Positions 1-64,000 of a stretch of DNA of 64,000 nucleotides are shown here, piece after piece (position 1 is the first letter of the stretch; the number at the start of each line of letters is the position of its first letter). Where the stretch lies: positions 639,754 through 703,753 of the forward strand of contig CAZAER010000001.1 of NCBI GenBank assembly GCA_964484195.1, in the 5' to 3' direction. Position numbers and translations under genes: made by a program. Source of the DNA: an uncultured Bdellovibrionales bacterium (GTDB taxonomy: Bacteria; Myxococcota; XYA12-FULL-58-9; JALHOP01). A model generated the notes under the pieces. That model saw nothing but the letters and a program-made list of their open reading frames with translations, had not been told where the DNA came from and did not search any database.

Positions 1-957
1 ACTTCGACGGGCTGGACGTCGCTCACGCCGAGCGCCTTCTCGCGCGCGCTAGGCGTGACCGCCGGGCCCGCTGCGAACGCTTCGGAGTGGATATCTCGCG
101 CCGACACGCCGTGCTGCTGCAAGCCGGTGGTCAGCGACGACATCATGCCGGCCGGTCCGCACATGTAGAACTCGTAGCGCTGCTTCGGGAGAGTCTCCTT
201 GAGCAGGTCGAGAGAGATACGACCGTTGTGATCGATCGCGAAGCCCGAGGTGCGCCCGTCGGGGCGCGAGCACACGAGATGCACCTTGATGTTCGGGTGC
301 TCGGCGGCAATCGCGCGCAGCTCTTCCGGGCGTACGAAGTCGCCGGGGGCGTTCACACCGTAGTAGAGATGAATCTCGCGCTGCGAACCGGTGCGCGCGA
401 CTTCTTTCACCATCGCGAGCAGCGGCGTGATACCGACGCCACCGGCGAGAAGCACCGCGGGCGTGCGCTCATCGAGGTCGAAGACGAACTGGCCCTTGGG
501 CGCCGAGACGTCGAGCACGGCGCCGACCTCGAGGCTGTGAAAGTGGCCCGAGACGCTGTGACCCTCGGCGGTCTCGGCCGCGTCTTTGATGGTGACTTGA
601 TAACGGTCGGGGCGCTGAGCGTCCGAGAGGCTGTAGCAGCGCACCTGCTCCACGCCGTGCAGGTTCACGCGGAACATCAGGTACTGGCCGGGCTTGAACC
701 CGGCGATCTCTTTGCCGTCGACCGGCTCGAGGCTGAAGCTGCGCTGGCGGTTCGCCTCGTCGATGATCTCGACGACGCGGAACTGCCGATAGCCCTGCCA
801 CGGCTCACCCTTCGGCACCAAAGCTTCGAGCTCGGCGACGTGATGACGGGCGCGTGACAGCACCGGCGCCAACGTGTTCGGCACATCGACCTGTGCCGGC
901 GAGGACGAGCCCGAGGAGCGCGTGCCGATGACACGCGGCTGCTCACCGCTGATCATG
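1..957 (-). CDS. FAD/NAD(P)-binding oxidoreductase (ferredoxin-NADP reductase-like module). The 3' end runs off the window start, so the CDS is partial.
   Basis: Reverse-strand translation from ATG at 957 gives MISGEQPRVIG... It contains an RCYSLS FAD-binding motif and GGVGITPL NAD(P)-binding motif, and ends with ...HSEAF continuing past position 1. It is absent from the ORF track because no stop codon lies inside the window. Confidence 0.6.
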
Positions 958-1203
958 GCGTTGCTAAGGGCTTGGGCAACGAGTGGGAATTGCAAGGGGA
1001 TCCCCTAAGTCTTCCAAAGTGTCCATCCGCCTTATCGTCCTAATCTCGCCGAGGTTGCGCTTGCGGTAGCGGTGACACGTGACGACCCGTCATCGGAGCA
1101 ACACGAAACACTTTCGCCCCAGTCGGGACGCGGCCAGGGCGAAGATCGTGTGCGTTGGGGCGTCGCTAGAGCGCGGCCCGCTTTGGAGGGTCGCCGCTAA
1201 CGG

Positions 1204-1965
1204 TTAGCGGCGAACGCGCGAAGCCGGAGCACCACCCGACGGGGGCGGCGGAACCGGCTGATAGCCCGCGGGCACGGCGTTCGATTGCACCGGACGCGGT
1301 GCGGGCGATGCCGTGTTCGAAGCCTGAGCGGTGCCACGGTACTGCGTCTTGAGCTTGGTCCAGGCGTTGCCGGTCAGGGCGTCGAGCATGGCCTCGATTT
1401 CGCGGGTACGGACGATGAGCGCAGCGCGGGCGCGGGCATCCCCCGGAGGCGCCAGCGTGAAGGCCAACATGTTGTGCTGGCGCGTGTAGTAGAGGCGCGT
1501 GACCTCCTTGATGAGGTCTTCGTGGATACCGACGAGCGCGTACGTGTCGAGCTGCGACGAGTCGAAGATGAGACCCTGGAGACCCCAGCTCACGCCCGCG
1601 GTATAGGCGCGGCCGATGGTGTTGCCGTTCGTGGTGGTTTGCGGGTTCGAAGGGTCGTAGCCCACGCCGGTGGCGATGCGGTCGTTGCCGAGGGTCAGCG
1701 CCTCGTCGTTCTGATAGGTATAGCCACCGCTGATGGTCGGCAGGACGGCGCGCAAGCGCGAGACCAAACGGTAGTAGTTGAGGTCACTCTGGGCGACGCG
1801 GAAGTACTCGACCGCGGCCTTCTGAACCTCGGCGATTGGCGGATCTTGGGCCAGGACGCGCATGGCGCGGTCAACGTCCGCTTCGACGTCAGCTGGGGCG
1901 CTCGGCATTGGGGCGTCGGCCGCACCCTGCGCCAGGCTCATGTAAACGAAAAGGATGACCTTCAT
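1204..1965 (-). CDS. secreted hypothetical protein
   Basis: N-terminal signal peptide MKVILFVYMSLAQGAADA. Amino-acid composition looks like a real protein. Co-directional with the downstream secreted-protein genes. Confidence 0.55.
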   Translation of the reverse strand: MKVILFVYMSLAQGAADAPMPSAPADVEADVDRAMRVLAQDPPIAEVQKAAVEYFRVAQSDLNYYRLVSRLRAVLPTISGGYTYQNDEALTLGNDRIATGVGYDPSNPQTTTNGNTIGRAYTAGVSWGLQGLIFDSSQLDTYALVGIHEDLIKEVTRLYYTRQHNMLAFTLAPPGDARARAALIVRTREIEAMLDALTGNAWTKLKTQYRGTAQASNTASPAPRPVQSNAVPAGYQPVPPPPSGGAPASRVRR

Positions 1966-2005
1966 GACCAGCTCCTAGAAAGAACCTTATCGGTAGAGCA
2001 GCGCG

Positions 2006-3721
2006 TCAGAGCGCGGCTTTCCCGCCAAAAACGTCGAAATATCCGTCCGTCACATAGTTGAGGTAGGCGGCCACTTCGCGCTTCTGCACCTCGAGCTGGG
2101 TGCGTTGCTTGGCATCCAAGCCTTCGCGCTTCAGCTGCAAGGTGGTGTTCGCCCACTTCGTATACGCATCTTCGAAGCGATACGTCAGCCTCCGGCGGAG
2201 GCGCTCGACGTCGGCCCAGCTGCGGTCGGTCGAGCTGCGGGAGCGCAGGAGGTCAGCGAGGTCGAAGGCGATGACGACGCCCCAGTTGTGTCTCTCCGGG
2301 AAGCGCTCGGTGATGCGCATCTCGGTGTTCTGGAAGCCGGTGCGGACGATGTCGTTCAAGAACGTGAGGCCGTTGCCGTCGCGATACGAATACGAGGCCT
2401 TGATGACCGGCATGAGGCCTTGGAGCCGCGCGTCGTCACGTCGGGCGGCCACTTGGGCGGCATCGACCTGATAGTGCCGCAGTGCGATCTCGATGACTTC
2501 CCACATCGGAGCTTTGTTGAAGAGCTCCTGCACGTCGGTCGCGGTCTCGCTCACCCCGCGCGCCACGTCGACCCTCTTGAGCAAAACGTTGCCCATCCAG
2601 ATCATGGCGCCGTCGAAGGTCCGCAGGTCGTCGACGAGGACGAGGTCGATGCTGCGCTGAGTCGGGCGTGTGAAGATGAGGTCGAAGGTCTTGCCGCCGT
2701 CGTGCGAGAGATACACGTCGTCGACCGTGGCGACGAGCATGTGCTCGGCATGTGCGCCCTCGATCTGGAACCAAGCAATCGATTTGTGCGCGAAGCGTTC
2801 GTCGCGGATCCGCAGGAAGCGATTGTGATCGCAGACCGTCACACCGTCGCCGGTGATACCGAACGCCGGACCGTCGGTACGCCAGGTCCAGGCCGGCTCC
2901 GCGTCCTTGCTGTCGTACATGAAGACGCACTCTTCTTCGTAGGTGCGCCGGTCTTCGCTTTCGCGGAACAGGCGGCCACCGGCGAGGATACGCAGGCGCC
3001 CCTCGTAGAAGCCGGCAGTGTTGACTTTGTGGGAAAGCACGAACGGGTTCACGTACTGAAACCAGGAGTCGCCGTAGTCGTAGGTCTCGAGGATCTGCCC
3101 TGTGATCGTCTTGCCGATCATGTGGCCCGGACGCTTGCGGTTGCAGGAGAGCCAGGACACGCGGCCGAGGCCGAGATTGCGGCCGGTCTCGATGATCTCG
3201 AAGCGCAGCGGCTCACCAGGAGCGGCGCGAAAGATTCCGTTCGAAGCGTTGAGAAAGATGTAGTCGAAGCAGCGGTCGATCTGATTGATCTGTCCGGGAT
3301 CGCGGACTTCGTTGGCGACCAGCGAGCCCAAGACCTTCGCTGTCGGTAAGCGTTGGCGGCTGCGCAAGTTACCAGCGAGGTCGAGCGAGCGCTGCGCCGA
3401 TGATACGCGATCGCGGACAGGGATATTGCCGTTGAGCGAGCGCAAGAGATCGAGATTCAGCTGTGGCGTGCGCAGCTGGCGGGTCTTGAGATCGAGCAAG
3501 TTGTCGTACGAGACTGGCTGGAAGACGATCTCCCAGGTCGTACCATTGTCCAAGCTGCGGTAGACCTCGCCCAACACCGTGCCGATCCACAGCTCCTCGG
3601 TGCCCGGGAGCGTACCGACGTAGGTGATGTCGTCGGTGAACGGCTGCCCCATGGTGATCTCGACCCATTCTTGTTGGGCCTGGATCACCAAGGCGGTCAG
3701 TGCGATCGCGATAGCGGTCAC
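2006..3721 (-). CDS. secreted BNR/Asp-box repeat protein
   Basis: Signal peptide present. Several S-x-D-x-G-x-T-W/F Asp-box motifs (SLDNGTTW, SHDGGKTF, DYGDSWF). Confidence 0.65.
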   Translation of the reverse strand: MTAIAIALTALVIQAQQEWVEITMGQPFTDDITYVGTLPGTEELWIGTVLGEVYRSLDNGTTWEIVFQPVSYDNLLDLKTRQLRTPQLNLDLLRSLNGNIPVRDRVSSAQRSLDLAGNLRSRQRLPTAKVLGSLVANEVRDPGQINQIDRCFDYIFLNASNGIFRAAPGEPLRFEIIETGRNLGLGRVSWLSCNRKRPGHMIGKTITGQILETYDYGDSWFQYVNPFVLSHKVNTAGFYEGRLRILAGGRLFRESEDRRTYEEECVFMYDSKDAEPAWTWRTDGPAFGITGDGVTVCDHNRFLRIRDERFAHKSIAWFQIEGAHAEHMLVATVDDVYLSHDGGKTFDLIFTRPTQRSIDLVLVDDLRTFDGAMIWMGNVLLKRVDVARGVSETATDVQELFNKAPMWEVIEIALRHYQVDAAQVAARRDDARLQGLMPVIKASYSYRDGNGLTFLNDIVRTGFQNTEMRITERFPERHNWGVVIAFDLADLLRSRSSTDRSWADVERLRRRLTYRFEDAYTKWANTTLQLKREGLDAKQRTQLEVQKREVAAYLNYVTDGYFDVFGGKAAL

Positions 3722-3730
3722 GTGGCTAGC

Positions 3731-4672
3731 TCAGTCGCCGTTTTCGCACGTAGGTGGACCGATGTTCCCCGTACCGCCGCCGCCAGTGATGATCTCGGGG
3801 GCGAGCACGCGAATCGACGCGATGTTGACGCTCCAGTCCCACGAGTACCAAGACGTCGCGTTGCTGTTGACCGTGATACCGACCCAGCGGGCGCTGATCG
3901 GCGTGCCCACCTGGAACGTGTCTTCACCTCCGTCGCCGTTGACGACCGAGGCGACGACCGACCAACCCGTGGTCGAAGCATCCATGGGACGCGTCGGCGA
4001 GCTCTGCAAGCTCGTCATCACGTCGTATTCGTCGGCGTAGGTGCCGTCGGTGGTCGCGTTCGCCGCCCACACGATCTCGATCTCTTGGATGTTATAGGTC
4101 GTCCCGAGATCGATGTAGAGCGCTGGATACGCGGAGAAGTTGGCGTAGGTGCCGTCGTCTGCGTCGGTGATGTTGCTGATGCCCGAGCCGGCAACGCTCG
4201 CCCCGACCTGCTTGCGCACCGCGACGTCCCGCACCTGACCGGTCGGAGGCGGCGTCGGCTCTTCCGGCGTCTCCTCTTCTTCGTTGATGGACGGGTCGTA
4301 GGTGACGCGGTAGCTCACGACGTCGGAGCGCGAATCATTCAGGCGCTGCACGAAGATCTTGAGGTCGTTGCGACCTTCCTTGAGAGCCACGTCGACGCAG
4401 AAGTTACCGGTGCCCGAGACGTCGGCCGCGGTCGGCGCCGCCCCACCCTCGACAATGATGGTGGCCTCTTTCTCGGCGCTGCCACGAATCGGCAGCGTCG
4501 AAAAGCCCGACATCGTCGTGCGCGTCGTTATGGTCGCGGGCTCGGGCTTGAGCGACTGGGTCTGGCGCTGATCCGAGGGTGTCGACGTGTTGTTGACCGT
4601 CGGCTCGGGCAAATCACCGCAAGCAACCGCCAGAACGGACGAGGTCATCGCCGCAATGAGGAAGCGGGACAT
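3731..4672 (-). CDS. lipoprotein with a C-terminal discoidin (F5/8 type C)-like domain
   Basis: Start MSRFLIAAMTSSVLAVACG carries a lipobox. The C-terminal region (...WYSWDWSVNIASIRV...) resembles a carbohydrate-binding discoidin domain. Its start codon overlaps the stop codon of the upstream gene. Confidence 0.6.
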   Translation of the reverse strand: MSRFLIAAMTSSVLAVACGDLPEPTVNNTSTPSDQRQTQSLKPEPATITTRTTMSGFSTLPIRGSAEKEATIIVEGGAAPTAADVSGTGNFCVDVALKEGRNDLKIFVQRLNDSRSDVVSYRVTYDPSINEEEETPEEPTPPPTGQVRDVAVRKQVGASVAGSGISNITDADDGTYANFSAYPALYIDLGTTYNIQEIEIVWAANATTDGTYADEYDVMTSLQSSPTRPMDASTTGWSVVASVVNGDGGEDTFQVGTPISARWVGITVNSNATSWYSWDWSVNIASIRVLAPEIITGGGGTGNIGPPTCENGD

Positions 4673-6048
4673 CAATCCTCCACAGTGCCGGGCTCGGAGA
4701 ACAGCGGCTCCGGCAACGGCGGGCAAGGACCCTGCTTCTGGTTGAACCCGGGAGCCCAGGTCCAATCGGTGACGTAGGCTTCACCTACTTCGCGGCTGCC
4801 GCCGCATTCGTCATAGCGGATGATGGTGCCGGTGCGCAGGAGCTTCGAGGTCTGGCGGAAGAAGGCGCCGAACCAGTGCGGGAAGACGCTGCGGCTGATG
4901 CCCAAACCGGTGCCCGAGCCGCTCGAGACGCTGCTCGAAACACCGAAGCCGAAACCAACGTTCAAGATCCAGACACTGACGCCGAAGCTGCCGCTCAACG
5001 AGTAGCCACGGCTGCGACCTTCGTTGGTGCTCTCGCTGTAGTTGAAGCTGTTGCCGTTCATGCCACCGGGCAGGCAGCCCGTGACCGCTTGCGGAGCGTA
5101 CACCTCGGTCACCTCGACGTTGCCGTCGTAATAGACCTCGTAGGGCTGGTGCACGGTGAACACCACCATGCGGCGGATCTGATTGCCGGCGCCGTCGGTC
5201 GCGGTGATGCTGACGCCGACGTCACGGCTGGTGCGCACGTCGTTCAAGGTCTCGGGATCGTCGCCGGGCGAGAGCATGCCCGGATCGATGGTGAGGAGCG
5301 TGGAATTTCCGTCGCTAATGCTCGACTCCACGACACGCGGTTGGTCATCGACGGCGACGTAGGCCGCGGTGAGGCCGATCGGCGCATAACCCGACCCCGA
5401 GCCCATGCCGGTCACGGAGAGATCGATGTCAACGAGGTCGCCGTTCAGGACGCCGGGCGCACGCGACGTGTCGCAGGACCGCGAGTACGGCGAGACACGA
5501 TTGACGACGATGGATGGACCGACCTGCACCGTGGTCGTCACCGGCTCGGACTTGGCCTCTTCGTTGCGCTTGCTGACGTTCGTCGCGGTGACCTTGCCGG
5601 TGAACGAGCCAACCGAGAGACCAAAGCCTGCCGGGGTGTCATCGGCTTCGAAGACGAACTCGACGCGGTTCGAGGCGCGATAGACCGCTTTGACTTCCAT
5701 GTCGACGCTACCGCTGCCGCCGCCGTCGCTGCCGGAATAGCTACCGACGAAACGCACCATGACGGTGCCCTTGGATGGGCCAATGAAGTCGCCGCCCAGC
5801 ACCTTGACCGTCGTACCAGCGGACCAGACGGTCGGTGTCACCGCGATGACGTTCGGCGCGGCGAGTGGTTGCGAATCGCCGCCCGCAACGAAGGACGGAT
5901 CGTTCTCGAGGCTCGTTCCGCCGCACGCCGCCGTGATGGCGATCAAAAGGAACACGCCGCCCAGGAGAACCGTGCGCCCGAAGGCTTTACGCAATTGAGA
6001 CAAAGACATCGCGTCCCTCGCCGTGCGAGCGCTCATGCGTTGATTCAA
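4672..6048 (-). CDS. large lipoprotein, hypothetical, probably with Ig/IPT-like beta domains
   Basis: Lipobox LIAITAACGG. Gly/Ser/Thr-rich beta-type composition. First gene of a four-gene secreted-protein operon. Confidence 0.55.
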   Translation of the reverse strand: MNQRMSARTARDAMSLSQLRKAFGRTVLLGGVFLLIAITAACGGTSLENDPSFVAGGDSQPLAAPNVIAVTPTVWSAGTTVKVLGGDFIGPSKGTVMVRFVGSYSGSDGGGSGSVDMEVKAVYRASNRVEFVFEADDTPAGFGLSVGSFTGKVTATNVSKRNEEAKSEPVTTTVQVGPSIVVNRVSPYSRSCDTSRAPGVLNGDLVDIDLSVTGMGSGSGYAPIGLTAAYVAVDDQPRVVESSISDGNSTLLTIDPGMLSPGDDPETLNDVRTSRDVGVSITATDGAGNQIRRMVVFTVHQPYEVYYDGNVEVTEVYAPQAVTGCLPGGMNGNSFNYSESTNEGRSRGYSLSGSFGVSVWILNVGFGFGVSSSVSSGSGTGLGISRSVFPHWFGAFFRQTSKLLRTGTIIRYDECGGSREVGEAYVTDWTWAPGFNQKQGPCPPLPEPLFSEPGTVED

Positions 6049-6295
6049 CTTTTAGCTTGGGGGCCCGACCGTCCGAACGACGACCGGCTTTCATGAGGCT
6101 CGCTGGTTCAATATCGGCCGCGAGTCCTTGGGGTTGCGCGCCATCGTTGCGACATCTCGATCGTGGCTAGATGAGCCCGGAACGACACTGACACGCCGTA
6201 CTGCCATCACGGCGCAAATCAGCGTCACTGCAACGAAACCGTGACGGGCCGATGCCGATAATCGCGGGCCACACAACTTCGTCACGGAGCACCCA

Positions 6296-8128
6296 ATGGA
6301 AAGCATCAAAGGCAGCGGAGAGATCAAGAACACAGGCTCAGCCGCCGTCAGCTCCGGGGAAGCACCCGCCCAAGCAACAGAACTCAAGGTCGCGAAGCCT
6401 GCCAACCGCGATTCCGCCGTCCGCAGCAGCGGTCCGATCGCGTTCGCGCCCCGCACCGAGCGCTTCCAGAACCTTGGCGAGGCAGCCTTCTTCGGCCGTG
6501 CCCTCCGCGAGCTCGCCGCAGTCGACAATCCCCGCGCCGTGGCCGCCGACAGCGTCGTCGTTTGGCAACGTGAGAACAACCACACGAGCCAGGGCCAAAC
6601 CCGCATCGTGAAGCTCCCGGGCGTCACCTTGAGCCCAGCCGGCGTCCGCGCCCAGTGGGTGCACGTCACCGGTATGACCCAGCTCGAGACCATCGACAAC
6701 CAGCAGCCCTTCGAGAACGGCTCGAAGGTCACGCGTGACGCTTTCGATCAGGCGAATCTCGTCGCCGACGGCGTCTACACCAACTGGCTGCATTCGCAGG
6801 TCGGCATCGATAACAACAAGCTGTGGGCCGCGCCGCGCAACAACGGCTTCATCCGCAGCAAGGCGAACGCGAGCACCGATCTCAACGCTTGGTACAGCCC
6901 GACCGCGAACGACCAGAACTACGGCACCAACAATGGTCGCTGGCACCTGGCGTCGGACAATGACGTCACCCGCCACGAGACCGGTCACAACCGCGGCGAC
7001 AAGCAGAACCCGGACATGTTCTCGGGTGAAGGCGGCGCCATCCACGAAGGCTACTTCGGCGACTTCCCCGCGTCGCTCATGGCGCGCAACCCCTTCCTCT
7101 CGGAAGACTTCGGGAACGCGTTGGGGCAGCCGGGCCAGCCGCTACGTAACCTCGACAACGACAAGACGCTCCGCCAAGCGGGCAATGAAGTCCACGATCG
7201 CGGAGAGGCCTACGGAGGCTTCGGCTGGCGTGTCACCCAGCAGCTCGGCACCAAGCTCGGTGGCAACTTCGAGCGCGCTTGCGACGTCATGCTCCATGTC
7301 GCCTTGAAGACCGGCTTTTACTTCACGACCAAGTCGCCGTCGCCGAAGGACTTTCTCGACGCCGTCGCCAAGTGCATGCGTGATGCGCTGCCGGGTCTCG
7401 TGGATGCGGCCACAGTCGAGTTCATGATCCAGGCGATCAAGAACGAAGGCGTGAAGCGCGAGATGATCACGGCCGATTGGCAAGAGCCGCCACGCCAGGA
7501 CGCCGACGCCAAGTCGACGCAGCTCGCGCTGGGCCTCCAGGGCAACGCCGCCGTCTGCAGCTCCGACGAAGCCATCGCGGCCATCGGTAATATCTGGGGC
7601 AAGCGCAAGGATTGCGACATCACCGCGGTCGGCGAGCTCGGCTGGGTGAATCCCGAGACCGGTTTGAAGTCGCAAAAGCTCATCATGCAGCTGACCGCGG
7701 TGAGCCCGACGGACGGCAAGCGGTACAAGGTGCAGGATGGCTTCATGTCGATGGTCGCCACCGACAAGGACGTCAGCTCGTTCGATGGCAGCGGCCGCCG
7801 CATCTTCGAGAACGCCGGCTACACGTTCGACTTCACGCCGATTCCTGGTGACCGCGCCGAGCTCATCAAGAAGGCCCGCGAGGCCATCGACAAGTTCGTC
7901 AAGAGTCAGCTCGAGAGCAAGCAGCTCAAGGAGCACTTCGCGGCGAACAAGGTGCGCTTCTTCGACGAGGCGGAGATCGAGATCGAAGAAGTCATGTACA
8001 AGGGCAAGATCAACCTCATGCTGACCTCGCCTGCGGGCCAATTCATCTACGACCATCAGAGCGACAAGGTCGAGGCTCGACGCCTCATGTTCGTCGACTT
8101 CATCCCCGAGAAGAAGCAGAAGGCCTAA
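6296..8128 (+). CDS. thermolysin-like (M4 gluzincin) zinc metallopeptidase, paralog A, with no signal peptide
   Basis: HETGH (HEXXH) followed 25 residues later by GGAIHEGYFGDF, which matches the M4 third-ligand motif GxxNEAxSDxFG. A VHDRG..GG segment sits in the position of thermolysin's catalytic-His region. Roughly 30% identical to the downstream paralog. Confidence 0.7.
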   Translation: MESIKGSGEIKNTGSAAVSSGEAPAQATELKVAKPANRDSAVRSSGPIAFAPRTERFQNLGEAAFFGRALRELAAVDNPRAVAADSVVVWQRENNHTSQGQTRIVKLPGVTLSPAGVRAQWVHVTGMTQLETIDNQQPFENGSKVTRDAFDQANLVADGVYTNWLHSQVGIDNNKLWAAPRNNGFIRSKANASTDLNAWYSPTANDQNYGTNNGRWHLASDNDVTRHETGHNRGDKQNPDMFSGEGGAIHEGYFGDFPASLMARNPFLSEDFGNALGQPGQPLRNLDNDKTLRQAGNEVHDRGEAYGGFGWRVTQQLGTKLGGNFERACDVMLHVALKTGFYFTTKSPSPKDFLDAVAKCMRDALPGLVDAATVEFMIQAIKNEGVKREMITADWQEPPRQDADAKSTQLALGLQGNAAVCSSDEAIAAIGNIWGKRKDCDITAVGELGWVNPETGLKSQKLIMQLTAVSPTDGKRYKVQDGFMSMVATDKDVSSFDGSGRRIFENAGYTFDFTPIPGDRAELIKKAREAIDKFVKSQLESKQLKEHFAANKVRFFDEAEIEIEEVMYKGKINLMLTSPAGQFIYDHQSDKVEARRLMFVDFIPEKKQKA

Positions 8129-8179
8129 AGCAGCAGCGACCAGAGCGTTTCCTCCCTTGCAGTAGGAAGGCGAGTCCGC

Positions 8180-10027
8180 GTGGTAGTCGATACGCGTCTC
8201 TCGGAAACCCGGCACCGAATGGCTCCATCCGTCAAAGCGGATGGGGCCTGCCTGCCTCCGGAACATGCCCGTCCTCGCAGCAAGTCAGGCTTCGAGGACA
8301 TCTTCGTCCGGCTCGCCAACGAGCAGCGGACGGCATCGCCCGCGAGCGTCGCGGCCGTCGTCGACAAATCGACCACGACCGCGCTCGATCTGCGGCTCGC
8401 CGAGGCGCGTCGCGCGGCAGCGGAGAACCCCGGCGCCGAGACTCAGGAAGTGAACCCCGGGAATCTCTTGGTGTGGGCCAAGGAGAATCGGATCACCAGC
8501 CAGGGCAAGGTCACCGAGGTGTCGCTCGAGCGGACAGTGCGCCTCTCGGTCGATGGCTTGAAGATCGAGCTGGTGCACGTGAGCGGCTCGTCGGTCTTGA
8601 AGACCGTGAACGGGCAGCAACCGTTCGCGCCGGGCGAGACCAAAGTCACGCAAGACGGATTCGACCAGGTGCAAGCGCTGCACACCGCCGACACGTTCCT
8701 GCGCCGGCTCGCGGGCTACGGCATCGATCTGGCGTCGGTCTACAAGGACGGCACCAACAACAATGGGCTCGTGCGCATCATCGCCAATGCGATGAGCGAA
8801 GAGAACGCCGGCTACATTCCCGGGTCGAACGTTTACGTGTTCGGTACGGCGGAGGGTCGCTTTCACCTGGTCTCGTGCAAGGAGATCCTCGTCCACGAGC
8901 TGGCCCACGGCTATTTCGATCATGTCGCGCCCGGCGTAAACAGCGACACCGCGGGTGAAGGTAAGCCCTTCCACGAAGCCGTCGGCGACCTGTTCGCCGC
9001 GCTGCACTTCGAGAATCCCAACATCAGCGAAGACCTCGGCGCCTATCTCGCGGAGAAAGAGGGCAACGCCGGAGCACCTGGGCCGCTGCGGACGCTCGTC
9101 AACGACACAGCGCTCGAGCCCAGTCTCAGGCAGGAGCACAAGCGCAGCCTCGTCTACTCCGGCATGGTTTGGTCGGTCACGGAGCGCCTCGCCAAGTCGG
9201 TCGGCATGCGCAAAGCGTGCGACCTGATGCTGGGCGCCGTCGCCAAGGCGCCTTTCTTCGTGACCAACAAGTCGCCATCGCCCGAAGACTGCCTGCGCGC
9301 GATCCTCGAAGGCGTACGTTCGCACATCGGCAAGGTCGAGCCGAAGCTCGCCGACGGTATCCTTGCCGACGTCCAGCAGGAAGCGGTGCGGCGCAAGATC
9401 ACCACTCAGCCGCTCACGGTCGCTGGACCCAACGAGAGCGCCAAGCTCTTCGAAACCTCGTTGTCCGCTATCAAGGAGCAGAGCGCCACCGCCTTCGCTG
9501 GGCTCGCGCGGACCTTGCCCACCCTTGCGAACCGCAGTGAAATCGCTTTCCAGGTCTTGGGCGACCGCCGCTTCGGTGACGTTCGCCGTGTCACCCTGCG
9601 GGCGCTGGTTCAAGATCCGAACAGCCGCAAGCAGGTGCCGGTCGAAGACGGCAATCTCGAGGTCGTGGTCGACGGCGGTTGCGTGCGCTACCTCGAAGGG
9701 CTGGCGCTCCAACTCCCGGAGAAGTTCGACTTCACGGTCCGTGACGGCGGCGACCCACGCACGCACTTGGCACGCGCCAAGCGCTTGGTGGCGGACCACC
9801 TCACGCAGCTCGCCGAGCACGACCCGAGCGCCGCCACGGTGTGCCGCGGCCTCGACACGTTGTTCGACGACGCAAACCTCGTGGTGCGGCCCATCCTCGC
9901 GGACGGTTTGCTGCAGCTCGAGGTCATCACCCTCGCCGGTGAGTTCATCGTCGACGTCGAGCACAGCGTGGTGCGGACCCGCCGCCTCATGCACGTCTAC
10001 GACATCGAGGAGCATGCCCACGGCTGA
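8180..10027 (+). CDS. thermolysin-like (M4 gluzincin) zinc metallopeptidase, paralog B, with no signal peptide
   Basis: VHELAHGYFDH plus GKPFHEAVGDLFA, i.e. HEXXH followed by the NEAxSDxFG-like motif. Blocks shared with paralog A include NGQQPF, FDQ, NNG, PLRxL and KSPSP(K/E)D. The start could instead be at MAPSVK. Confidence 0.7.
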   Translation: MVVDTRLSETRHRMAPSVKADGACLPPEHARPRSKSGFEDIFVRLANEQRTASPASVAAVVDKSTTTALDLRLAEARRAAAENPGAETQEVNPGNLLVWAKENRITSQGKVTEVSLERTVRLSVDGLKIELVHVSGSSVLKTVNGQQPFAPGETKVTQDGFDQVQALHTADTFLRRLAGYGIDLASVYKDGTNNNGLVRIIANAMSEENAGYIPGSNVYVFGTAEGRFHLVSCKEILVHELAHGYFDHVAPGVNSDTAGEGKPFHEAVGDLFAALHFENPNISEDLGAYLAEKEGNAGAPGPLRTLVNDTALEPSLRQEHKRSLVYSGMVWSVTERLAKSVGMRKACDLMLGAVAKAPFFVTNKSPSPEDCLRAILEGVRSHIGKVEPKLADGILADVQQEAVRRKITTQPLTVAGPNESAKLFETSLSAIKEQSATAFAGLARTLPTLANRSEIAFQVLGDRRFGDVRRVTLRALVQDPNSRKQVPVEDGNLEVVVDGGCVRYLEGLALQLPEKFDFTVRDGGDPRTHLARAKRLVADHLTQLAEHDPSAATVCRGLDTLFDDANLVVRPILADGLLQLEVITLAGEFIVDVEHSVVRTRRLMHVYDIEEHAHG

Positions 10028-10064
10028 GCCACGCGCCCGCGTTTTCGCGTCGCGCTAAGTTCGC

Positions 10065-11009
10065 GTGCGTGCTAGCTTTCGCACGCCCATGAGGTCGCTC
10101 CGCGTCATCACGCTTGCCGCACTCGCAGCCGCTGGTTGCAGCCCTGGCCCCGTGCCCGCGCCGCCCTCGCCTTCGCCGGACACGACCGCCGCGGTGCCAG
10201 CCGCGGATGCCGATGCCGCCAACGCTGGCGCCGGAGCACCGCTCGATCTCGACGCCCAAGCGCGCGCCGCCTGGGCCGGACGCACCGACCGCGCCTCGCT
10301 CGGCCGCGCCATCGATTGCTGGCTGCGCCTGTCGGAATCACGCCCGGACGATCCGCAGCCCCTACTCGCCTTGTCGCGCGCCTACGTCACGCTCGCGGAC
10401 TTTCACCTGCGTGCTCCAGCGGACATGGCGCAGCGGGCTGACGCGCTCGAGCGCGCCATCGACACGGCGGAACGGGGCTTGCTCGCGAGCTCACCCGCGT
10501 TCGCCGCGGCCGTGAAGCGCGGTGTCAGCATCGAGGAAGCGGTGAAGTCCGTCGAGGCCGACAAGATGGACGCGCTCGCGGTCTACGGCACGAGCCTCGC
10601 GCACTACGGCATCGACAAGGGCTTCACAGCGCTCCTCATGTATCGCGGCCGCCTCGTCGCGGCGATGCAGCGCGTACTCGAGGTCGCACCCAAAACGGAG
10701 CACGCCGCCGCCGACCGTGAGCTCGGCACCTTCTTCGCTCGGGTTCCGGGCTTCGCCGGAGGCGACCTCAATCGCTCCCGCGAGCACTTCGACAAGGCAT
10801 TGACGCTTGCGCCCGAGACCCTGACGACGAAGCTGCGCTACGCCGAGACCTACGCCATCGAAGCCAAAAATCGCGAGCTGTTCGCCCGCCTCTTGAGCGA
10901 GGTCAAAGCCGCCGATGCCGGTGAGCCCGAGCTCGCGCCCGACAATCTCTTGGCAAAGCGACGGGCCGACTTGCTGGCGGCGTCGATCGATGATCTGTTC
11001 GCGCGATGA
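10065..11009 (+). CDS. TPR-like lipoprotein, possibly TatT-like
   Basis: Lipobox LAALAAAGCS. Helical repeat composition. Its stop overlaps the next gene's start (ATGA). Confidence 0.55.
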   Translation: MRASFRTPMRSLRVITLAALAAAGCSPGPVPAPPSPSPDTTAAVPAADADAANAGAGAPLDLDAQARAAWAGRTDRASLGRAIDCWLRLSESRPDDPQPLLALSRAYVTLADFHLRAPADMAQRADALERAIDTAERGLLASSPAFAAAVKRGVSIEEAVKSVEADKMDALAVYGTSLAHYGIDKGFTALLMYRGRLVAAMQRVLEVAPKTEHAAADRELGTFFARVPGFAGGDLNRSREHFDKALTLAPETLTTKLRYAETYAIEAKNRELFARLLSEVKAADAGEPELAPDNLLAKRRADLLAASIDDLFAR

Positions 11010-11848
11010 GCGCCAATCGCACCCAGCTCACCCTCACCTCCGACGACGGCACCCAGCTCTTCGCCCAGCGCTGGTCTCCGTTGGGGGAGCCGCGCGCCGC
11101 CCTGCTCGTGGTTCATGGCTATGCCGAGCATGGCGAACGCTATCGCGAGCTGGGCCTCACCCTCGCCGAGCGCGGCATCGATACGCTGGCGGTCGACCTG
11201 CGCGGGCACGGACGGTCGGCCGGTCAGCGCGGCTTCGTCGACCGCTTTAGCGAGTACCACGCCGACGCCGACGCGGCTCTCGCGGCGATGACGGCGGCGC
11301 ACGCGGGTCGCGGCTTGCCCCGTTTCGTCCTTGCTCACAGCAACGGCGGCCTCGTCGCGCTCGATTGGATATCGACACGCAAGCCCGACATCCGCGGGTT
11401 GGTCCTCTCGAACCCATTCCTCGAGGTCGCCTTCAAGGTGCCGAAGCTCAAGCTCGGCGTCGGCCACCTAGCGGCACGGCTGGCCCCGCGCATCGCGTTA
11501 CCCTCGGGTATTCCGCCGGAAGGCTTGTCGCACGAGTCCGCTATCGTCGACGCCTATCGCCGCGACCCGATGATCTATTCGACGGTCACGGCCGGCTACT
11601 TCCGCGCTTCGCGCGAGGCTCAAGCCCGTGTCCGCGCCCTTCGCCGGCTCGACGTGGCGCTGCTGTACGCCTACAGCGATGCCGACCCCGTCGCCTCCCC
11701 CCAGGCCAACGCGGCGCTCGCGCAAGCGCTCGACAGCCCCGACAAGACTGTCATCGTGCGCACCGGCGAATTTCACGAGATCCTGAACGAAACCAATCGC
11801 GCCGAGCTCATGGCCAGGGTCGGCGACTGGGTTCTCGCCCACGCCTAG
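11006..11848 (+). CDS. alpha/beta hydrolase of the lysophospholipase/monoacylglycerol lipase family
   Basis: HG oxyanion motif (LLVVHGYAEH) and nucleophile elbow AHSNGG (GxSxG). Confidence 0.75.
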   Translation: MSANRTQLTLTSDDGTQLFAQRWSPLGEPRAALLVVHGYAEHGERYRELGLTLAERGIDTLAVDLRGHGRSAGQRGFVDRFSEYHADADAALAAMTAAHAGRGLPRFVLAHSNGGLVALDWISTRKPDIRGLVLSNPFLEVAFKVPKLKLGVGHLAARLAPRIALPSGIPPEGLSHESAIVDAYRRDPMIYSTVTAGYFRASREAQARVRALRRLDVALLYAYSDADPVASPQANAALAQALDSPDKTVIVRTGEFHEILNETNRAELMARVGDWVLAHA

Positions 11849-11928
11849 GGCGACTCCGCGCCTCGCAATGCCATTATGGCGTTCGAGTCGCGCGCATCAC
11901 GGGCCAAACGCGACCCTTCGGCGAGAAG

Positions 11929-12333
11929 CTAATGTTTCTCGCCGAAGAGCAAGACGTCCATCGACTCTTGATCGGCGGGCGTGAAGTCGAACTTGTCGAA
12001 GTCGCCTGAGCGGACCCACTGCATGTCGCGCACCGAACCTTTGCGCGGCGCGAGCGGTCCCAGGCTGCACTCGTAGAGCTTCAGCTCGACCACGTAGTCG
12101 TCGTACTCGTGGATGGTCGTCGAGATCAGGGCGCCGACATCGGGCGTGATACCCAGACGCTCGCGCAGCTCACGCCGCAACGCCGCGTCTTCGTATTCGC
12201 CTTCTTCGACTTTGCCGCCAGGGAACTCCCACTTGAGCGGCAACACGGCGCGCTCGGTCCGCTGGGTGATGAGATACTTGCCGTCTTTGCAGATGGCGGC
12301 ACTCACCACGCGAATGCGACGTTTCTCGACCAT
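11929..12333 (-). CDS. NUDIX hydrolase, MutT-like
   Basis: Nudix box GGKVEEGEYEDAALRRELRERLG. Confidence 0.8.
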   Translation of the reverse strand: MVEKRRIRVVSAAICKDGKYLITQRTERAVLPLKWEFPGGKVEEGEYEDAALRRELRERLGITPDVGALISTTIHEYDDYVVELKLYECSLGPLAPRKGSVRDMQWVRSGDFDKFDFTPADQESMDVLLFGEKH

Positions 12334-12398
12334 TGGCGGCGTAGCCTACTGAAAGCCGCGGGCGTTTTCCACCCACTTCGTGGCATGAGACGGGCTGC

Positions 12399-13160
12399 AT
12401 GAGCTCGAGGCGTTCCGAAATTCTGCCCACCGCCGTTCTCGCGGGGTGCGCTGCCATGGCGATAGGCCTCGCAGTCGCCATTGTCGCGGTCGTGGCGGGT
12501 GAGAGCATCGCCTTCGTGTTCGGCGATCACCGCGTTTCGGTGGACGTTTTGGCGCTGTGCCGCGGCACCCTGAGTGTGAGCCTCGTCGCGCTGGCAGTGG
12601 GCTTGCCCTTGGGGCTCGCAACGGCTGTGACCCTGCGTGAGCTTGCCTCACCGGCCCTGCGTCTTGCGATCCGCCCCTGGCTGGCCTTGTTCGCGACCAT
12701 GCCTCCCATCGTCTTCGCGTATTTCGCCATCACCATGCAGCGGGCCATCCACTCACCGCATGTCCCCGCGCTCGCCCTGGGACTGTTGCTCGCGCCTTTC
12801 GTGGCACGTGTCTTCGACACGGCTCTGCGCAATGCGCCGGAAGGCATGCGCGACGCTGCGCTGGCGCTAGGGGCCACGCGGCTCGAAGCCTGGCTGCACA
12901 TCTTGCTTCCCGCTTCCGCGCGCGCCATGGCGAGCGCCGTCCTGCTGACTCTGGTGCGGGCCATCGGCGAGAGCGTGGTCATTGCTCTCGCGGTGCCGAG
13001 TGGCCCCACGACTCTCGCGGCCGAGCCATTGCGGGCCGCGCTCGGTCGCGGGCCGGCATTGAGTCAGCAAGATGTCTTCGTGGTCGGCGGACTTCTCGTC
13101 GCCATGACCCTCGTGCTGCATCGCCTGGCGATGCGCCTCTATCCGCGGGAGCGGACATGA
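12399..13160 (+). CDS. pstC: phosphate ABC transporter permease PstC
   Basis: Polytopic membrane protein carrying the EAA-loop motif EGMRDAALALGATRLE. Sits upstream of pstA, pstB and phoU. Confidence 0.75.
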   Translation: MSSRRSEILPTAVLAGCAAMAIGLAVAIVAVVAGESIAFVFGDHRVSVDVLALCRGTLSVSLVALAVGLPLGLATAVTLRELASPALRLAIRPWLALFATMPPIVFAYFAITMQRAIHSPHVPALALGLLLAPFVARVFDTALRNAPEGMRDAALALGATRLEAWLHILLPASARAMASAVLLTLVRAIGESVVIALAVPSGPTTLAAEPLRAALGRGPALSQQDVFVVGGLLVAMTLVLHRLAMRLYPRERT

Positions 13161-13999
13161 GCGACGCGCTCGCGAGCTCTCCGGTCCGCGACCAGCGCCG
13201 TCGCGTCGGCAATATCGTGCTGGCGGCGTGCGTTGCGGTCGGCGGTCTCACGTTGCTCGCCCTGCTCGCGGTCGTGATTTGGGCCATTGGCCAGGGCCTC
13301 GCGGATATCGGCGGCACACTCGGCCGCCGTGACGACGCTTCCGACGCCTTCATCGCTGCGTTCACCGGCAGCATCATGGTGTCGCTGGTTGCGACCATCG
13401 GCTCGGTCGCCATCGGCATCGGGGGAGCGATCTACGTAAGCGAGGCCATGAATCGGCCGCGCCTCACGCGCCTGTTCTTCGGCGCGGTCCAGAGCCTGGC
13501 TTCGCTCCCCTCGGTCATCTTCGGTCTCGTCGGCATGCGCCTGGTCAGCGGCCTCCCCCAGCTGCCAGCCTTCGTCGCCGCGACTCTGACGCTCTCCATC
13601 CTCGCCATGCCGCGCATCATGCTGACCACGCGCGACGCCTTGCTGCAGGTACCCGATGCAATGCGAGCGGCATCGTATGCACTTGGCGCGACGCGGCTAC
13701 AGACTGTCCGCGATCACATATTGCCACTCGCCATGCGCGGCATCGCGGGCGGCGTGCTCACCACCATGGCGCGCACCTTCGGCGCGACCGCCCCACTGGT
13801 CATGCTCGGTCTGGTCACGAGCGGCGAGGACGCCTGGCCCACCTTGCCGGATGCGGCCATGCGAGCGGTGGTCAGCGGCGGCAAGAGCAGCGCCGAGATT
13901 GCCGGCGCGGCGGTCGCGGTCGTCGTGATGGTCCACGTCGCGGCTACGCTGTGGGCGGGGACCCTGCAGCGACGCTTTCAGCGGGAGCCGTGGGCATAA
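13157..13999 (+). CDS. pstA: phosphate ABC transporter permease PstA
   Basis: EAA-loop DAMRAASYALGATRLQ. ATGA overlap with pstC. Confidence 0.75.
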   Translation: MSDALASSPVRDQRRRVGNIVLAACVAVGGLTLLALLAVVIWAIGQGLADIGGTLGRRDDASDAFIAAFTGSIMVSLVATIGSVAIGIGGAIYVSEAMNRPRLTRLFFGAVQSLASLPSVIFGLVGMRLVSGLPQLPAFVAATLTLSILAMPRIMLTTRDALLQVPDAMRAASYALGATRLQTVRDHILPLAMRGIAGGVLTTMARTFGATAPLVMLGLVTSGEDAWPTLPDAAMRAVVSGGKSSAEIAGAAVAVVVMVHVAATLWAGTLQRRFQREPWA

Positions 14000-14453
14000 C
14001 GTAGCGTTGGCCGAGCGCGTCGAGCGCGCTGGCCGCCCCATCCGTCATCGGCCTGCCGCTATTGCGGATGACGTCGACCACCGCCGCCGCGAGCGCGGGG
14101 CGTTCCACCGCAGGAAGCATCACGATGGCGCGGCCGGCGTCCCTGACGTCGTAGAATTCCATGCCGCCAAACGCGCCGATGTGCATCGCGGCGACCCAAC
14201 AACCCGTCATCTCGTATGCGCCGGGAACGAGCCGACTGTAGCGCTGTGCGACGGTGCGCGTGTACTTCCCACCAAGACCGTGGGTCATCCGGCCGTGGCT
14301 CGCGCGGGTCTCGTCGCCGAGAGCCCGGGCCGAGGCGATCTCCCGTTGCGCCTGCGCGACGGTCGCTACCGGAGCAAGCTCGCGACCAACGGTCGAGGGA
14401 AGGTCGACGAGCACCAACGGCCGCGCATCCGCGGGAGCCAGCGCCGTCCGCAT
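13944..14453 (-). CDS. hypothetical protein encoded antisense between pstA and pstB
   Basis: ORF from MRTALAP... with protein-like composition (...HIGAFGGMEFYDV...). Its start overlaps the stop of the upstream small gene. This could still be a high-GC artefact. Confidence 0.3.
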   Translation of the reverse strand: MRTALAPADARPLVLVDLPSTVGRELAPVATVAQAQREIASARALGDETRASHGRMTHGLGGKYTRTVAQRYSRLVPGAYEMTGCWVAAMHIGAFGGMEFYDVRDAGRAIVMLPAVERPALAAAVVDVIRNSGRPMTDGAASALDALGQRYVMPTAPAESVAAGSPPTA

Positions 14454-14749
14454 CACGAGTGGCCGCTGAAGCGGCGCCCAAGCTGGACCGTCAGGAGGCC
14501 GAGCCCCGGCAAGAGATTGGTGCCGATGGCGACTCCCGCCCCGAGGAGGTACGGCGCGACGCCTTCCCAACCGGTGTTCTGGGCAACGACGCAGGCAGCG
14601 ACGCCGCCGGCAATGCCCACGACCGTCGCGGCGACCTGCATGCCGATGAGCTGGGAGGCGCTGGGCAGCCCAGGAACCCGAGCTGGAGGGGTCGCCGCGG
14701 TCGGGGGGACTGGCGTCGCCACAGGGGGCTTCGTCAAGGGGCTAACCAT
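14453..14749 (-). CDS. small glycine-zipper membrane protein, hypothetical
   Basis: MVSPLTKPPVATPVPP... followed by GxxxG-rich hydrophobic segments (VVGIAGGVAACVV, GAGVAIG). Confidence 0.35.
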   Translation of the reverse strand: MVSPLTKPPVATPVPPTAATPPARVPGLPSASQLIGMQVAATVVGIAGGVAACVVAQNTGWEGVAPYLLGAGVAIGTNLLPGLGLLTVQLGRRFSGHS

Positions 14750-14823
14750 CGCAGGCCTTATCGGCAGGCGGACCGCTGAGGTGCACACTGGATGCTTGCC
14801 TCCCAGGCACCCGCCGCCCATCA

Positions 14824-15611
14824 TGCCCTCCCTGTCGATGCCCGAGCCCAGATCCACGAGCGCCGTCCTCGAAGCCCGTCACATGACGGTGCACTATGGT
14901 CCCAAGCTCGCCCTTCGCGACGTCAGCATCTACACCCCCGAGAAGACGGTGACCGCGGTGATGGGCCCCGTGAGCAGCGGCAAAACGACGCTATTGCGGA
15001 CATTCAACCGGCTCATCGATCTCGCACCCGGCGCCCGCGTCAGCGGCAGTGTCGCTTATCGCGGCCGCGAGCTGTATGGCCCTGGCGTCGATGCCGGCGA
15101 AGTGCGCCGGCGCATCGGCATGGTCTTCCGCACGCCGACGCCGTTCCCCCGCTCGATCGGCGCCAACGTCGCATGGGGCGCTCAGGTCAATGGCATCGCC
15201 GGGCCGCAAGACATCGACGGCCTGGTGGAGAGCTCGCTGACGCGCGCCGGCCTCTGGCGGGACGTCAAAGACCGCCTCAACGACTCGCCCGGTGTGCTGA
15301 CGCTGGGCCAGCAACAGCGCCTGTGCATCGCGCGCGCCCTCGCGATGCAGCCCGACGTCCTCCTCCTCGACGAGCCCTGCGCCGAGCTCGACCCCGCGTC
15401 GAGCGCCCGCATCGAAGACCTCATCGTCGAGCTCAAGGAGACCTGCACCATCGTCGTTGTCGCCGAGACCATGCAGCAGGCCGCGCGCATCTCGGACGTC
15501 GCCGCCTTGTTGCTCGAAGGCGAGCTCGTCGAGGTTGGCGAGACCAAGACGTTCTTCACGCGCCCGCGCGACAAGCGCACCGAAGAATACGTCACCGGCC
15601 GCTTCGGCTGA
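14824..15611 (+). CDS. pstB: phosphate import ATP-binding protein PstB
   Basis: Walker A GPVSSGKTT, ABC signature LSGGQQQRL-like (LTLGQQQRLCIARAL), Walker B LLLDEP. The track shows a 534-aa ORF, but its N-terminal half is antisense artefact, so the start is set at MPSLSMPEP. Confidence 0.85.
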
Positions 15612-15649
15612 CGATTGAAGAACCGGCCCCATCGTGAAATGACGGCCCC

Positions 15650-16303
15650 ATGACGAAACACCTCGAGCGCGACCTCGCTCACCTGAAGCGCGAGCTGCTC
15701 AGCCTCGGCGCCCTCGTCGAAGAGGCCACCAACAAGGCGATCACCGCGCTCGTGAACCGCCGCGCCGACGTCGCCGATGAGGTCCGCAATGGCGATGATC
15801 TCATCGACAGCCGCGAGCTCGAGATCGAAGAGGAGTGTTTGAAGCTCCTCGCGCTCTATCAGCCGATGGCCACGGACCTGCGCTTCATCGTCGCGGTCAT
15901 GAAGGTCAACAACGACCTCGAGCGCATGGGCGACCTCGCGGTGAACATCGCCGACCGCGCCTGGGACATGGCGATGGCGCAACCGGTGGTGCCACCGGGC
16001 GACTTGCTCACGATGGCCGAGCGCGTCCGCGCCATGGTGCGCGAGAGCTTGGACGCGTTGGTGAACCGCGACTGCGAGCTGGCACGCAAGGTCGTCCGCG
16101 ATGACGAAGACGTCGACGACATGCACAAGCGCATGTTCAAGTTCCTCGAGGAGCTGATGATGAAAGACGCGTCGTCGGTGCCGCTCGGCGTGCACACGCT
16201 GTCGGCGTCACGTCACCTCGAGCGCATCGCCGACCTCGCGACGAACATCGCCGAAGACGTGGTGTTCATGGTCGAGGGCGAAGTGATCCGCCACACGCGC
16301 TAA
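15650..16303 (+). CDS. phoU: phosphate transport system regulator PhoU
   Basis: Two PhoU repeats. Typical N-terminus MTKHLERDLAHLKRELLSLG. Confidence 0.85.
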   Translation: MTKHLERDLAHLKRELLSLGALVEEATNKAITALVNRRADVADEVRNGDDLIDSRELEIEEECLKLLALYQPMATDLRFIVAVMKVNNDLERMGDLAVNIADRAWDMAMAQPVVPPGDLLTMAERVRAMVRESLDALVNRDCELARKVVRDDEDVDDMHKRMFKFLEELMMKDASSVPLGVHTLSASRHLERIADLATNIAEDVVFMVEGEVIRHTR

Positions 16304-16305
16304 GG

Positions 16306-16420
16306 AAAAAGGTGGCAGTCACCATTTTCCGGCGGTCTTAAAAAATGGTGACAGTCACCATTTTCGGGCGGTTTCGACTGGCGGTTGCTGACTCGAAAAA
16401 TGGTGACTGTCCCCATTTTT
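16306..16420. terminator. array of three tandem palindromes AAAA(A)TGGTGAC-N-GTCACCATTTT, probably bidirectional intrinsic terminators
   Basis: Copy 1 at 16306-16327 (imperfect), copy 2 at 16341-16364 (perfect 11-bp arms), copy 3 at 16396-16420 (one mismatch). Each copy is flanked by A-runs on the 5' side and T-runs on the 3' side. The array lies between the convergent genes phoU and the bamB-like gene. Confidence 0.5.
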
Positions 16421-17629
16421 CTAGCTACGCGGCGCCCCGACTCGTCGCATGACGACGACGTCTCCGAGGCTCGAGATCAGCGCCAGGTGATCGCCCGCGA
16501 GCACCGGCTCGCTCGCCACGATGCCGCCCATCGCCGTCGCCTGCAGCGGCTTGCCGTTCTTGGCGTCGAACACCAACAGCAGCGATTCGCCGCCGGTCAT
16601 GATCACGGCATCGCCCGCGACGATGGGGCGCGACGGCGGGCCGATGGGCAAGCGTGCCCGGAACAACAGGTCACCGGTCGCGGAGCTCAAGCCCCAAAAC
16701 CAACCGTCGGCGCTGGCGGCGAGCAAAGTGTCGCCGTGGGCTCCGAGTGAGGTGACCGCTGTAGCGGCCTTGGTCCACGCCGTCGTACCGTCGCGCGACT
16801 CGAGCGCGTAGATGCCGTCGGAGTACGACGCGACGAAGACGCGGCCGTTGATGACCACCGGGTCGGCGTCGCTGTCGATGAAGTCGCCGCCACGTAGCGA
16901 CAGCGGGCGTGACCACATGCCGCGTCCGTCTTCCAGCGCGTACGCTTCAGCGTACCCGTCGGAGAACGCCGCGAAGACGATGCCGTCTTGCTCGTAGGCT
17001 CGGGCGTGGCCCAACACGGTGAGGCCCGTCGGCGCTGGGCGACCGCGCGTCCAGCGCACCGCGCCCGTTGCGGGGTCGAGCACGTAGACCTTGTTGGTCG
17101 AGGTCGTGACCAGCAGCTCGCTGCCGATGCGCCGGGGCGGCGAGCGCATGTCGCCGTCGATCGGGATCTCCCAGCGGAGCTTGCCGGTGCCAACCTCGAA
17201 CGCGAGGAGCTTGCCGTCACGCCCGCCGAGGAGCGCGAGCTCCATGCCGCGAACGCCGCTGGTGCCGAGATCGACGATGTTCGCCGCGGTCTCGAAAGGC
17301 GCGCCGTGGCGGTGGCGCCACACTTCGTTGCCGTTGCGCAGGTCGAGCGCCAGCACGAACCCTTCCCCGGTGCCGACGATGACGCGCTCGTGGCGCTCGG
17401 AGATCGCGGGTCTGCCGAAGCTCGCGGTGATGTCGCGGTTCAAGCCGGTGCGCACCAGCGACTTCCGCCAGCGCGTCTCGAAGACGACGCCCTTCCCTGC
17501 CTCGACCGACTTCCCCTTGTGCGGCGACAAGAGCTGCGCGTCGGGCTCGGCCGGCGAGAACGAGGCCGCGAAAGCGGCGCTCGCCGTCGTGACCGCTGCG
17601 ACGGACACTACGAACAGAGCTCGCGACAC
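16421..17629 (-). CDS. bamB: PQQ-like beta-propeller protein, BamB-like
   Basis: Signal peptide. Repeated propeller blade motifs (G..V.ALD...G..VW). Lies immediately downstream of a YfgM-like TPR gene, as in yfgM-bamB operons. Confidence 0.7.
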   Translation of the reverse strand: MSRALFVVSVAAVTTASAAFAASFSPAEPDAQLLSPHKGKSVEAGKGVVFETRWRKSLVRTGLNRDITASFGRPAISERHERVIVGTGEGFVLALDLRNGNEVWRHRHGAPFETAANIVDLGTSGVRGMELALLGGRDGKLLAFEVGTGKLRWEIPIDGDMRSPPRRIGSELLVTTSTNKVYVLDPATGAVRWTRGRPAPTGLTVLGHARAYEQDGIVFAAFSDGYAEAYALEDGRGMWSRPLSLRGGDFIDSDADPVVINGRVFVASYSDGIYALESRDGTTAWTKAATAVTSLGAHGDTLLAASADGWFWGLSSATGDLLFRARLPIGPPSRPIVAGDAVIMTGGESLLLVFDAKNGKPLQATAMGGIVASEPVLAGDHLALISSLGDVVVMRRVGAPRS

Positions 17630-17632
17630 GCT

Positions 17633-18478
17633 CTAGTCCGCCTTGGTCGTCGGGGTCGTGTTCGTGAGATCAGCGCTCGCGGGCGACGGCATGTCCTTGG
17701 TCGCCGTGTCGGCGGGGACGACGCCCATGGCCATCAACATATCCCCGGCCTCGGTGCCGACGGGCTTGTTGGGATGATCGGCCTTGAGCTTCTCGAGACG
17801 GGTGCGCGCCTTGGCGGTGTCACCCGTGGCGAGCTCGATGCGCGCCGCTTGGAGCGAAGCGCGGTCGGCGTAGAAAGCGTCACCCTTCAAGGTCTCGAGC
17901 GTCTTGAGCGCCGCGGCGTTGTCACCACGCGACTCCTGCAAGAACGCCAGGCGCTCGACCACGAGGAAGCGCAGCGAATCATCGGCCGGCACGTCGGCGA
18001 GCAGGCTTGCGAGCTCTTTTTCGGCCGCTTCTTTCTCACCAACCTTGGCGGTCAGGTCAGCGACCATGAAGCGCGACAGCAACGCCGACTTTCCACGCGC
18101 CTCGGACGCGGCTGCGCGGAACGCGTCGCGCGCGGCGAGGTCACGGTCCTTGTCGTTCGCGAACACCGGCGGGTCAGCCGATGGATTGGCGGTCTCGGTG
18201 CTGTCTGCCGGCAAGACCTTGGAGGCCATGAGCTTGGTGGCCTTGGCGAACGCCTGAGCGTTCGACTCCGCTTTGGTCGCCATCACGCTGTCGACGATGA
18301 CGCCGACGACGATCGCGGCAAACAGCACGACGGCGCCAATGACCAGCGGCTTCTTGTTGGCGTTGGCCCACTCGACGCTGCCCTCGGCGGCGGTCGTGAA
18401 GGCGTCCTCGCGCTTCAAGAGGTCCTTGCGGGACTGGTTTTCGCTGTCTTTCTTCTTACCAACCGACAAACGTGCCAC
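17633..18478 (-). CDS. membrane-anchored TPR protein, YfgM-like
   Basis: N-terminal transmembrane helix PLVIGAVVLFAAIVVGVIV followed by an Ala-rich helical repeat region. Confidence 0.6.
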   Translation of the reverse strand: MARLSVGKKKDSENQSRKDLLKREDAFTTAAEGSVEWANANKKPLVIGAVVLFAAIVVGVIVDSVMATKAESNAQAFAKATKLMASKVLPADSTETANPSADPPVFANDKDRDLAARDAFRAAASEARGKSALLSRFMVADLTAKVGEKEAAEKELASLLADVPADDSLRFLVVERLAFLQESRGDNAAALKTLETLKGDAFYADRASLQAARIELATGDTAKARTRLEKLKADHPNKPVGTEAGDMLMAMGVVPADTATKDMPSPASADLTNTTPTTKAD

Positions 18479-18527
18479 GACGAATCTCCGCTAGGCCTGA
18501 TGTCGGCGCTTCGTATACTCCCAGGGC

Positions 18528-19061
18528 GTGTCTCGTCGAGACCTATCAGTGCTTCTGGCGTGCTTGGCGATGATCTTGCCGGGAACCGCCCATGCCGGGC
18601 TCGGGGACCTGCGCCTGGCCCTCGAGGGCGGGGTCGCCGGCCTCCATGAAGGTGGGGTCACCAACTGGGCGCCTCTCGGGGGCGGCGGCTCCATTGCCGT
18701 GGGCCTCATCGAGCGCCTCCAGCTCACCGCCAACTACGATCACAAGGAGTTCGTGAACCGCGACCCCACCCTCATGGCCAGAGCCCTAGGAGTCGGTGGC
18801 CGCTACGATATCGACGTACTTTGGCTCACGCCCTTCCTTGAGCTTGGCGTCGGGAACGTGTACTTGAGGGCCGCGAACGGAGGCACCTACGGACCTACGT
18901 GGGACCTCTTTTTCGGAATCGGCGCTGATGTCCGCATCACCCGCTGGTTCTTCGCCGGGATCGTCTTTCGTTATTACTCGGTCGGTGGAACCGACCTTTT
19001 TACGAATCCGGCGTACTCGACGATTAACGCTCGGCTGGGCTTCATGCTCGGCGGCGACTAG
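18528..19061 (+). CDS. outer-membrane beta-barrel protein of the OmpW/OmpA-like porin family
   Basis: Signal peptide. Alternating hydrophobic beta-strand pattern. Paralogous to the gene at 27991..28548. Confidence 0.6.
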   Translation: MSRRDLSVLLACLAMILPGTAHAGLGDLRLALEGGVAGLHEGGVTNWAPLGGGGSIAVGLIERLQLTANYDHKEFVNRDPTLMARALGVGGRYDIDVLWLTPFLELGVGNVYLRAANGGTYGPTWDLFFGIGADVRITRWFFAGIVFRYYSVGGTDLFTNPAYSTINARLGFMLGGD

Positions 19062-19091
19062 ACCGAACGACTCCAACCAAACGAAGTTAGC

Positions 19092-21299
19092 ATGACACGC
19101 AAAATGATCATCAATGCGCTCGACCCCGAAGAGGTCCGCATTGCCATCGTCAACGAAAAAGGCCTGCTCGAAGACTTCGACATCGAAACGCGCGGTGTCG
19201 AGAAGAACAAGGGCAACATCTACAAAGCCGTCGTCATGGCGGTCGAGCCCGCGCTCAACGCCGCCTTCATCGACTACGGCGCCGACAAGCAAGGCTTCCT
19301 GACCGCGAACGACGTCGACCCGAAGCTGTCGAACAAGCACGACCTCGACAAGCACTACCGCATCGACGAGCTGCTCAAGCGCAACCAAGAGATCTTGGTG
19401 CAGGTCGAGAAGGACGAAGTCGGCCAGAAAGGCGCCGTCCTCACCACGTACCTGTCGCTCGCCGGCCGCTACACCGTGATCATGCCGGGCAGCTCGCGCT
19501 CGGGCGTGTCGCGCAAGATCGAAGACGACGAGGCGCGCCGCCGCATGCGCGATGCCGCTGCGAAGCTCAACGTGCCCGACGACATGGGCGTGATCATCCG
19601 CACCGCCGGACGTGATCGCACCAAGCTCGAGCTCAATCGCGACCTCAAGGTGCTCGCGCGCACCTGGGACAACATCAAGAAGGAAGCGAAGGCCGCCAAG
19701 GCCCCTGCCCTGATCCTGAAGGAGCAGGACGCGATCATCCGCGCCCTCCGCGACTACTGGTCGAACGACATCAGCGAGATCATCGTCGACGCCGACGAGG
19801 CCTACGATCAGGCCGTCGAATACGTGCGCATGGTCATGCCGAAGCAGCGCAGCGTGTTGTCGCGCTACGTCGAGCGCCGGCCGATCTTCCACCATTACCG
19901 CATCGAGCCGCAGCTCGACGAGATCTACGCCCGCAAGGTCGAGCTCGATAACGGCGGCTCCATCGTCATCGAGCCCTGCGAAGCGCTCGTCGCCATCGAC
20001 GTCAACAGCGGCAAGCAGAAGTCGAAGGATCAGGAAGCGACCGCGCTGCAAACCAACATGTCCGCCGCGAAAGAAGTCGCGCGTCAGCTGCGTTTGCGCG
20101 ACCTCGGCGGCATCATCGTCGTCGACTTCATCGACATGTTCGTGCGCAAGCACCAGCTGCAGGTCGAGCGCGCCATCAAGGAAGCGCTCAAGCTCGACAA
20201 GGCGCGCGTCAAAGTCGGCCGTATCTCGCCGAACGGCACGCTCGAGCTCACCCGCCAGCGCATCCGCTCGGCGCTCGGTGCCTCGGTCTTCCGCACCTGC
20301 GTCACCTGCGGCGGCACCGGCCACGTCTTGAACGCGCAGTCGCACGCCGTCGCGGTGCTGCGTAAGCTCCGCGATCGCGCATCGCGCGGCGACCTCGCTT
20401 CGGCGAAGGTCTTGCTCGACGGTGAGGCAGCCAACGTTCTTCGCACCGAGAAGTGGTCGGCCGTGCAGGAGATCGAGCAGCGTTACGAGATCCGCGTCGA
20501 CATCGTGCCCGACAAGGCGCACATGCCGGGTCACGCCGATTACACCTTCGAAACCAATCCGAACGCCGAGGTCCTGCCCGAGGTGGAGCCCGACTTCGGT
20601 CCGCCAGAGCTGCCGGAAGGCTACGAGCTCACGCCCGACGACGAAGACGAGATCATCGATCCGTCCGACCTCGAGCTGGTCCTGCCGAGCGAAGAGACCG
20701 AGCGCCAGGAGTCGTTGGCCGAGCAGCGCCGCGAAGCCAAGGAGCGCAAGCGCCGCCGACGTGGTGGCGAAGGCCGTGGCGAACGCGAGCGCGGCGACCG
20801 CAGCGAACGTGGCGAGCGTGGTGAACGCGCCGCCAAGAGCGGTGACGGCGAAGAGATGGCGACGGCCCGTGATTGGGACATGCCCTCCTTCGAGCTCCTC
20901 GATCCCGAGCAGTTCCAGAAGCGCGAGCGCGGCGGCAAGGGCCGTGGCGAGCGTGGAGAGCGCGCGGAACGTGGAGAGCGCGGCGGTCGTGGCGAACGCG
21001 GTGGCCGCAGAGGTCGTGGCGGCCGCGACAGCAACGTCGTCTCGGCCCACGAGATCCTCGCCAGCATGGCGAGCGACGCCGCGGCATCGAGCGCTGCCCC
21101 GAGCAACGCCAGCGCCCCAGCGCACGAGCCCCGTCAGCCCCGCAGCGAGCCCGCCGCCCCCCGCGCCGCTCAAGCGGACAGCGGCGGCGCCGAGCCAACG
21201 GAGGATGACGAATCCCCGTCACGCAAGAAGCGCTCGTTCCTGTCGCGTCTGTTCGGCAGCAAAAAGGGCGACGGCGCCGACCAGCCCGACGGCCAGTAA
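19092..21299 (+). CDS. rne: ribonuclease E/G
   Basis: N-terminal S1 and catalytic domain (MTRKMIINALDPEEVRIAIV...). C-terminal Arg/Glu-rich ERGERG repeat tail typical of RNase E. Confidence 0.85.
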   Translation: MTRKMIINALDPEEVRIAIVNEKGLLEDFDIETRGVEKNKGNIYKAVVMAVEPALNAAFIDYGADKQGFLTANDVDPKLSNKHDLDKHYRIDELLKRNQEILVQVEKDEVGQKGAVLTTYLSLAGRYTVIMPGSSRSGVSRKIEDDEARRRMRDAAAKLNVPDDMGVIIRTAGRDRTKLELNRDLKVLARTWDNIKKEAKAAKAPALILKEQDAIIRALRDYWSNDISEIIVDADEAYDQAVEYVRMVMPKQRSVLSRYVERRPIFHHYRIEPQLDEIYARKVELDNGGSIVIEPCEALVAIDVNSGKQKSKDQEATALQTNMSAAKEVARQLRLRDLGGIIVVDFIDMFVRKHQLQVERAIKEALKLDKARVKVGRISPNGTLELTRQRIRSALGASVFRTCVTCGGTGHVLNAQSHAVAVLRKLRDRASRGDLASAKVLLDGEAANVLRTEKWSAVQEIEQRYEIRVDIVPDKAHMPGHADYTFETNPNAEVLPEVEPDFGPPELPEGYELTPDDEDEIIDPSDLELVLPSEETERQESLAEQRREAKERKRRRRGGEGRGERERGDRSERGERGERAAKSGDGEEMATARDWDMPSFELLDPEQFQKRERGGKGRGERGERAERGERGGRGERGGRRGRGGRDSNVVSAHEILASMASDAAASSAAPSNASAPAHEPRQPRSEPAAPRAAQADSGGAEPTEDDESPSRKKRSFLSRLFGSKKGDGADQPDGQ

Positions 21300-21305
21300 C
21301 TCAAG

Positions 21306-21346
21306 CAGTGACAGTTACCGTTTTTCTCGAAAGGTAACTGTCACTC
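21306..21346. terminator. perfect 13-bp inverted repeat hairpin (AGTGACAGTTACC / GGTAACTGTCACT) between the convergent genes rne and der
   Basis: Stem arms at 21306-21318 and 21332-21344 with a T-rich loop gtttttctcgaaa. Confidence 0.5.
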
Positions 21347-21349
21347 GAT

Positions 21350-22771
21350 TTATGGACGCTCTTTGCGGCTCCGGCGGAACTTCAGCCACACTGGAGTTCC
21401 GTGGAAGCCATAGCGCTCGCGTAGCTGGTTTTGCAGGAAGCGCTGGTACGAGAAGTGGATGTCGTCGGGCTTCGACGCCGTGAAGATGAAGGTCGGCGGG
21501 CGCACCAGGGGCTGTGACGCGAAGTAGATGCGCGCCTTGCGGCTGTTCTGCACCGGCGGCGGGTTGCGCTCGACGACGTCGTTCATGAAGCGATTGAGCT
21601 CGCCGGTCGTCACGCGCCGGTGGCGCTCGCGCTGCGCCTCGAGGACGGCGGGGAAAATCGTCTCGGTCTTCCAGCCGGTTTTCGCGGACACCTTGAGGAT
21701 GCTCGCGTAGGTCGCGAACTTCATCTCGTGGATGACCGCGGCGTCGAAATCCTTCTTGAAGGCATCTTCTTTGGGCAGGTCCCACTTGTTGGCGACGATC
21801 ACCAACCCCTTGCCGCGCTCGTGCGCGAGCGTGGCGATCCGCGCGTCTTGCTCGCTGGGCGGCAGACTGCTGTCGAGCAAGAGCAATGCAATGTCGGCGC
21901 TGTCGAGCGAGCGCACCGCGGCGGACACTGACCACTTCTCGAGCTTGTCGTCGACCGACCGCTTGCGCCGCATGCCCGCGGTGTCCACGAAGACGTACTG
22001 GGTTCCCTCGTGCTCGATTGCCACATCGATGGCATCGCGCGTGGTGCCGGGAACGTCGGTCGCGAGCAGGCGCTCTTCGCCGAGCAAGCGATTCACCAGC
22101 GAGCTCTTGCCGGCGTTCGGCCGGCCAATGACCGCGACGCGGATCGGGCCGCCCTTCCACTCGATGCGTGACGGCTCGGGGGTATCGTCTTCACCCTCGT
22201 CGGGGGTCACCTCGATGGGCGCCTGGTCGACGGTGACGGATTCTTCCAGGGGCGCGTCCATGGCGCCGAAAACCGCCTCGAGGAGCGGTTCCGTGCCGCG
22301 GTCGTGCTCAGCGCTCACGGGAAAGATGCTGTCGACACCGAGCTCGGCGAAGTCGGCAACGCGCGGCCGGTGATCATTCACGTCGATCTTGTTGGCGACG
22401 ACGTACTTGAGCTTGCCGGCCTTGCGAACCACATCGGCGACTTCGCGATCCGCGGCCGTGAGCCCGACCTGCGCATCGAGCACTACGAGAACGACATCGG
22501 CCTCTTCGATGGTTGCACGCGTCTGACCACGAACCCCCATCATCACGGTGTCGGTCGCCTGGGCATCGAGGCCGCCGGTGTCGGCGATGCGGGCGATCTT
22601 TCCGTCAAAGCGGACTTCACCGAAGAGCCGGTCGCGCGTGACGCCCGGCTGGTCGTCGACGAGCGCGATGCGCTTACGCACGAGGCGATTGAACAGCGTC
22701 GACTTGCCGACATTGGGACGGCCGACCAGCGCGATGAGCGGTAGCTGCCTTCGTACAGAGATGTCGCTCAT
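21350..22771 (-). CDS. der: ribosome-biogenesis GTPase Der (EngA)
   Basis: Two tandem GTPase domains (GRPNVGKST twice) plus a C-terminal KH-like domain. Confidence 0.9.
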   Translation of the reverse strand: MSDISVRRQLPLIALVGRPNVGKSTLFNRLVRKRIALVDDQPGVTRDRLFGEVRFDGKIARIADTGGLDAQATDTVMMGVRGQTRATIEEADVVLVVLDAQVGLTAADREVADVVRKAGKLKYVVANKIDVNDHRPRVADFAELGVDSIFPVSAEHDRGTEPLLEAVFGAMDAPLEESVTVDQAPIEVTPDEGEDDTPEPSRIEWKGGPIRVAVIGRPNAGKSSLVNRLLGEERLLATDVPGTTRDAIDVAIEHEGTQYVFVDTAGMRRKRSVDDKLEKWSVSAAVRSLDSADIALLLLDSSLPPSEQDARIATLAHERGKGLVIVANKWDLPKEDAFKKDFDAAVIHEMKFATYASILKVSAKTGWKTETIFPAVLEAQRERHRRVTTGELNRFMNDVVERNPPPVQNSRKARIYFASQPLVRPPTFIFTASKPDDIHFSYQRFLQNQLRERYGFHGTPVWLKFRRSRKERP

Positions 22772-23745
22772 AGGCCCTGGTCACTCATGCGGCGTTGGAC
22801 GCCTTTGGGGTTTGCGGTCCAGTCGGGGTCGACGTGCACCGTCAGTCGTAGGAAGACCTTGCAGCCGAGCATCTCTTCGATCGATTTGCGCGCGGCCGTC
22901 GACACCTCTTTGATCTGGTGCCCGCCTTTGCCAACGACGATGGCCTTCTGCGACTCACGCTCGACGTAGATGCGCCCCTCGAGGCGGCACATGCCCTTGC
23001 CCTTGGAATCGCGCTCGTCTTCGAACTGCTCGATGACCACCGCGGCGCTGTGCGGCACTTCGTTGCGCGTGCGCAACAGGAGCTGCTCGCGGACCAGCTC
23101 GGCGGCGAGCACGCGCTCGGCCTGGTCGGTCACTTCGTCCGGCGGGAAAAGCTGTGGGCTCTCCGGCAGCAGCTTCACCAGCTCCTTCACGAGGACGTCG
23201 AGACCGTCTCCCGTGCGCGCACTGATGGGGATCAACGGCACGTCGCCGATCTCCTGCCCGAGCGCCGCGAGCCACGGAAGCAGCGCGTCCTTGCGCTTCA
23301 CCTGGTCGACCTTGTTGATGGCGACGACGATGCTACCGCGCGACTTGCGCGCTTCCTTGAGCACGTCTTTGTCGGCGTCGGTGATCTGCGGCGTGTCGCC
23401 ACGCGTCTCGACGATGACCAAGGCGATATCCGAGTCGGCTGCGGCATCACCGGCGACCCGCTGCATCGCGGTCTTCAACGCGCCCTGCCCGCCGCCCAGA
23501 CCAGGGGTGTCGACGAGCACGATTTGCGCCTCCGGCATGGTGAGAATGCCCTGGATGCGCGTACGCGTGGTCTGCGGCTTCGGGGTGACGATGCTGATCT
23601 TCTGGCCGAGCAGACGATTGGTGAGCGTCGACTTGCCGACGTTCGGGCGGCCGATGAGCGCGACGAAACCGGCTCGATGACCCTTCTTCACGCGCTTGCT
23701 CACGACCCAGCTCCCTTGAGCGCCGCCAGCGCCTCTTCGGCGCAA
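22768..23745 (-). CDS. era: GTPase Era
   Basis: GRPNVGKSTLTN G1 motif and C-terminal KH domain. The true start may be later (GTG), since the annotated ORF start overlaps rnc by about 46 nt. Confidence 0.85.
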   Translation of the reverse strand: MRRRGAGGAQGSWVVSKRVKKGHRAGFVALIGRPNVGKSTLTNRLLGQKISIVTPKPQTTRTRIQGILTMPEAQIVLVDTPGLGGGQGALKTAMQRVAGDAAADSDIALVIVETRGDTPQITDADKDVLKEARKSRGSIVVAINKVDQVKRKDALLPWLAALGQEIGDVPLIPISARTGDGLDVLVKELVKLLPESPQLFPPDEVTDQAERVLAAELVREQLLLRTRNEVPHSAAVVIEQFEDERDSKGKGMCRLEGRIYVERESQKAIVVGKGGHQIKEVSTAARKSIEEMLGCKVFLRLTVHVDPDWTANPKGVQRRMSDQGL

Positions 23746-24371
23746 GACTGCTCGGCGACCTTCTTACTCGAAGCGCGCCCACTACCATAACAAGCGCCAT
23801 CGATGAGCACGCGACAGCTGTACTCGCGCGCATGATCGGGCCCAGTCACCTGCACGACCTCGTAGACCGGCGCGGGCTTGCCGAGCTTGTGGCACTCCTC
23901 CTGGAGCTGGGTCTTGAAGTCGACGGGCCCCACCTCGGCCTCGATGGCATCCGTGAGCAAGCGGCTGAAGGCCTTCTCGACGGCTTCGTAGCCGCCATCC
24001 AAGTACACGGCGGCGGCGAGCGCTTCGAACGCATCGGCGAGCACGCGTGTGGTCACGCCACCGGTGGCTCGCTGCCCCTGACCGAGTCGGAGGCTGCCGG
24101 GCAGCTCGAGCCCCTTCGCCATGTCGGCCAACGCTTCGCGGCGGACGACTTGGGCACGGCGACGGGTCAGCTCGCCTTCGGACTCGTTCGGTAAGCGGAA
24201 GAACAAGAGACGGCCGGCGAGCAGGTTGATGACCGCATCACCGAGGAACTCGAGACGCTCGTTGGGCGGGCCTTCGTTGGGATGCTCGTTGGCGTACGTC
24301 GAGTGCGTCAACGCCTGATTGAGCAAGGCGCGGTCACGAAAGGTGTAGCCGAGCAACGTCTCGAGACTCAC
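23700..24371 (-). CDS. rnc: ribonuclease III
   Basis: RNase III signature ERLEFLGDAV and a C-terminal dsRBD. Confidence 0.9.
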   Translation of the reverse strand: MSLETLLGYTFRDRALLNQALTHSTYANEHPNEGPPNERLEFLGDAVINLLAGRLLFFRLPNESEGELTRRRAQVVRREALADMAKGLELPGSLRLGQGQRATGGVTTRVLADAFEALAAAVYLDGGYEAVEKAFSRLLTDAIEAEVGPVDFKTQLQEECHKLGKPAPVYEVVQVTGPDHAREYSCRVLIDGACYGSGRASSKKVAEQSCAEEALAALKGAGS

Positions 24372-25438
24372 GGGGCAGCCCGCATCCTGTCTGCTTCAGC
24401 GGACGCGATGCTGCCGCCGCCCAGGACCGCGGCATCGCGATAAACGACGGCGGCCTGCCCAGGCGCACCACGCGGCTGCTTCTCGACGAACCACAAGCGG
24501 GCGCGGTCGGCATCGAGGAGCTCGACACGGCACGCCTTCGGGGCCTCACGATAGCGCTGCTGCACGAGGACGACCTCGTCGCTTGCAGGCGGCTCTTGGG
24601 TCCAGCGCATGCCGTCGACGATGACCGATTCGGTCTCGAGCTCGTGGCGAGGTCCGACACGCACGGTCCCGGAGGCGGAATCGATGTCGGTAACGTACAG
24701 CGGCTCGCTGGCGGCGATGCGCAAGCCTCGACGCTGGCCGTAGGTGAAGTGATGCACGCCCTGGTGCTCGCCGAGCGACTTGCCGCTGCCATCGACGATG
24801 CGTCCGGCGGCGCCGCCCTTGCCGGCAATCGTCTCGACGGTGGCTGCGTAGCCACCCTCGCCGACGAAGCAGATCTCCTGGCTCTCGCGCTTCTCCGCGA
24901 CCGGTAGGCCAAGACGCGTCGCGTGCGCGCGAACCTCGTCCTTGTGCATGCCGCCGACCGGGAACATGAGCTGACCGATCTGCTCGCGGTCCAGACGATA
25001 GAGAAAATACGACTGGTCCTTTTTGGGATCGACGCCGCGCAGCAGCTGCCCGTCTTCGACGCGCGCGTAGTGACCGGTGGCGAGCTTCTCGGCTCCGAGA
25101 AGCTTCGCGCGCGCCAGCAGCGGCCGAAACTTCACCTTGTCGTTGCACTCGATGCAGGGATTCGGAGTGCGCCCGCGCGTGTACGCCTCGGCGAAGGGGC
25201 CGATGACCACTTCGCGAAAAAGCTCGGCGTAATTCAAAACGTAGAAGGGAATGCCGAGATGATCTGCAACCGTGCGAGCGTCGCGCATGTCGTCGGGTGT
25301 GCAGCAGGCGCGGTTGTGCTTGGGCGCCTCGGCGTGCGTCTTCATCGCGAGGCCAATGACCTCGTGCCCTGCCTCGACCAAGAGGCCAGCGACGGTCGAC
25401 GAATCGACTCCGCCGCTCATGGCAACGACGATACGCAT
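24368..25438 (-). CDS. mnmA: tRNA-specific 2-thiouridylase MnmA
   Basis: PP-loop SGGVDSS and a conserved Cys-rich core (CC...C). Confidence 0.9.
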   Translation of the reverse strand: MRIVVAMSGGVDSSTVAGLLVEAGHEVIGLAMKTHAEAPKHNRACCTPDDMRDARTVADHLGIPFYVLNYAELFREVVIGPFAEAYTRGRTPNPCIECNDKVKFRPLLARAKLLGAEKLATGHYARVEDGQLLRGVDPKKDQSYFLYRLDREQIGQLMFPVGGMHKDEVRAHATRLGLPVAEKRESQEICFVGEGGYAATVETIAGKGGAAGRIVDGSGKSLGEHQGVHHFTYGQRRGLRIAASEPLYVTDIDSASGTVRVGPRHELETESVIVDGMRWTQEPPASDEVVLVQQRYREAPKACRVELLDADRARLWFVEKQPRGAPGQAAVVYRDAAVLGGGSIASAEADRMRAAP

Positions 25439-25455
25439 GGGGTATCCTTACCGAC

Positions 25456-26472
25456 TCAGGCGGCTTTCTGAAGATCTGGCGCGCAGCTGGCAAGTGCGAT
25501 CGTGGCCTGCGCCAGGTCTTCCGTGGTCGTCGTCCAGCCAGAGGACGCCCGGACCCCGCGCGGCACCCGCCCCAGAGTCACCCCGCGCTCGGCCGCTAGG
25601 CGGATCAACAGGTCAGCGCGCGCCGGCTCCAAAGCCGCGCACGAGACCCCAGGTCGTCGAGGGCCGCCGAGGACCGGCACATCGAGAGCCGCCCACAACA
25701 TGTCGAGCGCCTTGGCGTCGACCGCGCGAACCGTCGCTGCAGCAGTCGCCGCGGCGGCTGCCGCGAAACCCGCGATGAGCGCGACTGCCTGCGACCCGCT
25801 GCGCAGCCCGCCTTCCTGGCCACCGCCCTCCCAAAGAGGCGTGAGCGCCGCTCCCTTCAAGGTCACGAGCGCTCCGGCCCCTTGAGGCCCGCCAATCGTC
25901 TCGGATGCCAAGGAGAGCGTCGTCGCACCCGTGGCCAAGAAGTCGACGTTCATGGTCGCTGCGGCTCGCGTCGCGTCGCAGTGCAAAGGGATGGCGAGCC
26001 GCTCGGCGGTGCTCGCGAGATGCGCGCTGGCGTTGAGCCTGCCGCTGCTGAATTGATCGAGAGCCAGGATTATGAGCGCGATGTCGTCGCCGAGACGCGA
26101 GTCGGCGAGCGGCTCGATCGCAAAGCCTTCCTGTGCGAGCTGCGCCGCAGCGGCCATGACTTCGCTGCTCTCATCGGGTCCGACGAAGATGCGCCGCCTG
26201 CCCTCACGAGTGCGCTGCGCCCGCGCGATGCCAAGCACACCGAGCTCGTTCGCTTCGCCGCCGCTGCCGGTGAAGACCACGGTCGACTCGCCGGCGCGTA
26301 GAAAACCGCGGACGCTTTGCGCTGCCTCGTCGATGAGTTGGCGTGCAGCGCGCCCGACCGCGTGCAAGCTCGACGGGTTTCCGCCCAACGAAGCGGCGTG
26401 ACGGATCGCTTCGGCTGCTTCCGGCCGAAGCTGCGTCGCCGTCGCATGGTCGAGGTAAATGCTTGTCGTCAC
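25456..26472 (-). CDS. cysteine desulfurase (class V aminotransferase, NifS/IscS-like)
   Basis: N-terminus IYLDHATATQL... Probable GTG start at 26472. The track ORF extends 22 codons further upstream. Confidence 0.7.
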   Translation of the reverse strand: MTTSIYLDHATATQLRPEAAEAIRHAASLGGNPSSLHAVGRAARQLIDEAAQSVRGFLRAGESTVVFTGSGGEANELGVLGIARAQRTREGRRRIFVGPDESSEVMAAAAQLAQEGFAIEPLADSRLGDDIALIILALDQFSSGRLNASAHLASTAERLAIPLHCDATRAAATMNVDFLATGATTLSLASETIGGPQGAGALVTLKGAALTPLWEGGGQEGGLRSGSQAVALIAGFAAAAAATAAATVRAVDAKALDMLWAALDVPVLGGPRRPGVSCAALEPARADLLIRLAAERGVTLGRVPRGVRASSGWTTTTEDLAQATIALASCAPDLQKAA

Positions 26473-26481
26473 GGCAGATCC

Positions 26482-26512
26482 GTATCCACAGTTATTCACA
26501 GGGTTTCCACAA
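26482..26512 (+). promoter_or_regulatory. three DnaA-box-like 9-mers phased at about 10-11 bp (GTATCCACA, TTATTCACA, GTTTCCACA), just upstream of the cysteine desulfurase start
   Basis: Each 9-mer is within 1-2 mismatches of TTATCCACA. A fourth copy, TTGTCCACA, lies on the reverse strand at 26712-26720. The region is AT-richer than its surroundings. Confidence 0.35.
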
Positions 26513-26693
26513 CCCAGGAACTGCAAAGCCTCGCGCACCTACAATATGACACCTTTTCGTCGAGGTCTTTTGTGAGCCTCGAAAGTCCTTTTAAGCACCT
26601 GAAAAGGCTGTGCAATCCGCGTTTGTGAAGAGTTGTTAGGATGATCAAGCAGAGACAAAAGTCGCACTGCTGTCACATACGAATTTCGCGGAT

Positions 26694-27926
26694 CTACGTG
26701 TGGCTATCTGCTGTGGACAACCTTTGGGCAGCTTCGAGGAGGGTATCCCGAACGTTGTGTCCAGGGTTTTCGAGCACGACGCCGAGCAATTTCTTGAGCG
26801 TGGCGCCGATGGCTGGTCCCGCAAACCCGAGCGCGGCGAGATCGGTGCCGTTAATCGCGAGATCGGCGACCGCGAGTGGTGATTTCGCAGCAGCGAGGCG
26901 GCGCAACGCTGTTGGGAATCGTTGGTAAGACGGCGCGGCGAGAATCCGCGCTAGCTCACCGGCATCGTTCGCTCCGGGCCATCCATGGTGTGCCACCCAT
27001 CGGCGCAGCTCGGCGCCGCGCGGTGGCGTCGCCTTGTCGAGAGTCATCAGTGCGCCCACTGCTTGCTCGACGCGACGCGCGTCTTGCTTCGACGCACGCC
27101 AGCGTGTCGCGATGGTGCTCGCCAGCACTGCATCGACGCCAGCGAGCCAAGCCCAGCCAGCAAAACGCAGCCAAGCATCGCGTGGTAGATCGAGCAGCCG
27201 ATCGTGGTGGCGGTCGCCGCCGACGAGCTCGGGCGCAAGCACACCGAGCATGCCCGAGCTCTCGAGCAAAGCGATGGGCCGTGCGAGCTGCACCCCCTGC
27301 CCGAGCAGCTTCTCCATCTCGACCCGCTTGCGCTCCCAGGCAACGCGTTCGAAGGTCGCGAGCGCGCTTTGCATGGCCGACGCGGTCTCCACGTCGACGT
27401 CGAAGCCGAGCGTCGCCGCGAACCGTGCGGCGCGCAGCGGGCGCAGACCATCCTCCGCGAAGCGCTCGGCCGCCTTGCCAACGCAACGCACGCGGCCGGC
27501 GCGCAGATCGGAGAGGCCGTCGAAGGGATCGACGATGCGGCGCTGAACGACGTCGTAGGCCATCGCATTGATGGTGAGGTCGCGGCGTGCGAGGTCCGCC
27601 TCGAGCTCGGTGAGGAAGACGACGTGGCTCGGCCGCCGGCCATCGAGATACGGACCCTCGCCGCGGAAGGTCGTCACCTCGACGGGCACGTCACCCGTCA
27701 GGACCATGATGGTGCCGTGCTGCTCACCGGTGCGGGCGACGCGACGAAAGAAGCTCGCGACCTTGTCCGGTGTCGCATCGGTGGCGACGTCCCAATCGGG
27801 AGCGGCGCGGCCGAGAAAAGCATCGCGCACACCACCACCGACCAAGACCGCCCGCGCACCGTTCTGGGCGAGCGTCGCGATCACGTTGCGCACGGCCGCC
27901 GGCATCCAGCGCTCGAGCCGCTGCAT
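26694..27926 (-). CDS. cca: CCA tRNA nucleotidyltransferase / poly(A) polymerase family
   Basis: Pol-beta nucleotidyltransferase motif LVGGGVRD and an HD-like C-terminal region. Start taken at MQRLERWMP. Confidence 0.75.
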   Translation of the reverse strand: MQRLERWMPAAVRNVIATLAQNGARAVLVGGGVRDAFLGRAAPDWDVATDATPDKVASFFRRVARTGEQHGTIMVLTGDVPVEVTTFRGEGPYLDGRRPSHVVFLTELEADLARRDLTINAMAYDVVQRRIVDPFDGLSDLRAGRVRCVGKAAERFAEDGLRPLRAARFAATLGFDVDVETASAMQSALATFERVAWERKRVEMEKLLGQGVQLARPIALLESSGMLGVLAPELVGGDRHHDRLLDLPRDAWLRFAGWAWLAGVDAVLASTIATRWRASKQDARRVEQAVGALMTLDKATPPRGAELRRWVAHHGWPGANDAGELARILAAPSYQRFPTALRRLAAAKSPLAVADLAINGTDLAALGFAGPAIGATLKKLLGVVLENPGHNVRDTLLEAAQRLSTADSHT

Positions 27927-27990
27927 CGCCGTCTTCGGCGTTGCGACACCCGCACCGTCGTCGCCGCGCGTTTGACCGGATCGTGGGGCC

Positions 27991-28548
27991 ATGTTACGCG
28001 CGACCACTATCATGCATCGCAGCCCAAGTGTCCTGCTCCTGCTCGCAGTCAGCGTCGGTGTCTCGATCGCCGCCGACACCGCATCGGCGCGCACCATGGA
28101 GCCCGGCAACATCGTGATCGGTGGCGGCATCGGCCCCTCGTTCAAGACCGGCTCCGAGCTCGGCATGTCGAGCGGCTATCTCATGCTCAACGGCATCGGC
28201 GAGTACGTGATCACTCCCGAGATCTCCGGAGTCGCGAGCGTCGCTGCCGGTCTCGCTGGGACGATTCCCCTGCGGCTCCGCGTTGGCGGACGCTATCGCA
28301 TCGTCGGAGGCCAGCTTCCGATCTCACCCTACGTGCAGCTCGAGGTTTCGGCCGGCCGTCTCTACGACGTCCTCGGCACCAACTTGACGAGCTTCGGTCT
28401 GCGCGCCGGCGGCGGCGCCGATTACTTCCTGAGCGCCAACTGGATGGTCGGCGTCCTCGGCGCGTGGGAGCTCGCGCGCACCACGGGCGAGCGGCCAGCG
28501 AACTACAGCACCATCGACGTGCTGCTAACGTTCGGGCATGTGTTCTAG
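27991..28548 (+). CDS. outer-membrane beta-barrel protein
   Basis: Signal peptide, amphipathic strands, and the C-terminal ...TFGHVF aromatic terminus typical of outer-membrane proteins. Confidence 0.65.
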   Translation: MLRATTIMHRSPSVLLLLAVSVGVSIAADTASARTMEPGNIVIGGGIGPSFKTGSELGMSSGYLMLNGIGEYVITPEISGVASVAAGLAGTIPLRLRVGGRYRIVGGQLPISPYVQLEVSAGRLYDVLGTNLTSFGLRAGGGADYFLSANWMVGVLGAWELARTTGERPANYSTIDVLLTFGHVF

Positions 28549-28844
28549 GCTGGCGGCTTCGGCCCAGCCTTCGAGTTCACGCGCTCGCGCAGCTCTTTGC
28601 CGACCTTGAAGAACGGCAAGCGCTTCTCGACGACCGGGATGGCCGCGCCGGTGCGCGGATTGCGCCCGGTGCGTGCTCGCCGGTGTTTGCTGACGAAGCT
28701 GCCAAAGCCACGGATCTCGATGCGATCGCCGCGTGCCAAGGCCGCCGTCATCTCGTCGAACACCAAATTGACCACATCCTCCGCACGCTTACGTGGGAGG
28801 TTGGTCTTCGTGACGATCTCGTCCACTAACTCCGACTTGTTCAT
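28545..28844 (-). CDS. ihfB: integration host factor beta subunit / HU-family DNA-binding protein
   Basis: MNKSELVDEI...DRIEIRGFGSF...RTGRNPRTG...PFFKVGKELR matches IHF-beta closely. The longer track ORF is an upstream extension. Confidence 0.8.
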   Translation of the reverse strand: MNKSELVDEIVTKTNLPRKRAEDVVNLVFDEMTAALARGDRIEIRGFGSFVSKHRRARTGRNPRTGAAIPVVEKRLPFFKVGKELRERVNSKAGPKPPA

Positions 28845-29019
28845 GACGTGCACACTCCAGAGCCCGTCCCAAACCGCCCGAAGCGGAGCCAACACTCGAG
28901 TATAGCAACAGAATTTCGATCCGGTCAGGGAAATCGTGGACGCTAAGAGCGTGCCAGCCTCGGGCGTGCGTCGCCGCGTATGTTGAGCGAAACTATCGGT
29001 TTTACGAGGGTCTACGCTG

Positions 29020-29961
29020 GTGGTGAGCAGTCTGACGGCAGGTGCGCTGGCGATCGTCTTGCTAGCGGCGGGCAACGATCCGCCGCCAGCGGACGGTTCC
29101 GCCAAGCCCAAGCCCACCGTCGTCAGCGCCAAAACCGGCAAGGTCGTTCGCCAAGGATCGAGCCCGGCCGCGAAGCCGAAACCAGCGGCGCCGCGCTCGT
29201 CCACGAAAGCGGACGTCCCCGGGAAGCGCACCGCCGCACGCCCAACGCGAACCGTCCAATACGGAGTCGATGACTACGTGCTGCCCAAGGTCGTGGCGGA
29301 CATCTACCGCGAGCGCGGCTACGAGCTGCCGCGCATCGGCGCCGTCGACTCGCGCACCGCCGAGGACATCGAGCTCGGGCGAGGCTTCGCCGGCAACATC
29401 CACGACAAGCTGCGCACGTTGCAGCAAGACGAAGGCATCGAGCGCCGCGGCATCCTCGACCCGAAGATGGAGCGCGCGGCGCAGCGACCGCTCGGCCTCT
29501 ACGCCCGTCTCCAACCTCTGTACGGACCCGACCTGATCAACGAGCTCGACATCGTCGGGCGCGAGATCATGCAGCAGTATCCGCCCGGCACCCCGGTTCG
29601 GGTGCTGCGCGAGGTCTACACCGAGCTCGTCCAGTTCGTGAGCGAGCGGACCGGTGTGACCATCGAGAAGATCTACCGCGTCATGGACCTCGAGTCGTAC
29701 GGCGGCCAGTATTGGGCGGCCCACTCCGCCGGCGCCTGCGGCCTCGTCCAGGTGCGGCCGATCGCGCTCGAAGAGATGCAGCGCCTGCGACCCACCGAGT
29801 TCCGTGGTCTCACCTTCTCCGCCATTCGCCAGAACCCAGCGCTCAATCTCTACACCGGCATGAGCTACGCCCAGGAGAAGAAGCAAGACTGGAACCACTA
29901 TAGCGGAGGGGCGCGCGGCTACGCCGACTACGTGCTCTATGGAGTGCCCAAAGGCTCGTAG
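29020..29961 (+). CDS. lytic transglycosylase (SLT domain) protein with a Pro/Lys-rich N-terminal region
   Basis: SLT catalytic region DLESYGG...AGACGLVQV. Confidence 0.65.
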   Translation: MVSSLTAGALAIVLLAAGNDPPPADGSAKPKPTVVSAKTGKVVRQGSSPAAKPKPAAPRSSTKADVPGKRTAARPTRTVQYGVDDYVLPKVVADIYRERGYELPRIGAVDSRTAEDIELGRGFAGNIHDKLRTLQQDEGIERRGILDPKMERAAQRPLGLYARLQPLYGPDLINELDIVGREIMQQYPPGTPVRVLREVYTELVQFVSERTGVTIEKIYRVMDLESYGGQYWAAHSAGACGLVQVRPIALEEMQRLRPTEFRGLTFSAIRQNPALNLYTGMSYAQEKKQDWNHYSGGARGYADYVLYGVPKGS

Positions 29962-29994
29962 CCGGCGCGCCGGTATTTCGAAGAAGCGGCCCGC

Positions 29995-30612
29995 TCAGCC
30001 CGCGAAGCCGCCGTCGTCGAGGAATTTCTGCTCTTCCGGCCGCATCGCACGCCCGAGGATCGGGTTGCGATGAGGAAAGCGGCCGAAGCGCCGGATGATC
30101 TCGCGATGCCCTTCCGCATGCTCGCGATGCCGCTCACCCAACCGCGTCGTAAGCTCGACCGACCGGTTCTGATCAGCCAGAAACTCGGAGTGCGCGAAGG
30201 GCAAGTAGACGAACAGCGCCAAGGCATTCTCGACGGCCTCGTCGTGTCCGAGCTGGATGGCGCGCCGCGCATACGAACGGGCGAGCTCGTCGGTCGCGTA
30301 CATCCTCGAGGTGCCGCGGAAGGAGTTGCGCGGGTACTGATCGAGCAAGATGATCAGCGCCAGCGCTCCTTCCGGAGTCGCAAGCCAACTCTCGTACGCC
30401 CCACTCGCCGCCGCTTCGTAGTCGACGGCGAAGCGCTCGCGAAATTTCTGGTCGAAGCCAGCATCCTTGGCGAACCACAGCGCCGGACCCGCCTCACGCC
30501 AGAACGCGACCACCGCGGTGGCGCTGCGCGGAGTCGTGACCGCCGGCGCTTTGCCGCTCGCCACCACGACCGCGAGCCCGATGAGAGCCAAAAGATAATG
30601 ATAGACCTTCAT
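29995..30612 (-). CDS. DUF924-family protein (secreted)
   Basis: LILLDQYPRN...RRFGRFPHRN.ILGR motif set. Signal peptide MKVYHYLLALIGLAVVVASG. Confidence 0.7.
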   Translation of the reverse strand: MKVYHYLLALIGLAVVVASGKAPAVTTPRSATAVVAFWREAGPALWFAKDAGFDQKFRERFAVDYEAAASGAYESWLATPEGALALIILLDQYPRNSFRGTSRMYATDELARSYARRAIQLGHDEAVENALALFVYLPFAHSEFLADQNRSVELTTRLGERHREHAEGHREIIRRFGRFPHRNPILGRAMRPEEQKFLDDGGFAG

Positions 30613-30700
30613 GCCGAACCTCCCAGCCCGGGCCTGCTGTGCTCCGTGCCGTGAGCTCACTTTGCGTTCTGGCGTGTGATGCATCAAACGCTATGATTTC

Positions 30701-31627
30701 ATGAACATGATGCAGGAAATTAATCTCGCCTCGGCGGACCTGAACCTCTTCGTGGTCTTCGAGGCGGTGCTCCGCGAGCGCCATCTTGCGCGCGCAGCAA
30801 AACACTTGGCCCTGTCACCATCGGCGGTGAGCCACGCCGTCGCGCGCCTGCGCGGGCTGCTCAACGATCCAGTCTTCGTGAAGACGCCCAAGGGTGTGGT
30901 GCCGACCGCGCGTGCCTTGGCGCTCGCCGAGCCCATCGCGGAGATCTTGAGCCGAACGCGGCAAGTCGTGGGCAGCGCCGACCCCTTCGACCCCAAGCGG
31001 GCGCATCGACGCTTCCTCGTCGGCATGCAGGACGGCGTCGCCCCAGCCATGTTGCCACCCTTGCTCGGGCTCATGGAACGCGAAGGTCCGTTCATCGACC
31101 TCGGCATCACCGCCTCGATGCCCTACACCGCTTTCGAGGACCTCGACGCCCACCGCATCGATCTCGCGGTGCAGCCGACAGTCGAAGATCCGCCGCCGCG
31201 CTTCGTTTCGAAGAAGCTCTACGTCGCGCAGTTCGTCATCGCGGTGCGCAGAGGTCACAGGCTGGCGAGGAAGTTCTCGCTCGACGCGTATTGCGCCGAG
31301 AGCCACGTCGTCGTCTCCCAGACCGGGGATCCGAGCGGCGTCGTCGACATCGAGCTCGCGAAGCTCGGCAAGAAGCGTCGCGTGGCCCTTGCCGTCCCGA
31401 ACTTCATGCTCGCGCTCGCGACGGTCGCCGAGAGCAACCTAGTCGCGGCTGTCCCCCGCGGGCTCGTCGAAGCCCACGCCGCGCGCTTCGCCATCAAGGT
31501 CCTCCCCGCCCCCTCACCCTGGGGTCGCGCCGACATTCGCGTGATTGCTCCCAAGTCCGCCATGATGGACGAAGGGCTCGCCTGGATGTTCGATGCGGTA
31601 CGCCGAGCGGCCGCGGATCTCGCTTAG
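30701..31627 (+). CDS. LysR-family transcriptional regulator
   Basis: N-terminal HTH (LNLFVVFEAVLRERHLARAAKHLALSPSAVSHAVARLR) plus a substrate-binding domain. Divergent from the DUF924 gene. Confidence 0.8.
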   Translation: MNMMQEINLASADLNLFVVFEAVLRERHLARAAKHLALSPSAVSHAVARLRGLLNDPVFVKTPKGVVPTARALALAEPIAEILSRTRQVVGSADPFDPKRAHRRFLVGMQDGVAPAMLPPLLGLMEREGPFIDLGITASMPYTAFEDLDAHRIDLAVQPTVEDPPPRFVSKKLYVAQFVIAVRRGHRLARKFSLDAYCAESHVVVSQTGDPSGVVDIELAKLGKKRRVALAVPNFMLALATVAESNLVAAVPRGLVEAHAARFAIKVLPAPSPWGRADIRVIAPKSAMMDEGLAWMFDAVRRAAADLA

Positions 31628-31672
31628 CCTCGCTGCCTTGCATCCGGCGACCCACGAGGCGAAGTTGCGCGC

Positions 31673-32560
31673 ATGACGGGTGAGACGGAGAACGAGCGGT
31701 TGCCATTTGCAACCAAAGTGCGCCACGCGGTGAGGGAGCCCCGCGCGTTCCTGGTGTGGGCACGGGCAAAGACCGCGTCGAAAATGCAGGATTGGCTCGG
31801 CCTGCCGATGGCGTTCAATCGCCTCGACTTCAACGCCAGCTATCGCGAGCACGTCGCGCATCTCAAGCTGCGTTCGAAAGACGTCAGCACTGCGCTCAAG
31901 ATGGCAGTCGGGGGTCAGTTCGAAGCCTTTGGTCAGATGCAGCGCGACCTGCTCGTCTCGGTCGGTCTCACGCCGGAGAGCTACGTCATCGACGTCGGTT
32001 GCGGCTCGGGGCGGTTGGCGGCGCCGCTGTCGTCGTATCTCGAACGCGGCAGGTACTTCGGGATCGACGTCGTCCCCGAGCTCGTCGCCCACGCCGCGGC
32101 CGTCGCAGCGCGTCCCGAGTGGCGCTTCGAGACAGCGAACGGGCTTTCGATCAACGAGAAGGACGGCCAAGCCGACTTCGTTTGCTTCTTCTCGGTCCTC
32201 ACGCACCTCCTCCACGAAGAATCCTTCGTTTACCTACGCGAAGCGGCGCGCGTGCTGCGGCCGGGCGGCAAGATCGTCTTGTCGTTCTTGGATTTCGCCG
32301 TCCCCAACCACTGGCAGGTGTTCGAAAGGAACGTCGCGCACGTCGGCACGCGCATTCATCTCAATCAGTTCATCAGCAAGGACTGCCTCGGCGCTTGGGC
32401 AAGTCATCTGGGCCTATCGATCGACGCGACCTTCAACGGCGACACCCCGCACATTCCGCTCGCCGCGCCAGTCGTGCTCGACGACGGAACACGCGTCGAA
32501 AGCACCGGCTCTTTGGGCCAATCGGTGTGCGTGCTCGTGAAGCGAGCTGCGGGGCGCTGA
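31673..32560 (+). CDS. class I SAM-dependent methyltransferase
   Basis: Motif I VIDVGCGSGRL. Confidence 0.7.
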   Translation: MTGETENERLPFATKVRHAVREPRAFLVWARAKTASKMQDWLGLPMAFNRLDFNASYREHVAHLKLRSKDVSTALKMAVGGQFEAFGQMQRDLLVSVGLTPESYVIDVGCGSGRLAAPLSSYLERGRYFGIDVVPELVAHAAAVAARPEWRFETANGLSINEKDGQADFVCFFSVLTHLLHEESFVYLREAARVLRPGGKIVLSFLDFAVPNHWQVFERNVAHVGTRIHLNQFISKDCLGAWASHLGLSIDATFNGDTPHIPLAAPVVLDDGTRVESTGSLGQSVCVLVKRAAGR

Positions 32561-32621
32561 GTTCGCCGCCGACGGAGCTCGCTTGACCCCGCGCGACGCC
32601 GCCTCTACATCCTGCGGGCGT

Positions 32622-32700
32622 GCCCCCGTAGCTCAGATGGATAGAGCTGGGGTTTCCTAAACCCTGTAAGCCACAGGTTCGATTCCTGTCGGGGGCACCA
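32622..32700 (+). tRNA. tRNA-Arg (anticodon CCU)
   Basis: Acceptor stem GCCCCCG/CGGGGGC, T-arm ACAGG-TTCGATT-CCTGT, anticodon loop TTCCTAA, 3' ACCA. The 3' 23 nt are duplicated at 45111-45133. I could not resolve the variable-loop length cleanly by eye. Confidence 0.75.
32678..32700 (+). repeat. attL core, the 3' end of tRNA-Arg
   Basis: Identical 23-mer. Similarity to the partner site continues with mismatches for about 15 further bp. Confidence 0.8.
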
Positions 32701-32804
32701 TACAACAGTCCGGCGACGTCCGAGATAGTCCGCAAACCGCCGTAAGTACTGAAAATTGCGCGGCTTGATGGTTCGGTCAGGTCCGGCGGCGTACATTGAC
32801 ATCC

Positions 32805-32860
32805 GACGGTAACAGTCGGTAGCTCTGACGGTAACTCGACCCGGCGTGGGAGTTACCGTC
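32805..32860 (+). promoter_or_regulatory. GACGGTAAC repeats, two direct and one inverted, immediately upstream of the integrase start codon
   Basis: GACGGTAAC at 32805-32813 and 32827-32835. Inverted copy GTTACCGTC at 32852-32860. Two further copies (GACGGTAAC, GACGGTAGC) occur at 45047-45067 near attR. Confidence 0.4.
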
Positions 32861-34078
32861 ATGGCCCTGACTGAAACGAAGGTGCGCAACGCTAAGGCCG
32901 GCGCGAAGCCGTTCAAGGTCACGGACGGCGGTGGGCTCTACCTGTTGGTCACTCCCGCAGGCGGGCGTTGGTGGCGCTTCGACTACCGCTTTGCCGGCAA
33001 ACGCAAGACTCTCTCGATGGGCGTCTACCCTGACGTCTCGCTGAAACAAGCGCGTGAGCGTCGCGACGATGCGCGCCGCCGAGTCGCCGACGGTGTCGAT
33101 CCGGGCACCGCTCGGCAGCTCGAAAAATCCGGGCGCGCAGATCGCAGCGCCAACAGCTTCGAGGTTGTCGCGCGCGAGTGGCTCGCGAAATTTTCCCCGT
33201 CGTGGACCGCCGAATATGCGGAGCGCCTCGAGAGTCGCCTCGAGCGCGACGTATTCCCGTGGATCGGAGCGAGGCCCATAGGCGACGTGACCGCACCGGA
33301 GCTACTCACCGTGCTGCGCCGGATCGAAGCGCGCGGCGTGACCGAAACTGCTCACCGCGCCCTTCAAGATTGCGGGCGCGTCTTCTGCTACGCCGTCGCG
33401 ACCGGTCGCGCTGACCGCGATCCGTCGAGCGACCTGCGCGGAGCACTCGCGCCTGTTCGCCAAAAGCACTTCGCTTCGATCACCGATCCAGTGGCAGTCG
33501 GTGACCTGCTGCGCTCCATCGATGGCTACGAGGGCTCGGCCGTTACTCGATGCGCGATCCGCCTTGCACCCCTTGTCTTCGTCCGTCCCGGCGAGCTTCG
33601 ACACGCAGAGTGGAATGAATTCAACCTCGGCACGGCTGAGTGGCGCATCCCTGCCGCCAAGATGAAGATGCGCGACCCCCACATCGTTCCGCTATCGCGG
33701 CAGGCCGTCGACATCCTTCGCGCGCTGCACCCACTCACCGGCCACGGCCGCTACCTGTTCCCCGGCGTCCGCACAGCGCTCCGCCCGATGAGTGAGAACA
33801 CGGTGAACGCATCGTTGCGCCGCCTCGGCTTCACCAAAGACGAGATGACGGGCCACGGCTTCCGCAGCATGGCGTCGACGCTACTCAACGAGCAAGGCTG
33901 GAACCGCGACGCCATCGAGCGCCAACTCGCCCACGTTGAGCGCAACGCCGTGCGCGCCGCGTACAACTACGCTGAGCACCTGCCCGAGCGTCGCAAGATG
34001 ATGCAGGCGTGGGCGGATCACCTTGACGACCTTCGCGCCGGTGGCCGTCAAGTCGTGCGCATGATCCCCGCGGTGTAG
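32861..34078 (+). CDS. int: tyrosine recombinase/integrase, P4 type
   Basis: N-terminal DUF4102-like arm-binding region (LTETKVRNAKAG..GGGLYLLVTPAGGRWWRFDYRF) and a catalytic C-terminus with the R...HxxR...Y pattern (HGFRSMAST, RQLAHVE, Y). It is adjacent to a tRNA. Confidence 0.9.
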   Translation: MALTETKVRNAKAGAKPFKVTDGGGLYLLVTPAGGRWWRFDYRFAGKRKTLSMGVYPDVSLKQARERRDDARRRVADGVDPGTARQLEKSGRADRSANSFEVVAREWLAKFSPSWTAEYAERLESRLERDVFPWIGARPIGDVTAPELLTVLRRIEARGVTETAHRALQDCGRVFCYAVATGRADRDPSSDLRGALAPVRQKHFASITDPVAVGDLLRSIDGYEGSAVTRCAIRLAPLVFVRPGELRHAEWNEFNLGTAEWRIPAAKMKMRDPHIVPLSRQAVDILRALHPLTGHGRYLFPGVRTALRPMSENTVNASLRRLGFTKDEMTGHGFRSMASTLLNEQGWNRDAIERQLAHVERNAVRAAYNYAEHLPERRKMMQAWADHLDDLRAGGRQVVRMIPAV

Positions 34079-34090
34079 CCCAGGCCGCCG

Positions 34091-34288
34091 TCACCCATCA
34101 CAAGCGCAGCCGGTCGGTTGATGACACTCGAGCTGCCGATTGATGCAGGAATTGCCACAAGCCTTTCCCGTTGTGCAGATACGACAACACGCCATCGGGG
34201 TCGCGTCTTCGATCTCAATACATGCGTTCGCCGGCTGCATGCCCGCTGAACCGATGCCCATCAAGAAGCTTAGAACGAAACCAAGCAT
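34091..34288 (-). CDS. small Cys-rich protein with a hydrophobic N-terminus, hypothetical
   Basis: MLGFVLSFLMGIGSAG...ACCRICTTGKACGNSCINRQLECHQPTGCACDG. It occupies the otherwise empty gap after int. It may equally be the tail of an antisense artefact. Confidence 0.2.
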   Translation of the reverse strand: MLGFVLSFLMGIGSAGMQPANACIEIEDATPMACCRICTTGKACGNSCINRQLECHQPTGCACDG

Positions 34289-34394
34289 CGAGTGCTCCAC
34301 TCTCCCCGAGGAAAAGCATACTCGATGCGCTATCGCGGTGCGGCTGAAGCGCCGTTCACGATAGGCACCCCATGACGGCCTCGCCGGTTTCGCT

Positions 34395-35084
34395 TTGGTG
34401 GCGCAACATGCTACGTTTTGGCGGATGGCTGCTCGCCGGATTATCGGGGTGCTCGTAGGACTCTGTGTGTTCCTAATCGTGCCGCGCCTCTGTCGCGCAG
34501 CGAGAACGCACAAATGCTTTGTCTCGATCGCCGTACCGGACGGCGGCTTCACCCCTGAAGCGAAGGTTGACGTGCAGTTCTTCGTTGGAAGCGAGCTCAA
34601 CGCCTCGCTCGACGCACAGCGATTTCCCCCGGCGGCCGCCATCGCTGTCTTCGCTCTGCAAAAGGACATTGTTGTGGCCGTTCGCCTCTCATCGCCTGTT
34701 AGGGTTGAGGCTCCGTTGGTAGATAACGACATGGACGCGTTGTTTCGCGGAGTGCCCCACCTTCTCGGTGTTGATGGGGCGGCTAAGGGATGGCGATTGC
34801 GCTGCAAAGACCGAGGGCAATGGCTGGATGCGGCAGCGCGGCGACCGCTAGCGCCGGCCGCTCCCCGGCGTCGCGCAAGCGCCTGCGATAGCGGGCATTG
34901 GCTCGACAAGGTGTCGATGAATGGCGAGATCCTCGTGCTGGAAGATGGTTCGGTTTGGAGGGTGGATCCGGTCGACGCTGTCGACACCTCGCTATGGCTC
35001 CCTACGGAAGAAGTCGTCGCCTGCGACGACACCATCATCAACACCGACAATGGCGAGAAGGCTGATGCGATTCAGATCCGATAG
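34395..35084 (+). CDS. hypothetical membrane-anchored protein
   Basis: N-terminal transmembrane helix IIGVLVGLCVFLIV. C-terminal folded-looking domain (GEILVLEDGSVWRVDPVDAVDTSLW...IINTDNGEKADAIQI). Lower-GC DNA. Confidence 0.45.
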   Translation: MVAQHATFWRMAARRIIGVLVGLCVFLIVPRLCRAARTHKCFVSIAVPDGGFTPEAKVDVQFFVGSELNASLDAQRFPPAAAIAVFALQKDIVVAVRLSSPVRVEAPLVDNDMDALFRGVPHLLGVDGAAKGWRLRCKDRGQWLDAAARRPLAPAAPRRRASACDSGHWLDKVSMNGEILVLEDGSVWRVDPVDAVDTSLWLPTEEVVACDDTIINTDNGEKADAIQIR

Positions 35085-35086
35085 CG

Positions 35087-35287
35087 TTGAGCGGGAAGAT
35101 GGATCGAACTGAAGCAGCAAGACACGCCGGTGATTGCCTGGTGCGACTGAAGGCCGCGATGACCGCGCATGCTGCAGTGCCGTCGGGTGACGCCGAGAAG
35201 TTCGGGGAGACCTGGCTGGAACTCCACCGCGCCCACAGAGACTACTGCGAAGCGTTCGCCGTTTTTGAGGCTCTCTCCAAGCCCTAG
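35087..35287 (+). CDS. small helical hypothetical protein
   Basis: Starts 3 nt after the previous stop. Composition is plausible for a real protein. Confidence 0.35.
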   Translation: MSGKMDRTEAARHAGDCLVRLKAAMTAHAAVPSGDAEKFGETWLELHRAHRDYCEAFAVFEALSKP

Positions 35288-35588
35288 GGCCAGGAGTGAT
35301 GCGCGCAGGGCGCACGCGTCGAAATCCACGGCTAGCCCCTGCCGCAGAAGCCGCACAATCCGCAGAACTGCTTGGCCGTCCCTGAGAACAGGGTCTGAGC
35401 AGGGCCCGCCAAGCCGGCTCCTGGCCGATTCTGCGGTCGAAGCGGCACGTTCGCCCGATTCGTCGGACGGGCCGCGTATGTTCGGCGTGATCAGCGCGAC
35501 GATTTGATCACCGTCGCGCGCGGGTCTCGGTAGAGCGCGGTATGCGAAACTCCCGCGCTCCGCCGAGCCCGCAGCCGGAGTTTCGCAG

Positions 35589-37757
35589 ATGAATGATACA
35601 CCTCGCGGTGACGCGCAGAGCGTCGTCGATCGCCTTCAGTCCAGTCTTACCGAGATGCACGCGGCGCTCGCCAAGACCGTGGCCGCGCTCAACGCGCCGA
35701 TCACCATCGTCGAGCCCGATTCGAGCTTGCCGCCTGACGAGCGCTCAATGGCTCGTGCCGAGGCGCAAGCACAGGCGCGGCGCCAACAAGGCTCGCCCGA
35801 GTTGTGGAAGATGGCGGCGCTACGGACGCGCTTGGAAGCAGAGCACGGGGCGGCAGTTGACGAGCTTGCCGTCGTCGCAGCCCTCGCGGGTGTCACGGTC
35901 GACCGCGCGGCTTTGACTGCCCCGTTCGAGCATTTCTCGAACCTGTTGCGAAGCCGGGGTTCCGACAGCACCTACGCGAGGCGACTTCAGGCGATCCCTG
36001 CACGGGTCGATACGCTCGCCCGGGCGTCCGCGCACCTGATCGACGTCGCGCGGAAGCTAGGATGTCGCCTGATCGCCGATGAGCCACGGCCCCCTCGAGA
36101 GACCCAGCCGTTACTGCCGGCCGCTAAGGCAAAACCCTGGTGGGCGGCAGACGGGTTCAAGCTGGAAAGCGTTTACGCTCAGTTACGTCTCGAGGTCGAC
36201 GACGCCATCGCTGGGCTCGACGACGCAACCGATGATCATGCAGTCGCTGCGCTCTTGCCCGGCTTTGCGGCAGCCGACATTGCGCACTGCCGTGACGAGA
36301 AGGTGCACCCGCTCGACCATTGGGTGGCGTCCGAGATTGCCGATCTAGTCGACGCCGAGCTTAGCGAGATTCTCGCTCGTGAGCCGCAACGCAACCGCTT
36401 CCGCCTGAAGAATGGCGCCGAGGTTACGGACGATACGCTTCAGCGGACGGCAGTCAGCCGCTATCGCTCTGGCATCGCACAATCCGCCAAGCCGGCAGAC
36501 ACCCCGGCCAAGGCCATCGCCCAGCTTCATGCGGGCTGCGATGTACTGGCCACTGCTTTTGCACGTGCTCTCGCGGCGCACACCGCGAGGATTGGTGCGC
36601 TGAAAATCGATGACGCCATCGCCGACCCGGAGGAGGCGCGCGAAGCGGCAGAACTCGACGCCATGGAAGCGAGAGGCTACCCCGAGCTCTTCGATTCTGT
36701 CCTGTTGAGGGCGCGAGTCGAGGAAGAGCAGACTGCGGCGCTTAACCGGCTGATTGGCTTCGCAGCCCAATCCCGCGCCGGCGTCGCCGTCGACCGGGCC
36801 GTGTTGACCGCACCGCACGCCTCGTTCGGCCATCTGCTGCATCCCGGTCAGCGGCATGCGAGCCGCGCCAAATGGCTGCAAGAAATGCTTGAACGGACAA
36901 TACCGGCTGCGCGCGCCCACCTAACGCAGCTAGCCTCCCGTCTGGGCGTCGAGCTGCAACACGGTCGCGACTGGCTGGCCTGTCGAAAAGTGCCCTGGAG
37001 CGCGACCGCTGAAACGGACACGTGGCGGCAGGTAAAGTCCGACCTTCGGACCTTGGATCGGGACGCGGTTCGCGAAATCCTCGGCGTCGATGAAGCTGAC
37101 CTTCGAGGCCTTGAGCTTCAACGAGACGAGCTGCAACAGACGAGCGGTTGGCGCACTTGCCCTGGCGAGGCCCACGTCGCCGACGTCTGGGCAATTCGAG
37201 ACATCGAATGGACGCCGCGGACCCTCGACCAAGTTTTTCACGATGGCGACTATGGCTCCGGCGCCAATCCCGATCGGCAATACAGGGTCGCGGGGGCGAG
37301 TGACGTCATTGACCCACGAGAGATCCAAGCGCGAGCCGCCCGGCAGATCCGCGCGGCGCTCGAGACGCTAGGGCGAACCTCGGCAGGCGCTAAAACGGAC
37401 GTCCCGCTGGCGCCGACCAAGAGCGCGCCTCTTCATTCATCGGACTTCACTTCGGTGACGCACGGCGGGGAGTCGTATCGCTTTTCCAAACGGCAGGCCG
37501 CGGCCATAGCGCTGCTTTGGCGCGAGTGGGCGCGAGGCACGCCTACCATCGCGGAGGAGACGCTCGCCGAAGAGCTTGATCCCAATTCGGAACGCGACCC
37601 CAAGCGCTTTCGGTTGCGCGACATCTTCAAAGGCAAGACGAAGGGCAAGAACGGCAAGCATCGGGCGCAGATGCACCCCGCGTGGGGCACGATGATCATC
37701 GTCGCGGAGGGCATCGCTCGCCTGTCGTTCGCAGAAAAGGGAATTTCCCCCAGCTAG
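35589..37757 (+). CDS. large hypothetical island protein with an internal tandem-duplicated domain
   Basis: Two roughly 90-aa segments clearly align: ...PELWKMAALRTRLEAEHGAAVDELAVVAALAGVTVDRAALTAPFEHFSNLL... against ...PELFDSVLLRARVEEEQTAALNRLIGFAAQSRAGVAVDRAVLTAPHASFGHLL... I recognise no known domain. Confidence 0.6.
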   Translation: MNDTPRGDAQSVVDRLQSSLTEMHAALAKTVAALNAPITIVEPDSSLPPDERSMARAEAQAQARRQQGSPELWKMAALRTRLEAEHGAAVDELAVVAALAGVTVDRAALTAPFEHFSNLLRSRGSDSTYARRLQAIPARVDTLARASAHLIDVARKLGCRLIADEPRPPRETQPLLPAAKAKPWWAADGFKLESVYAQLRLEVDDAIAGLDDATDDHAVAALLPGFAAADIAHCRDEKVHPLDHWVASEIADLVDAELSEILAREPQRNRFRLKNGAEVTDDTLQRTAVSRYRSGIAQSAKPADTPAKAIAQLHAGCDVLATAFARALAAHTARIGALKIDDAIADPEEAREAAELDAMEARGYPELFDSVLLRARVEEEQTAALNRLIGFAAQSRAGVAVDRAVLTAPHASFGHLLHPGQRHASRAKWLQEMLERTIPAARAHLTQLASRLGVELQHGRDWLACRKVPWSATAETDTWRQVKSDLRTLDRDAVREILGVDEADLRGLELQRDELQQTSGWRTCPGEAHVADVWAIRDIEWTPRTLDQVFHDGDYGSGANPDRQYRVAGASDVIDPREIQARAARQIRAALETLGRTSAGAKTDVPLAPTKSAPLHSSDFTSVTHGGESYRFSKRQAAAIALLWREWARGTPTIAEETLAEELDPNSERDPKRFRLRDIFKGKTKGKNGKHRAQMHPAWGTMIIVAEGIARLSFAEKGISPS

Positions 37758-37796
37758 CCCCCCGCTGGGCCCCGCGCGTCGCGCGACAACGCGACC

Positions 37797-38012
37797 ATGC
37801 AACAGCTCGTAAGCCTTCGGGCACTAGTCAGACACCTGCGACGCAGGTTCGGCGATGCGGACGCCGCGCAGCTTCGTCGAGATGCGCAGGCGGGCATCAT
37901 TCCCAGCGTGAGGTTGGGCGCGGCCCTCGCCTTCGACATTGGCGCCGTGGAGGCGGCGCTACTCGCGCGCGCTCGTGATGCCGCGAAAGCGCACGATGGG
38001 GGTGCGACGTGA
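37797..38012 (+). CDS. excisionase-family HTH protein, putative
   Basis: ...AGIIPSVRLGAALAFDIGAVEAALL resembles the Xis-family motif GELPAVRIGRRLRFRREDLEAFL. Its stop overlaps the alpA start (GTGA). Confidence 0.4.
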   Translation: MQQLVSLRALVRHLRRRFGDADAAQLRRDAQAGIIPSVRLGAALAFDIGAVEAALLARARDAAKAHDGGAT

Positions 38013-38242
38013 GCCACCCCGCGCACACCTTGCCCGCTGCGGGATATCTTCGTCTGAAGCAGATCATCGGCGACCGAGAACACACGCCGATCATCCCCGT
38101 CAGCAAGTCGACGTGGTGGGACGGCATCAAGAAAGGCCGATTCCCCCAGCCCGTGAAGCTCGGCCCCCGCACCACCGCGTGGCGCGTCGAGGACATCCGC
38201 GCGCTCATCGAGCGCACCAACGCGGTGGAGCCGATTCGATGA
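38009..38242 (+). CDS. alpA: AlpA-family phage transcriptional regulator / excisionase
   Basis: YLRLKQIIGD...IPVSKSTWWDGIKKGRFPQPVKLGPRTTAWRVEDIRALIE is a classic Phage_AlpA motif. GTG start. Confidence 0.85.
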   Translation: MSHPAHTLPAAGYLRLKQIIGDREHTPIIPVSKSTWWDGIKKGRFPQPVKLGPRTTAWRVEDIRALIERTNAVEPIR

Positions 38243-39291
38243 AAGCCTTCGACGAGTTGCGGGCGCTCGGCATCGCGAGCACCGCGCAAGCCATTGGCCT
38301 CAGCAAGGTTGGACGTCGGGGTTATGGCCCGTGTCCGCAATGCGGCGCAGTCACGAGGCACCGCAAGCGCAAGGACAAGCGCGGCGCCATCGGGGTGACG
38401 TTGGACGGTCACGGATGGGCGTGCTTCCAGTGCGACGCTCGTGGCGACGCCGCGCGCCTCGTAAGTCACGCGATTGGCTTGCACGGTCGCACCTCGGGTG
38501 CGGATGCGAGGCGCGTGCTCGAGGCGGCTCGGAACTGGGGCTTGATCGGTGAACACCCTCGTCAGGTCCTCGCGGTGCGGCGGGAAGCGACGGAGACGAG
38601 CGGCACCTATCCCCCCGCCGACGAAATCGCGTCGCTGCTGCGCGCATGCCATGCCCTCGGCACCCCTGGCACCGAAGCTGCCGAAGCGTGGGCCAGGTCG
38701 CGCGGCCTCGAGCCGGACGCGGTGGCCGAGCTGTGCGCCGTAACGGTTCTCTCGACGGATGCGAAGCTGCCCACGTGGGCGCGTACCGGCATGCGGTCCT
38801 GGCGCGACAGCGGTCATCGTTTGGTGGTCCCGCTCTATGACGCGCACGGAGTCGTTCGCAGCGTTCGGGCTCGGGACATCACCTCCCACGCTCGAATCAA
38901 AGAGCTGACGCCAAGCGGCCACACCGTGACAGCGCTCGTCATGGCGGACCGCAAGGCCTATCGCCTCTTGAAGGACGACACCTACGACGTGGACGAAACC
39001 ATGGCTGTGCACGTGCGCCGTGTCGGAGTCGTTGTCGCCGAAGGCACGCCGGACTGGCTTACCGCTCAGCTTGCGGGCGTTACGCAGCGCGGCGCCGATG
39101 CGCCCGCAGTCTTCGGCATCTTCAGCGGCGCCTGGACTCCCGAGCACGCAGCGAAGGTTCCGAGAGGAACGCCAATCCTGATCGCCACGGACCGAGACAA
39201 CCAAGGCGAAGCCTACGCGGCCAATATCGCCAGCACCTTCAGCGGACGATGCCCCTGTCGCCGTTGGCAACCGAAGTCGAGAAACGCATGA
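38239..39291 (+). CDS. DNA primase (CHC2 zinc finger plus Toprim), phage/P4 type
   Basis: Zinc finger CPQCGAVTRH...HGWACFQCDARGD. Toprim acidic motifs (VVVAEGTPDW...ILIATDRDNQGE). ATGA overlap with alpA. Confidence 0.8.
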   Translation: MKAFDELRALGIASTAQAIGLSKVGRRGYGPCPQCGAVTRHRKRKDKRGAIGVTLDGHGWACFQCDARGDAARLVSHAIGLHGRTSGADARRVLEAARNWGLIGEHPRQVLAVRREATETSGTYPPADEIASLLRACHALGTPGTEAAEAWARSRGLEPDAVAELCAVTVLSTDAKLPTWARTGMRSWRDSGHRLVVPLYDAHGVVRSVRARDITSHARIKELTPSGHTVTALVMADRKAYRLLKDDTYDVDETMAVHVRRVGVVVAEGTPDWLTAQLAGVTQRGADAPAVFGIFSGAWTPEHAAKVPRGTPILIATDRDNQGEAYAANIASTFSGRCPCRRWQPKSRNA

Positions 39292-40895
39292 GCGCAGTAG
39301 CGGACTTGAATAGTGTCGGCGTCAACGGCTTTCGCCTCGACGAATCCGAGCCGATCGACGACTCCACAGAATGGGAAATGCCGACCCCGTTTGGTGAGTA
39401 CGACGTGCCGGCGTTTCCCGACATCGAGGCGCCGACGCTCATGGCATTCGCGCGCGCGGTAGCAACGGCGACGCAGACGCCGGTCGATGCGGCGGCCCTG
39501 TTTGGACTGTCCGCAGTTGCCGCAGCGGTTGGCACGAAGGCGCGCATCGAGGCGCGCACGGGCTGGAGCGAACCGTTCTGCGTATTCGTCGCGGTCGCGC
39601 TCCCGCCAGGTAACCGCAAGAGCGCCGTGTTCAGCGAGGTGATCGCACCTCTGGGAGCCTGGGAGCGTCGCGAGGCTGAACGGTTGGCTCCGGCAATCGC
39701 GGCGCAGAAGTCGAAGCGCGCGGTGCTCGAGGCGCGTCACGAGAAGCTGGTGAAGGATGCCGCCAAGGCCGATGACATGGCCCAGCGCGGTGAGCTTCAG
39801 AGTCAGGCCGAACAGGTCGCCGCAGAGCTGGCGCTGACGCCGCTCATTGGAGCACCACAGATCACCGCCGACGACGCGACGCCCGAGGCGCTCGCGGCGC
39901 TTATGGCGATGAATCAAGGCAGCGTTGCCGTCATGTCCGCCGAGGGCGCGGGGCCGTTCGCCCTCATGGCGGGTCGCTACGACAAGAACGGCGCGCCAAA
40001 CTTCGAGCTGTATCTGAAGGGACACGCTGGCGATGCCGTGAAAGTTAACCGGCGCAACGCCGAGCCGATCAACCTGCCGCGACCCGCGCTCACGATGGCG
40101 ATCGCCGTTCAGCCGGATGTGTTGCGCGCGATGGCGGACATCCCTGGCGCCCGTGCCCGCGGCCTTGCGGCTCGCTTTCTCTACTCGCTTCCCGCGAGCA
40201 CCGTCGGTTACCGCGACTGCAACCCTCCCCCGGTGTCCGACAGCGTCCGGCGCTCGTGGAATACCGCGCTCGAAGCGCTGCTCAACCTCGAACACCGCCA
40301 AGACGGAGAGCCGCATGTCGTGCGTCTGTCGGCGGCAGCGGATGCTATCCTGCTCGCCTACCAACAGGAGCTTGAGCCGACGATGCGAAGCACCGGCGCC
40401 CTGTGCGCCATCGCCGACTGGGCGGGGAAAGCGGCGGGTCTCGCGGTCCGCCTGGCTGGGCTGATCCATGCGGTGAAGTATGCCGACAAGATGGCTGCTA
40501 CGTTGGTCGATGCCGGGACAATGAAAGCCGGCGTCGACGTCGCTCGCTACGCTACGGCGCACGCCATCGCGGCGTATGGCGAGATGGGACAGGACCCCGC
40601 CAATGCAGATGCGCGTTGGCTGCTCGAGTACCTCTCGCGCTGGGGGCGCTCGTCCTTCTCGGCTCGAGACCTGTTTTCGAGCTTGCCGCGAGGAAGGTTC
40701 AAGAAGGCAGACGACCTGCGCGGCGCACTCGCCGTTCTCGAGGACCGGGGCTTCGTGCGTGCGCGCGTATCGATGGAACGACTTGGGCCCGGACGTCCCC
40801 GCAGCCCTGTCTATGACGTTCACCCAAGCCTCCTTTCTGCGGCTTCTGCGGATTCTGCGCGTGGAGATCAGCACAGACGGGAAGCGTTTACGTGA
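39288..40895 (+). CDS. DUF3987-like protein, the usual partner of P4-type primases (replication-associated)
   Basis: Its size and position immediately downstream of the primase, with ATGA coupling, are typical of alpA-primase-DUF3987 modules in integrative elements. Confidence 0.55.
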   Translation: MSAVADLNSVGVNGFRLDESEPIDDSTEWEMPTPFGEYDVPAFPDIEAPTLMAFARAVATATQTPVDAAALFGLSAVAAAVGTKARIEARTGWSEPFCVFVAVALPPGNRKSAVFSEVIAPLGAWERREAERLAPAIAAQKSKRAVLEARHEKLVKDAAKADDMAQRGELQSQAEQVAAELALTPLIGAPQITADDATPEALAALMAMNQGSVAVMSAEGAGPFALMAGRYDKNGAPNFELYLKGHAGDAVKVNRRNAEPINLPRPALTMAIAVQPDVLRAMADIPGARARGLAARFLYSLPASTVGYRDCNPPPVSDSVRRSWNTALEALLNLEHRQDGEPHVVRLSAAADAILLAYQQELEPTMRSTGALCAIADWAGKAAGLAVRLAGLIHAVKYADKMAATLVDAGTMKAGVDVARYATAHAIAAYGEMGQDPANADARWLLEYLSRWGRSSFSARDLFSSLPRGRFKKADDLRGALAVLEDRGFVRARVSMERLGPGRPRSPVYDVHPSLLSAASADSARGDQHRREAFT

Positions 40896-41572
40896 GCGGC
40901 TCATCGAAGCGCAGCAGGAAGCGGAACGCACCAGGTGAGAGCGGCGCTCCTCCGAAGTCTCGGACCCTGACGGTACCCGGCCATGGTGACGTCTCTCGCG
41001 ACCGGGCTATCGCGCTGATCGCGACGTCGCCCTCAACCACCGCCGCAACACTCAGCGTCGACTATTCACGCGCCACCTTCGGCGAGTTGTCACTCACCGA
41101 TACCATGGCCGTGCTCTCGGAGACGCTCAAGGCTGTGCGGCAAGGCAGCCTCGCGGAAGTCGAAAACATCCTCATGGCGCAGGCCGTCGCGCTGAACTCG
41201 ATCTTCACCGACCTGAGCGTGCGTGCGGCTCGCGCCGAGTACGTCGACGGCATGGAGCGCTACCTGCGGCTGGGCCTCAAAGCGCAAGGTCAATGCCGGG
41301 CCACGCTCGAGACGCTGGCGGCAATCAAAAATCCCCCACTCGTCGTCACCCGCCAGGCAAACATCTCGAATGGCCCGCAGCAGGTTAACAATGGCGTGAC
41401 AGCCCAGGTGGCGCCGTCGCGCGCGGAGGGATCGGAAACTGCGCCAAACGAACTATTGGGAGAACGCTATGGCGAATGGCTGGACAGCGGAACGGAAAGC
41501 GCGACAGCGCGAAGCGATTCGTCAATGGCGCCCTTGGGAGAAGTCGACGGGGCCACGAAGCGACCCAGGTAA
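40892..41572 (+). CDS. hypothetical protein
   Basis: ATGA-coupled to the upstream gene. Composition is moderately protein-like. The 3' end is uncertain because an alternative frame (41469..41693) encodes a basic Arg/Lys-rich peptide. Confidence 0.35.
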   Translation: MSGSSKRSRKRNAPGESGAPPKSRTLTVPGHGDVSRDRAIALIATSPSTTAATLSVDYSRATFGELSLTDTMAVLSETLKAVRQGSLAEVENILMAQAVALNSIFTDLSVRAARAEYVDGMERYLRLGLKAQGQCRATLETLAAIKNPPLVVTRQANISNGPQQVNNGVTAQVAPSRAEGSETAPNELLGERYGEWLDSGTESATARSDSSMAPLGEVDGATKRPR

Positions 41573-41742
41573 GGCCACCGCTTCTCGCAATGCTGATCGC
41601 GGAGGACAGCGTAAGCTGGCGCGCGAGCAACTCCGGGCCCTCCGCGAATTGCTGCGTGAATGGGAGCGCACAGGCTCGCTCCAGCGAAGATGACGCCACC
41701 CTGGACTTTTCGCTAAAACGGATGCTCGAAGGAGGTGGCTCT

Positions 41743-41964
41743 ATGAACATCGACGAGAGCAGAACCCTGGTCGTGGGCGACGTGATCGTGATCGAGGATT
41801 CACGGCGTCATGAAGCACCTGCGGGGATGCAAGAGCTTATTTGGCTGGAGCCAAGCACCGAAGCCGCGGTCCAGAAGGTGAAAAGCCTCGACGGCAGCCT
41901 GACGACGATCACCGACATTCAACTTCTCGCGTACCGTAAGACCGGGAAACGTAAACAGATCTAG
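41743..41964 (+). CDS. small hypothetical protein of 73 aa, in low-GC DNA
   Basis: Strong Shine-Dalgarno GAAGGAGGTG 7 nt upstream of ATG 41743. MNIDESRTLVVGDVIVIEDSRRHEAPAGMQELIWLEPSTE... It is the first gene of the low-GC cassette. Confidence 0.45.
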   Translation: MNIDESRTLVVGDVIVIEDSRRHEAPAGMQELIWLEPSTEAAVQKVKSLDGSLTTITDIQLLAYRKTGKRKQI

Positions 41965-42132
41965 GTGAGGTCGCGTCACCGTGACGCAATTTATCAACCC
42001 GCCAGTTCGCGGTCGTGGTACGAAAACTCATCCGTGCTGTCGCACGGTGCGTCTCCTCCTCGAGGGTCGGCGCGTCACGATGAGCGTGCTCAGACGAGCA
42101 CACGGACCTGTTGGTCCAAAAAGGAATTTCTT

Positions 42133-43308
42133 ATGCGTATCCAGAAGTACGATTTTGCCTGCCTTAAGTCCTGCCGTTCCTTTCGCCTCGGAAACAAAGA
42201 ACTTTGGACCCTGACGGTTCGGTTGAAAGACCTGCCGAGGACGTTCACCTACGGTCCGAACGCGCGATTCGCCAGCCTGGACAAGAAGCCCGCGAAAGAG
42301 ATGCTCGCAACCCTGGCGAGTGATCCTGAAGCGTTCGTGTTGAACAACAACGGGATCATGCTCGTGGCAGAGAGCCTTCGCGCCGAGAGTGACTCGGTCG
42401 AACTCGTGTGCCACGAGGCCGAGACCGACGAAGAGATGCCCGGCCACGGCATCCTCAATGGCGGACACACGTACAAGGCGCTACAGGAAGCGCTCGCCAA
42501 CCCCAGCGAATACCCGCGCGCGGCCGACGAAGCCGTCGTCGTCGTCACAGTCGGCCTTGGCATCGGCAAGGATGACCGGGAGGAGATCTCTCGCATCTCC
42601 AAAGCGCGAAACACCTCAGAGAAAGTGCCGTTGCACGCACTGCGGGAACTCAACGGCGATTGGTCCGATCTGAAGCGGTACCTTCCCGAGGAGGCGAGGC
42701 CGCTCGTCGCGTTCAAGCCGGGCGAGAATCCCGAGGCCGAATTCGACGTTACCGATGTCGTGCGTCGCCTTGCGCTCTTCAATAACAGACTGTTCCCGGC
42801 GCAAGAGAGTGCGCATCCCGTTGCCGCGTACACGTCGATCGGGTCACTGGTGAAGAAGTACGACCAGAAGCATTTCTTCGACGTGGCGCCGCTGTTGCCG
42901 GATATCCTGCGGCTCGAGGAGCTTGTCGTTCAGTATTACGAATCGAGCAGCGGGCAGAAGGCGCGCGACCAAGCCAAGCTCGGCGTGATCACCAAATTGT
43001 CGGGCAATAGCCCCCAGCCGATGACATTGCTCAGCGGCTATCGCAGCTCGATGACGCTCGCCGACCCCTATGTTCTGCCGGTGGTCGCTGCCTTCCGCGT
43101 GTTCGTCCTCGACGGTGCTTGGAAGGCGGACATGGCGACTCTCTGGGACAAGTACGGTGCTCGTGTCGTCGGCGCCTTGCTGGATGCCTACAAGGAGCAA
43201 GGCAAGTCGAGCGCGGCTGTGTTCGGTCGCTCGAAGGGCTCGTGGGCTGCGGCCTGCGAACTGACCAAGGCCGTTGCCATCCAAGAAGGGTTCATTCGCA
43301 TCGGCTGA
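42133..43308 (+). CDS. Abi-like protein, a candidate AIPR-type abortive-infection protein
   Basis: MRIQKYDF... with a GILNGGHT motif reminiscent of the (I/V)xNGxQT motif I associate with AIPR-family phage-resistance proteins, recalled from memory and unverified. GC is markedly low, around 45-55% in sampled lines. Sits in the island's accessory end next to a HEPN-motif gene. Confidence 0.55.
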   Translation: MRIQKYDFACLKSCRSFRLGNKELWTLTVRLKDLPRTFTYGPNARFASLDKKPAKEMLATLASDPEAFVLNNNGIMLVAESLRAESDSVELVCHEAETDEEMPGHGILNGGHTYKALQEALANPSEYPRAADEAVVVVTVGLGIGKDDREEISRISKARNTSEKVPLHALRELNGDWSDLKRYLPEEARPLVAFKPGENPEAEFDVTDVVRRLALFNNRLFPAQESAHPVAAYTSIGSLVKKYDQKHFFDVAPLLPDILRLEELVVQYYESSSGQKARDQAKLGVITKLSGNSPQPMTLLSGYRSSMTLADPYVLPVVAAFRVFVLDGAWKADMATLWDKYGARVVGALLDAYKEQGKSSAAVFGRSKGSWAAACELTKAVAIQEGFIRIG

Positions 43309-43377
43309 AAGGACGAACGTGCCTGCCTGCGTCCGCAACGGCTCAGGCATGCCGTGTGTCTGCTATAGCGACAAGGC

Positions 43378-44034
43378 TTGGGAGCAATGGACCAGGAAAA
43401 GGCCAGCACCGGGGACACAGTAGCGCGTGGCACGCAGGCGGGAGCCTTTAAGGCGTTCGCGGCCAACATCAAGCGGGCCCGCGCATTCATCAGAATCTTT
43501 CACGGTGCAGAAGGACGAGAACGCGGGCAGCCGACGAAGGACGAGAAGGAACTTCTGCGCGGAGCGATCGTCTTCGCGGTGGGCGCACTGGACGCTTACT
43601 TGCACGACGTCGTGCTAGAGATCGTGCCTCGCTTCGGTCCCGAGGGAAAGTCGTTGCAGGAGGGCCTCAAGCAGATCGCCAAGGAAGACCCTGGGCTCGC
43701 TCTCCGGGTCGCTCTCGCGGCAACAAGCGAGGACGCGAAGGACGTTTTTCGCGGTGCGCTCAGCGCCTGGCTCGATGAGAAGTCGTTCCAAGGCCCGGAA
43801 GCTGTCGTTCGTGTCCTAGGCTACCTGGGACTCGAAACGAAGGGGGGCGTCGACGCCCTGGTCGAGGAGGGTGCGTCGGCGCGGCTGCAATCGTTGACGG
43901 AGCAGCGCCACAACGTGGTCCATAGAGCTACGAGCGATCGGATCACCAGGGACGACGCAACCAACGCCGTAGACCTTGTCGAGTCCGTCGCGTCGGCAGT
44001 GAACGCATTGGTCAAGTCGAAGTATGACACCTAA
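43378..44034 (+). CDS. HEPN-domain protein (putative RNase effector or partner)
   Basis: C-terminal Rx4H motif (EQRHNVVHRATSDR) in an all-helical protein of about 215 aa. Confidence 0.5.
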   Translation: MGAMDQEKASTGDTVARGTQAGAFKAFAANIKRARAFIRIFHGAEGRERGQPTKDEKELLRGAIVFAVGALDAYLHDVVLEIVPRFGPEGKSLQEGLKQIAKEDPGLALRVALAATSEDAKDVFRGALSAWLDEKSFQGPEAVVRVLGYLGLETKGGVDALVEEGASARLQSLTEQRHNVVHRATSDRITRDDATNAVDLVESVASAVNALVKSKYDT

Positions 44035-44179
44035 CCCCCTCGCCGAGGGACTCGTCGATGGCTCCGCGGCTTGCCTCGTGACGCGTGCTGTGTTTTAGCG
44101 GACGCCCTAGGCTGTGGCGTATCGGTTCGCACGATTGTGAATCACTTGGTGCCGCGGACTTGCAGTTGGCTCGAACCCG

Positions 44180-44983
44180 TTGGAGGAGCCCGTGGCGGAC
44201 ACCGAAGCACGAACGGCCGCAAAGCTCGATCTTGGGCGAACGGCCATCGTCGCGCTGAGCGCGGACTACGAAGACCGCATTGACGACTTACGAGCGGCCG
44301 AGGGCAAGGGCCAAAACATTCTCGCATTGTGCGGCGCCCTCGTTGCGGTGTGCTTCGCCATGCTGAGCGCGGACGCCGATCTGCCAATCTTCGATGCGAC
44401 AGGCTTGACGCTCGTCTTTGCAATCGTGGTTGCGCTGGTCGGTGCTGGTGGTCTGGCTACATCTACGTTCCAACCTCGAGCGTTTCCGAGCCGGCCCAAT
44501 GCGGGTGAATTGCTTCGGCTTGCCAGGGAGCTTCAGTCGTCCGGCGAGCCGGAGGAGCTTTCGAACCTTCTCTTTGACTACGCGATCCAATGGCCGAAAC
44601 AGCTCGAGGCCTTGCAGGAGGTTGTCAGGGCCAAGTCGACCGCTCTCGTCAGGGCACAGCGATGCCTATTGTTCGCAGTATTGTTGGGGGTCGGTCTTTT
44701 CGTCCGGACGGCGATAACAATCGCGATGGGGAAGGTGCATGGCGAAATGCATGAAACGGCAATGTACGGAGCCACGGATGAGCGGCAGCCTTCATTGTGC
44801 GCTTCATCAGGATTGGGAAATGGGCGGGCCGCGCTACCGAACAGACGCGAGTGCGAAGGACCCGTGGGGGCCGCTCCTGAACGAAACGTGGGTGGGAACC
44901 GGCAAGAAGAAGGCGAAGAAAAGCAGCCGCCGCAGCAAGCAGGTCAAGCTCGCAACGAAGAGCGCCAAGCATGCGGCTGGTGA
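44180..44983 (+). CDS. hypothetical membrane protein with three predicted transmembrane helices
   Basis: Hydrophobic helices ILALCGALVAVCFAML, LTLVFAIVVALVGAGGLA, LLFAVLLGVGLFV. The C-terminal 80 aa of the ORF look non-coding, so the true end may be near 44750. Confidence 0.4.
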   Translation: MEEPVADTEARTAAKLDLGRTAIVALSADYEDRIDDLRAAEGKGQNILALCGALVAVCFAMLSADADLPIFDATGLTLVFAIVVALVGAGGLATSTFQPRAFPSRPNAGELLRLARELQSSGEPEELSNLLFDYAIQWPKQLEALQEVVRAKSTALVRAQRCLLFAVLLGVGLFVRTAITIAMGKVHGEMHETAMYGATDERQPSLCASSGLGNGRAALPNRRECEGPVGAAPERNVGGNRQEEGEEKQPPQQAGQARNEERQACGW

Positions 44984-45035
44984 CAAGGTGAAGTCGGAAC
45001 GGTCGATTCCCAAGCCACCTCGCCGCAAGCGATAG
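44739..45035 (+). CDS. small Cys/His-containing basic protein, hypothetical
   Basis: MAKCMKRQCTEP...SLHCALHQDW followed by a Lys/Arg-rich tail. Alternative frame overlapping the end of the preceding ORF. Ends 75 bp before attR. Confidence 0.25.
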   Translation: MAKCMKRQCTEPRMSGSLHCALHQDWEMGGPRYRTDASAKDPWGPLLNETWVGTGKKKAKKSSRRSKQVKLATKSAKHAAGDKVKSERSIPKPPRRKR

Positions 45036-45110
45036 ATCTGTCCCGTGACGGTAACTATGACGGTAGCCGCATCGACGCGGCGCCAAGAATCGCCCTGAGA
45101 ACAGGTCGTT

Positions 45111-45133
45111 AACAGGGCCTTTCGATTCCTGTC
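45111..45133 (+). repeat. attR core, a duplicated 3' fragment of the tRNA
   Basis: Identical 23-mer with no upstream tRNA body. Confidence 0.8.
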
Positions 45134-45250
45134 GGGGGCACCACAAACCAGTCCGAGGAAGTCGAACACAGCCCGAAGTCGCACGGAAACGCAGGATACT
45201 GGGCGACTTGAGCGTGCGACGACGCACAATCCGCAAAACGGAGTGGGCGT

Positions 45251-46351
45251 CTACTCCAAGAGGTCCATGACAAGCCGAGTTAGCGCAGCCGTCTTCGCTG
45301 CAATGCGCGGGTCGGCGTACCAATGGTCGAGGCCGACATCGACGATGACGCGGCTGCCCGGCAATAGCTCGTCGGTGAGCAACGTCACACCGTCGTTGGG
45401 GCCGTAGGCTTGCATGGCAGCGTATGAGCCCTGGACCGGACGCGTAACCGTTCCCGACAGCGGCACGGCAACGTAGTGTAGCACCGTAACGTGCGCAGGC
45501 AGCGAGGCCTCGGCAAAACGCGTCGCGCTTGTCGACGTCGAGAGGCTCGCTACCATGTCGCAGGAAAAATCTCCCCACCACCCTGCGACGCCAGTGAGCC
45601 ACGAGCGCGGCGGCGTAAGATGTAGGTCGGCGAGACGCGATCCCCGCAGGACACCGCCGATGCTCACCCAAGCGCGCACCCGTTGTGCCGCAAGCGGATT
45701 GATGAGTTTTCCGAGGGCATAGTGAACCTCAGGCCCTCCCTTGCTCGCGCTCACGAAGATCAGACGCCTGCGGTCATCGCGCCACCCGATGACGAAGTCT
45801 GCAATTCGCCGAGCATTGGCTTCCACGGTGTCCGCTTCCGCGGTCGCGACGCGCGCCGTCGCAATCCCGAGCGAGCGCACGAGCTGTTCGGCATCGCGCA
45901 GGTCTCCTTTCGTCTCGGGTTTGCTTTCGTAGAACAAGCCCGGAACGAAGACGATGACATACGACGCCGCGGTTGCTGCCGCTGGCGGCGGGTCGCTCGA
46001 GTAGTCGAGGAAGCGCTGCTTGATCTCCCGATGCTCCCGCGTCAGGCGTTCTGCGAAATAGAGCGCCGCGAAGTCGTTCGAGCTGCTGCGGGCAAGCTCG
46101 ACCAGCGCATCGGTCGACAAGGGGCGTTCTTCGAGCGGCGTAAGCAGTGCGTCGATGGCAGTGTCGAGCGCTGCGCCGGAGGTGCGACCGGTGAGATACG
46201 AGCTGAGGTAGTGGGCAGCGAGCTGGGAATCGACAGACGCCGTTACCTCCTCGAGCCCGACGACCCCACGGGCAAGGAACTGCGGCTGGCTCGAGGCACA
46301 AGCGAGCAGGCCCGAGATGATGAGTAAGAGAACGACCGAGCGAGAATGCAT
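45251..46351 (-). CDS. lipoprotein, probably alpha/beta-hydrolase-like
   Basis: Lipobox LLACAS after MHSRSVVLLLIISG. Confidence 0.5.
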   Translation of the reverse strand: MHSRSVVLLLIISGLLACASSQPQFLARGVVGLEEVTASVDSQLAAHYLSSYLTGRTSGAALDTAIDALLTPLEERPLSTDALVELARSSSNDFAALYFAERLTREHREIKQRFLDYSSDPPPAAATAASYVIVFVPGLFYESKPETKGDLRDAEQLVRSLGIATARVATAEADTVEANARRIADFVIGWRDDRRRLIFVSASKGGPEVHYALGKLINPLAAQRVRAWVSIGGVLRGSRLADLHLTPPRSWLTGVAGWWGDFSCDMVASLSTSTSATRFAEASLPAHVTVLHYVAVPLSGTVTRPVQGSYAAMQAYGPNDGVTLLTDELLPGSRVIVDVGLDHWYADPRIAAKTAALTRLVMDLLE

Positions 46352-46428
46352 GCTGGCTCCGATAGAGAACCGAGCTTGCACCGCCTCCGTCATCGCTCGC
46401 TCCGCGAAGCCGAAAAAACGCTCCTCAA

Positions 46429-47478
46429 TTATGAAATGATCTTGGAGTCCGCAGGCTTAGCGTCCGCGTGGCGCAGCCGATACTCGGTCGGAGTGACCCC
46501 AGTGACATCCTTGAACGCCCGGTTGAAGGTAGCGAGCGAGCCGTAACCGACGTCGAAGCTCAGCTCGAGAATCGACAGCTTCGGTCCTTCGCGGACGAGC
46601 CGGTCACACGCCTCGCGGATGCGGTGTTGGTGTAAGAAGTCGTTGTAGTTCCGAAATCCGAGCTGGCCGTTCAGCAAACGACGTAGCTTGTATTCCTGCG
46701 TGCCGAGGGTGCGCGCGAGCTGCTTGATGCTCTGGCCCGGTATCAAAAAACCGCGACGCGCGATCCATGCATCCAGCTCCGCGAGCAAAGGGTCGGCGGG
46801 CGGATTGACGACGAGCTGCGCCCCGCCAAACAGGGTATCGCCGCGACTAATAACGAGCGCCGCGGCAATCAGCACAACGATGGTCAGCAGCGAAACATGC
46901 AACCGTTGGAGCGCGACGGGAGCTGACTCGCCACGCAGCGCGACTTCGACGACTGTCACAACCGCTGCGTAGACGGCGATTGCGCTAACGAGGCGGCTGC
47001 GCAGACGTCTGCGCGGCTCGACCAAGTCAGCCCGGCCCTCTCGCAGCGCTTCGAGGATGGCAAAGAACAAGAAACCGAGGGCGACGCCGCGAGGAACGAG
47101 GCGCGCGAGCCCAATCTCTGCGCCGTCGCCTACGAGAATCACAGGTGTGCCGTAGGAAAACGCCACCCCGATCATGACCGCTAACGCGATGGCGCCCCAG
47201 TGCACGCACGTGATGTTGGCACGCTCTCGGAACAGCCCGCGCGCTACCAACCAGATCAACGGTGGGTTTGCGGTCGCCAACGTGATGGCCACGACGGACA
47301 ATACGCTATTGCGATCATGGGCTACCGCGTACGGAGCCAGGAGGTAGCCGAGCAGGCCGCAGCACAACAGCATTGCAGGGTAGCTCGCCACATGCCGCCG
47401 ATAGCACGCAGCCACGCGCAGCGCGGTCGCGACCAACGCGATGGCGGCGACGCACCGGAGCACGAGCTCAAACCCCAT
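46429..47478 (-). CDS. membrane-bound AraC-family transcriptional regulator
   Basis: Multi-span transmembrane N-terminal domain. C-terminal AraC HTH (...LSILELSFDVGYGSLATFNRAFKDVTGVTPTEYR). Confidence 0.7.
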   Translation of the reverse strand: MGFELVLRCVAAIALVATALRVAACYRRHVASYPAMLLCCGLLGYLLAPYAVAHDRNSVLSVVAITLATANPPLIWLVARGLFRERANITCVHWGAIALAVMIGVAFSYGTPVILVGDGAEIGLARLVPRGVALGFLFFAILEALREGRADLVEPRRRLRSRLVSAIAVYAAVVTVVEVALRGESAPVALQRLHVSLLTIVVLIAAALVISRGDTLFGGAQLVVNPPADPLLAELDAWIARRGFLIPGQSIKQLARTLGTQEYKLRRLLNGQLGFRNYNDFLHQHRIREACDRLVREGPKLSILELSFDVGYGSLATFNRAFKDVTGVTPTEYRLRHADAKPADSKIIS

Positions 47479-47542
47479 GACGTGGCGTGTATGACCGGGC
47501 ACATTTTCGAGCAAGCTTCTAGAGTCCTTAGCTCGGGAGCCA

Positions 47543-48097
47543 CTACACGGCGGCGCGCAACCCTCGGCGCAAGACCACAACAGCCGGCACCGTTGCGACA
47601 CTCACCCCCGCGACAAGACCAACCACCCCAAGAAACCCCGCGCAGGCGCACGTCATCGAGCCCACCACGAGAACTGAACCATATGCCGAGAGCCAGTAGG
47701 TGCGGCTCGCGCGATAGCGTCCGGAGCACGGTACGACAACGGCCGCAGAGAACAGGCCCCCGAGGACGCACGACAATACGCACCACGAGAGACAAGCGAC
47801 GTCGGCAATGGCGACGTGGCCCCACGAGCGCCCGACTTCGGCTCCGAAGATCGGCATCACAGCAGCAACCGCGCCGACGAGCACACCGCGCCGGCCGCTT
47901 CCCGAAACCCACGTCAAGGCTGCGGCGAATACGAGCGCGAAGGCAGCGAGAACGAACACGATTGGCGTTGCGCCATGAAATGCCGTCGTCGCGGCTGCCA
48001 GAGCGACCACGATGCTAGCGGTCGGCCAAGCGTCATTCACCCGCCCCACCTCATAGGCGCGGCGGACCTGCGCGTGCAGTGCCTCATCATTGTTCAT
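47543..48097 (-). CDS. putative anti-sigma factor (membrane protein)
   Basis: Start MNNDEALHAQVRRAYEVGR overlaps the ECF sigma stop by 11 nt. Four predicted transmembrane helices follow. Confidence 0.5.
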   Translation of the reverse strand: MNNDEALHAQVRRAYEVGRVNDAWPTASIVVALAAATTAFHGATPIVFVLAAFALVFAAALTWVSGSGRRGVLVGAVAAVMPIFGAEVGRSWGHVAIADVACLSWCVLSCVLGGLFSAAVVVPCSGRYRASRTYWLSAYGSVLVVGSMTCACAGFLGVVGLVAGVSVATVPAVVVLRRGLRAAV

Positions 48098-48602
48098 GGA
48101 GTCTTCTCCACGCGACACGCAGGCGCGCAAGCGCCCGCGAAAGCCGTTTTCTCGTCTTTGTGTCTCGGGGACCTCGCGCTTGCGCGAGCTGTGCGATGAC
48201 GCGCCGATCGGCATCGCTTAGAGTCGCCACGGTCTGCGCCAGGGTCGCACGCAGATTTGCTTCGATTGCTTGCTCCTCCGGACTCGATCCGTTGGCATGA
48301 ACCCGTAGCTCGTTCATCGACGTGTGCCGCGCCTGCTTTCGCTTGAGGCTGCGGATCGCCCACCCCGCAATTGCGAAGGCCCATGCGATGACGTCGCCGT
48401 CAGGACGAAAGCTGGAAGCGCGCGCGAAGATCGTCGTCAGAGACTTCTGCACGACGTCGTCGGCTTCACTGGGGCAAAGCGTTGCGCACCATCGCGAGAG
48501 GTGTTCGCGCAGGACGGCGAACACGCGGTCGAAGGACGCACGCTCGCCCTCAGCGAGCCGTCGCATGGCCGCGTTCAACTCGGCGCGCTCTGAGGGAGTC
48601 AA
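48087..48602 (-). CDS. RNA polymerase ECF sigma factor
   Basis: Sigma-70 region 2 (DDVVQKSLTTIFA) and region 4 (LSDADRRVIAQLA). Confidence 0.8.
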   Translation of the reverse strand: MTPSERAELNAAMRRLAEGERASFDRVFAVLREHLSRWCATLCPSEADDVVQKSLTTIFARASSFRPDGDVIAWAFAIAGWAIRSLKRKQARHTSMNELRVHANGSSPEEQAIEANLRATLAQTVATLSDADRRVIAQLAQARGPRDTKTRKRLSRALARLRVAWRRLHEQ

Positions 48603-48665
48603 GGCGATGGTCGATCTCCACGAAGAGCCGGCACCGATGAAGGCGCCGGCCCGTCCGCGTGCAGG

Positions 48666-48794
48666 TCAGTGCGGGCACGGACACGGAGAACAGGGGCAGT
48701 CCTCCGGGTCACATGGGCAGTCGTCCGACGCGAATGAAGTTGCGGCGCCGAAGCCCGCGATTGCTAGAGCAGCGACCAGAATGAAGCGACGCAT
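48666..48794 (-). CDS. 42-aa secreted Cys-rich peptide, a candidate metal-binding peptide
   Basis: MRRFILVAALAIAGFGAATSFA followed by SDDCPCDPEDCPCSPCPCPH. Shine-Dalgarno AAAGGA lies 5 nt upstream. Below the 60-aa cutoff of the ORF track. Confidence 0.4.
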   Translation of the reverse strand: MRRFILVAALAIAGFGAATSFASDDCPCDPEDCPCSPCPCPH

Positions 48795-48905
48795 GCGACG
48801 ATTCCTTTCTTACCCGCGCGGTGCACGGGAGTGAGTGTCTGCTGGTATGGCGCGGGCCGGGCGGATCGTGACAGGCCAAGGCGCCTTTTTTCGCGTCGCC
48901 AGCCG

Positions 48906-49304
48906 CTAGCGCCAACCGTTGTTCTCGAGCAGTGCGCTTACCCGCTGCGCGATGTCATCACGGATCTCGCGCACACGCTCGCTGGGCTGTCCCTTTGGAT
49001 CGTCGAGGGGCCAATCGCCACGCTCGAGCCCAGGCACGACCGGACACTCGTCACCACACCCCATCGTGATCAGCAGCGTTGCACTGCGCGCAAGCTCGTC
49101 GGTTAGCTTCTGCGGCTTCGCGTTTGCGAGATCGAGCCCCAGCTCGCGCATGACGGTCACGACCTCGGGGTGCACGCGCTCGCCTGGTCGAGTCCCTGCG
49201 GAGACTGCTCGCGCCTTCGCAGAGTCCGAGGCAGCGTTGAACAGCGCTGCGGCCATCTGCGAACGACCCGCGTTGTGGATGCATGCAAAGATCACAGTTT
49301 TCAT
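48906..49304 (-). CDS. arsC: arsenate reductase ArsC (LMW-PTP, thioredoxin-coupled type)
   Basis: CX5R P-loop CIHNAGRS plus downstream Cys residues. Confidence 0.85.
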   Translation of the reverse strand: MKTVIFACIHNAGRSQMAAALFNAASDSAKARAVSAGTRPGERVHPEVVTVMRELGLDLANAKPQKLTDELARSATLLITMGCGDECPVVPGLERGDWPLDDPKGQPSERVREIRDDIAQRVSALLENNGWR

Positions 49305-49356
49305 GTCGATGCCTCCGCCGATGCACGGCCATGGTTCTGACCGCGCGCCTTGAGCA

Positions 49357-49497
49357 CGGCAGCGACGTGCTACCGACCCGCAGGTTCGCGATTGCGGCAG
49401 TGACTGTCGACACGAAGCGGCCGAGCAAGAGCCCGGCCGCCATCGCCAGGAAGATCCAAACCGTGAGGTATCGGTCGATGTATGCCAGGCGCCTCAT
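49357..49497 (-). pseudogene. acr3: acr3 (arsenite efflux permease) N-terminal remnant carrying an internal deletion
   Basis: MRRLAYIDRYLTVWIFLAMAAGLLLGRFV...LRVGSTSLP matches the Acr3 N-terminus (..DRYLTLWIFLAM.., ..FQVGTTSIP..) for about 47 codons, after which the sequence degenerates. The ATG lies 2 nt after the arsI stop. Only about 190 bp separate arsI from arsC. Confidence 0.5.
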
Positions 49498-49499
49498 CG

Positions 49500-49985
49500 T
49501 CAACAGCAACCACCGCCCGGTACCGCGTCGGCTTTGACGGACGGCGTGCAGCAGGCCTCGGCCGTCGCGTTCTCCACGGTCGGCACACAACACGCCGCTT
49601 CAGTGCGCTCGTGACCGTAGACCGTGCTTTCACCTGTCGTGTGGAACGTCTCCCACGACACACCTTGGGGATCGTCGATCCAGCTCTTCTCGCTCTTGGC
49701 GTAGCAGCAGACGGTGCTGCCTTCCTCGAGCACCGGCGCCTCGGCCTTCGCGAGCCGCGAGTAGACTTCGCGTAGCTCCTCATCGCTCTCGGCCTGGATG
49801 CCGAGATGCTCGATGCCCGGCTCGGTACCGCGCGCGCTTATCGCAAAGTTGACCCGTGGGTTGTCGAGCATCCATTTGGCGTAGTCGGGTTTATGAACCG
49901 TGGGCTGAGCCGCGAACAACGACGAATAGAAACGAACCGACTCCTCGAGATTCTTCACACCGACATGAACGTGCATCCGAAGCAT
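49500..49985 (-). CDS. arsI: ArsI-like C-As lyase (glyoxalase/VOC family)
   Basis: VOC fold start MLRMHVHVGVKNLEESVRFY. Vicinal cysteines (STVCCYA) and a Cys-rich C-terminal tail. Confidence 0.65.
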   Translation of the reverse strand: MLRMHVHVGVKNLEESVRFYSSLFAAQPTVHKPDYAKWMLDNPRVNFAISARGTEPGIEHLGIQAESDEELREVYSRLAKAEAPVLEEGSTVCCYAKSEKSWIDDPQGVSWETFHTTGESTVYGHERTEAACCVPTVENATAEACCTPSVKADAVPGGGCC

Positions 49986-50029
49986 GACCTACTCCTTTGC
50001 GGCCGAGGCCGCGGGCTGGGGTTTGGCGT

Positions 50030-50359
50030 TCAACAGCACTTGGCGCCTTTGGCGGGCTTCGGCGGAGTCCCGTCGGCGCAGCAGTTTTCGGTGAGGTAGC
50101 CCACAAGAGCGCTCATCGCCTCGTAGTCAGCGGCGTAGATGATGTGTCGGCCGTCGCGGCGCTGCGCGATGAGCCCCGCGTGCGAGAGTTGCTGTAGGTG
50201 AAAGGTCAGCGACGAAGGCGGCACACCCAACTTCTCCGCCAAGATACCGGCAGAGAGACCTTCGTCGCCGCGCTGGACGAGCAAGCGAAAGAGCGCAAGT
50301 CGATGTTCATGAGCGAGGGCGCCGAGGGCTTCAACTGTCTTGGTCGACGTAAGGCGCAT
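50030..50359 (-). CDS. arsR: ArsR-family metalloregulator with C-terminal cysteine pairs
   Basis: Winged HTH (LALFRLLVQRGDEGLSAGILAEKLGVPPSSLTFHLQQLSHAGLI). C-terminus ...ENCCADG...KCC. Confidence 0.8.
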   Translation of the reverse strand: MRLTSTKTVEALGALAHEHRLALFRLLVQRGDEGLSAGILAEKLGVPPSSLTFHLQQLSHAGLIAQRRDGRHIIYAADYEAMSALVGYLTENCCADGTPPKPAKGAKCC

Positions 50360-50377
50360 GTGACGAGGCTCCCTTCA

Positions 50378-50460
50378 GAACATTTCGACGTTTCGACGAA
50401 TGTCAAAATGAATGATCGACGCTGCGCTGTCAACGACATTTCGACATGACTCGAAACGTC
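50378..50460. promoter_or_regulatory. ars promoter/operator region with direct and inverted ATTTCGAC-type repeats
   Basis: ACATTTCGAC at 50380 and 50436. Perfect inverted repeat GACGTTTCGA (50388-50397) / TCGAAACGTC (50451-50460). GCGCTGTC occurs twice. Confidence 0.4.
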
Positions 50461-50536
50461 ATGCGCTGTCGGGGAGACCACCGACAGCCCACCTGCCATC
50501 GCGGCAGATCTGCTTGCCGTCCCGCGGCTTTGCCCG

Positions 50537-51727
50537 GTGTGTAGGTACGCCATGACCCGCACCATCCGCCTCGACGGCCATGAGGGCTCGCGCCTCACGT
50601 CCAACGCCCCCGCCGGCGAAAACCGGGGTCCCGAGCAAGCCGCGGCCACGCGTCCGACCAGCGCAGCAACCGTCGACCGCGCCGAGCGCAGCACGACTCA
50701 GAGCGTCAGCACCGGAACGACCGCTGCCCCCCTATCCGCGACAACGGGCACGTGGGACCGGCAGACCGCCCTTTCGGCGTCCACCTTTGCCGCCAACGTC
50801 GAGGCTGCGCTCCAAGGGACCACCGGCACGCTCTCCTCCGACGACCTCTACGCCGCCTTCCTGCGCTTGAACGTCGTCGACCCGAACGACAACATCAAAA
50901 CGCAGATGCAGTTGCTCGCAGCGCAGGGCATGCTCGCGCGCCTCGCCGTCAAACAAGCCCGCAGCGCCATGCTGACCGCCGTGAGGAACGAGACCAGCGC
51001 CGCCGGGCGCGACTTGCTCTCGAAGTCGTTGCTCGCGGCCGACCCCGCGCTCGTCAAAGTGCAGGCGTTCCTGGTGAAGAAGGGGTGGATGTCCGAGGAG
51101 TACGTCGCCTACCACATCAAGCTCGCGAAGCAGCAGCAGGAGCGCGCCAATCGCGAGTCCGGCGGCGCGAAAGAGACCATTGCCTCCGCGCAAGCGCAGC
51201 TCGATGCCGCCATCGACATGCTCAAAGAGGCGGGGAAGCGCATGCAAGCCTTGCTCGCGCGGCAGACCGAAGACGCTCGCCAGAGCAACGCGGTCGAGAC
51301 CGCGACGATCGATGGCGTTCCACTCGCGAAGGTCCAGCCCGCTATCGCGAACGCGATGTCACGCATCTACAGCCAGCTCGCCGACATCCAAGACAACGGC
51401 GGCTCACTTGCCGTCTTGGGCAAGGTCGCGGACATCGCGCGCGAAGAGCTCACCGCCGCGCTCACGACCGTGGGCATCGAGACCATCGAGACCCTGGAAA
51501 CCCTCGTGGAGTTTCTGGTTGCTCACGTCCAAATGGACGTCTCGGCGGCGCACCTCGAGGGTGCGGCCGCTCACGCAACCGGCGTCGCGCTCAGCCAGCT
51601 CGGCTCGCACTACGAAGGCGACCAGGAGAATCCGCTGCAGCTCGCGGCCGCAGACATCGCGGCGCTCGGCGAAGGCGACGCACGCGACGTCCTCGACCGC
51701 CAGCAAGCCGAACGCCTGCGCTCGTAG
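50537..51727 (+). CDS. hypothetical Ala-rich helical protein
   Basis: Long ORF with protein-like composition, no signal peptide and no recognisable motif. Confidence 0.45.
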   Translation: MCRYAMTRTIRLDGHEGSRLTSNAPAGENRGPEQAAATRPTSAATVDRAERSTTQSVSTGTTAAPLSATTGTWDRQTALSASTFAANVEAALQGTTGTLSSDDLYAAFLRLNVVDPNDNIKTQMQLLAAQGMLARLAVKQARSAMLTAVRNETSAAGRDLLSKSLLAADPALVKVQAFLVKKGWMSEEYVAYHIKLAKQQQERANRESGGAKETIASAQAQLDAAIDMLKEAGKRMQALLARQTEDARQSNAVETATIDGVPLAKVQPAIANAMSRIYSQLADIQDNGGSLAVLGKVADIAREELTAALTTVGIETIETLETLVEFLVAHVQMDVSAAHLEGAAAHATGVALSQLGSHYEGDQENPLQLAAADIAALGEGDARDVLDRQQAERLRS

Positions 51728-51743
51728 CTCTCGGCCGCGCCAA

Positions 51744-52358
51744 TCACCCTGCCCGCTTGGCCGCCTCGAGCGCATCGCGCGACTCGTAGATGCCGTCGAT
51801 GATGCCCCAGGCCTTGGCCTCCTCGGCGGTCATGAAACAATCGCGGTCGAGCAGCCGCTCGACTTCTTCGGGGGTGTGGCCGCAGTGCTTGGCGTAGAGC
51901 GTGTTCAAACGCTGCTTGGTCTTCAGCACGTCTTCCGCATGGCGCGCGATGTCGGAGGCCTGCCCCTGAAAGCCGCCCGAGGGCTGGTGCACCATGACGC
52001 TGGCGTTGGGGAGCGCCATGCGGCGGCCCTTCGCGCCGGCCATCAGCAAGAACGAGCCCATCGAGCGCGCAGTACCGACGCAGACCGTGGCAACCGGCGG
52101 CTTCACGAACTGCATGGTGTCGTAGATGGCGAGGCCACTCGTCACCATGCCGCCCGGCGAGTTGATGTAGATGGCGATCTCTTCGCTTGGATTTTCAGAC
52201 TCCAAGAACAGCAGCTGGGCACAGACCACCGCCGAGACGTTGTCATCGATGGGGCCGTTCAAGAAGATGATGCGCTCGCGCAAGAGGCGCGAGTAGATGT
52301 CGAAGGAGCGCTCACCGCGCGCCGACTGTTCGATGACCATGGGAATGAGGCCGTTCAT
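51744..52358 (-). CDS. clpP: ATP-dependent Clp protease proteolytic subunit
   Basis: Ser-His-Asp context ([18 protein letters not shown]). Near-identical in layout to canonical ClpP. Confidence 0.9.
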
Positions 52359-52681
52359 GCGGCCCTCCGCATCGCCACGAGCTCGCTCGGGCGGACACGG
52401 AAGTCGTCATGCACGAGCCGCACGTGCGTGCCTCCACCCGGCAGCGGTGTCAGCGTGAAGGTCACATAGCTATCGACGGCGCGCTCACCGTCGTCGCTGT
52501 GAAGTGCGTAGCGCACGCGCTCTGGCGTCGATTCCACCAGTGTCCGCTCGACCGGACCGACCCCCGGCACCACGTCGTCGAGCCAGTCGGCGACGAGCTC
52601 GGGATCGGTGAGCGCCTCGCGGACCCTCTCCGGCGGCGCATCGACATCGCATTCGCTCGTTACGTAGCTTTCGTCGCTCAT
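52355..52681 (-). CDS. SRPBCC / activator of Hsp90 ATPase (AHSA1)-like small protein
   Basis: Size and pattern (..[11 protein letters not shown]...) match, and it pairs with an ArsR-type regulator in the usual way. ATGA-coupled on both sides. Confidence 0.55.
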
Positions 52682-53013
52682 TGGTCCATCCTCGCCAGCA
52701 CGCCTTTCAGGCGCGTGAGCTGCTTCGGCCAGTGTTCGCGATAGCGGTCGACGTGCTGTTCGAGGTATTGCTCGACGAAATGCATGAGCGGCGCCATGCC
52801 CGCGGGCTCGGCGCGATAGTACGCGTTTCGCCCTTCACGGCGCTCGGCTACCAAGCCCGCGGAACGCAGCGCCGCCAGGTGTTGCGACATCGCCGGCTGG
52901 GAAATGTCGAAGCCCGCGTGCAGCTGCGAGACCGTCTTTTCGCCGTCGGCGAGCAGCGTCAGCACTGCCCGCCGAGTCGGGTGCGCGAGGGCACGAAAGA
53001 CCTCTGAGTCATC
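52678..53013 (-). CDS. ArsR/SmtB-family transcriptional regulator
   Basis: FRALAHPTRRAVLTLLADGEKTVSQL...SQPAMSQHLAALRSAGLV. Confidence 0.75.
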   Translation of the reverse strand, partial: DDSEVFRALAHPTRRAVLTLLADGEKTVSQLHAGFDISQPAMSQHLAALRSAGLVAERREGRNAYYRAEPAGMAPLMHFVEQYLEQHVDRYREHWPKQLTRLKGVLARMDQ

Positions 53014-53120
53014 CATGCCTCTATACATAAGACATGCCTTATGCATTCGCAACCCTGACGACGAGCGACGGCTGCGGTAGAAGCAGGAGCGTGAATCGAC
53101 GGCACGATCCCCCATCCGGC

Positions 53121-53561
53121 ATGTCGGAGGCCCTCCAAGAGGCCTTCGAATCGCTCGGTCTGACCGACGTCGCCCGCCGAATGACCATCAGCCGCGCCTG
53201 GCGCGAGGCCGTTGGTGAGCAGATCGCGAACCGCACCGAGCCCGACACCTTCCGCCGGGGCACCTTGATCGTCAAAGCCGCGAGTGCTGCTTGGCAAAAT
53301 GAGCTGGTTTACCTGCGCGAGGGCATCATCACGAAGGTCAACAAAGCGCTGGGTGGCGACCTCGTGAAGGAGCTCAAGATCGTCACCGGCCGGGTCTACG
53401 CGCCGGTGAAGACGGAGAAGCCTGCCTGGGCCAAAGCGGCGCCGCATCGCGACGACGTCGCCGCGGCGAAGACCGTCACATCGGGCATCAAAGACGATGA
53501 CGTGCGTGATGCCGTGGCCCGCGTCGTCGAAAAAGCGCTGCGTTACGACCGGCACAAGTAG
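53121..53561 (+). CDS. DUF721/DciA-like protein
   Basis: MSEALQEAFESLGL...ARRMTISRAWREAVG...NELVYLREGII resembles DUF721. Confidence 0.5.
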   Translation: MSEALQEAFESLGLTDVARRMTISRAWREAVGEQIANRTEPDTFRRGTLIVKAASAAWQNELVYLREGIITKVNKALGGDLVKELKIVTGRVYAPVKTEKPAWAKAAPHRDDVAAAKTVTSGIKDDDVRDAVARVVEKALRYDRHK

Positions 53562-53622
53562 CCCAGCGGGGCCGCTGCCAGGGGGCCATGGCGAATGGCA
53601 CAACCCCGAAAAACGCCCGCCG

Positions 53623-54408
53623 ATGATAGGGCAAATGTCCAACGCAATCGCCACAGCTACGTCCGCACCTCTGGTCATCACCAAACAGCTCGAGGTTCCC
53701 GTCGCCACGCTGAGAGAGCTGGGCTTGCGTACGGACCAGCCGCTGCACCTGCCGGTCCAGATTCCCGTCCAGCCGCCGGCTGAAGAAGTCCACACGCGGT
53801 CCCGTCAGGCTGTCGCCAACGTCATTGGACCGGCGGTCGTCGCTGGCTCGACCGCGGCCGTCGCCTACGTGCTGGGCACGGGCGCGCTCGACGCCGGTCT
53901 GCTCCAGCAGTTTCCCGCGAACCTGACGCTGGCAACCGGAGTCACGGCGGCGCTCGCCACCGGGTCCGGTCTCTATTCGCTCGCCACGCTGCGCCAGGCC
54001 GCCGGCAACGCCCTGCAGATCCCGCGTCTCGGCTTGGGCGTGCAAGCGCCGCAGTGGCTGCTCAACACCGCATCCGACCTTCGCGTCGGCATCAAAGCGG
54101 CCGCGACGTTCGTGTCCGCCGGTATCACCGGCGCCGCCGTCGGCATCGCGACCTCGACGCTCGGGGCTGCTTTCTTGGGCGCGGGAGCTGCGCTCACCGA
54201 ACCGACGACATGGATCGCCGCAGGCGTCGGCGCCGTGGCTGCGATTGGCACCTTCCTGTTCGGACGCTCGACGCTGAACGCCGCCAAAGCCTTGGCCGCC
54301 AAGGCCGCCGAGTCGGTCGAAGAGCAAGCAATCGCCGCGAGTCTCGAGAGCTTCAAGCAAGAAGTCCGGCAGCTCACGCATCAGCCGGCGCCGGCAGCGA
54401 CCAGCTAA
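53623..54408 (+). CDS. hypothetical Ala/Gly-rich protein
   Basis: The reverse-strand alternative is an Arg/Gly-rich artefact. This frame has protein-like composition with glycine-zipper-like segments. Confidence 0.4.
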   Translation: MIGQMSNAIATATSAPLVITKQLEVPVATLRELGLRTDQPLHLPVQIPVQPPAEEVHTRSRQAVANVIGPAVVAGSTAAVAYVLGTGALDAGLLQQFPANLTLATGVTAALATGSGLYSLATLRQAAGNALQIPRLGLGVQAPQWLLNTASDLRVGIKAAATFVSAGITGAAVGIATSTLGAAFLGAGAALTEPTTWIAAGVGAVAAIGTFLFGRSTLNAAKALAAKAAESVEEQAIAASLESFKQEVRQLTHQPAPAATS

Positions 54409-55118
54409 GGCTCTCCAGAGATCCAAGCCGCGACTTCGTCGGTGAAGTCGCGTACGCCATCGCGGTGCACGACGAGCTCTGGCTCGTCGACCAGCGTGGC
54501 GCGGCCTGTGACCCCTTCGAAGAGCAGGTGACGCGGGGCATCGCCCGCGCGTGAGCACACATTGCGCCGGCGTGAGACCACGCCGCCGGTCGCGCCCCAT
54601 GCGGCAAGCAGCTCCGCTGATCGTTCTGTGGGCACGATGGCGCTCGCAAAACCGCTCGGCCCCAAGCTCACGCGCGCGCGGCTGACGAAGTCTCCGAGCC
54701 CGCCATGGCGCTCGTGCCGCGCCATGTCGCGCCCATCATTCGGCGCGCCACGTCCCGCTCCGGCACGGAAATATGGAGGGTTGAAAACGACGTGGTCGGC
54801 CACCGGTAGCTCGAGCCGACGCAGATCCCCGGTGAGAATGGTCACGCGCCCGTCCAGTCCGTTTTCGCGCGCATTGCGACGGACGAGCTCCGCCATCTCG
54901 GGGTGAATCTCGACGGCGGTAAGGCGCTCGGCCTTTCCCAGGTACAACAACGCGAGACCGAGGACACCACAACCCGCGCCCAGCTCGAGCACGTGTGGCG
55001 CCGGCCGCGCGAAGCCCGCGAGCAAGATCGGGTCGAGGTTGAAGCGATACCCAGCACCGCGCGCCGGCTGCCACAGTCGCAGGCGTCCCGCGAAGATCGC
55101 GTCCTGAGTCAGCGGCAT
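54405..55118 (-). CDS. N6-adenine-type methyltransferase (NPPY motif), TrmN6/YfiC-like
   Basis: SAM motif LELGAGCGVLGLAL and catalytic VFNPPYF. Confidence 0.7.
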   Translation of the reverse strand: MPLTQDAIFAGRLRLWQPARGAGYRFNLDPILLAGFARPAPHVLELGAGCGVLGLALLYLGKAERLTAVEIHPEMAELVRRNARENGLDGRVTILTGDLRRLELPVADHVVFNPPYFRAGAGRGAPNDGRDMARHERHGGLGDFVSRARVSLGPSGFASAIVPTERSAELLAAWGATGGVVSRRRNVCSRAGDAPRHLLFEGVTGRATLVDEPELVVHRDGVRDFTDEVAAWISGEP

Positions 55119-55176
55119 TTCCACGCGGGCAGTTCTCGCATTGCGCCCCACCCGGCCGCTAGTTACCGTCCTGACT

Positions 55177-56211
55177 ATGGCATTCGATCCCGAAGGCCCC
55201 ACCAGCGCCGATGCCGGCGTCTTCGGCCTCGACGTGCCCGCGCTCGAAGCCGGGCTCGTGCTCATCCCCGTGCCTTTCGACGCCACCGCGAGCTACGGCC
55301 GCCGCACGCGGTTCGGACCCGATGCGATCCTGCGCGCCAGCCACCAAGTCGACCTCTTCGACCTCGAGACCGGCCGGCCTTATGCCGCCGGCATCGCCAT
55401 GTTGCCTCCCAACGTCGAAATCGAGCGCTGGAACGCCGAGGCGAGCCGCGCGGTCGACACCGCCCGCGGCGCGTCCGCCGAAACAGACAAGACGGTGGCG
55501 CGGGTCGAAGCCGACCGCTGTGGCGAGCTCTTGAACCGCTGGGTCTACGAAGAGACGCGCGCGTGGCTGGCTCGCGGAAAGCTGGTCGGCCTCGTCGGTG
55601 GCGACCACGCGACGCCGTATGGCTGCATCCGCGCGCACCTCGAGCGCTACCCCGACATGGGCATCCTCCATATCGACGCCCACGCCGACCTGCGTGAAGC
55701 ATACGAAGGCTTCGCCTGGTCGCACGCCTCGGTCATGTACAACGTCGTGCACCGCTTGCCCGCCAAGAAGCTGGTCCACGTCGGCCTGCGCGACGTGGCG
55801 GAGAGCGAGATGGGCATCATCGACCGCTCGAGCGGACGCCAGGTGGCGTTCACCGATTACGCCATGGCAGCGCATGCCCAGGCCGGCCAGCCATTCGCGA
55901 AGCTCGTCGAGCGCATCGTGGGTGAGCTGCCGTCGGACGTTTACGTGTCCTTCGACATCGATGGTCTCGATCCAGCGCTCTGCCCGAACACCGGCACTCC
56001 AGTCCCCGGCGGCATGTCGTTCCACGCGGCCACGGCACTGCTCGCTGCGATTCGCACGAGCGGCAGACGCCTCGTGGGCTTCGACCTCGTCGAGGTAGCG
56101 AGCAGCCCCGACCTCACCGAACAATGGGACGGGAACGTTGGCGCCCGCCTCCTCTACAAGCTCTGTGGGCACGCCCTCGCCGCCGCCAAGGGCCATCTCC
56201 GGCCGGCCTGA
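55177..56211 (+). CDS. agmatinase/arginase-family ureohydrolase
   Basis: Mn-binding motifs GGDHA, DAHADL, SFDIDGLDP. Confidence 0.8.
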   Translation: MAFDPEGPTSADAGVFGLDVPALEAGLVLIPVPFDATASYGRRTRFGPDAILRASHQVDLFDLETGRPYAAGIAMLPPNVEIERWNAEASRAVDTARGASAETDKTVARVEADRCGELLNRWVYEETRAWLARGKLVGLVGGDHATPYGCIRAHLERYPDMGILHIDAHADLREAYEGFAWSHASVMYNVVHRLPAKKLVHVGLRDVAESEMGIIDRSSGRQVAFTDYAMAAHAQAGQPFAKLVERIVGELPSDVYVSFDIDGLDPALCPNTGTPVPGGMSFHAATALLAAIRTSGRRLVGFDLVEVASSPDLTEQWDGNVGARLLYKLCGHALAAAKGHLRPA

Positions 56212-56291
56212 GACGCGGCCTGGCCGTGCTTGTTCGCGGACGCGGTGCTTGTTATCGAGCCGCAGTGAAGGTGTTCCGGGGGTACGACCAT

Positions 56292-59069
56292 ATGCGTCGC
56301 AGCACAATCATCGCCGGCCTGTCGCTCGTCGTCGCGACAGCCGCGTGCAGCTCGTCGAAGCGCACCACGCCTCAGGTAACGACCGGCAAGCCGGTCGACG
56401 CGATCATCGACACGCGGGACGCGCCAGAAGGCAAGCTGCCGGCGTACGCAACGCCCACCGCGTACACCATCGAGCTCGCCATCGATCCCGACCGGGACGC
56501 GTTCGCAGGCAACGTCAGCATCAAGGTGAAGCTCAATGAGCCGCGCGATCACATTTGGATCCATGGCCGAGGCCTGCGGGTCGCCAGCGCCAGCGTCAAG
56601 CTCGCCGACGGCAAGCTGCATCCCGTCCGCTATGGCGAGCTCGAGGGCAAAGGCCTCGCCTATGTCGGCTTCGACAGGACCATCGAGCCGCAGGAGATCG
56701 TTCTTTCGTTCGGCTACGAAGCCACCTACGGCGGTAATCTCGAAGGTCTCTATACCGTCGCGGCGCAAGACAAGCGTTACGCGTTCGCTCAGTTCGAGCC
56801 CATTTCGGCACGCTTGTGCTTTCCCAGCTTCGACGAGCCGCGCTTCAAGACGCCGTTCGACATCACGCTGATCACCCGCCGCGAACACGTGGCGGTGAGC
56901 ACGACCGCCATCGCTTCCGAGCAAGAGAGCGGAACCTTGAAGACCACCCGCTTCAAGGTCACCGAGAAGCTGCCGACCTATCTCATCACCTTCGCGGTCG
57001 GCGAATTCGACGTCGTCGACGGCGGCAAGGTTCCCGCCAATGCGACGCGCAGCGAGCCGCTCCCTCTGCGTGGCATCGCCGTCAAAGGCAAGGGCGCCGG
57101 GCTCAAGGAAGCGCTGGCGACGACGAGCCAGCTCGTCACCGCGCTCGAGACCTACTTCGGCATCGGCTATCCCTTCGGCAAGCTCGACATGATTGCGGTG
57201 CCGGACTTCGCGTACGGCGCCATGGAGAACGTCGGGGCAATCACCTTCCGCGACTTCTTCCTCGTGCTCGACCCGGCGACCGCGACCGTGCTGCAACGTC
57301 GCGAGAGCGCCTACGTCATCGCCCACGAGCTCGCGCACATGTGGTTCGGCAACATCGTCACCCCGGTATGGTGGGACGACATCTGGCTGAACGAAGCATT
57401 CGCCAGCTGGATGGGTCACCGCGTCGTGCAGGCGTGGAACCCGAACCTCGGCGCCAGCCTCGACCGCGTCGACGCCGTCCACCATGCGATGGAGGACGAT
57501 TGGTTGCCGTCGGCCCGCCAGGTGCGCCAGCCGGTGACCACGAACCACGACATCTTCAACGCCTTCGACTCGATCACCTATCAGAAAGGGATGGGGGTGC
57601 TGACGATGTTCGAGAGCTTCGTCGGCGCCGAGCCCTTCCGCAAAGCAGTCCAGATCCACCTGACCAAGTTCCGCTTTGGCAACGCTACAGCGGACGACTT
57701 CTTCGCCTCGGTATCCGAAGGCACCGGAAAAGACGTCGTCGGCGCCATGCGCGGATTCATCGAGCAGAACGGGCTGCCGCTGGTCGAGACCAACGTCCGA
57801 TGCAATGCCGGAGCCGCGGCGCGCCTCTCCATCAAGCAGTCACGCGCTCTGCCCTTGGGCGTCAGCGAGGGAGCGGACCGCGCGTGGCAAATCCCGGTCT
57901 GCGTCCGCTACGAAAGCGGCGGCGCCAGCGCCCGTCAGGAATGCTGGATGCTCGACAAGCCGGACACCAACGTCACGGTGTCTGGGCGCGGCTGTCCAAG
58001 CTGGCTCATGCCGAACGCGCGTGGTGGCGGCTACTACCGCTTCACCATGGACAACACCTCGCTCGACGCCTTGGTCTACGCGGCGACGGTGCGCAAGCTC
58101 GATGGCCCTGAGATCGTAGCGCTCGCGAACAACGTCATCGCCGGTCTGCGCAGCGGCGGAGTCTCGGCGGCGGCGGCGCTGCGGTTCGCCACCAACTTGT
58201 CGGCGTCAGCGGACAGCCGAGTGGCGGGCATTGCGATGCGGGTGGTCGAGACGGTGCGCGACGACATCGCGCCCGACACCTTGGTCACCAACGCGGAGGT
58301 CTTCGGCCGTGAGCTCTACAAGCGGCGCGCCACGAGTATCTTCGTCGTGCCTCCCAAGGAGAGCGACGAAGCGCATCTCACGCGCATCAAGGTCGCCGGC
58401 TTCCTCACGAACGTGGCGCGCGACCCTGGCGTGCGCCAAGAGGCAGCAAAGCGCGGCGAGCAAGCTCTGCAAGCACTCGAACAAGGACAGCCGCTAGCCA
58501 AGATCACCGAGCCCGACATGCTCGCAGTGACGCTCGGCGCCGCCATCGAGGCGGGTGGCCCGTCGACGCACGAGCGCGCCGCGAACCTTCTCGGGAGCGT
58601 GACCGACCCCGTGCTGCGTCGCGAGATCGTGCTCGGCCTCGCCGTGACGCGCGACCCGGCGCTCGCCGACAAGAGCTTGGCCCTGCTGCTCGACCGGCGC
58701 CTGCGCATCAACGAGCTGCAGCGCATGTTCCAGCCCATCGCTGCGCATCGCGAGACCCGCGACCAAGCATGGAAGTGGTTGCAGACGAACTTCGACGCCT
58801 TCTTGGCGCGCGCGAGCCTTGCCGAGCAGTCGGTGCTCCCACAGCACGTGGAAACACTCTGCAGCCCGGAGGCCGTCGAGAGTGTCGACGCATTCTTTGC
58901 GCCGCGCCTGGGCTCCATCGCCGGCGGCCCGCGCTCGTTGACCCTCGCCAAGGACACCATCGCAGCCTGTGCCGCGATGGCGAACAGTCAGCGCGAGAGT
59001 GCCGAGAAGTTCCTCGGCACCATCAAGGTGCAGCAGGCCGCTCTCAACACGGCCCAGAAGACGCCTTAG
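56292..59069 (+). CDS. M1-family aminopeptidase N (lipoprotein)
   Basis: Lipobox VVATAACS. GAMEN exopeptidase motif, HELAHMWFGN (HEXXH) and WLNEAFASW. Confidence 0.85.
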   Translation: MRRSTIIAGLSLVVATAACSSSKRTTPQVTTGKPVDAIIDTRDAPEGKLPAYATPTAYTIELAIDPDRDAFAGNVSIKVKLNEPRDHIWIHGRGLRVASASVKLADGKLHPVRYGELEGKGLAYVGFDRTIEPQEIVLSFGYEATYGGNLEGLYTVAAQDKRYAFAQFEPISARLCFPSFDEPRFKTPFDITLITRREHVAVSTTAIASEQESGTLKTTRFKVTEKLPTYLITFAVGEFDVVDGGKVPANATRSEPLPLRGIAVKGKGAGLKEALATTSQLVTALETYFGIGYPFGKLDMIAVPDFAYGAMENVGAITFRDFFLVLDPATATVLQRRESAYVIAHELAHMWFGNIVTPVWWDDIWLNEAFASWMGHRVVQAWNPNLGASLDRVDAVHHAMEDDWLPSARQVRQPVTTNHDIFNAFDSITYQKGMGVLTMFESFVGAEPFRKAVQIHLTKFRFGNATADDFFASVSEGTGKDVVGAMRGFIEQNGLPLVETNVRCNAGAAARLSIKQSRALPLGVSEGADRAWQIPVCVRYESGGASARQECWMLDKPDTNVTVSGRGCPSWLMPNARGGGYYRFTMDNTSLDALVYAATVRKLDGPEIVALANNVIAGLRSGGVSAAAALRFATNLSASADSRVAGIAMRVVETVRDDIAPDTLVTNAEVFGRELYKRRATSIFVVPPKESDEAHLTRIKVAGFLTNVARDPGVRQEAAKRGEQALQALEQGQPLAKITEPDMLAVTLGAAIEAGGPSTHERAANLLGSVTDPVLRREIVLGLAVTRDPALADKSLALLLDRRLRINELQRMFQPIAAHRETRDQAWKWLQTNFDAFLARASLAEQSVLPQHVETLCSPEAVESVDAFFAPRLGSIAGGPRSLTLAKDTIAACAAMANSQRESAEKFLGTIKVQQAALNTAQKTP

Positions 59070-60067
59070 ATACGGACGGGAACGCCGCCCTCTTCGAGGC
59101 TGTGTGTCGCCGCGGCGAGCGCTTCGACGACGCGTAGACCGTTGCGCCCATCGGTGCGCGGCCGGCGGCCCTGGTCGACGACCTGCAGGAACTCGGCGGT
59201 TTGCAACATGATGGGCTCGTCGGTCGCGAGCCGCGGCACCAGGATGTCGCCGGTGCGCTGCGACATCTGGAACTCGCCGAAGCTCTCGTGCTCCTTCGGC
59301 TCGCTGCCGCGATCATAGATGCGAACCTTCTCGACCGCTTCCATGTCGTCGTACACCACCATCTTCTTTTCGCCGACGACGGTCGTGCGTCGCAGCTTCG
59401 AGGGCGCGAGCCAGCTCACCTCGAGGTGCGCGACGACTCCCGAGCCGAACTCGATGGAGATGAAAGCGACGTCGGTGACGCCGCGACGCGAGTAGTCCTT
59501 GCCCACTGCCGAGATGATGGTCGGCGCCTCGTCGAGCCAGTTGAAGAGAATCGAGAAGTCGTGTGGCGCGAGCTCCCAGACGACGCTGGTGTTCGGGCGC
59601 GACACGCCCAAGTTCACGCGCTGACTGGACATGAAGAAGATCTGGCCGAGCTCGCCGGCGCGGATGAGCTCGCCCACCTTGGCGACCGCGGGGCTGTACT
59701 CGAGCGTGTGTCCGACCATGAGATGCCGGCCGGCACGCTCGGCCTGATCGACGAGGCGGCGAGCCTGCTCGACGGACTGGCAGAGAGGCTTCTCCACGAA
59801 GACATGTTTGCCGGCGTCGAGGGCGCGGCGCGCAAGGTCGTAGTGGGTGGTGACTGGGGTCGCCAGCACGATGCCGTCGACGTTGCTCTTCAACACTGCA
59901 TCGAAGTCGCTGGTCAGCTTGGCTTGCGGGAAACGCGCACCGATCCATTCGAGACGAGAACGGTCGCTATCGCAGACCGTGAGCTCAGCGCAGGCACGCT
60001 GCGCCGCGAACGAACGGACGAGATTCGGACCCCAGAAACCGGCACCAACGATGGCAATCTTGGCCAT
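59066..60067 (-). CDS. Gfo/Idh/MocA-family NAD-dependent sugar oxidoreductase
   Basis: Rossmann motif IAIVGAGFWG. Genomic context is sugar-nucleotide modification. Confidence 0.8.
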   Translation of the reverse strand: MAKIAIVGAGFWGPNLVRSFAAQRACAELTVCDSDRSRLEWIGARFPQAKLTSDFDAVLKSNVDGIVLATPVTTHYDLARRALDAGKHVFVEKPLCQSVEQARRLVDQAERAGRHLMVGHTLEYSPAVAKVGELIRAGELGQIFFMSSQRVNLGVSRPNTSVVWELAPHDFSILFNWLDEAPTIISAVGKDYSRRGVTDVAFISIEFGSGVVAHLEVSWLAPSKLRRTTVVGEKKMVVYDDMEAVEKVRIYDRGSEPKEHESFGEFQMSQRTGDILVPRLATDEPIMLQTAEFLQVVDQGRRPRTDGRNGLRVVEALAAATHSLEEGGVPVRI

Positions 60068-60070
60068 GGA

Positions 60071-61189
60071 CTAGCTCCCGGCGCGTGCATGCGCGCGTAC
60101 GACGCGCACCACGCGATCGACTTGTGATTCGGACAGCTCGGGGAACATCGGTAACGACAGGACGCGTTCGGCAACTCGCTCGGTGACCGGCAAGGCACCT
60201 TTACCTTGGCCGGACCCAGCATATGCGGGCTGCAGGTGGAGAGGCAGACCGTAGTGAACACCGTGACCGATGCGCTCGGCGTCGAGTGCTTTCTGGAGAC
60301 GCTCGCGCTGCTCGGCCTGGATGACGTAGAGGTGGTAAACGTGCGATGCGTTATTGCGGACGACCGGAGTCGTCACGCCTTGCACATCCGCTAGCTGCGC
60401 ATCGTACATGGCCGCGATGGCGGCACGGCGGGCGTTCCAGTCCTTGAGGTGGCGGAGCTTGAGGTTCAACGCCATCGCCTGGATGGAGTCGAGGCGGCTG
60501 TTGTATCCGGGCTCGGCGTGCTCGTAGCGCCCCAGACGACCGTGATTCGCGAGCCGGCGAGCGCGCTCGAGGACGTCCCCCGCGGGACCGGTGATGGCGC
60601 CGGCGTCGCCGATCGCTCCGAGGTTTTTGGTCGGATAGAACGAGAACGCGGCGAGGTCGCCGAGCGAGCCGGCGGTGCGGCCATGGTCGGTGGCGCCATG
60701 GGCTTGCGCGGCGTCTTCGAGGACCTTCCAGCCCTGCTTCTTGGCGAGCGCCATGATGGGCTGCATGTCGGCGCACTGGCCGAACAGGTGCACCGGGATG
60801 ACGGCCTTCACGTTGGTGGGGTCGGCCTTGGCGAGGGTCTCGGCAGTGATGGTGTAGGTGCGCGGGTCGACCTCGACGAAGCGCGGCGTCGCACCGAGAA
60901 TACTGACCGCTTCAGCGGTCGCGACGAACGTGAACGAAGGCACCAAGACGACGTCGCCGGGTCCGATGCCCAAAGCTTTGAGAGCGACGAAAAGCGCGTC
61001 GGTGCCGTTGGCGACGCCAACGCACTTGTCGGCACCACAGAAGCGCGCGAAGTCACCTTCGAAGCTTTCCACGTGTTTGCCGCCGATGAAGCCGGTGGTT
61101 TGGACGGCCTGCGCGAAACCGTCGGCCAACGCGGCGGCGAGCGCTTGGTGCGGACGTGAGAGGTCTAGGAATGGGACCGGCTCGGACAT
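60071..61189 (-). CDS. DegT/DnrJ/EryC1/StrS-family sugar aminotransferase
   Basis: PLP-lysine region SFYPTKNLG and overall family pattern. Confidence 0.85.
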   Translation of the reverse strand: MSEPVPFLDLSRPHQALAAALADGFAQAVQTTGFIGGKHVESFEGDFARFCGADKCVGVANGTDALFVALKALGIGPGDVVLVPSFTFVATAEAVSILGATPRFVEVDPRTYTITAETLAKADPTNVKAVIPVHLFGQCADMQPIMALAKKQGWKVLEDAAQAHGATDHGRTAGSLGDLAAFSFYPTKNLGAIGDAGAITGPAGDVLERARRLANHGRLGRYEHAEPGYNSRLDSIQAMALNLKLRHLKDWNARRAAIAAMYDAQLADVQGVTTPVVRNNASHVYHLYVIQAEQRERLQKALDAERIGHGVHYGLPLHLQPAYAGSGQGKGALPVTERVAERVLSLPMFPELSESQVDRVVRVVRAHARAGS

Positions 61190-61240
61190 TGGAGGCCGCG
61201 TCTTAGCAAAATGGGTCGAGTCAGACCAGGGTCGCAGCGA

Positions 61241-62647
61241 CTAGTACGCGTTGCGCGAAAGGAAACCGCCGCATACCGTGCGCAGCAGGATCTTCAAGTC
61301 GAGCAGGATGGACCAGTTCTCGATGTAGTACAGGTCGAGCTCGATGCGCTTCTCGATGCTGGTGTTGCCGCGCATGCCATTGACCTGGGCCCAGCCGGTC
61401 ATGCCCGCCTTGATCTTGTGACGCAGGGCGTAGCGCGGGATCTCGCGCTTGAAGTCTTCGATGAAACACGGACGCTCGGGACGCGGACCGACGAGGCTCA
61501 TGTCGCCGCGCAGAACGTTCCAAAGCTGAGGCAGCTCGTCGAGCGAGAGCGTCCGCAGAAAAGCACCGATGGCGGTGCGGCGCGGGTCGCCGGGCTCGGT
61601 CATGCGGGCGCCGTCGACTTCGGCATCGGCGCGCATGGTGCGGAACTTGTACATGGTGAACGTACGGCCATCCATGCCGACGCGTTCCTGGGCGTACAGG
61701 ACGGGGCCTCGTCCGCTGAAGCGAACGATGAGCGCGATGATGGCGAGCAACGGCGCGCCAGCCAGGAGCCCGAGCGCGGCCATCGAAGTGTCGAAGAGGC
61801 GCTTGATCACCAAGTTCCAGCCGACCAGCGGCGTCGCTTGCAGGTTGATCAACGGCAGACCGGCGAACTCGTCGACGCCGCCGCACAGGGTCATGTACTG
61901 GTAGAAGTCGGGAATGACGCGGACGTCGACCGTCTCCTGCGAGAGCGTCGCCATGATGGTCTTGAGGGCGCCGAGCTGCTCGATGGGGAGCGCGACGAGC
62001 ACCTGGTCGATGGTGCCGTAGCTCAAAATCTTCGAGAGGTTCCCCACGGTGCCGCAGACCGGGATGCTGTCGATCATCTCGCCGATGCGGCCACGCTCGT
62101 CGTCGAGCGCGATGATGCCGGAGACGCGCAGGCCGAGCGACTGATGCTGACCGACCGTGTAGACCACGCGTTGCGCGAGCTGACCGGTGCCGACCACGAG
62201 CACGTGGCGCAGGTTGTAACCATGCGCGCGCAAGATGCCGAGGCCGCCGCGCGATGTGACGCGCACGAGCGAGACCATCGCGAACGACGAGGCGCTCCAC
62301 AACACGAGGACGCCACGCGAGAAACGAACGTCGCGCACGAAGTACGTGAAGGTGACGATCACCAAGAAGCTGATGAGCGCGACCTTGAAGCAGTCGAAGA
62401 CTTCGCTGGTGATGCTGCGCGTGCGGCGGCTGACGTACAGGCCGCTCGCCCAGCCGACGACCGGCCAAACGAAGATGAGCGCGGCGCCAACCCAGAGAGT
62501 CTCGTTGACGGGCGAGACCTCTTGGAACGGCATGAGCTCGGGGAACGAGAAGCGAAGCCAGTGCGCGCCATAGAACGCCAGGGCGACGAGGAGTGCGTCG
62601 CGGACGACTTGGACGGATTGGAAGAATCTATGGTGTCGACGCAGCAT
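61241..62647 (-). CDS. polyprenyl-phosphate sugar phosphotransferase (WbaP/EpsB-like bacterial sugar transferase)
   Basis: N-terminal transmembrane region and C-terminal catalytic domain (...DELPQLWNVLRGDMSLVGPRP...). Confidence 0.8.
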   Translation of the reverse strand: MLRRHHRFFQSVQVVRDALLVALAFYGAHWLRFSFPELMPFQEVSPVNETLWVGAALIFVWPVVGWASGLYVSRRTRSITSEVFDCFKVALISFLVIVTFTYFVRDVRFSRGVLVLWSASSFAMVSLVRVTSRGGLGILRAHGYNLRHVLVVGTGQLAQRVVYTVGQHQSLGLRVSGIIALDDERGRIGEMIDSIPVCGTVGNLSKILSYGTIDQVLVALPIEQLGALKTIMATLSQETVDVRVIPDFYQYMTLCGGVDEFAGLPLINLQATPLVGWNLVIKRLFDTSMAALGLLAGAPLLAIIALIVRFSGRGPVLYAQERVGMDGRTFTMYKFRTMRADAEVDGARMTEPGDPRRTAIGAFLRTLSLDELPQLWNVLRGDMSLVGPRPERPCFIEDFKREIPRYALRHKIKAGMTGWAQVNGMRGNTSIEKRIELDLYYIENWSILLDLKILLRTVCGGFLSRNAY

Positions 62648-62779
62648 GCTTGAGGTGAGACGCGGACTAGGCCCGCCCTCTTTCACGCGCAAGCGTTTAG
62701 CAACTTGCACGCCGAACGGCAAAGCCCCGTTTTCGCGTAGGATCGGGGATTGTTGCCGCCATCTGCTGCGACATTTGTG

Positions 62780-63883
62780 TCATACTGGTCGCTCATAGGC
62801 GACATTGTGGGACCTGAGGACAGCCTGCATCTCGAGGTGAAAACGGCGGGCCGAGAAGGTTTCCGCATGGTTTTCCAGGGTCTGGCGGTCGAAATCGATG
62901 GCCTCGCAACGCTCGATAGCGGCGAGGAGCGAGCGCGGCTCCGGGCTGTCGAATAAGACCCCTGTCACCCCGTCAACGACCGTTTCCAGTGCCCCGCCCT
63001 TCGCCAACGCCACCACGGGGCAGCCGGCCGCCTGAGCCTCGACCGGGACGATGCCGAAGTCCTCGACGCCGCAGAACAGTAGCGCCTTGGCGGACGCGTA
63101 GGCCTCACGAAGTGCCTTGGCCGAGGCGTTCGAGAGGAAGCGCACCTTGCCTTTGGCGATGCGCTCGAGACGGGCGAGCTCCGAGCCTACGCCGATCACC
63201 GTGAGCGGCAGCCCCTCGCGAGCCGCCGCGGTGACCGCGACCTCGACGCGTTTGTAGGGAACGAGCGCGCTCACCACGAGATAGCCCTCGCGCTTGCGCT
63301 CCGGCGCCTGGCGGAAGAAGTCGGTGGTCACCGGCGGGTGAACGACGCGCGATTCGCGCTGCCAAACCCGCGCGATGCGCTCGGCGACGTAGTTGCTGTT
63401 GGCGACGAGCTCCGTGGGGCGCGCGGCGCTCATTACGTCCCAGCGGCGCAGGGGCGATACCGCCATAGTGACCGCTTTGACGGTCATGCGCGTATCGGCC
63501 CACGGCGGAATGTAGGTCGGGAGCTGGTCCCAGAGATAGCGCATCGGCGTGTGGACGTACGCGACGTGCGTGCCCTGGGTGATGACGCCCTTGGCTACAC
63601 AATGGCTCGTCGACAGCACGACGTCGTACTTCGACAAGTCGAAGGCCTCGATGGCTTTGGGAAAGAGCGGCAAGTAGCGGCGAAAACGCCGCGGCACGCC
63701 CGGCAAGCTCTGGATGAGGCTGACGCGGATGTCGCGCGACGTGAGCTCCGCGTGCACGTCACGGGGGTCGTAAACGAGCGTGTAGATCGGCGCCGAAGGA
63801 AAGGCGCGCGCCAGCTCGAGCAGCACTTGCTCGCCGCCGCGGTGCGCCACCAACCAGTCGTGCACGAGAGCAACACGGGTCAC
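62780..63883 (-). CDS. glycosyltransferase family 4 (GT-B, group 1)
   Basis: GTG start. C-terminal motifs E..G..VVE.QAAG.PVVA are typical of GT4. Confidence 0.8.
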   Translation of the reverse strand: MTRVALVHDWLVAHRGGEQVLLELARAFPSAPIYTLVYDPRDVHAELTSRDIRVSLIQSLPGVPRRFRRYLPLFPKAIEAFDLSKYDVVLSTSHCVAKGVITQGTHVAYVHTPMRYLWDQLPTYIPPWADTRMTVKAVTMAVSPLRRWDVMSAARPTELVANSNYVAERIARVWQRESRVVHPPVTTDFFRQAPERKREGYLVVSALVPYKRVEVAVTAAAREGLPLTVIGVGSELARLERIAKGKVRFLSNASAKALREAYASAKALLFCGVEDFGIVPVEAQAAGCPVVALAKGGALETVVDGVTGVLFDSPEPRSLLAAIERCEAIDFDRQTLENHAETFSARRFHLEMQAVLRSHNVAYERPV

Positions 63884-64000
63884 GCGAGTCGCGGCCCCCG
63901 AACCACCGGCTCGTCGATGAGCCCGAGCACCACTCCGATGGCACCGGCGAACGCCAGAGCGACCGAGTTGTGGTACAGCAGATCGTGCGTCAGCCCGACC
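63880..64000 (-). CDS. 3' end of an upstream polysaccharide-cluster membrane protein (partial)
   Basis: Frame ...DLLYHNSVALAFAGAIGVVLGLIDEPVVRGPRLA stops with a GTGA overlap to the GT4 start. The gene runs off the window. Confidence 0.3.
   Translation of the reverse strand, partial: VGLTHDLLYHNSVALAFAGAIGVVLGLIDEPVVRGPRLA

Follow-up and report, generated by a model that had tools for sequence, protein, structure and literature searches.

What kind of element lies beside the tRNA-Arg gene in this 64-kb stretch of DNA (the window), and how does it move? We find an integrative genomic island of 12,443 bp with a copy of a 23-nt core at each end (Table 1). In the explanation that we favor, and that we regard as probable when taken together with its mechanism, the island integrated in tRNA-Arg(CCU), within the stretch from T-loop to CCA, and the tRNA, intact as it stands, owes its 3′ end to the island. 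An earlier note on this DNA had proposed an integrative element in the tRNA-Arg 3′ end with intact attL and attR. This proposal is strongly supported, including by comparative evidence, since the junction of two related islands (L038 and L039) falls exactly at the core.

ARAGORN and Rfam agree with the note that the tRNA gene is complete, and ARAGORN reports it as the sole tRNA in the window, tRNA-Arg(CCT). The 23-mer TTCGATTCCTGTCGGGGGCACCA occurs exactly twice in the window, even allowing three mismatches, and no further copy reaches 16/23 identity. None of 100 shuffles contained a match, with 0 expected by chance. The earlier note had seen the exact second copy, although it placed it 10 nt too low (45111-45133), such that the element ends at 45143 rather than 45133. 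The degenerate similarity it described past the repeats is present beyond both copies. Neither an empty site (attB) nor a circular junction (attP) was found: every contig of this strain shows the occupied site, and scanning metagenome and viral contigs for the patterns returned nothing.

A repeat of this kind could also be a by-product of tRNA gene duplication, or a chance match, with ordinary chromosome in between, and the note had itself raised the case of a longer duplicated tRNA gene pair. The bare existence of the repeat is all that speaks for this. Neither ARAGORN nor Rfam calls a tRNA at the attR core, the base preceding the repeat differs (G vs T at the two copies), and the stretch ahead of attR shows no relation to the 5′ portion of the tRNA; thus, attR is not a duplicated tRNA gene. 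Furthermore, the identity stops exactly at the T-loop, the intervening genes encode integrase, AlpA, and replication functions, their GC3 is shifted (0.75, against 0.83 in genes of the host; p = 7e-5), and relatives share the same boundary. Together with the chance expectation of 0, these observations refute duplication or chance, to which we assign a negligible probability.

Table 1. Features of the island and its target, with coordinates in the window.
Feature	Position	Strand	Basis
tRNA-Arg(CCU), complete	32622..32700	+	ARAGORN; Rfam tRNA 58 bits (cutoff 29)
attL core, tRNA T-loop to CCA end	32678..32700	+	exact 23-nt repeat
Three (A/C)GTCCG repeats, exact 10-bp period, just inside attL	32707..32732	+	sequence
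Three GACGGTAAC arm-type repeat candidates (32805+, 32827+, 32852-)	32805..32860	.	motif search
P4-family tyrosine integrase, 405 aa, N-terminal arm-binding domain	32861..34078	+	Pfam, phrog_1, P4 Int identity
Small Cys-rich protein, candidate secreted, 65 aa; accessory, uncertain	34091..34288	-	ORF translation
Two uncertain ORFs, 229 aa and 66 aa	34395..35287	+	GC-by-position pattern
Three 9-bp CCGCAGAA-type repeats (35342-35367) and inverted copy (35429-35436)	35342..35436	.	TRF; motif search
722-aa orphan protein	35589..37757	+	
71-aa ORF, first gene of coupled operon	37797..38012	+	GTGA overlap with alpA
AlpA-family regulator/excisionase, 77 aa	38009..38242	+	PF05930, 28.6 bits (cutoff 21)
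Zn-ribbon/Toprim primase, 350 aa	38239..39291	+	phrog_47, P4 alpha N-terminus
DUF3987 helicase, 548 aa	39249..40895	+	PF13148, E 3e-91
Second array, three 9-bp CCGCAGAA-type repeats, 3′ end of helicase gene	40835..40860	-	TRF
p226, core gene, 226 aa, uncharacterised	40892..41572	+	
AIPR (AbiU1/AIPR family) protein, 391 aa; defence-type cargo	42133..43308	+	PF10592, 99 bits
HEPN (RiboL-PSP family) protein, 215 aa, RHNVVH motif	43387..44034	+	PF18735, 38.2 bits (cutoff 28.4)
Predicted membrane protein, 263 aa, ~3 hydrophobic helices	44192..44983	+	translation
Two adjacent GACGGTA(A/G)C arm-type repeat candidates, 54-74 nt before attR core	45047..45067	+	
attR core, displaced copy of tRNA 3′ end	45121..45143	+	exact 23-nt repeat

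The integrase adjoins the tRNA and is of P4 type, as had been read from the letters: it carries Arm-DNA-bind_3 (PF13356), Phage_int_M (PF22022), and Phage_integrase (PF00589) domains, has the catalytic R...HxxR...H...Y motifs, and is 42% identical to P4 Int over 407 aa (E 3e-91). P4 and the P4-like satellites of Enterobacterales use the same integrase family, and P4 likewise inserts into the T-loop-to-CCA part of a tRNA and regenerates the tRNA end. The resemblance extends to the flanks of the cores. The GACGGTAAC candidates lie just upstream of int in a conserved non-coding block that contains a TTGACA hexamer and hardly differs from its counterpart in L038/L039; four of the five exact copies in the 64 kb are located at the island ends. 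Their distances to the core agree with those of the P4 attP arm repeats on the int side (~105-160 nt), and the GACGGTA(A/G)C pair stands at the same distance as the two adjacent P4 arm repeats on the other side (~54-77 nt). The (A/C)GTCCG repeats, possibly an accessory-protein binding site, are shared with L038/L039 and have a degenerate counterpart past attR (45150-45175).

Between int and the replication genes lie less certain parts. The 65-aa ORF has a signal-peptide-like N-terminus and the pattern CC..C..GKACG.SC...C....GCAC, with just a weak Fer4_20 match. The 229-aa and 66-aa ORFs show a weak coding signal and no family match in Pfam, PHROG, or PADLOC. The 722-aa protein, whose gene occupies the slot upstream of alpA, consists of two ~210-aa internal repeats followed by a C-terminal OmpR/PhoB-like winged-helix DNA-binding domain (~residues 600-715), and is the probable regulator of the island.

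The replication genes form a coupled operon in the order 71-aa ORF, AlpA, Toprim primase, DUF3987 helicase, and p226. Its four consecutive 4-nt start/stop overlaps (GTGA, ATGA, ATGA, and GTGA) bear out the coupled junctions already reported; the alternative helicase start at 39288 gives the ATGA overlap with the primase stop. The AlpA and DUF3987 assignments likewise held, both through Pfam matches, and AlpA also matches P4 Vis/ORF88 (E 2e-7). The helicase matches a DNA helicase family (phrog_2373, 1e-59), and its phage relatives are annotated as helicases. Two of the previous gene readings need amendment. The first ORF of the operon is present, and its C-terminus is conserved in a further related island (L035); its description as excisionase-like came from an excisionase/HTH likeness seen by eye, and hmmscan against Pfam returned no significant family match. 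The primase, called CHC2/Toprim, is supported as a primase: it matches phrog_47 (1e-9) and aligns to residues 22-177 of P4 alpha (30% identity, E 5e-5), with weak Pfam support (Zn_Ribbon_Prim and Toprim_2, both under cutoff). The zinc motif fits the primase-helicase type rather than CHC2.

Two arrays of 9-bp repeats flank this operon, reminiscent of ori and crr of P4. We regard the second array as candidate replication-origin iterons and the array upstream of the 722-aa gene as a candidate iteron or operator site. The statistic is modest, as 3% of Markov simulations produce the two-array pattern. An equivalent array lies between helicase and p226 in L035. At the position of the second array, L038 carries another set of repeats, and its replicase differs as well.

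The last operon gene, p226, has 5724 relatives, none with a useful name, and no fold, PDB, or PHROG match. Its predicted shape (AF2 model) is a helical bundle with a disordered tail containing QANI.GPQQVNN. It lies downstream of the replicase genes in L035, L037, L038, L039, and L040. Its family is large, lacks annotation, and is always found downstream of the replicase.

How far does the likeness to P4 go? Besides the integrase and att architecture, P4 shares the AlpA/Vis-type regulator, a primase domain homologous to the N-terminus of alpha, and defence cargo near the att end. Unlike P4, the island lacks Sid, Delta, Psu, epsilon, cI, and gop/beta/cII; its primase and helicase are separate genes, the latter without a detectable match to the alpha C-terminus; its genes are laid out on one strand with int first (the 65-aa candidate ORF is on the minus strand); it adds the 722-aa protein with its OmpR-like domain and p226; and its host belongs to a high-GC lineage, not to the enterobacteria. 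P4-like satellites are defined by seven components (PMC10085698), of which the island has three. The label P4-like therefore stands for the integrase, att architecture, AlpA/Vis, and primase domain, and fails as a family assignment, because PHROGs searches and comparison with P4 proteins found no counterpart of the helper-hijacking components Sid, Delta, Psu, and epsilon. We thus reject a P4-like satellite by definition, the P4 matches being limited to the integrase, AlpA, and the primase portion of alpha.

By its gene content, the island fits the loose integrase, AlpA, and primase class, PICI type C. In SatelliteFinder, type C is the int, AlpA, and primase/replicase class of Gram-negative PICIs, which its authors treat as possibly other kinds of mobile element (PMC10085698). 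The capsid-morphogenesis and packaging-redirection genes that define types A and B are all missing. The PICMI satellites of Vibrionaceae share the core of int, AlpA, and DUF3987-type primase/helicase, the lack of capsid-remodelling genes, and ATGA-coupled genes; however, PICMIs have only about half the island's length, use fis as their integration site, and encode Fis themselves (PMC10803314), whereas the island targets a tRNA and further has p226, the 722-aa protein, three-gene cargo, and a Toprim primase as a gene of its own. The Pseudomonas satellite phiAH14b (KU708005; PMC4936722) has a 43% identical integrase, begins with a tRNA 3′ end, carries its own short repeats near both ends, and has the same one-strand order of int, ~300-aa hypothetical, AlpA, Toprim primase, helicase, and cargo. 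Sequence similarity ends at int and, weakly, AlpA; phiAH14b (16.8 kb) is the larger element, lacks p226 and the OmpR-like domain protein, and includes a tail-assembly-like gene.

These comparisons bear on whether the island is a strict phage satellite with a PICI- or P4-like lifestyle, in which AlpA would drive excision and replication upon induction by a helper phage, virions of the helper would package the island, and the cargo and uncharacterised genes would interfere with the helper. The integrase, AlpA, and primase/helicase set in 12.4 kb of one-strand layout without virion genes is consistent with this, as are the type C call that SatelliteFinder gives to such a set, the PICMI precedent, the layout shared with the experimentally packaged phiAH14b, the resemblance of the att-adjacent cargo to P4 hotspots (PMC9122126), and the occurrence of p226 relatives in 29 IMG/VR contigs. 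Yet no capsid, terminase, or other virion family matched in PHROGs, in agreement with the earlier note, nor did any helper-hijacking component. In addition, p226 is absent among 50,697 phage records and occurs on small plasmids; none of the genes tested in the one IMG/VR contig examined was a virion gene, and the viral label of that contig may reflect only the island itself. No helper, packaging signal, pac/cos site, or oriT was identified. We therefore hold the strict satellite lifestyle as a tentative reading, conceivable without being favored.

The plasmid-borne p226 relatives, one of them typed as mobilisable (MOBV), raise the alternative of an integrative mobilisable element that transfers through an oriT with the aid of a conjugative helper instead of a phage. 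An element with intact integration and replication modules and no transfer genes of its own would suit this, but no relaxase, coupling protein, or other conjugation family matched in Pfam or NCBIfam, no oriT was found, and AlpA with a primase-helicase is a typical satellite/P4 module. We consider conjugative mobilisation improbable.

Related islands inform on whether the favored integrative island still moves. L038 belongs to a related host, where it sits in the corresponding tRNA-Arg(CCU) with a syntenic host flank (76% nt), and its integrase is 90% identical to that of the window, while replicase and regulator differ. The L038 island recurs in L039 (99.5% nt), where it lies next to tRNA-Arg(CCG) and the flank is unrelated. 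The two show 0 mismatches in 400 nt to the right of the core start and chance-level identity to the left, and their identity begins exactly at the att core point of the window. The presence of this lineage at two different tRNA-Arg genes supports mobility, and the sister island has moved recently.

For the copy in the window, the same comparison allows a different history. The island could be a long-resident one, now mainly inherited vertically, with ends (int and AIPR) old at the locus, a middle swapped by recombination with incoming relatives, and excision that may no longer be efficient. Codons with synonymous-only differences from L038 are similarly frequent in int (156/405), AIPR (137/391), and the host flank genes (125/409 and 85/310); therefore, the locus may be long occupied and this copy may move rarely. 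AlpA and p226 are just 55-59% identical to L038, the replicase is non-homologous, and all recorded contigs show the occupied site. Against this, both cores are identical, integrase and AlpA are intact, as are the remaining operon genes with their coupled starts, and the sister island has moved recently. We thus consider long residence unlikely, though less so than conjugative mobilisation.

The cargo also varies among relatives. L035 shares alpA, primase, DUF3987, and p226 (64-80% aa) and then carries metal-efflux cargo instead. The AIPR protein is 97% identical to that of L038, with 137 synonymous vs 12 amino-acid differences, which points to strong purifying selection, and the downstream neighbours of this near-identical protein differ in L038. 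In the window, the HEPN protein is the predicted RNase partner of AIPR. The 263-aa membrane protein is a possible effector; its C-terminus is uncertain owing to an overlapping alternative ORF (44739-45035), it matches the PADLOC 2TM effector weakly (2e-3), and a precomputed PycTM label was not reproduced by hmmscan. The three genes fit no PADLOC model. AIPR is listed among P4 hotspot cargo (PMC9122126), and the lactococcal AbiU system (AbiUi and AbiUii) provides a precedent for an AIPR/AbiU1-family and HEPN pair (PMC3506569, PMC13064643). The likeness has limits: the HEPN protein is of the RiboL-PSP family rather than AbiU2, and a third, membrane-protein gene follows the pair. We suggest that the cargo is likely anti-phage and resembles AbiU. 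This cargo, the 722-aa orphan, and the conserved p226 were all absent from the earlier note.

Here, we propose that Int, aided by AlpA and possibly the 71-aa protein, would excise the island in circular form. Replication of this circle would fall to the primase and helicase, together a functional equivalent of P4 alpha split in two genes, perhaps starting at the 9-bp repeat arrays, and the 722-aa protein would control the operon via its OmpR-like DNA-binding end. Because no virion, packaging, or conjugation genes are encoded (PHROGs, Pfam, and NCBIfam), transfer to other cells would have to rely on a helper, with a phage the likeliest candidate. Elements of this kind are common, and in this one a few components are uncharacterised; its cargo would guard the host by an AbiU-like abortive-infection mechanism.

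We show that the island is a real integrative element with intact ends, which combines integration hardware of P4 type with an AlpA-primase-helicase operon and a cargo that is AbiU-like. It lies at a tRNA-Arg(CCT) gene (32622-32700), the sole tRNA called by ARAGORN in the 64-kb window. Rfam backs this call (58 bits) and reports the tRNA alone above threshold, in agreement with the complete tRNA-Arg recognised there in the earlier note. The last 23 nt of the gene, TTCGATTCCTGTCGGGGGCACCA, start at the first T-loop base, extend to the CCA end and are present exactly twice with up to 3 mismatches permitted: at 32678-32700 (attL) and at 45121-45143 (attR). The earlier note was right about the exact repeat but placed its second copy 10 nt too low, at 45111-45133. 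No third copy exists at ≥16/23 identity, and the 23-mer had 0 matches in 100 shuffles. The element measures 12,443 bp from core to core. Thus, as in Islander-type islands, an integrase gene (start 32861) adjoins an intact tRNA gene, and an exact 23-nt direct repeat of the tRNA 3′ fragment lies at the distal end, with 0 expected by chance. The base preceding the repeat differs between the two copies. Because the DNA upstream of the attR copy bears no relation to the tRNA body, and neither ARAGORN nor Rfam calls a second tRNA at attR, a duplicated tRNA pair, which had been named as the case that would overturn the island, is excluded. The junctions expected on excision would read ...GTAAGCCACAGGTTCGATTCCTGTCGGGGGCACCACAAACCAGTCCGAGGAAG... 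for attB and ...GTTAACAGGGCCTTTCGATTCCTGTCGGGGGCACCATACAACAGTCCGGCGAC... for attP.

The island ends also carry repeats with a geometry like that of the P4 attP. The 9-mer GACGGTAAC has five exact copies in 64 kb, of which four are at the island ends. Three of these fall within 32805-32860, immediately ahead of int; the fourth, at 45047, has a neighbour at 45059 that differs by one mismatch. These candidate arm-type repeats lie 105-160 nt from the core on the int side and 54-74 nt from it on the other side. The corresponding distances for the arm repeats in the annotated P4 genome are 113-163 nt on the int side of attP and 54-77 nt on the opposite side, where two repeats are adjacent. An int-proximal block (ACATTGACATCCGACGGTAACAGTCGGTAGCTCTG.CGGTAACTCG...GGAGTTACCGTCATGG) is nearly unchanged between the window and two contigs with a sister island (L038 and L039), while the DNA around it has diverged. 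We infer that the 9-mer repeats and this block are arm-type integrase sites plus the int promoter.

Further sequence patterns surround the att cores. Beginning 7 nt past the attL core, (A/C)GTCCG occurs three times at an exact spacing of 10 bp (32707-32732). Past the attR core comes a degenerate form of this array (AGTCCG, AGTCGA, AGCCCG; 45150-45175), and L038 and L039 show the same pattern. These repeats may be binding sites for an accessory protein. The 51 nt past the attR core (45144-45194) are, core included, ~80% like L038 4886-4936, which is island-side DNA behind attL in L038/L039. Such a tRNA flank may have given rise to attP; alternatively, the flank could be a left end remaining from an island since lost. 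A hairpin-like motif, CCCTGAGAACAGG...CAGGGCC, occurs at 81% identity once at 35380-35406, upstream of the gene for a 722-aa protein, and once at 45093-45119, directly before the attR core. This shared repeat prompted us to consider an internal att remnant near 35380-35406, which was rejected as no core-like sequence lies behind it. A 1.6-kb Logan contig from one sample (SRR12808459), corresponding to window 45124-46727, ends 3 nt inside the attR core. Its end might mark an assembly-graph branch, if the population contains both occupied and empty sites, or might reflect low coverage alone.

The genome is ~65% GC and full of spurious ORFs. Coding frames were therefore picked by GC at codon positions, and compared with gene calls made independently on identical Logan contigs. 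Every island gene with good support lies on the plus strand. The GC3 of island genes is 0.75 ± 0.05, against 0.83 ± 0.03 in host genes (p = 7e-5).

Features of the island, in window coordinates, with the domain evidence for each
Feature	Position	Strand	Evidence
Integrase	32861-34078	+	Arm-DNA-bind_3 + Phage_int_M + Phage_integrase; catalytic motifs present
Weak coding signal with small uncertain ORFs	1.5-kb stretch between integrase and 722-aa gene		
722-aa protein	35589-37757	+	
71-aa ORF	37797-38012	+	
AlpA	38009-38242	+	PF05930, 28.6 bits vs cutoff 21
Zn-ribbon/Toprim primase	38239-39291	+	phrog_47 1e-9; Pfam matches sub-cutoff
DUF3987 helicase	39249-40895	+	DUF3987 E 3e-91; phrog_2373 'DNA helicase'
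p226 (226 aa)	40892-41572	+	
AIPR protein	42133-43308	+	PF10592, 99.2 bits vs cutoff 25
HEPN RiboL-PSP protein	43387-44034	+	PF18735, 38.2 bits vs cutoff 28.4; RHNVVH motif, residue 174
263-aa membrane protein	44192-44983	+	

Domain searches support the earlier identification of an integrase beside the tRNA, AlpA and a DUF3987 gene. The ATGA/GTGA-coupled junctions seen from the sequence alone are likewise real, with four start/stop overlaps across five genes: GTGA for 71-aa ORF/alpA, ATGA for alpA/primase and for primase/DUF3987, and GTGA for DUF3987/p226. These overlaps make the 71-aa ORF, alpA, primase, DUF3987 and p226 a single operon with translational coupling. The island proteins scanned gave no match to any virion, terminase, Sid/Psu/Delta or conjugation family, which bears out the reported absence of capsid and terminase genes. 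NCBIfam and PADLOC put no name to cargo or core genes except the integrase, and a sigma-70 promoter scan returned 0 sites. Convergent with int on the minus strand is a small ORF (34091-34288) with a signal peptide–like N-terminus and a Cys-rich mature part, CC..C..GKACG.SC...C....GCAC; its sole family match is a weak Fer4_20.

When every P4 protein was tested, the island integrase matched Int (42% identity over 407 aa, E 3e-91), AlpA matched Vis/ORF88 (E 1e-5 by tblastn, 2e-7 by phmmer), and the island primase matched the N-terminal primase of alpha (30% identity across 194 aa, E 5e-5). No alpha match was seen for the helicase, which is encoded separately by the DUF3987 gene. Sid, Delta and Psu each gave E > 0.1 against the island in tblastn and 0 PHROG matches, epsilon was not significant (E 0.37), and cI, gop, beta and cII gave nothing significant. 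The P4-like set of SatelliteFinder comprises Int, Psu, Delta, Sid, AlpA, epsilon and alpha (PMC10085698). With only three of these seven components, the island is not a member of the P4-like satellites. The P4-like label of the earlier note thus survives for the integrase, AlpA/Vis and the primase part of alpha, but not for family membership, as Sid, Delta, Psu and epsilon are without counterpart. The likeness is restricted to integration, regulation and priming.

The island has the int, AlpA and primase/replicase genes of a PICI within the 10-15 kb expected (12.4 kb). PHROGs and Pfam revealed no PICI capsid-morphogenesis or packaging-redirection genes among the island proteins tested, although the unnamed ORFs could hide such a gene. 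Its gene combination fits the type C PICIs of SatelliteFinder, which are treated as possibly other kinds of element (PMC10085698). The island also has the core of int, AlpA and DUF3987/DUF5906 primase in common with PICMIs (PMC10803314). However, PICMIs carry a Fis gene and target fis, whereas the island resides in tRNA-Arg and shows no Fis-type match among the proteins scanned. Pseudomonas satellite phiAH14b, which is packaged, shares the layout of the island and has an integrase 43% identical to that of the island, with no other homology. The island may plausibly live as a satellite. The island as such is an ordinary kind of element, mainly useful for annotation.

An empty site was not found. 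The upstream methyltransferase, searched against genome contigs, had best relatives that were 57% identical and came from unrelated MAGs, with no near-relative genome among them. Exact-protein lookups with flank and island genes returned only contigs 100% identical to the window, every one with an occupied site. Neither the exact attB pattern in metagenome contigs nor the attP pattern in viral contigs was found, and nothing came from a DUF3987 search of viral contigs or a p226 alignment search of metagenome contigs.

The informative relatives were reached via p226. L038, the NCBI MAG contig JANPYG010006622.1, has an upstream flank syntenic with the window at 76% nucleotide identity (L038 192-3732 = window 26484-29961), followed by tRNA-Arg(CCT) and an integrase ~89-90% identical to that of the window (90% by BLASTP, 88.6% by global alignment). 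Then come a 300-aa protein, AlpA, a PrimPol-AAA_25 replicase, p226, other cargo and AIPR. AlpA is 59-62% and p226 51-55% identical to the window versions, and the replicase is non-homologous. L039, an ENA contig, carries the same island (99.5% over 6.7 kb) adjoining tRNA-Arg(CCG), with an unrelated upstream flank. Rightward of the core start, 400 nt align between the two without a mismatch; leftward, identity drops to chance level (25/80) beyond CAGG, which belongs to the common T-stem. This boundary is exactly where the 23-nt repeat of the window starts. Thus, the integrase lineage has put one island into two tRNA-Arg genes with the same 3′ end, and the pair offers the best available stand-in for an empty-site test.

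The share of codons that differ from L038 only synonymously is much the same in the host flank, where two genes gave 125/409 and 85/310, as in int (156/405) and AIPR (137/391). By contrast, alpA and p226 are just 55-59% identical and the replicase is non-homologous. The island ends were therefore perhaps at the tRNA before the two hosts split. That is, they may have stayed at tRNA-Arg since before host divergence, while the middle was exchanged by recombination.

The family is built of modules. L035 has alpA-primase-DUF3987-p226 in common with the window (64-80% aa, 72% nt; DUF3987 80% identical) and carries an OEP/RND efflux operon at the position of the AIPR/HEPN genes. Replicase types elsewhere are PrimPol+DUF927 (L037), PrimPol-AAA_25 (L038/L039) and Toprim+DUF3987 (L040), with p226 directly behind the replicase every time and cargo behind p226. 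We detected 5,724 relatives of p226, none of them usefully named. Its predicted structure is a helical bundle with a disordered tail; fold, PDB and PHROG searches gave no significant match, and p226 is absent from 50,697 phage records. It occurs in 29 IMG/VR contigs, some of which are plainly islands of this type; L054, for example, has tmRNA-int-DUF3987-p226. No repeat marking the attR of L054 was found within the 16 kb examined. p226 was also found on one Ralstonia megaplasmid and on two small Polaromonas plasmids. The latter, pW9NP1 and pH8NP1 (7.2 kb and 11.2 kb, with RepA and ParA), encode homologs with 40-44% identity, which shows that the p226 family is not confined to integrated islands. 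Inferring a p226 function from plasmid neighbourhoods was abandoned, as the contexts are inconsistent.

The operon is flanked by two arrays of three 9-bp CCGCAGAA-type repeats. One, at 35342-35367, has an additional inverted copy at 35429; the other, at 40835-40860, lies in opposite orientation in the 3′ end of the helicase gene. The CCGCAGAA-type 8-mer is the only one to pair in this way at two places in the island, and any such 8-mer arose in 3% of Markov simulations. L035 has an equivalent array between helicase and p226, and L038, with its different replicase, has GTTTCC/GGAAAC repeats at the array position instead. The two arrays parallel P4 ori and crr, and we regard them as a candidate origin.

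The 722-aa protein matched nothing but itself in a word-seeded search of 5.8 billion proteins. We find that its C-terminus has the OmpR/PhoB-type winged-helix effector-domain fold, while Pfam (Trans_reg_C, receiver) has no match in the protein or in 10 relatives. The N-terminus is not a receiver domain but an orphan duplicated region, in which residues 3-213 align with 303-503 (score 185, against 43 ± 7 for shuffled sequences). The OmpR-like domain also ends the 300-aa protein in the matching slot of L038/L039, and in other contigs genes with this domain precede an HTH_17/AlpA-type gene and a Toprim gene. The 722-aa protein probably binds DNA and regulates the AlpA-replication operon, with an N-terminus particular to its lineage. 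More speculatively, it might sense a helper as Stl does.

A broader reading, which we think improbable, is that p226 (>5,700 relatives) and regulators with a conserved OmpR-like DNA-binding end and a hypervariable N-terminus (>1,000 relatives) define an undescribed family of helper-dependent islands that is widespread among high-GC, Proteobacteria-like hosts. The N-terminus would recognise one particular helper or invader, and the other end would keep the AlpA-replication operon off, in functional analogy to the Stl repressors of SaPIs, with a bipartite ori/crr-like layout. In this reading, p226 always sits directly behind interchangeable replicase modules with their own iterons.

The cargo lies at the attR end. 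An AIPR/AbiU1-family protein (PMC3506569) is followed by an adjacent HEPN protein with an Rx4-6H motif. In the lactococcal AbiU locus, AbiUi is paired with the HEPN protein AbiUii (PMC13064643), and AIPR is among the cargo of P4 hotspots (PMC9122126). The AIPR and HEPN genes are therefore AbiU-like, putative defence cargo, although the HEPN subfamily differs from AbiU2. No PADLOC model matches the cargo. AIPR is 97% identical to that of L038 at the amino acid level and 86% at the nucleotide level. Its 137 synonymous against 12 amino acid differences indicate strong purifying selection. Homology takes in 144 nt upstream of the gene (L038 18546-19865 = window 41989-43308) and ends exactly at the AIPR stop codon, beyond which the genes differ. 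For the 263-aa ORF, hmmscan did not recover a precomputed PycTM label even with E ≤ 1 permitted, and the product is kept as a membrane protein and possible effector. This ORF has the lowest GC3 of the island (0.65). Its last 80 codons overlap a 98-aa ORF (44739-45035, GC3 0.72) that begins rich in Cys/His and ends in a basic tail, and gene callers disagree over which of the two (44192-45035) is real.

Directly past attR, seven minus-strand genes (45251-50359) have an island-like GC3 of 0.70-0.76, with host-like values (0.86) again from 50552. They encode an unannotated 380-aa protein, an AraC protein, a 184-aa ORF, a sigma-70-like protein, an LMWPc/ArsC-like protein, a glyoxalase and an ArsR-type HTH protein. 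No further att copy exists. The stretch may be what is left of an older island at this tRNA, arranged in tandem and without an integrase. On the other side, a LysR regulator and a SAM methyltransferase (29995-32560) lie between the L038-syntenic flank and the tRNA. Both are absent from L038, and the best relatives of the methyltransferase, at 57%, belong to Acidobacteriota MAGs, pointing to a separate gain of DNA by horizontal transfer upstream of the tRNA.

Among the vehicles for anti-phage genes, islands with int, AlpA and primase-helicase genes are a major one, but their classification is poor; lacking known hijacking genes, most are relegated to 'type C' by current satellite finders. The island and its relatives provide a clean dissection of one such lineage in an uncultured high-GC host, comprising integration hardware of P4 type, a replicase slot that is exchanged together with its repeats, and a cargo slot occupied by defence genes in one relative and by metal efflux in another. 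Two conserved genes without an assigned role could mark the family in searches. If proteins of the 722-aa type are sensor-repressors, they would offer a view into how such islands recognise their helpers.

Follow-up and report, generated by a model that had tools for sequence, protein, structure and literature searches.

Organization of the island and of its cargo

The window, i.e. the whole 64,000-nucleotide stretch of DNA that was analysed, harbours an integrative element of the P4 type, 12.4 kb long, whose insertion site is tRNA-Arg(CCT). Listed below are the features of this island, including the cargo located at its attR end, away from int.

32622–32700, + strand: tRNA-Arg(CCT) (ARAGORN)
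32679–32700, + strand: attL repeat copy, the 3' 22 nt of tRNA-Arg(CCT) (exact repeat search)
32846–34078, + strand: P4-type tyrosine integrase (Pfam Arm-DNA-bind_3 7e-28, Phage_int_M 1e-37, Phage_integrase 1e-18)
38009–40895, + strand: replication/regulation backbone, with AlpA-like, primase-like 350-aa and DUF3987 genes (called genes, Pfam tags)
40892–41572, + strand: 226-aa backbone gene (called gene)
41743–41964, + strand: 73-aa ORF (sequence; GC3 0.72)
41990–42132, + strand: conserved leader or promoter region travelling with the AIPR gene (~90% DNA identity to locus L002 from here)
42133–43308, + strand: short-form (domain-only) AIPR/AbiU1-family protein, 391 aa (Pfam PF10592)
43387–44034, + strand: stand-alone RiboL-PSP-HEPN family protein, 215 aa (PF18735, Rx4H motif, fold)
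44180/44192–44983, + strand: three-TM PycTM/SLATT-like membrane protein, 263 aa (PF18967 tag, PADLOC, TM segments)
44739–45035, + strand: candidate 98-aa ORF, out of frame with the membrane ORF, the tail of which it overlaps (GC3)
45122–45143, + strand: attR repeat copy, the 22-nt tRNA 3' end, island boundary (exact repeat)

The 22-nt direct repeat at 32679–32700 and 45122–45143 is exact, with a chance expectation of 0. The island has several attributes of a P4-like satellite, namely a P4-type integrase, insertion in a tRNA gene with direct repeats, and a primase/DUF3987 module. In the backbone, the DUF3987 gene is matched by Pfam DUF3987 at 2.7e-91, the primase-like 350-aa gene has weak zinc-ribbon (Zn_Ribbon_Prim) and Toprim (Toprim_2) Pfam matches, and the 226-aa gene matched nothing in Pfam, PADLOC, NCBIfam or PHROGs. 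No capsid-hijacking domain (psu, delta, sid) was detected among the scanned island ORFs, which include a 319-aa and a 722-aa ORF without any match, and no cyclase domain was found in the scanned island genes. The variable-island setting (integrase/primase synteny) proposed for the cassette in the sequence-only reading is borne out, as the cassette lies at the end of a P4-type element and the closest relative of its AIPR gene resides in a primase-bearing island. The ORFs listed in that reading are all present where it placed them; the 98-aa ORF is a fifth one, which it overlooked.

The same reading opposed a low-GC cassette to a background of roughly 70% GC. Within the window no 3.3-kb stretch is indeed lower in GC than the segment 41743–45035 (0.3% of such stretches are equally low), but the contrast was overstated: the segment is 60.9% GC, 4.4 points under a window mean that is 65.3% and not ~70%, and 15% of its 60-nt lines are within 45–55% GC. 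The GC3 of the cassette genes (0.70–0.78) is the same as that of island and flanking genes (0.72–0.78), so the dip resides in the first two codon positions and does not reflect foreign codon usage.

The five cassette ORFs are co-directional, with intergenic gaps of 78–168 nt, and neither an intrinsic terminator nor a sigma-70-type promoter was found on the cassette strand; this arrangement means that they may be co-transcribed. The 73-aa ORF has a strong Shine-Dalgarno sequence (AAGGAGGTG) just before its start, no family match in Pfam, PADLOC, NCBIfam or PHROGs, and homologues confined to contigs of the same island. The 98-aa ORF, also without a match in these four collections, is uncalled in public annotations and encodes a Cys/His motif and a tail rich in Lys and Arg; its GC3 is 0.73 versus 0.54 for the overlapping tail of the membrane ORF, and the coding signal thus favours the 98-aa frame. 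In contig P0172, a small ORF likewise overlaps the end of the TM gene.

The three cargo proteins

The 391-aa protein belongs to the AIPR family, as had been suspected from its GILNGGHT motif. Its match to PF10592 (99.9 bits, above the gathering score; cut-off 25, E 2.9e-28) extends over residues 42–360 and covers positions 3–303 of the 308 of the profile. The motif is genuine, GHGxLNGGHT being invariant in the AIPR family. The AIPR core motifs, defined as NNG(I/M), (I/V/L)NG(A/G)(Q/H)T and (T/A)(R/N)N, are present as NNGIM (72–76), LNGGHT (108–113) and ARNTS (158–162), all invariant in 26 homologues, and their equivalents in the long-form AIPR of E. coli are YNNGITIV, IVNGAQT and TNNRQN. The protein is a domain-only short form, devoid of the ~245-residue N-terminal extension of long forms: its AIPR domain begins at residue 42, that of the E. 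coli P4 protein at residue 245, and the 97 full-length close homologues are all 387–412 aa long. The start Met is common to all homologues. The idea that AIPR proteins may carry a C-terminal HEPN domain is at odds with the literature, which places their extra domain N-terminally (PMC3506569), and no Rx4-6H motif was seen by eye in the N-terminal extension of the E. coli P4 AIPR. AbiUi/AbiU1 is the founding AIPR member in the literature, where the family is defence-associated, and the AIPR/COG1479 core has been assigned to the ParB (ParB/Srx) superfamily (PMC3632139). The structural similarity of the present protein to ParB/Srx is weak, with nothing significant in Foldseek, and sequence-profile comparison with solved structures matched it to neither ParB nor DUF262. 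The leader that precedes the gene contains small hairpins at 42032–42047 and 42086–42101 and has an RNA fold z-score of -2.2.

The HEPN ORF could start at 43378 or 43387, and gene callers choose the ATG at 43387, which gives 215 aa. Profile, motif and fold agree in making the Rx4H (RHNVVHR) protein a true HEPN protein, as the sequence-only reading had it. PF18735 is matched with 38.2 bits (cut-off 28.4, E 1.9e-9), and most homologues bear the same precomputed Pfam tag. The Rx4H motif corresponds to R174–H179, with R174 invariant and H179 nearly so across 23 sequences, and the consensus of the family motif is RHxIVHRG. The fold is all-alpha and its best structural matches include HepT toxins. 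The only other Pfam match is Swt1-like and weak (0.1), and PADLOC gave none. The protein is single-domain, lacking the fusion to an L-PSP endoribonuclease domain that is found in some members and gave the RiboL-PSP-HEPN family its name. Because HEPN proteins are common toxins of toxin–antitoxin pairs, with HepT among the best structural matches here, and because small ORFs flank the cassette, the cargo could serve to maintain the island by addiction or stabilisation, a HEPN toxin being paired for example with a small ORF as unrecognised antitoxin, and phage defence would not be its main role. This is very unlikely, since profile searches revealed neither an MNT domain nor any other known antitoxin domain, neither small ORF adjoins the HEPN gene, and HEPN relatives are mostly solo, with no recurring small partner.

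The membrane protein has hydrophobic segments at residues ~43–62, 70–92 and 157–180; its soluble parts are only ~40 and ~60 residues long and include no cNMP-binding domain. Its own PADLOC scores are weak (2TM effector 0.0011, PycTM 0.018), and it bears a precomputed PF18967 tag, with no hit in hmmscan against the Pfam copy used. PycTM models are matched by 24 of its 28 relatives (best 1.3e-7). Through PADLOC, the PF18967 tag and these relatives it resembles known defence effectors, in line with the earlier suggestion that a protein with three TM helices may be an effector; no cyclase, CD-NTase or reverse transcriptase partner for it was found on the island. Most relatives are 170–190 aa long, align to residues 10–177 and stop at a point corresponding to Tyr192/Gly193; the homologous domain extends to about 44770, and the last ~70 codons, whose coding signal is weak, are without equivalent in most relatives. 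Such a tail would be expected if the cargo were partly decaying and non-functional, the membrane gene having possibly lost its stop codon and now reading into the next ORF. Decay is nevertheless extremely unlikely, given that the homologous 190 residues are intact, with K39, Q41, K148 and Q156 conserved, and that neither the AIPR nor the HEPN gene is truncated or has lost any invariant residue.

Gene linkage in relatives

The closest AIPR relative, in locus L002, is 97% identical at the amino acid level. The DNA shared by the two loci begins ~140 nt upstream of the gene (~41990), leaving out the 73-aa ORF, which is missing from L002, and ends exactly at the AIPR stop codon (43308). Beyond this point L002 carries unrelated 73-aa and 193-aa genes that adjoin the same att sequence. 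The L002 island is primase-bearing with a different replication module (Prim-Pol/AAA_25), and carries ApeA and a Dsr1-like gene. This comparison indicates that exchange of the AIPR gene involves a block terminating at its stop codon. The five closest AIPR relatives are followed by five different, unrelated genes, and in those of 86%, 69% and 64% identity these are a lipoprotein-like gene, an uncharacterised 198-aa gene and a Biopterin_H gene in convergent orientation, respectively. The setting of the relative with a convergent downstream gene resembles an ordinary chromosome.

The AIPR gene directly follows the island replication genes, which, together with the weak ParB/Srx similarity, would suit a ParB-like protein in the service of the island itself, for instance in partition, replication or transcription, with the remaining genes as passengers that have no immune role. 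That L002 pairs the gene with a different replication module, that relatives also exist apart from such modules, as solo chromosomal genes and phage morons, and that the literature ties the family to defence make this highly improbable.

No homologue of the HEPN, small-ORF or TM genes was found near AIPR relatives in 15 genome and 7 viral loci, none of the ~28 AIPR loci surveyed overall has a counterpart of these three genes, and no AIPR gene was found near HEPN relatives in ~45 loci, the neighbours of which do not recur between distinct loci; the survey includes many short metagenome contigs, where missing neighbours are only partly informative. AIPR and HEPN relatives are mostly stand-alone genes. 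The GC3 of HEPN relatives is often below that of the genes around them, a pattern to be expected if they were inserted singly. In phage contigs short AIPR genes are found as lone morons, and one is the sole cargo of a 5.6-kb Enterococcus plasmid, beside a divergently transcribed HTH regulator gene. Defence genes near relatives also include a C5 methylase with an AAA_15/21 protein, a Gabija-like pair with DUF3800, Mrr with a restriction-modification system in an ICE, and DUF4238. A conserved, undescribed four-gene system, as first proposed for this cassette, is not supported: among the surveyed loci this is the only one to bring together two or more of the four genes, and the AIPR unit ends at its stop codon.

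These data also bear on the proposal of a split, two-component AIPR and HEPN system. The two genes are indeed separate and adjacent on the same strand, with a 78-nt gap and no terminator found between them, and the AIPR protein, having no N-terminal extension, could need an effector in trans. They might accordingly form a two- or three-component system of the AbiU type, in which AIPR would sense or regulate and the HEPN RNase, possibly with the PycTM-like protein, would be the effector. There are precedents for such an association in the gene order of lactococcal AbiU, AbiUi (AIPR) then AbiUii (HEPN) (Dai et al. 2001, reviewed in PMC13064643), in DndB, where a HEPN domain is described as being fused to one of the ParB type (PMC3632139), and in a HEPN survey that records 'Ribo L-PSP-HEPN in operon with ParB' (PMC3710099). 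Against this stand the absence of the pairing in the ~28 AIPR and ~45 HEPN loci, the recombination boundary placed exactly at the AIPR stop codon, and the five unrelated genes downstream of the closest AIPR relatives, one lipoprotein-like and one convergent. In addition, the HEPN protein is of another family than AbiU2, and in AbiU itself AbiUi alone delays phage transcription, the HEPN partner being dispensable and even lowering activity (PMC13064643). We consider a system of this type unlikely.

The proposed defence islet and known systems

In our preferred interpretation, to which we give a probability of about 0.6, the 41.7–45.1 kb region is an attR-proximal cargo hotspot occupied by a defence islet, the genes of which move, and most likely act, independently. 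The three cargo genes are probably anti-phage. By analogy with AbiUi, the AIPR protein, which travels with its own ~140-nt leader, would be a nucleotide-dependent Abi protein directed at nucleic acids. The HEPN protein, with its intact Rx4H site, would be an RNase that, once activated by infection, cleaves RNA of the cell or of the phage, and the PycTM/SLATT-like three-TM protein, with no cyclase partner, is a putative membrane disruptor. Seen in this way, the segment is a fairly ordinary defence islet. Alternatively, AIPR might act as a nucleotide switch of the ParB type, having lost an in-built nuclease and relying on exchangeable effector cassettes located just downstream. If so, the effectors would be the HEPN RNase and the SLATT-like pore protein here and the unrelated 73-aa and 193-aa pair in the sister island, and modules of such a sensor–effector system would be swapped at the joint that coincides with the AIPR stop codon. 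We regard such modularity as quite unlikely.

The locus resembles AbiU, which acts in abortive infection, in that an AIPR-family gene is followed on the same strand, 78 nt away, by a separate HEPN gene. It differs in that AbiUi is long (~570–590 aa) with an N-terminal nuclease-like domain, whereas the 391-aa protein consists of the AIPR domain alone; in that the HEPN protein is of the RiboL-PSP family and not AbiU2 (Pfam RiboL-PSP-HEPN 1.9e-9, weak Swt1-like 0.1); and in that the pairing is not conserved (0/~28 AIPR loci, 0/~45 HEPN loci). Compared with the ParB/Srx-fold defence NTPases, i.e. the DUF262 domains of GmrSD/BrxU and SspE and the DGQHR domain of DndB, the AIPR protein has the same succession of a strand, a conserved glycine-rich loop (LNGGHT) and a helix, the strand and helix being present in the model. 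We take the LNGGHT loop to be positionally equivalent to DGQQR/DGQHR. The protein differs in that it has no HNH/DUF1524 or other recognisable nuclease domain.

The HEPN protein shares the four-helix HEPN fold and the conserved Rx4H with HepT, AbiD/F-like and RiboL-PSP-HEPN proteins (Anantharaman et al. 2013) and, like stand-alone and toxin HEPN RNases, it is found in mobile elements and defence islands; it differs in having no MNT antitoxin and no L-PSP endoribonuclease fusion. The membrane protein has no cyclase, CD-NTase or reverse transcriptase partner and no cNMP-binding domain, in contrast with Pycsar, CBASS and DRT systems, but it is similar to Pycsar PycTM and to CBASS/DRT SLATT proteins in its two N-terminal TM helices after a conserved KAQ motif and its third, C-terminal helix, and its family matches the PADLOC PycTM and RT-SLATT models. 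Finally, there is a documented precedent for AIPR genes carried singly by P4 satellites: Rousset et al. 2022 (PMC9122126) listed such cargo in E. coli P4-like hotspots, where the P4-borne AIPR was tested and placed in the table of additional, not validated, systems. The E. coli protein is a long form with marginal similarity to the present one (BLASTP E 2e-4 over 28 residues), and the P4 hotspot lies between int and psu whereas the cargo described here is at the far attR end, but in both cases the AIPR gene is accessory cargo of an island with a P4-type integrase.

The island and the genes at its attR end

The last 22 nt of a tRNA-Arg(CCT) gene are repeated exactly at 45122–45143, where chance predicts no such repeat, and this repeat therefore delimits an island of 12.4 kb. 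The island encodes a P4-type integrase, an AlpA-like protein, a primase-like protein and a DUF3987 protein (2.7e-91). A sequence-only reading had proposed that a low-GC cassette of four genes lies in the tail of a P4-like element, and the tRNA gene, the 22-nt repeat, the P4-type integrase and the DUF3987 gene, together with the occupied attR-proximal end, bear out this placement. The open reading frames (ORFs) that it had drawn at 41.7–45.1 kb are all present on the plus strand; a fifth, at 44739–45035, had been overlooked.

Features of the island (window coordinates, strand, description)
32622–32700, plus, tRNA-Arg(CCT) gene (tRNA search)
34091–35050, minus, 319-aa ORF between the integrase and AlpA-like genes
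35589–37757, plus, 722-aa ORF between the integrase and AlpA-like genes
41743–41964, plus, 73-aa ORF preceded by the ribosome-binding site AAGGAGGTG (ORF scan; public gene calls agree)
42133–43308, plus, AIPR ORF, 391 aa (ORF scan; public gene calls agree)
43387–44034, plus, HEPN ORF, 215 aa, or 218 aa from the TTG at 43378 (ORF scan; public gene calls agree)
44192–44983, plus, membrane protein ORF (ORF scan; public gene calls agree)
44739–45035, plus, fifth ORF, 98 aa, overlapping the membrane ORF in another frame (GC3 0.73)

The 319-aa and 722-aa ORFs have no match in Pfam, PADLOC or PHROGs; because they adjoin the integrase gene, a position like that of the P4 defence hotspot, they may form a second cargo site. 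At the attR end, the 41.7–45.1 kb segment is indeed the lowest-GC 3.3-kb stretch of the window, but the sharpness claimed for this contrast was overstated: its GC content is 60.9% compared with a window mean of 65.3%, a dip of just about 4 points, and just 15% of its 60-nt lines reach the 45–55% range. The GC3 of the cassette genes (0.70–0.78) is the same as in the other island genes and in the flanking genes, which, with so small a dip, rules out a foreign low-GC cassette. A scan of the segment yielded no promoters and no plus-strand terminators, and neither proves nor excludes an operon, while an Rfam search gave no meaningful family. The 73-aa and 98-aa ORFs have no match in Pfam, PADLOC, NCBIfam or PHROGs, and the 73-aa ORF occurs solely on contigs of the same island.

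A short AIPR protein shared by two islands

The 391-aa protein matches PF10592 over residues 42–360 with 99.9 bits (cut-off 25), in agreement with its initial assignment to the AIPR family. Its 97 homologues are mainly from Myxococcota and cyanobacteria, the full-length ones being 387–412 aa long, and the motifs GPNAR, NNGIM, GHGxLNGGHT and ARNxS are invariant among those aligned; the GILNGGHT motif, singled out in the sequence-only reading, is thus a genuine signature of the family. This AIPR protein is a short, domain-only form, in which the domain starts at residue 42 compared with residue 245 in the AIPR protein of an Escherichia coli P4 hotspot. As it lacks the N-terminal extension of the long forms, it offers a convenient minimal form for studying AIPR-domain function. 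The survey delimits a well-populated short subfamily in myxobacteria and cyanobacteria, with more distant short forms on Firmicutes plasmids and phage contigs. Inspected by eye, residues 1–245 of the E. coli protein (pFR77; Rousset 2022, Table S2B) contain a PD-(D/E)xK nuclease-like pattern, D...GIDAI...VQSKW, and no visible Rx4-6H motif, which conflicts with the 2012 claim of an N-terminal HEPN domain in AIPR proteins (PMC3506569).

AbiU1, AIPR and COG1479 were assigned to the ParB superfamily by Makarova et al. (PMC3632139), a placement to which the structure model of the window AIPR protein (pLDDT 82.6) lends weak support. Foldseek with this model gave no significant match, and a sequence-profile search against solved structures returned nothing. 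In PADLOC and NCBIfam neither the AIPR nor the HEPN protein could be assigned to a named system, the search giving no more than a marginal MzaE match (0.024).

The closest AIPR relative (97% amino acid identity) lies in L002 (GCA_034286235.1, contig JANPYG010006622.1). Its island, which has the same att sequence, is a different one and carries a Prim-Pol/AAA_25 module, ApeA and a Dsr1-like gene. One insertion site and one cargo gene are thus common to the two islands. The L002 island, which occupies contig positions 1–12263 with its Prim-Pol/AAA_25 replication module, terminates at the att sequence at 12240–12263, and its Dsr1-like protein is 1079 aa long. DNA identity with the window begins some 140 nt before the start codon of the AIPR gene and ends exactly at the stop codon, beyond which L002 carries unrelated genes of 73 and 193 aa. 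Cargo turnover is thereby visible at single-gene resolution: two different islands at one tRNA site have an AIPR gene and its leader in common. This leader (41990–42132) is about as conserved between the two as the coding region, and contains the hairpins CCGTGCTGTCGCACGG (42032–42047) and GTGCTC-AGAC-GAGCAC (42086–42101). With an RNA fold z-score of -2.2, it may serve as an operator or regulatory leader.

Probably independent genes rather than one system

The proposal that the four genes form one system did not survive the survey: not a single locus combines any two of them in genomes, viral contigs, metagenomes or plasmids, which argues against a conserved cassette, and the evidence says that they are not one system. 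Near AIPR relatives, no homologue of the HEPN, small-ORF or membrane genes was found in 15 genome loci and 7 viral loci. Downstream of the relatives at 86%, 69% and 64% identity lie a lipoprotein-like gene, an unknown 198-aa gene and, on the Archangium gephyra chromosome, a convergent Biopterin_H gene, respectively; further downstream neighbours encode a molybdopterin oxidoreductase, an aminotransferase, a kinase, a C5 methylase and an AAA_15/21 protein. The more distant short AIPR genes are solo, those in phage contigs being single inserted genes. On a 5.6-kb Enterococcus plasmid, an AIPR gene and a divergently transcribed helix–turn–helix (HTH) regulator gene are essentially the only cargo. 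A distant short AIPR gene is paired with a divergent HTH regulator gene in two Firmicutes plasmid loci (NZ_CP022931.1, 3802–5396, and NZ_KF559312.1, 3624–5170).

The main rival explanation is an AbiU-like partnership between the AIPR and HEPN proteins, to which their tight same-strand layout with no terminator, the missing N-terminal extension of the AIPR protein, the precedents of AbiUi with AbiUii and of DndB (PMC13064643, PMC3632139), and the report that the HEPN family concerned is 'in operon with ParB' (PMC3710099) all point. Such a pairing is nevertheless completely absent across the loci surveyed, with no AIPR gene near HEPN relatives in about 45 loci, and the recombination boundary falls at the AIPR stop codon; we regard the partnership as unlikely. 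A search for a recurring partner of the HEPN family, ParB-like proteins included, gave none: no neighbour is repeated across distinct loci. Several neighbours of HEPN relatives have no Pfam match; those that match are Gabija-like, Mrr or DUF3800, and the recognisable ones belong to defence or to mobile elements (a Gabija-like pair, DUF3800 and, in an ICE, Mrr alongside a restriction-modification system). At these loci the GC3 of the HEPN gene is often below that of its surroundings, as expected of a single-gene insertion.

The membrane protein has three hydrophobic segments. A word search for homologues matched only the protein itself, and an exhaustive search retrieved 27 distant relatives, mostly of 170–190 aa, which align to residues 10–177. 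With the query included, the family has 28 members, of which 24 are hit by PADLOC PycTM models and two by RT-associated SLATT models. A PF18967 (PycTM) tag appears in public precomputed annotation, and hmmscan with Pfam gives no PycTM match for the protein or its 27 relatives, a discrepancy that filtering or a version difference may explain. Most relatives end at the position of Tyr192/Gly193 and have no counterpart of the last ~70 codons. The 263-aa ORF may thus have arisen through loss of a stop codon. In the overlap the coding signal belongs to the frame of the 98-aa ORF (GC3 0.73, compared with only 0.54 for the tail of the membrane ORF). The 98-aa ORF, which shares 245 nt with the 3' end of the membrane ORF, encodes a CxxxxC...CxxH motif and a tail rich in Lys and Arg; on the short contig of the closest membrane-protein relative, a small ORF likewise overlaps the end of the transmembrane gene.

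Proposed roles and relation to known systems

The most likely reading is a cargo hotspot in which independent single-gene candidates for abortive infection have accumulated. From family membership, we infer that the AIPR protein would be a nucleotide-dependent, nucleic-acid-directed Abi protein, that the HEPN protein would cut RNA after activation and that the PycTM-like protein would act by damaging the membrane. Among lactococcal Abi systems, AbiUi has a nuclease-like part and by itself delays phage transcription (PMC13064643).

Of the Pycsar components, neither a cyclase gene nor a cNMP-binding domain was found among the island genes scanned. Abi-type defence has AIPR among its standard markers. 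Single-gene AIPR cargo of E. coli P4 hotspots is already listed by Rousset et al. 2022, who cloned one such gene (pFR77) and placed it among additional, non-validated systems (PMC9122126). The locus is therefore not a new system, and reveals no new kind of system, where an undescribed defence module had been suspected. It adds to the known kinds a P4-type island, high in GC and from outside the enterobacteria, with defence cargo at the attR end, and differs from the E. coli P4 AIPR cargo by its new host group and by the domain-only form of its AIPR protein.
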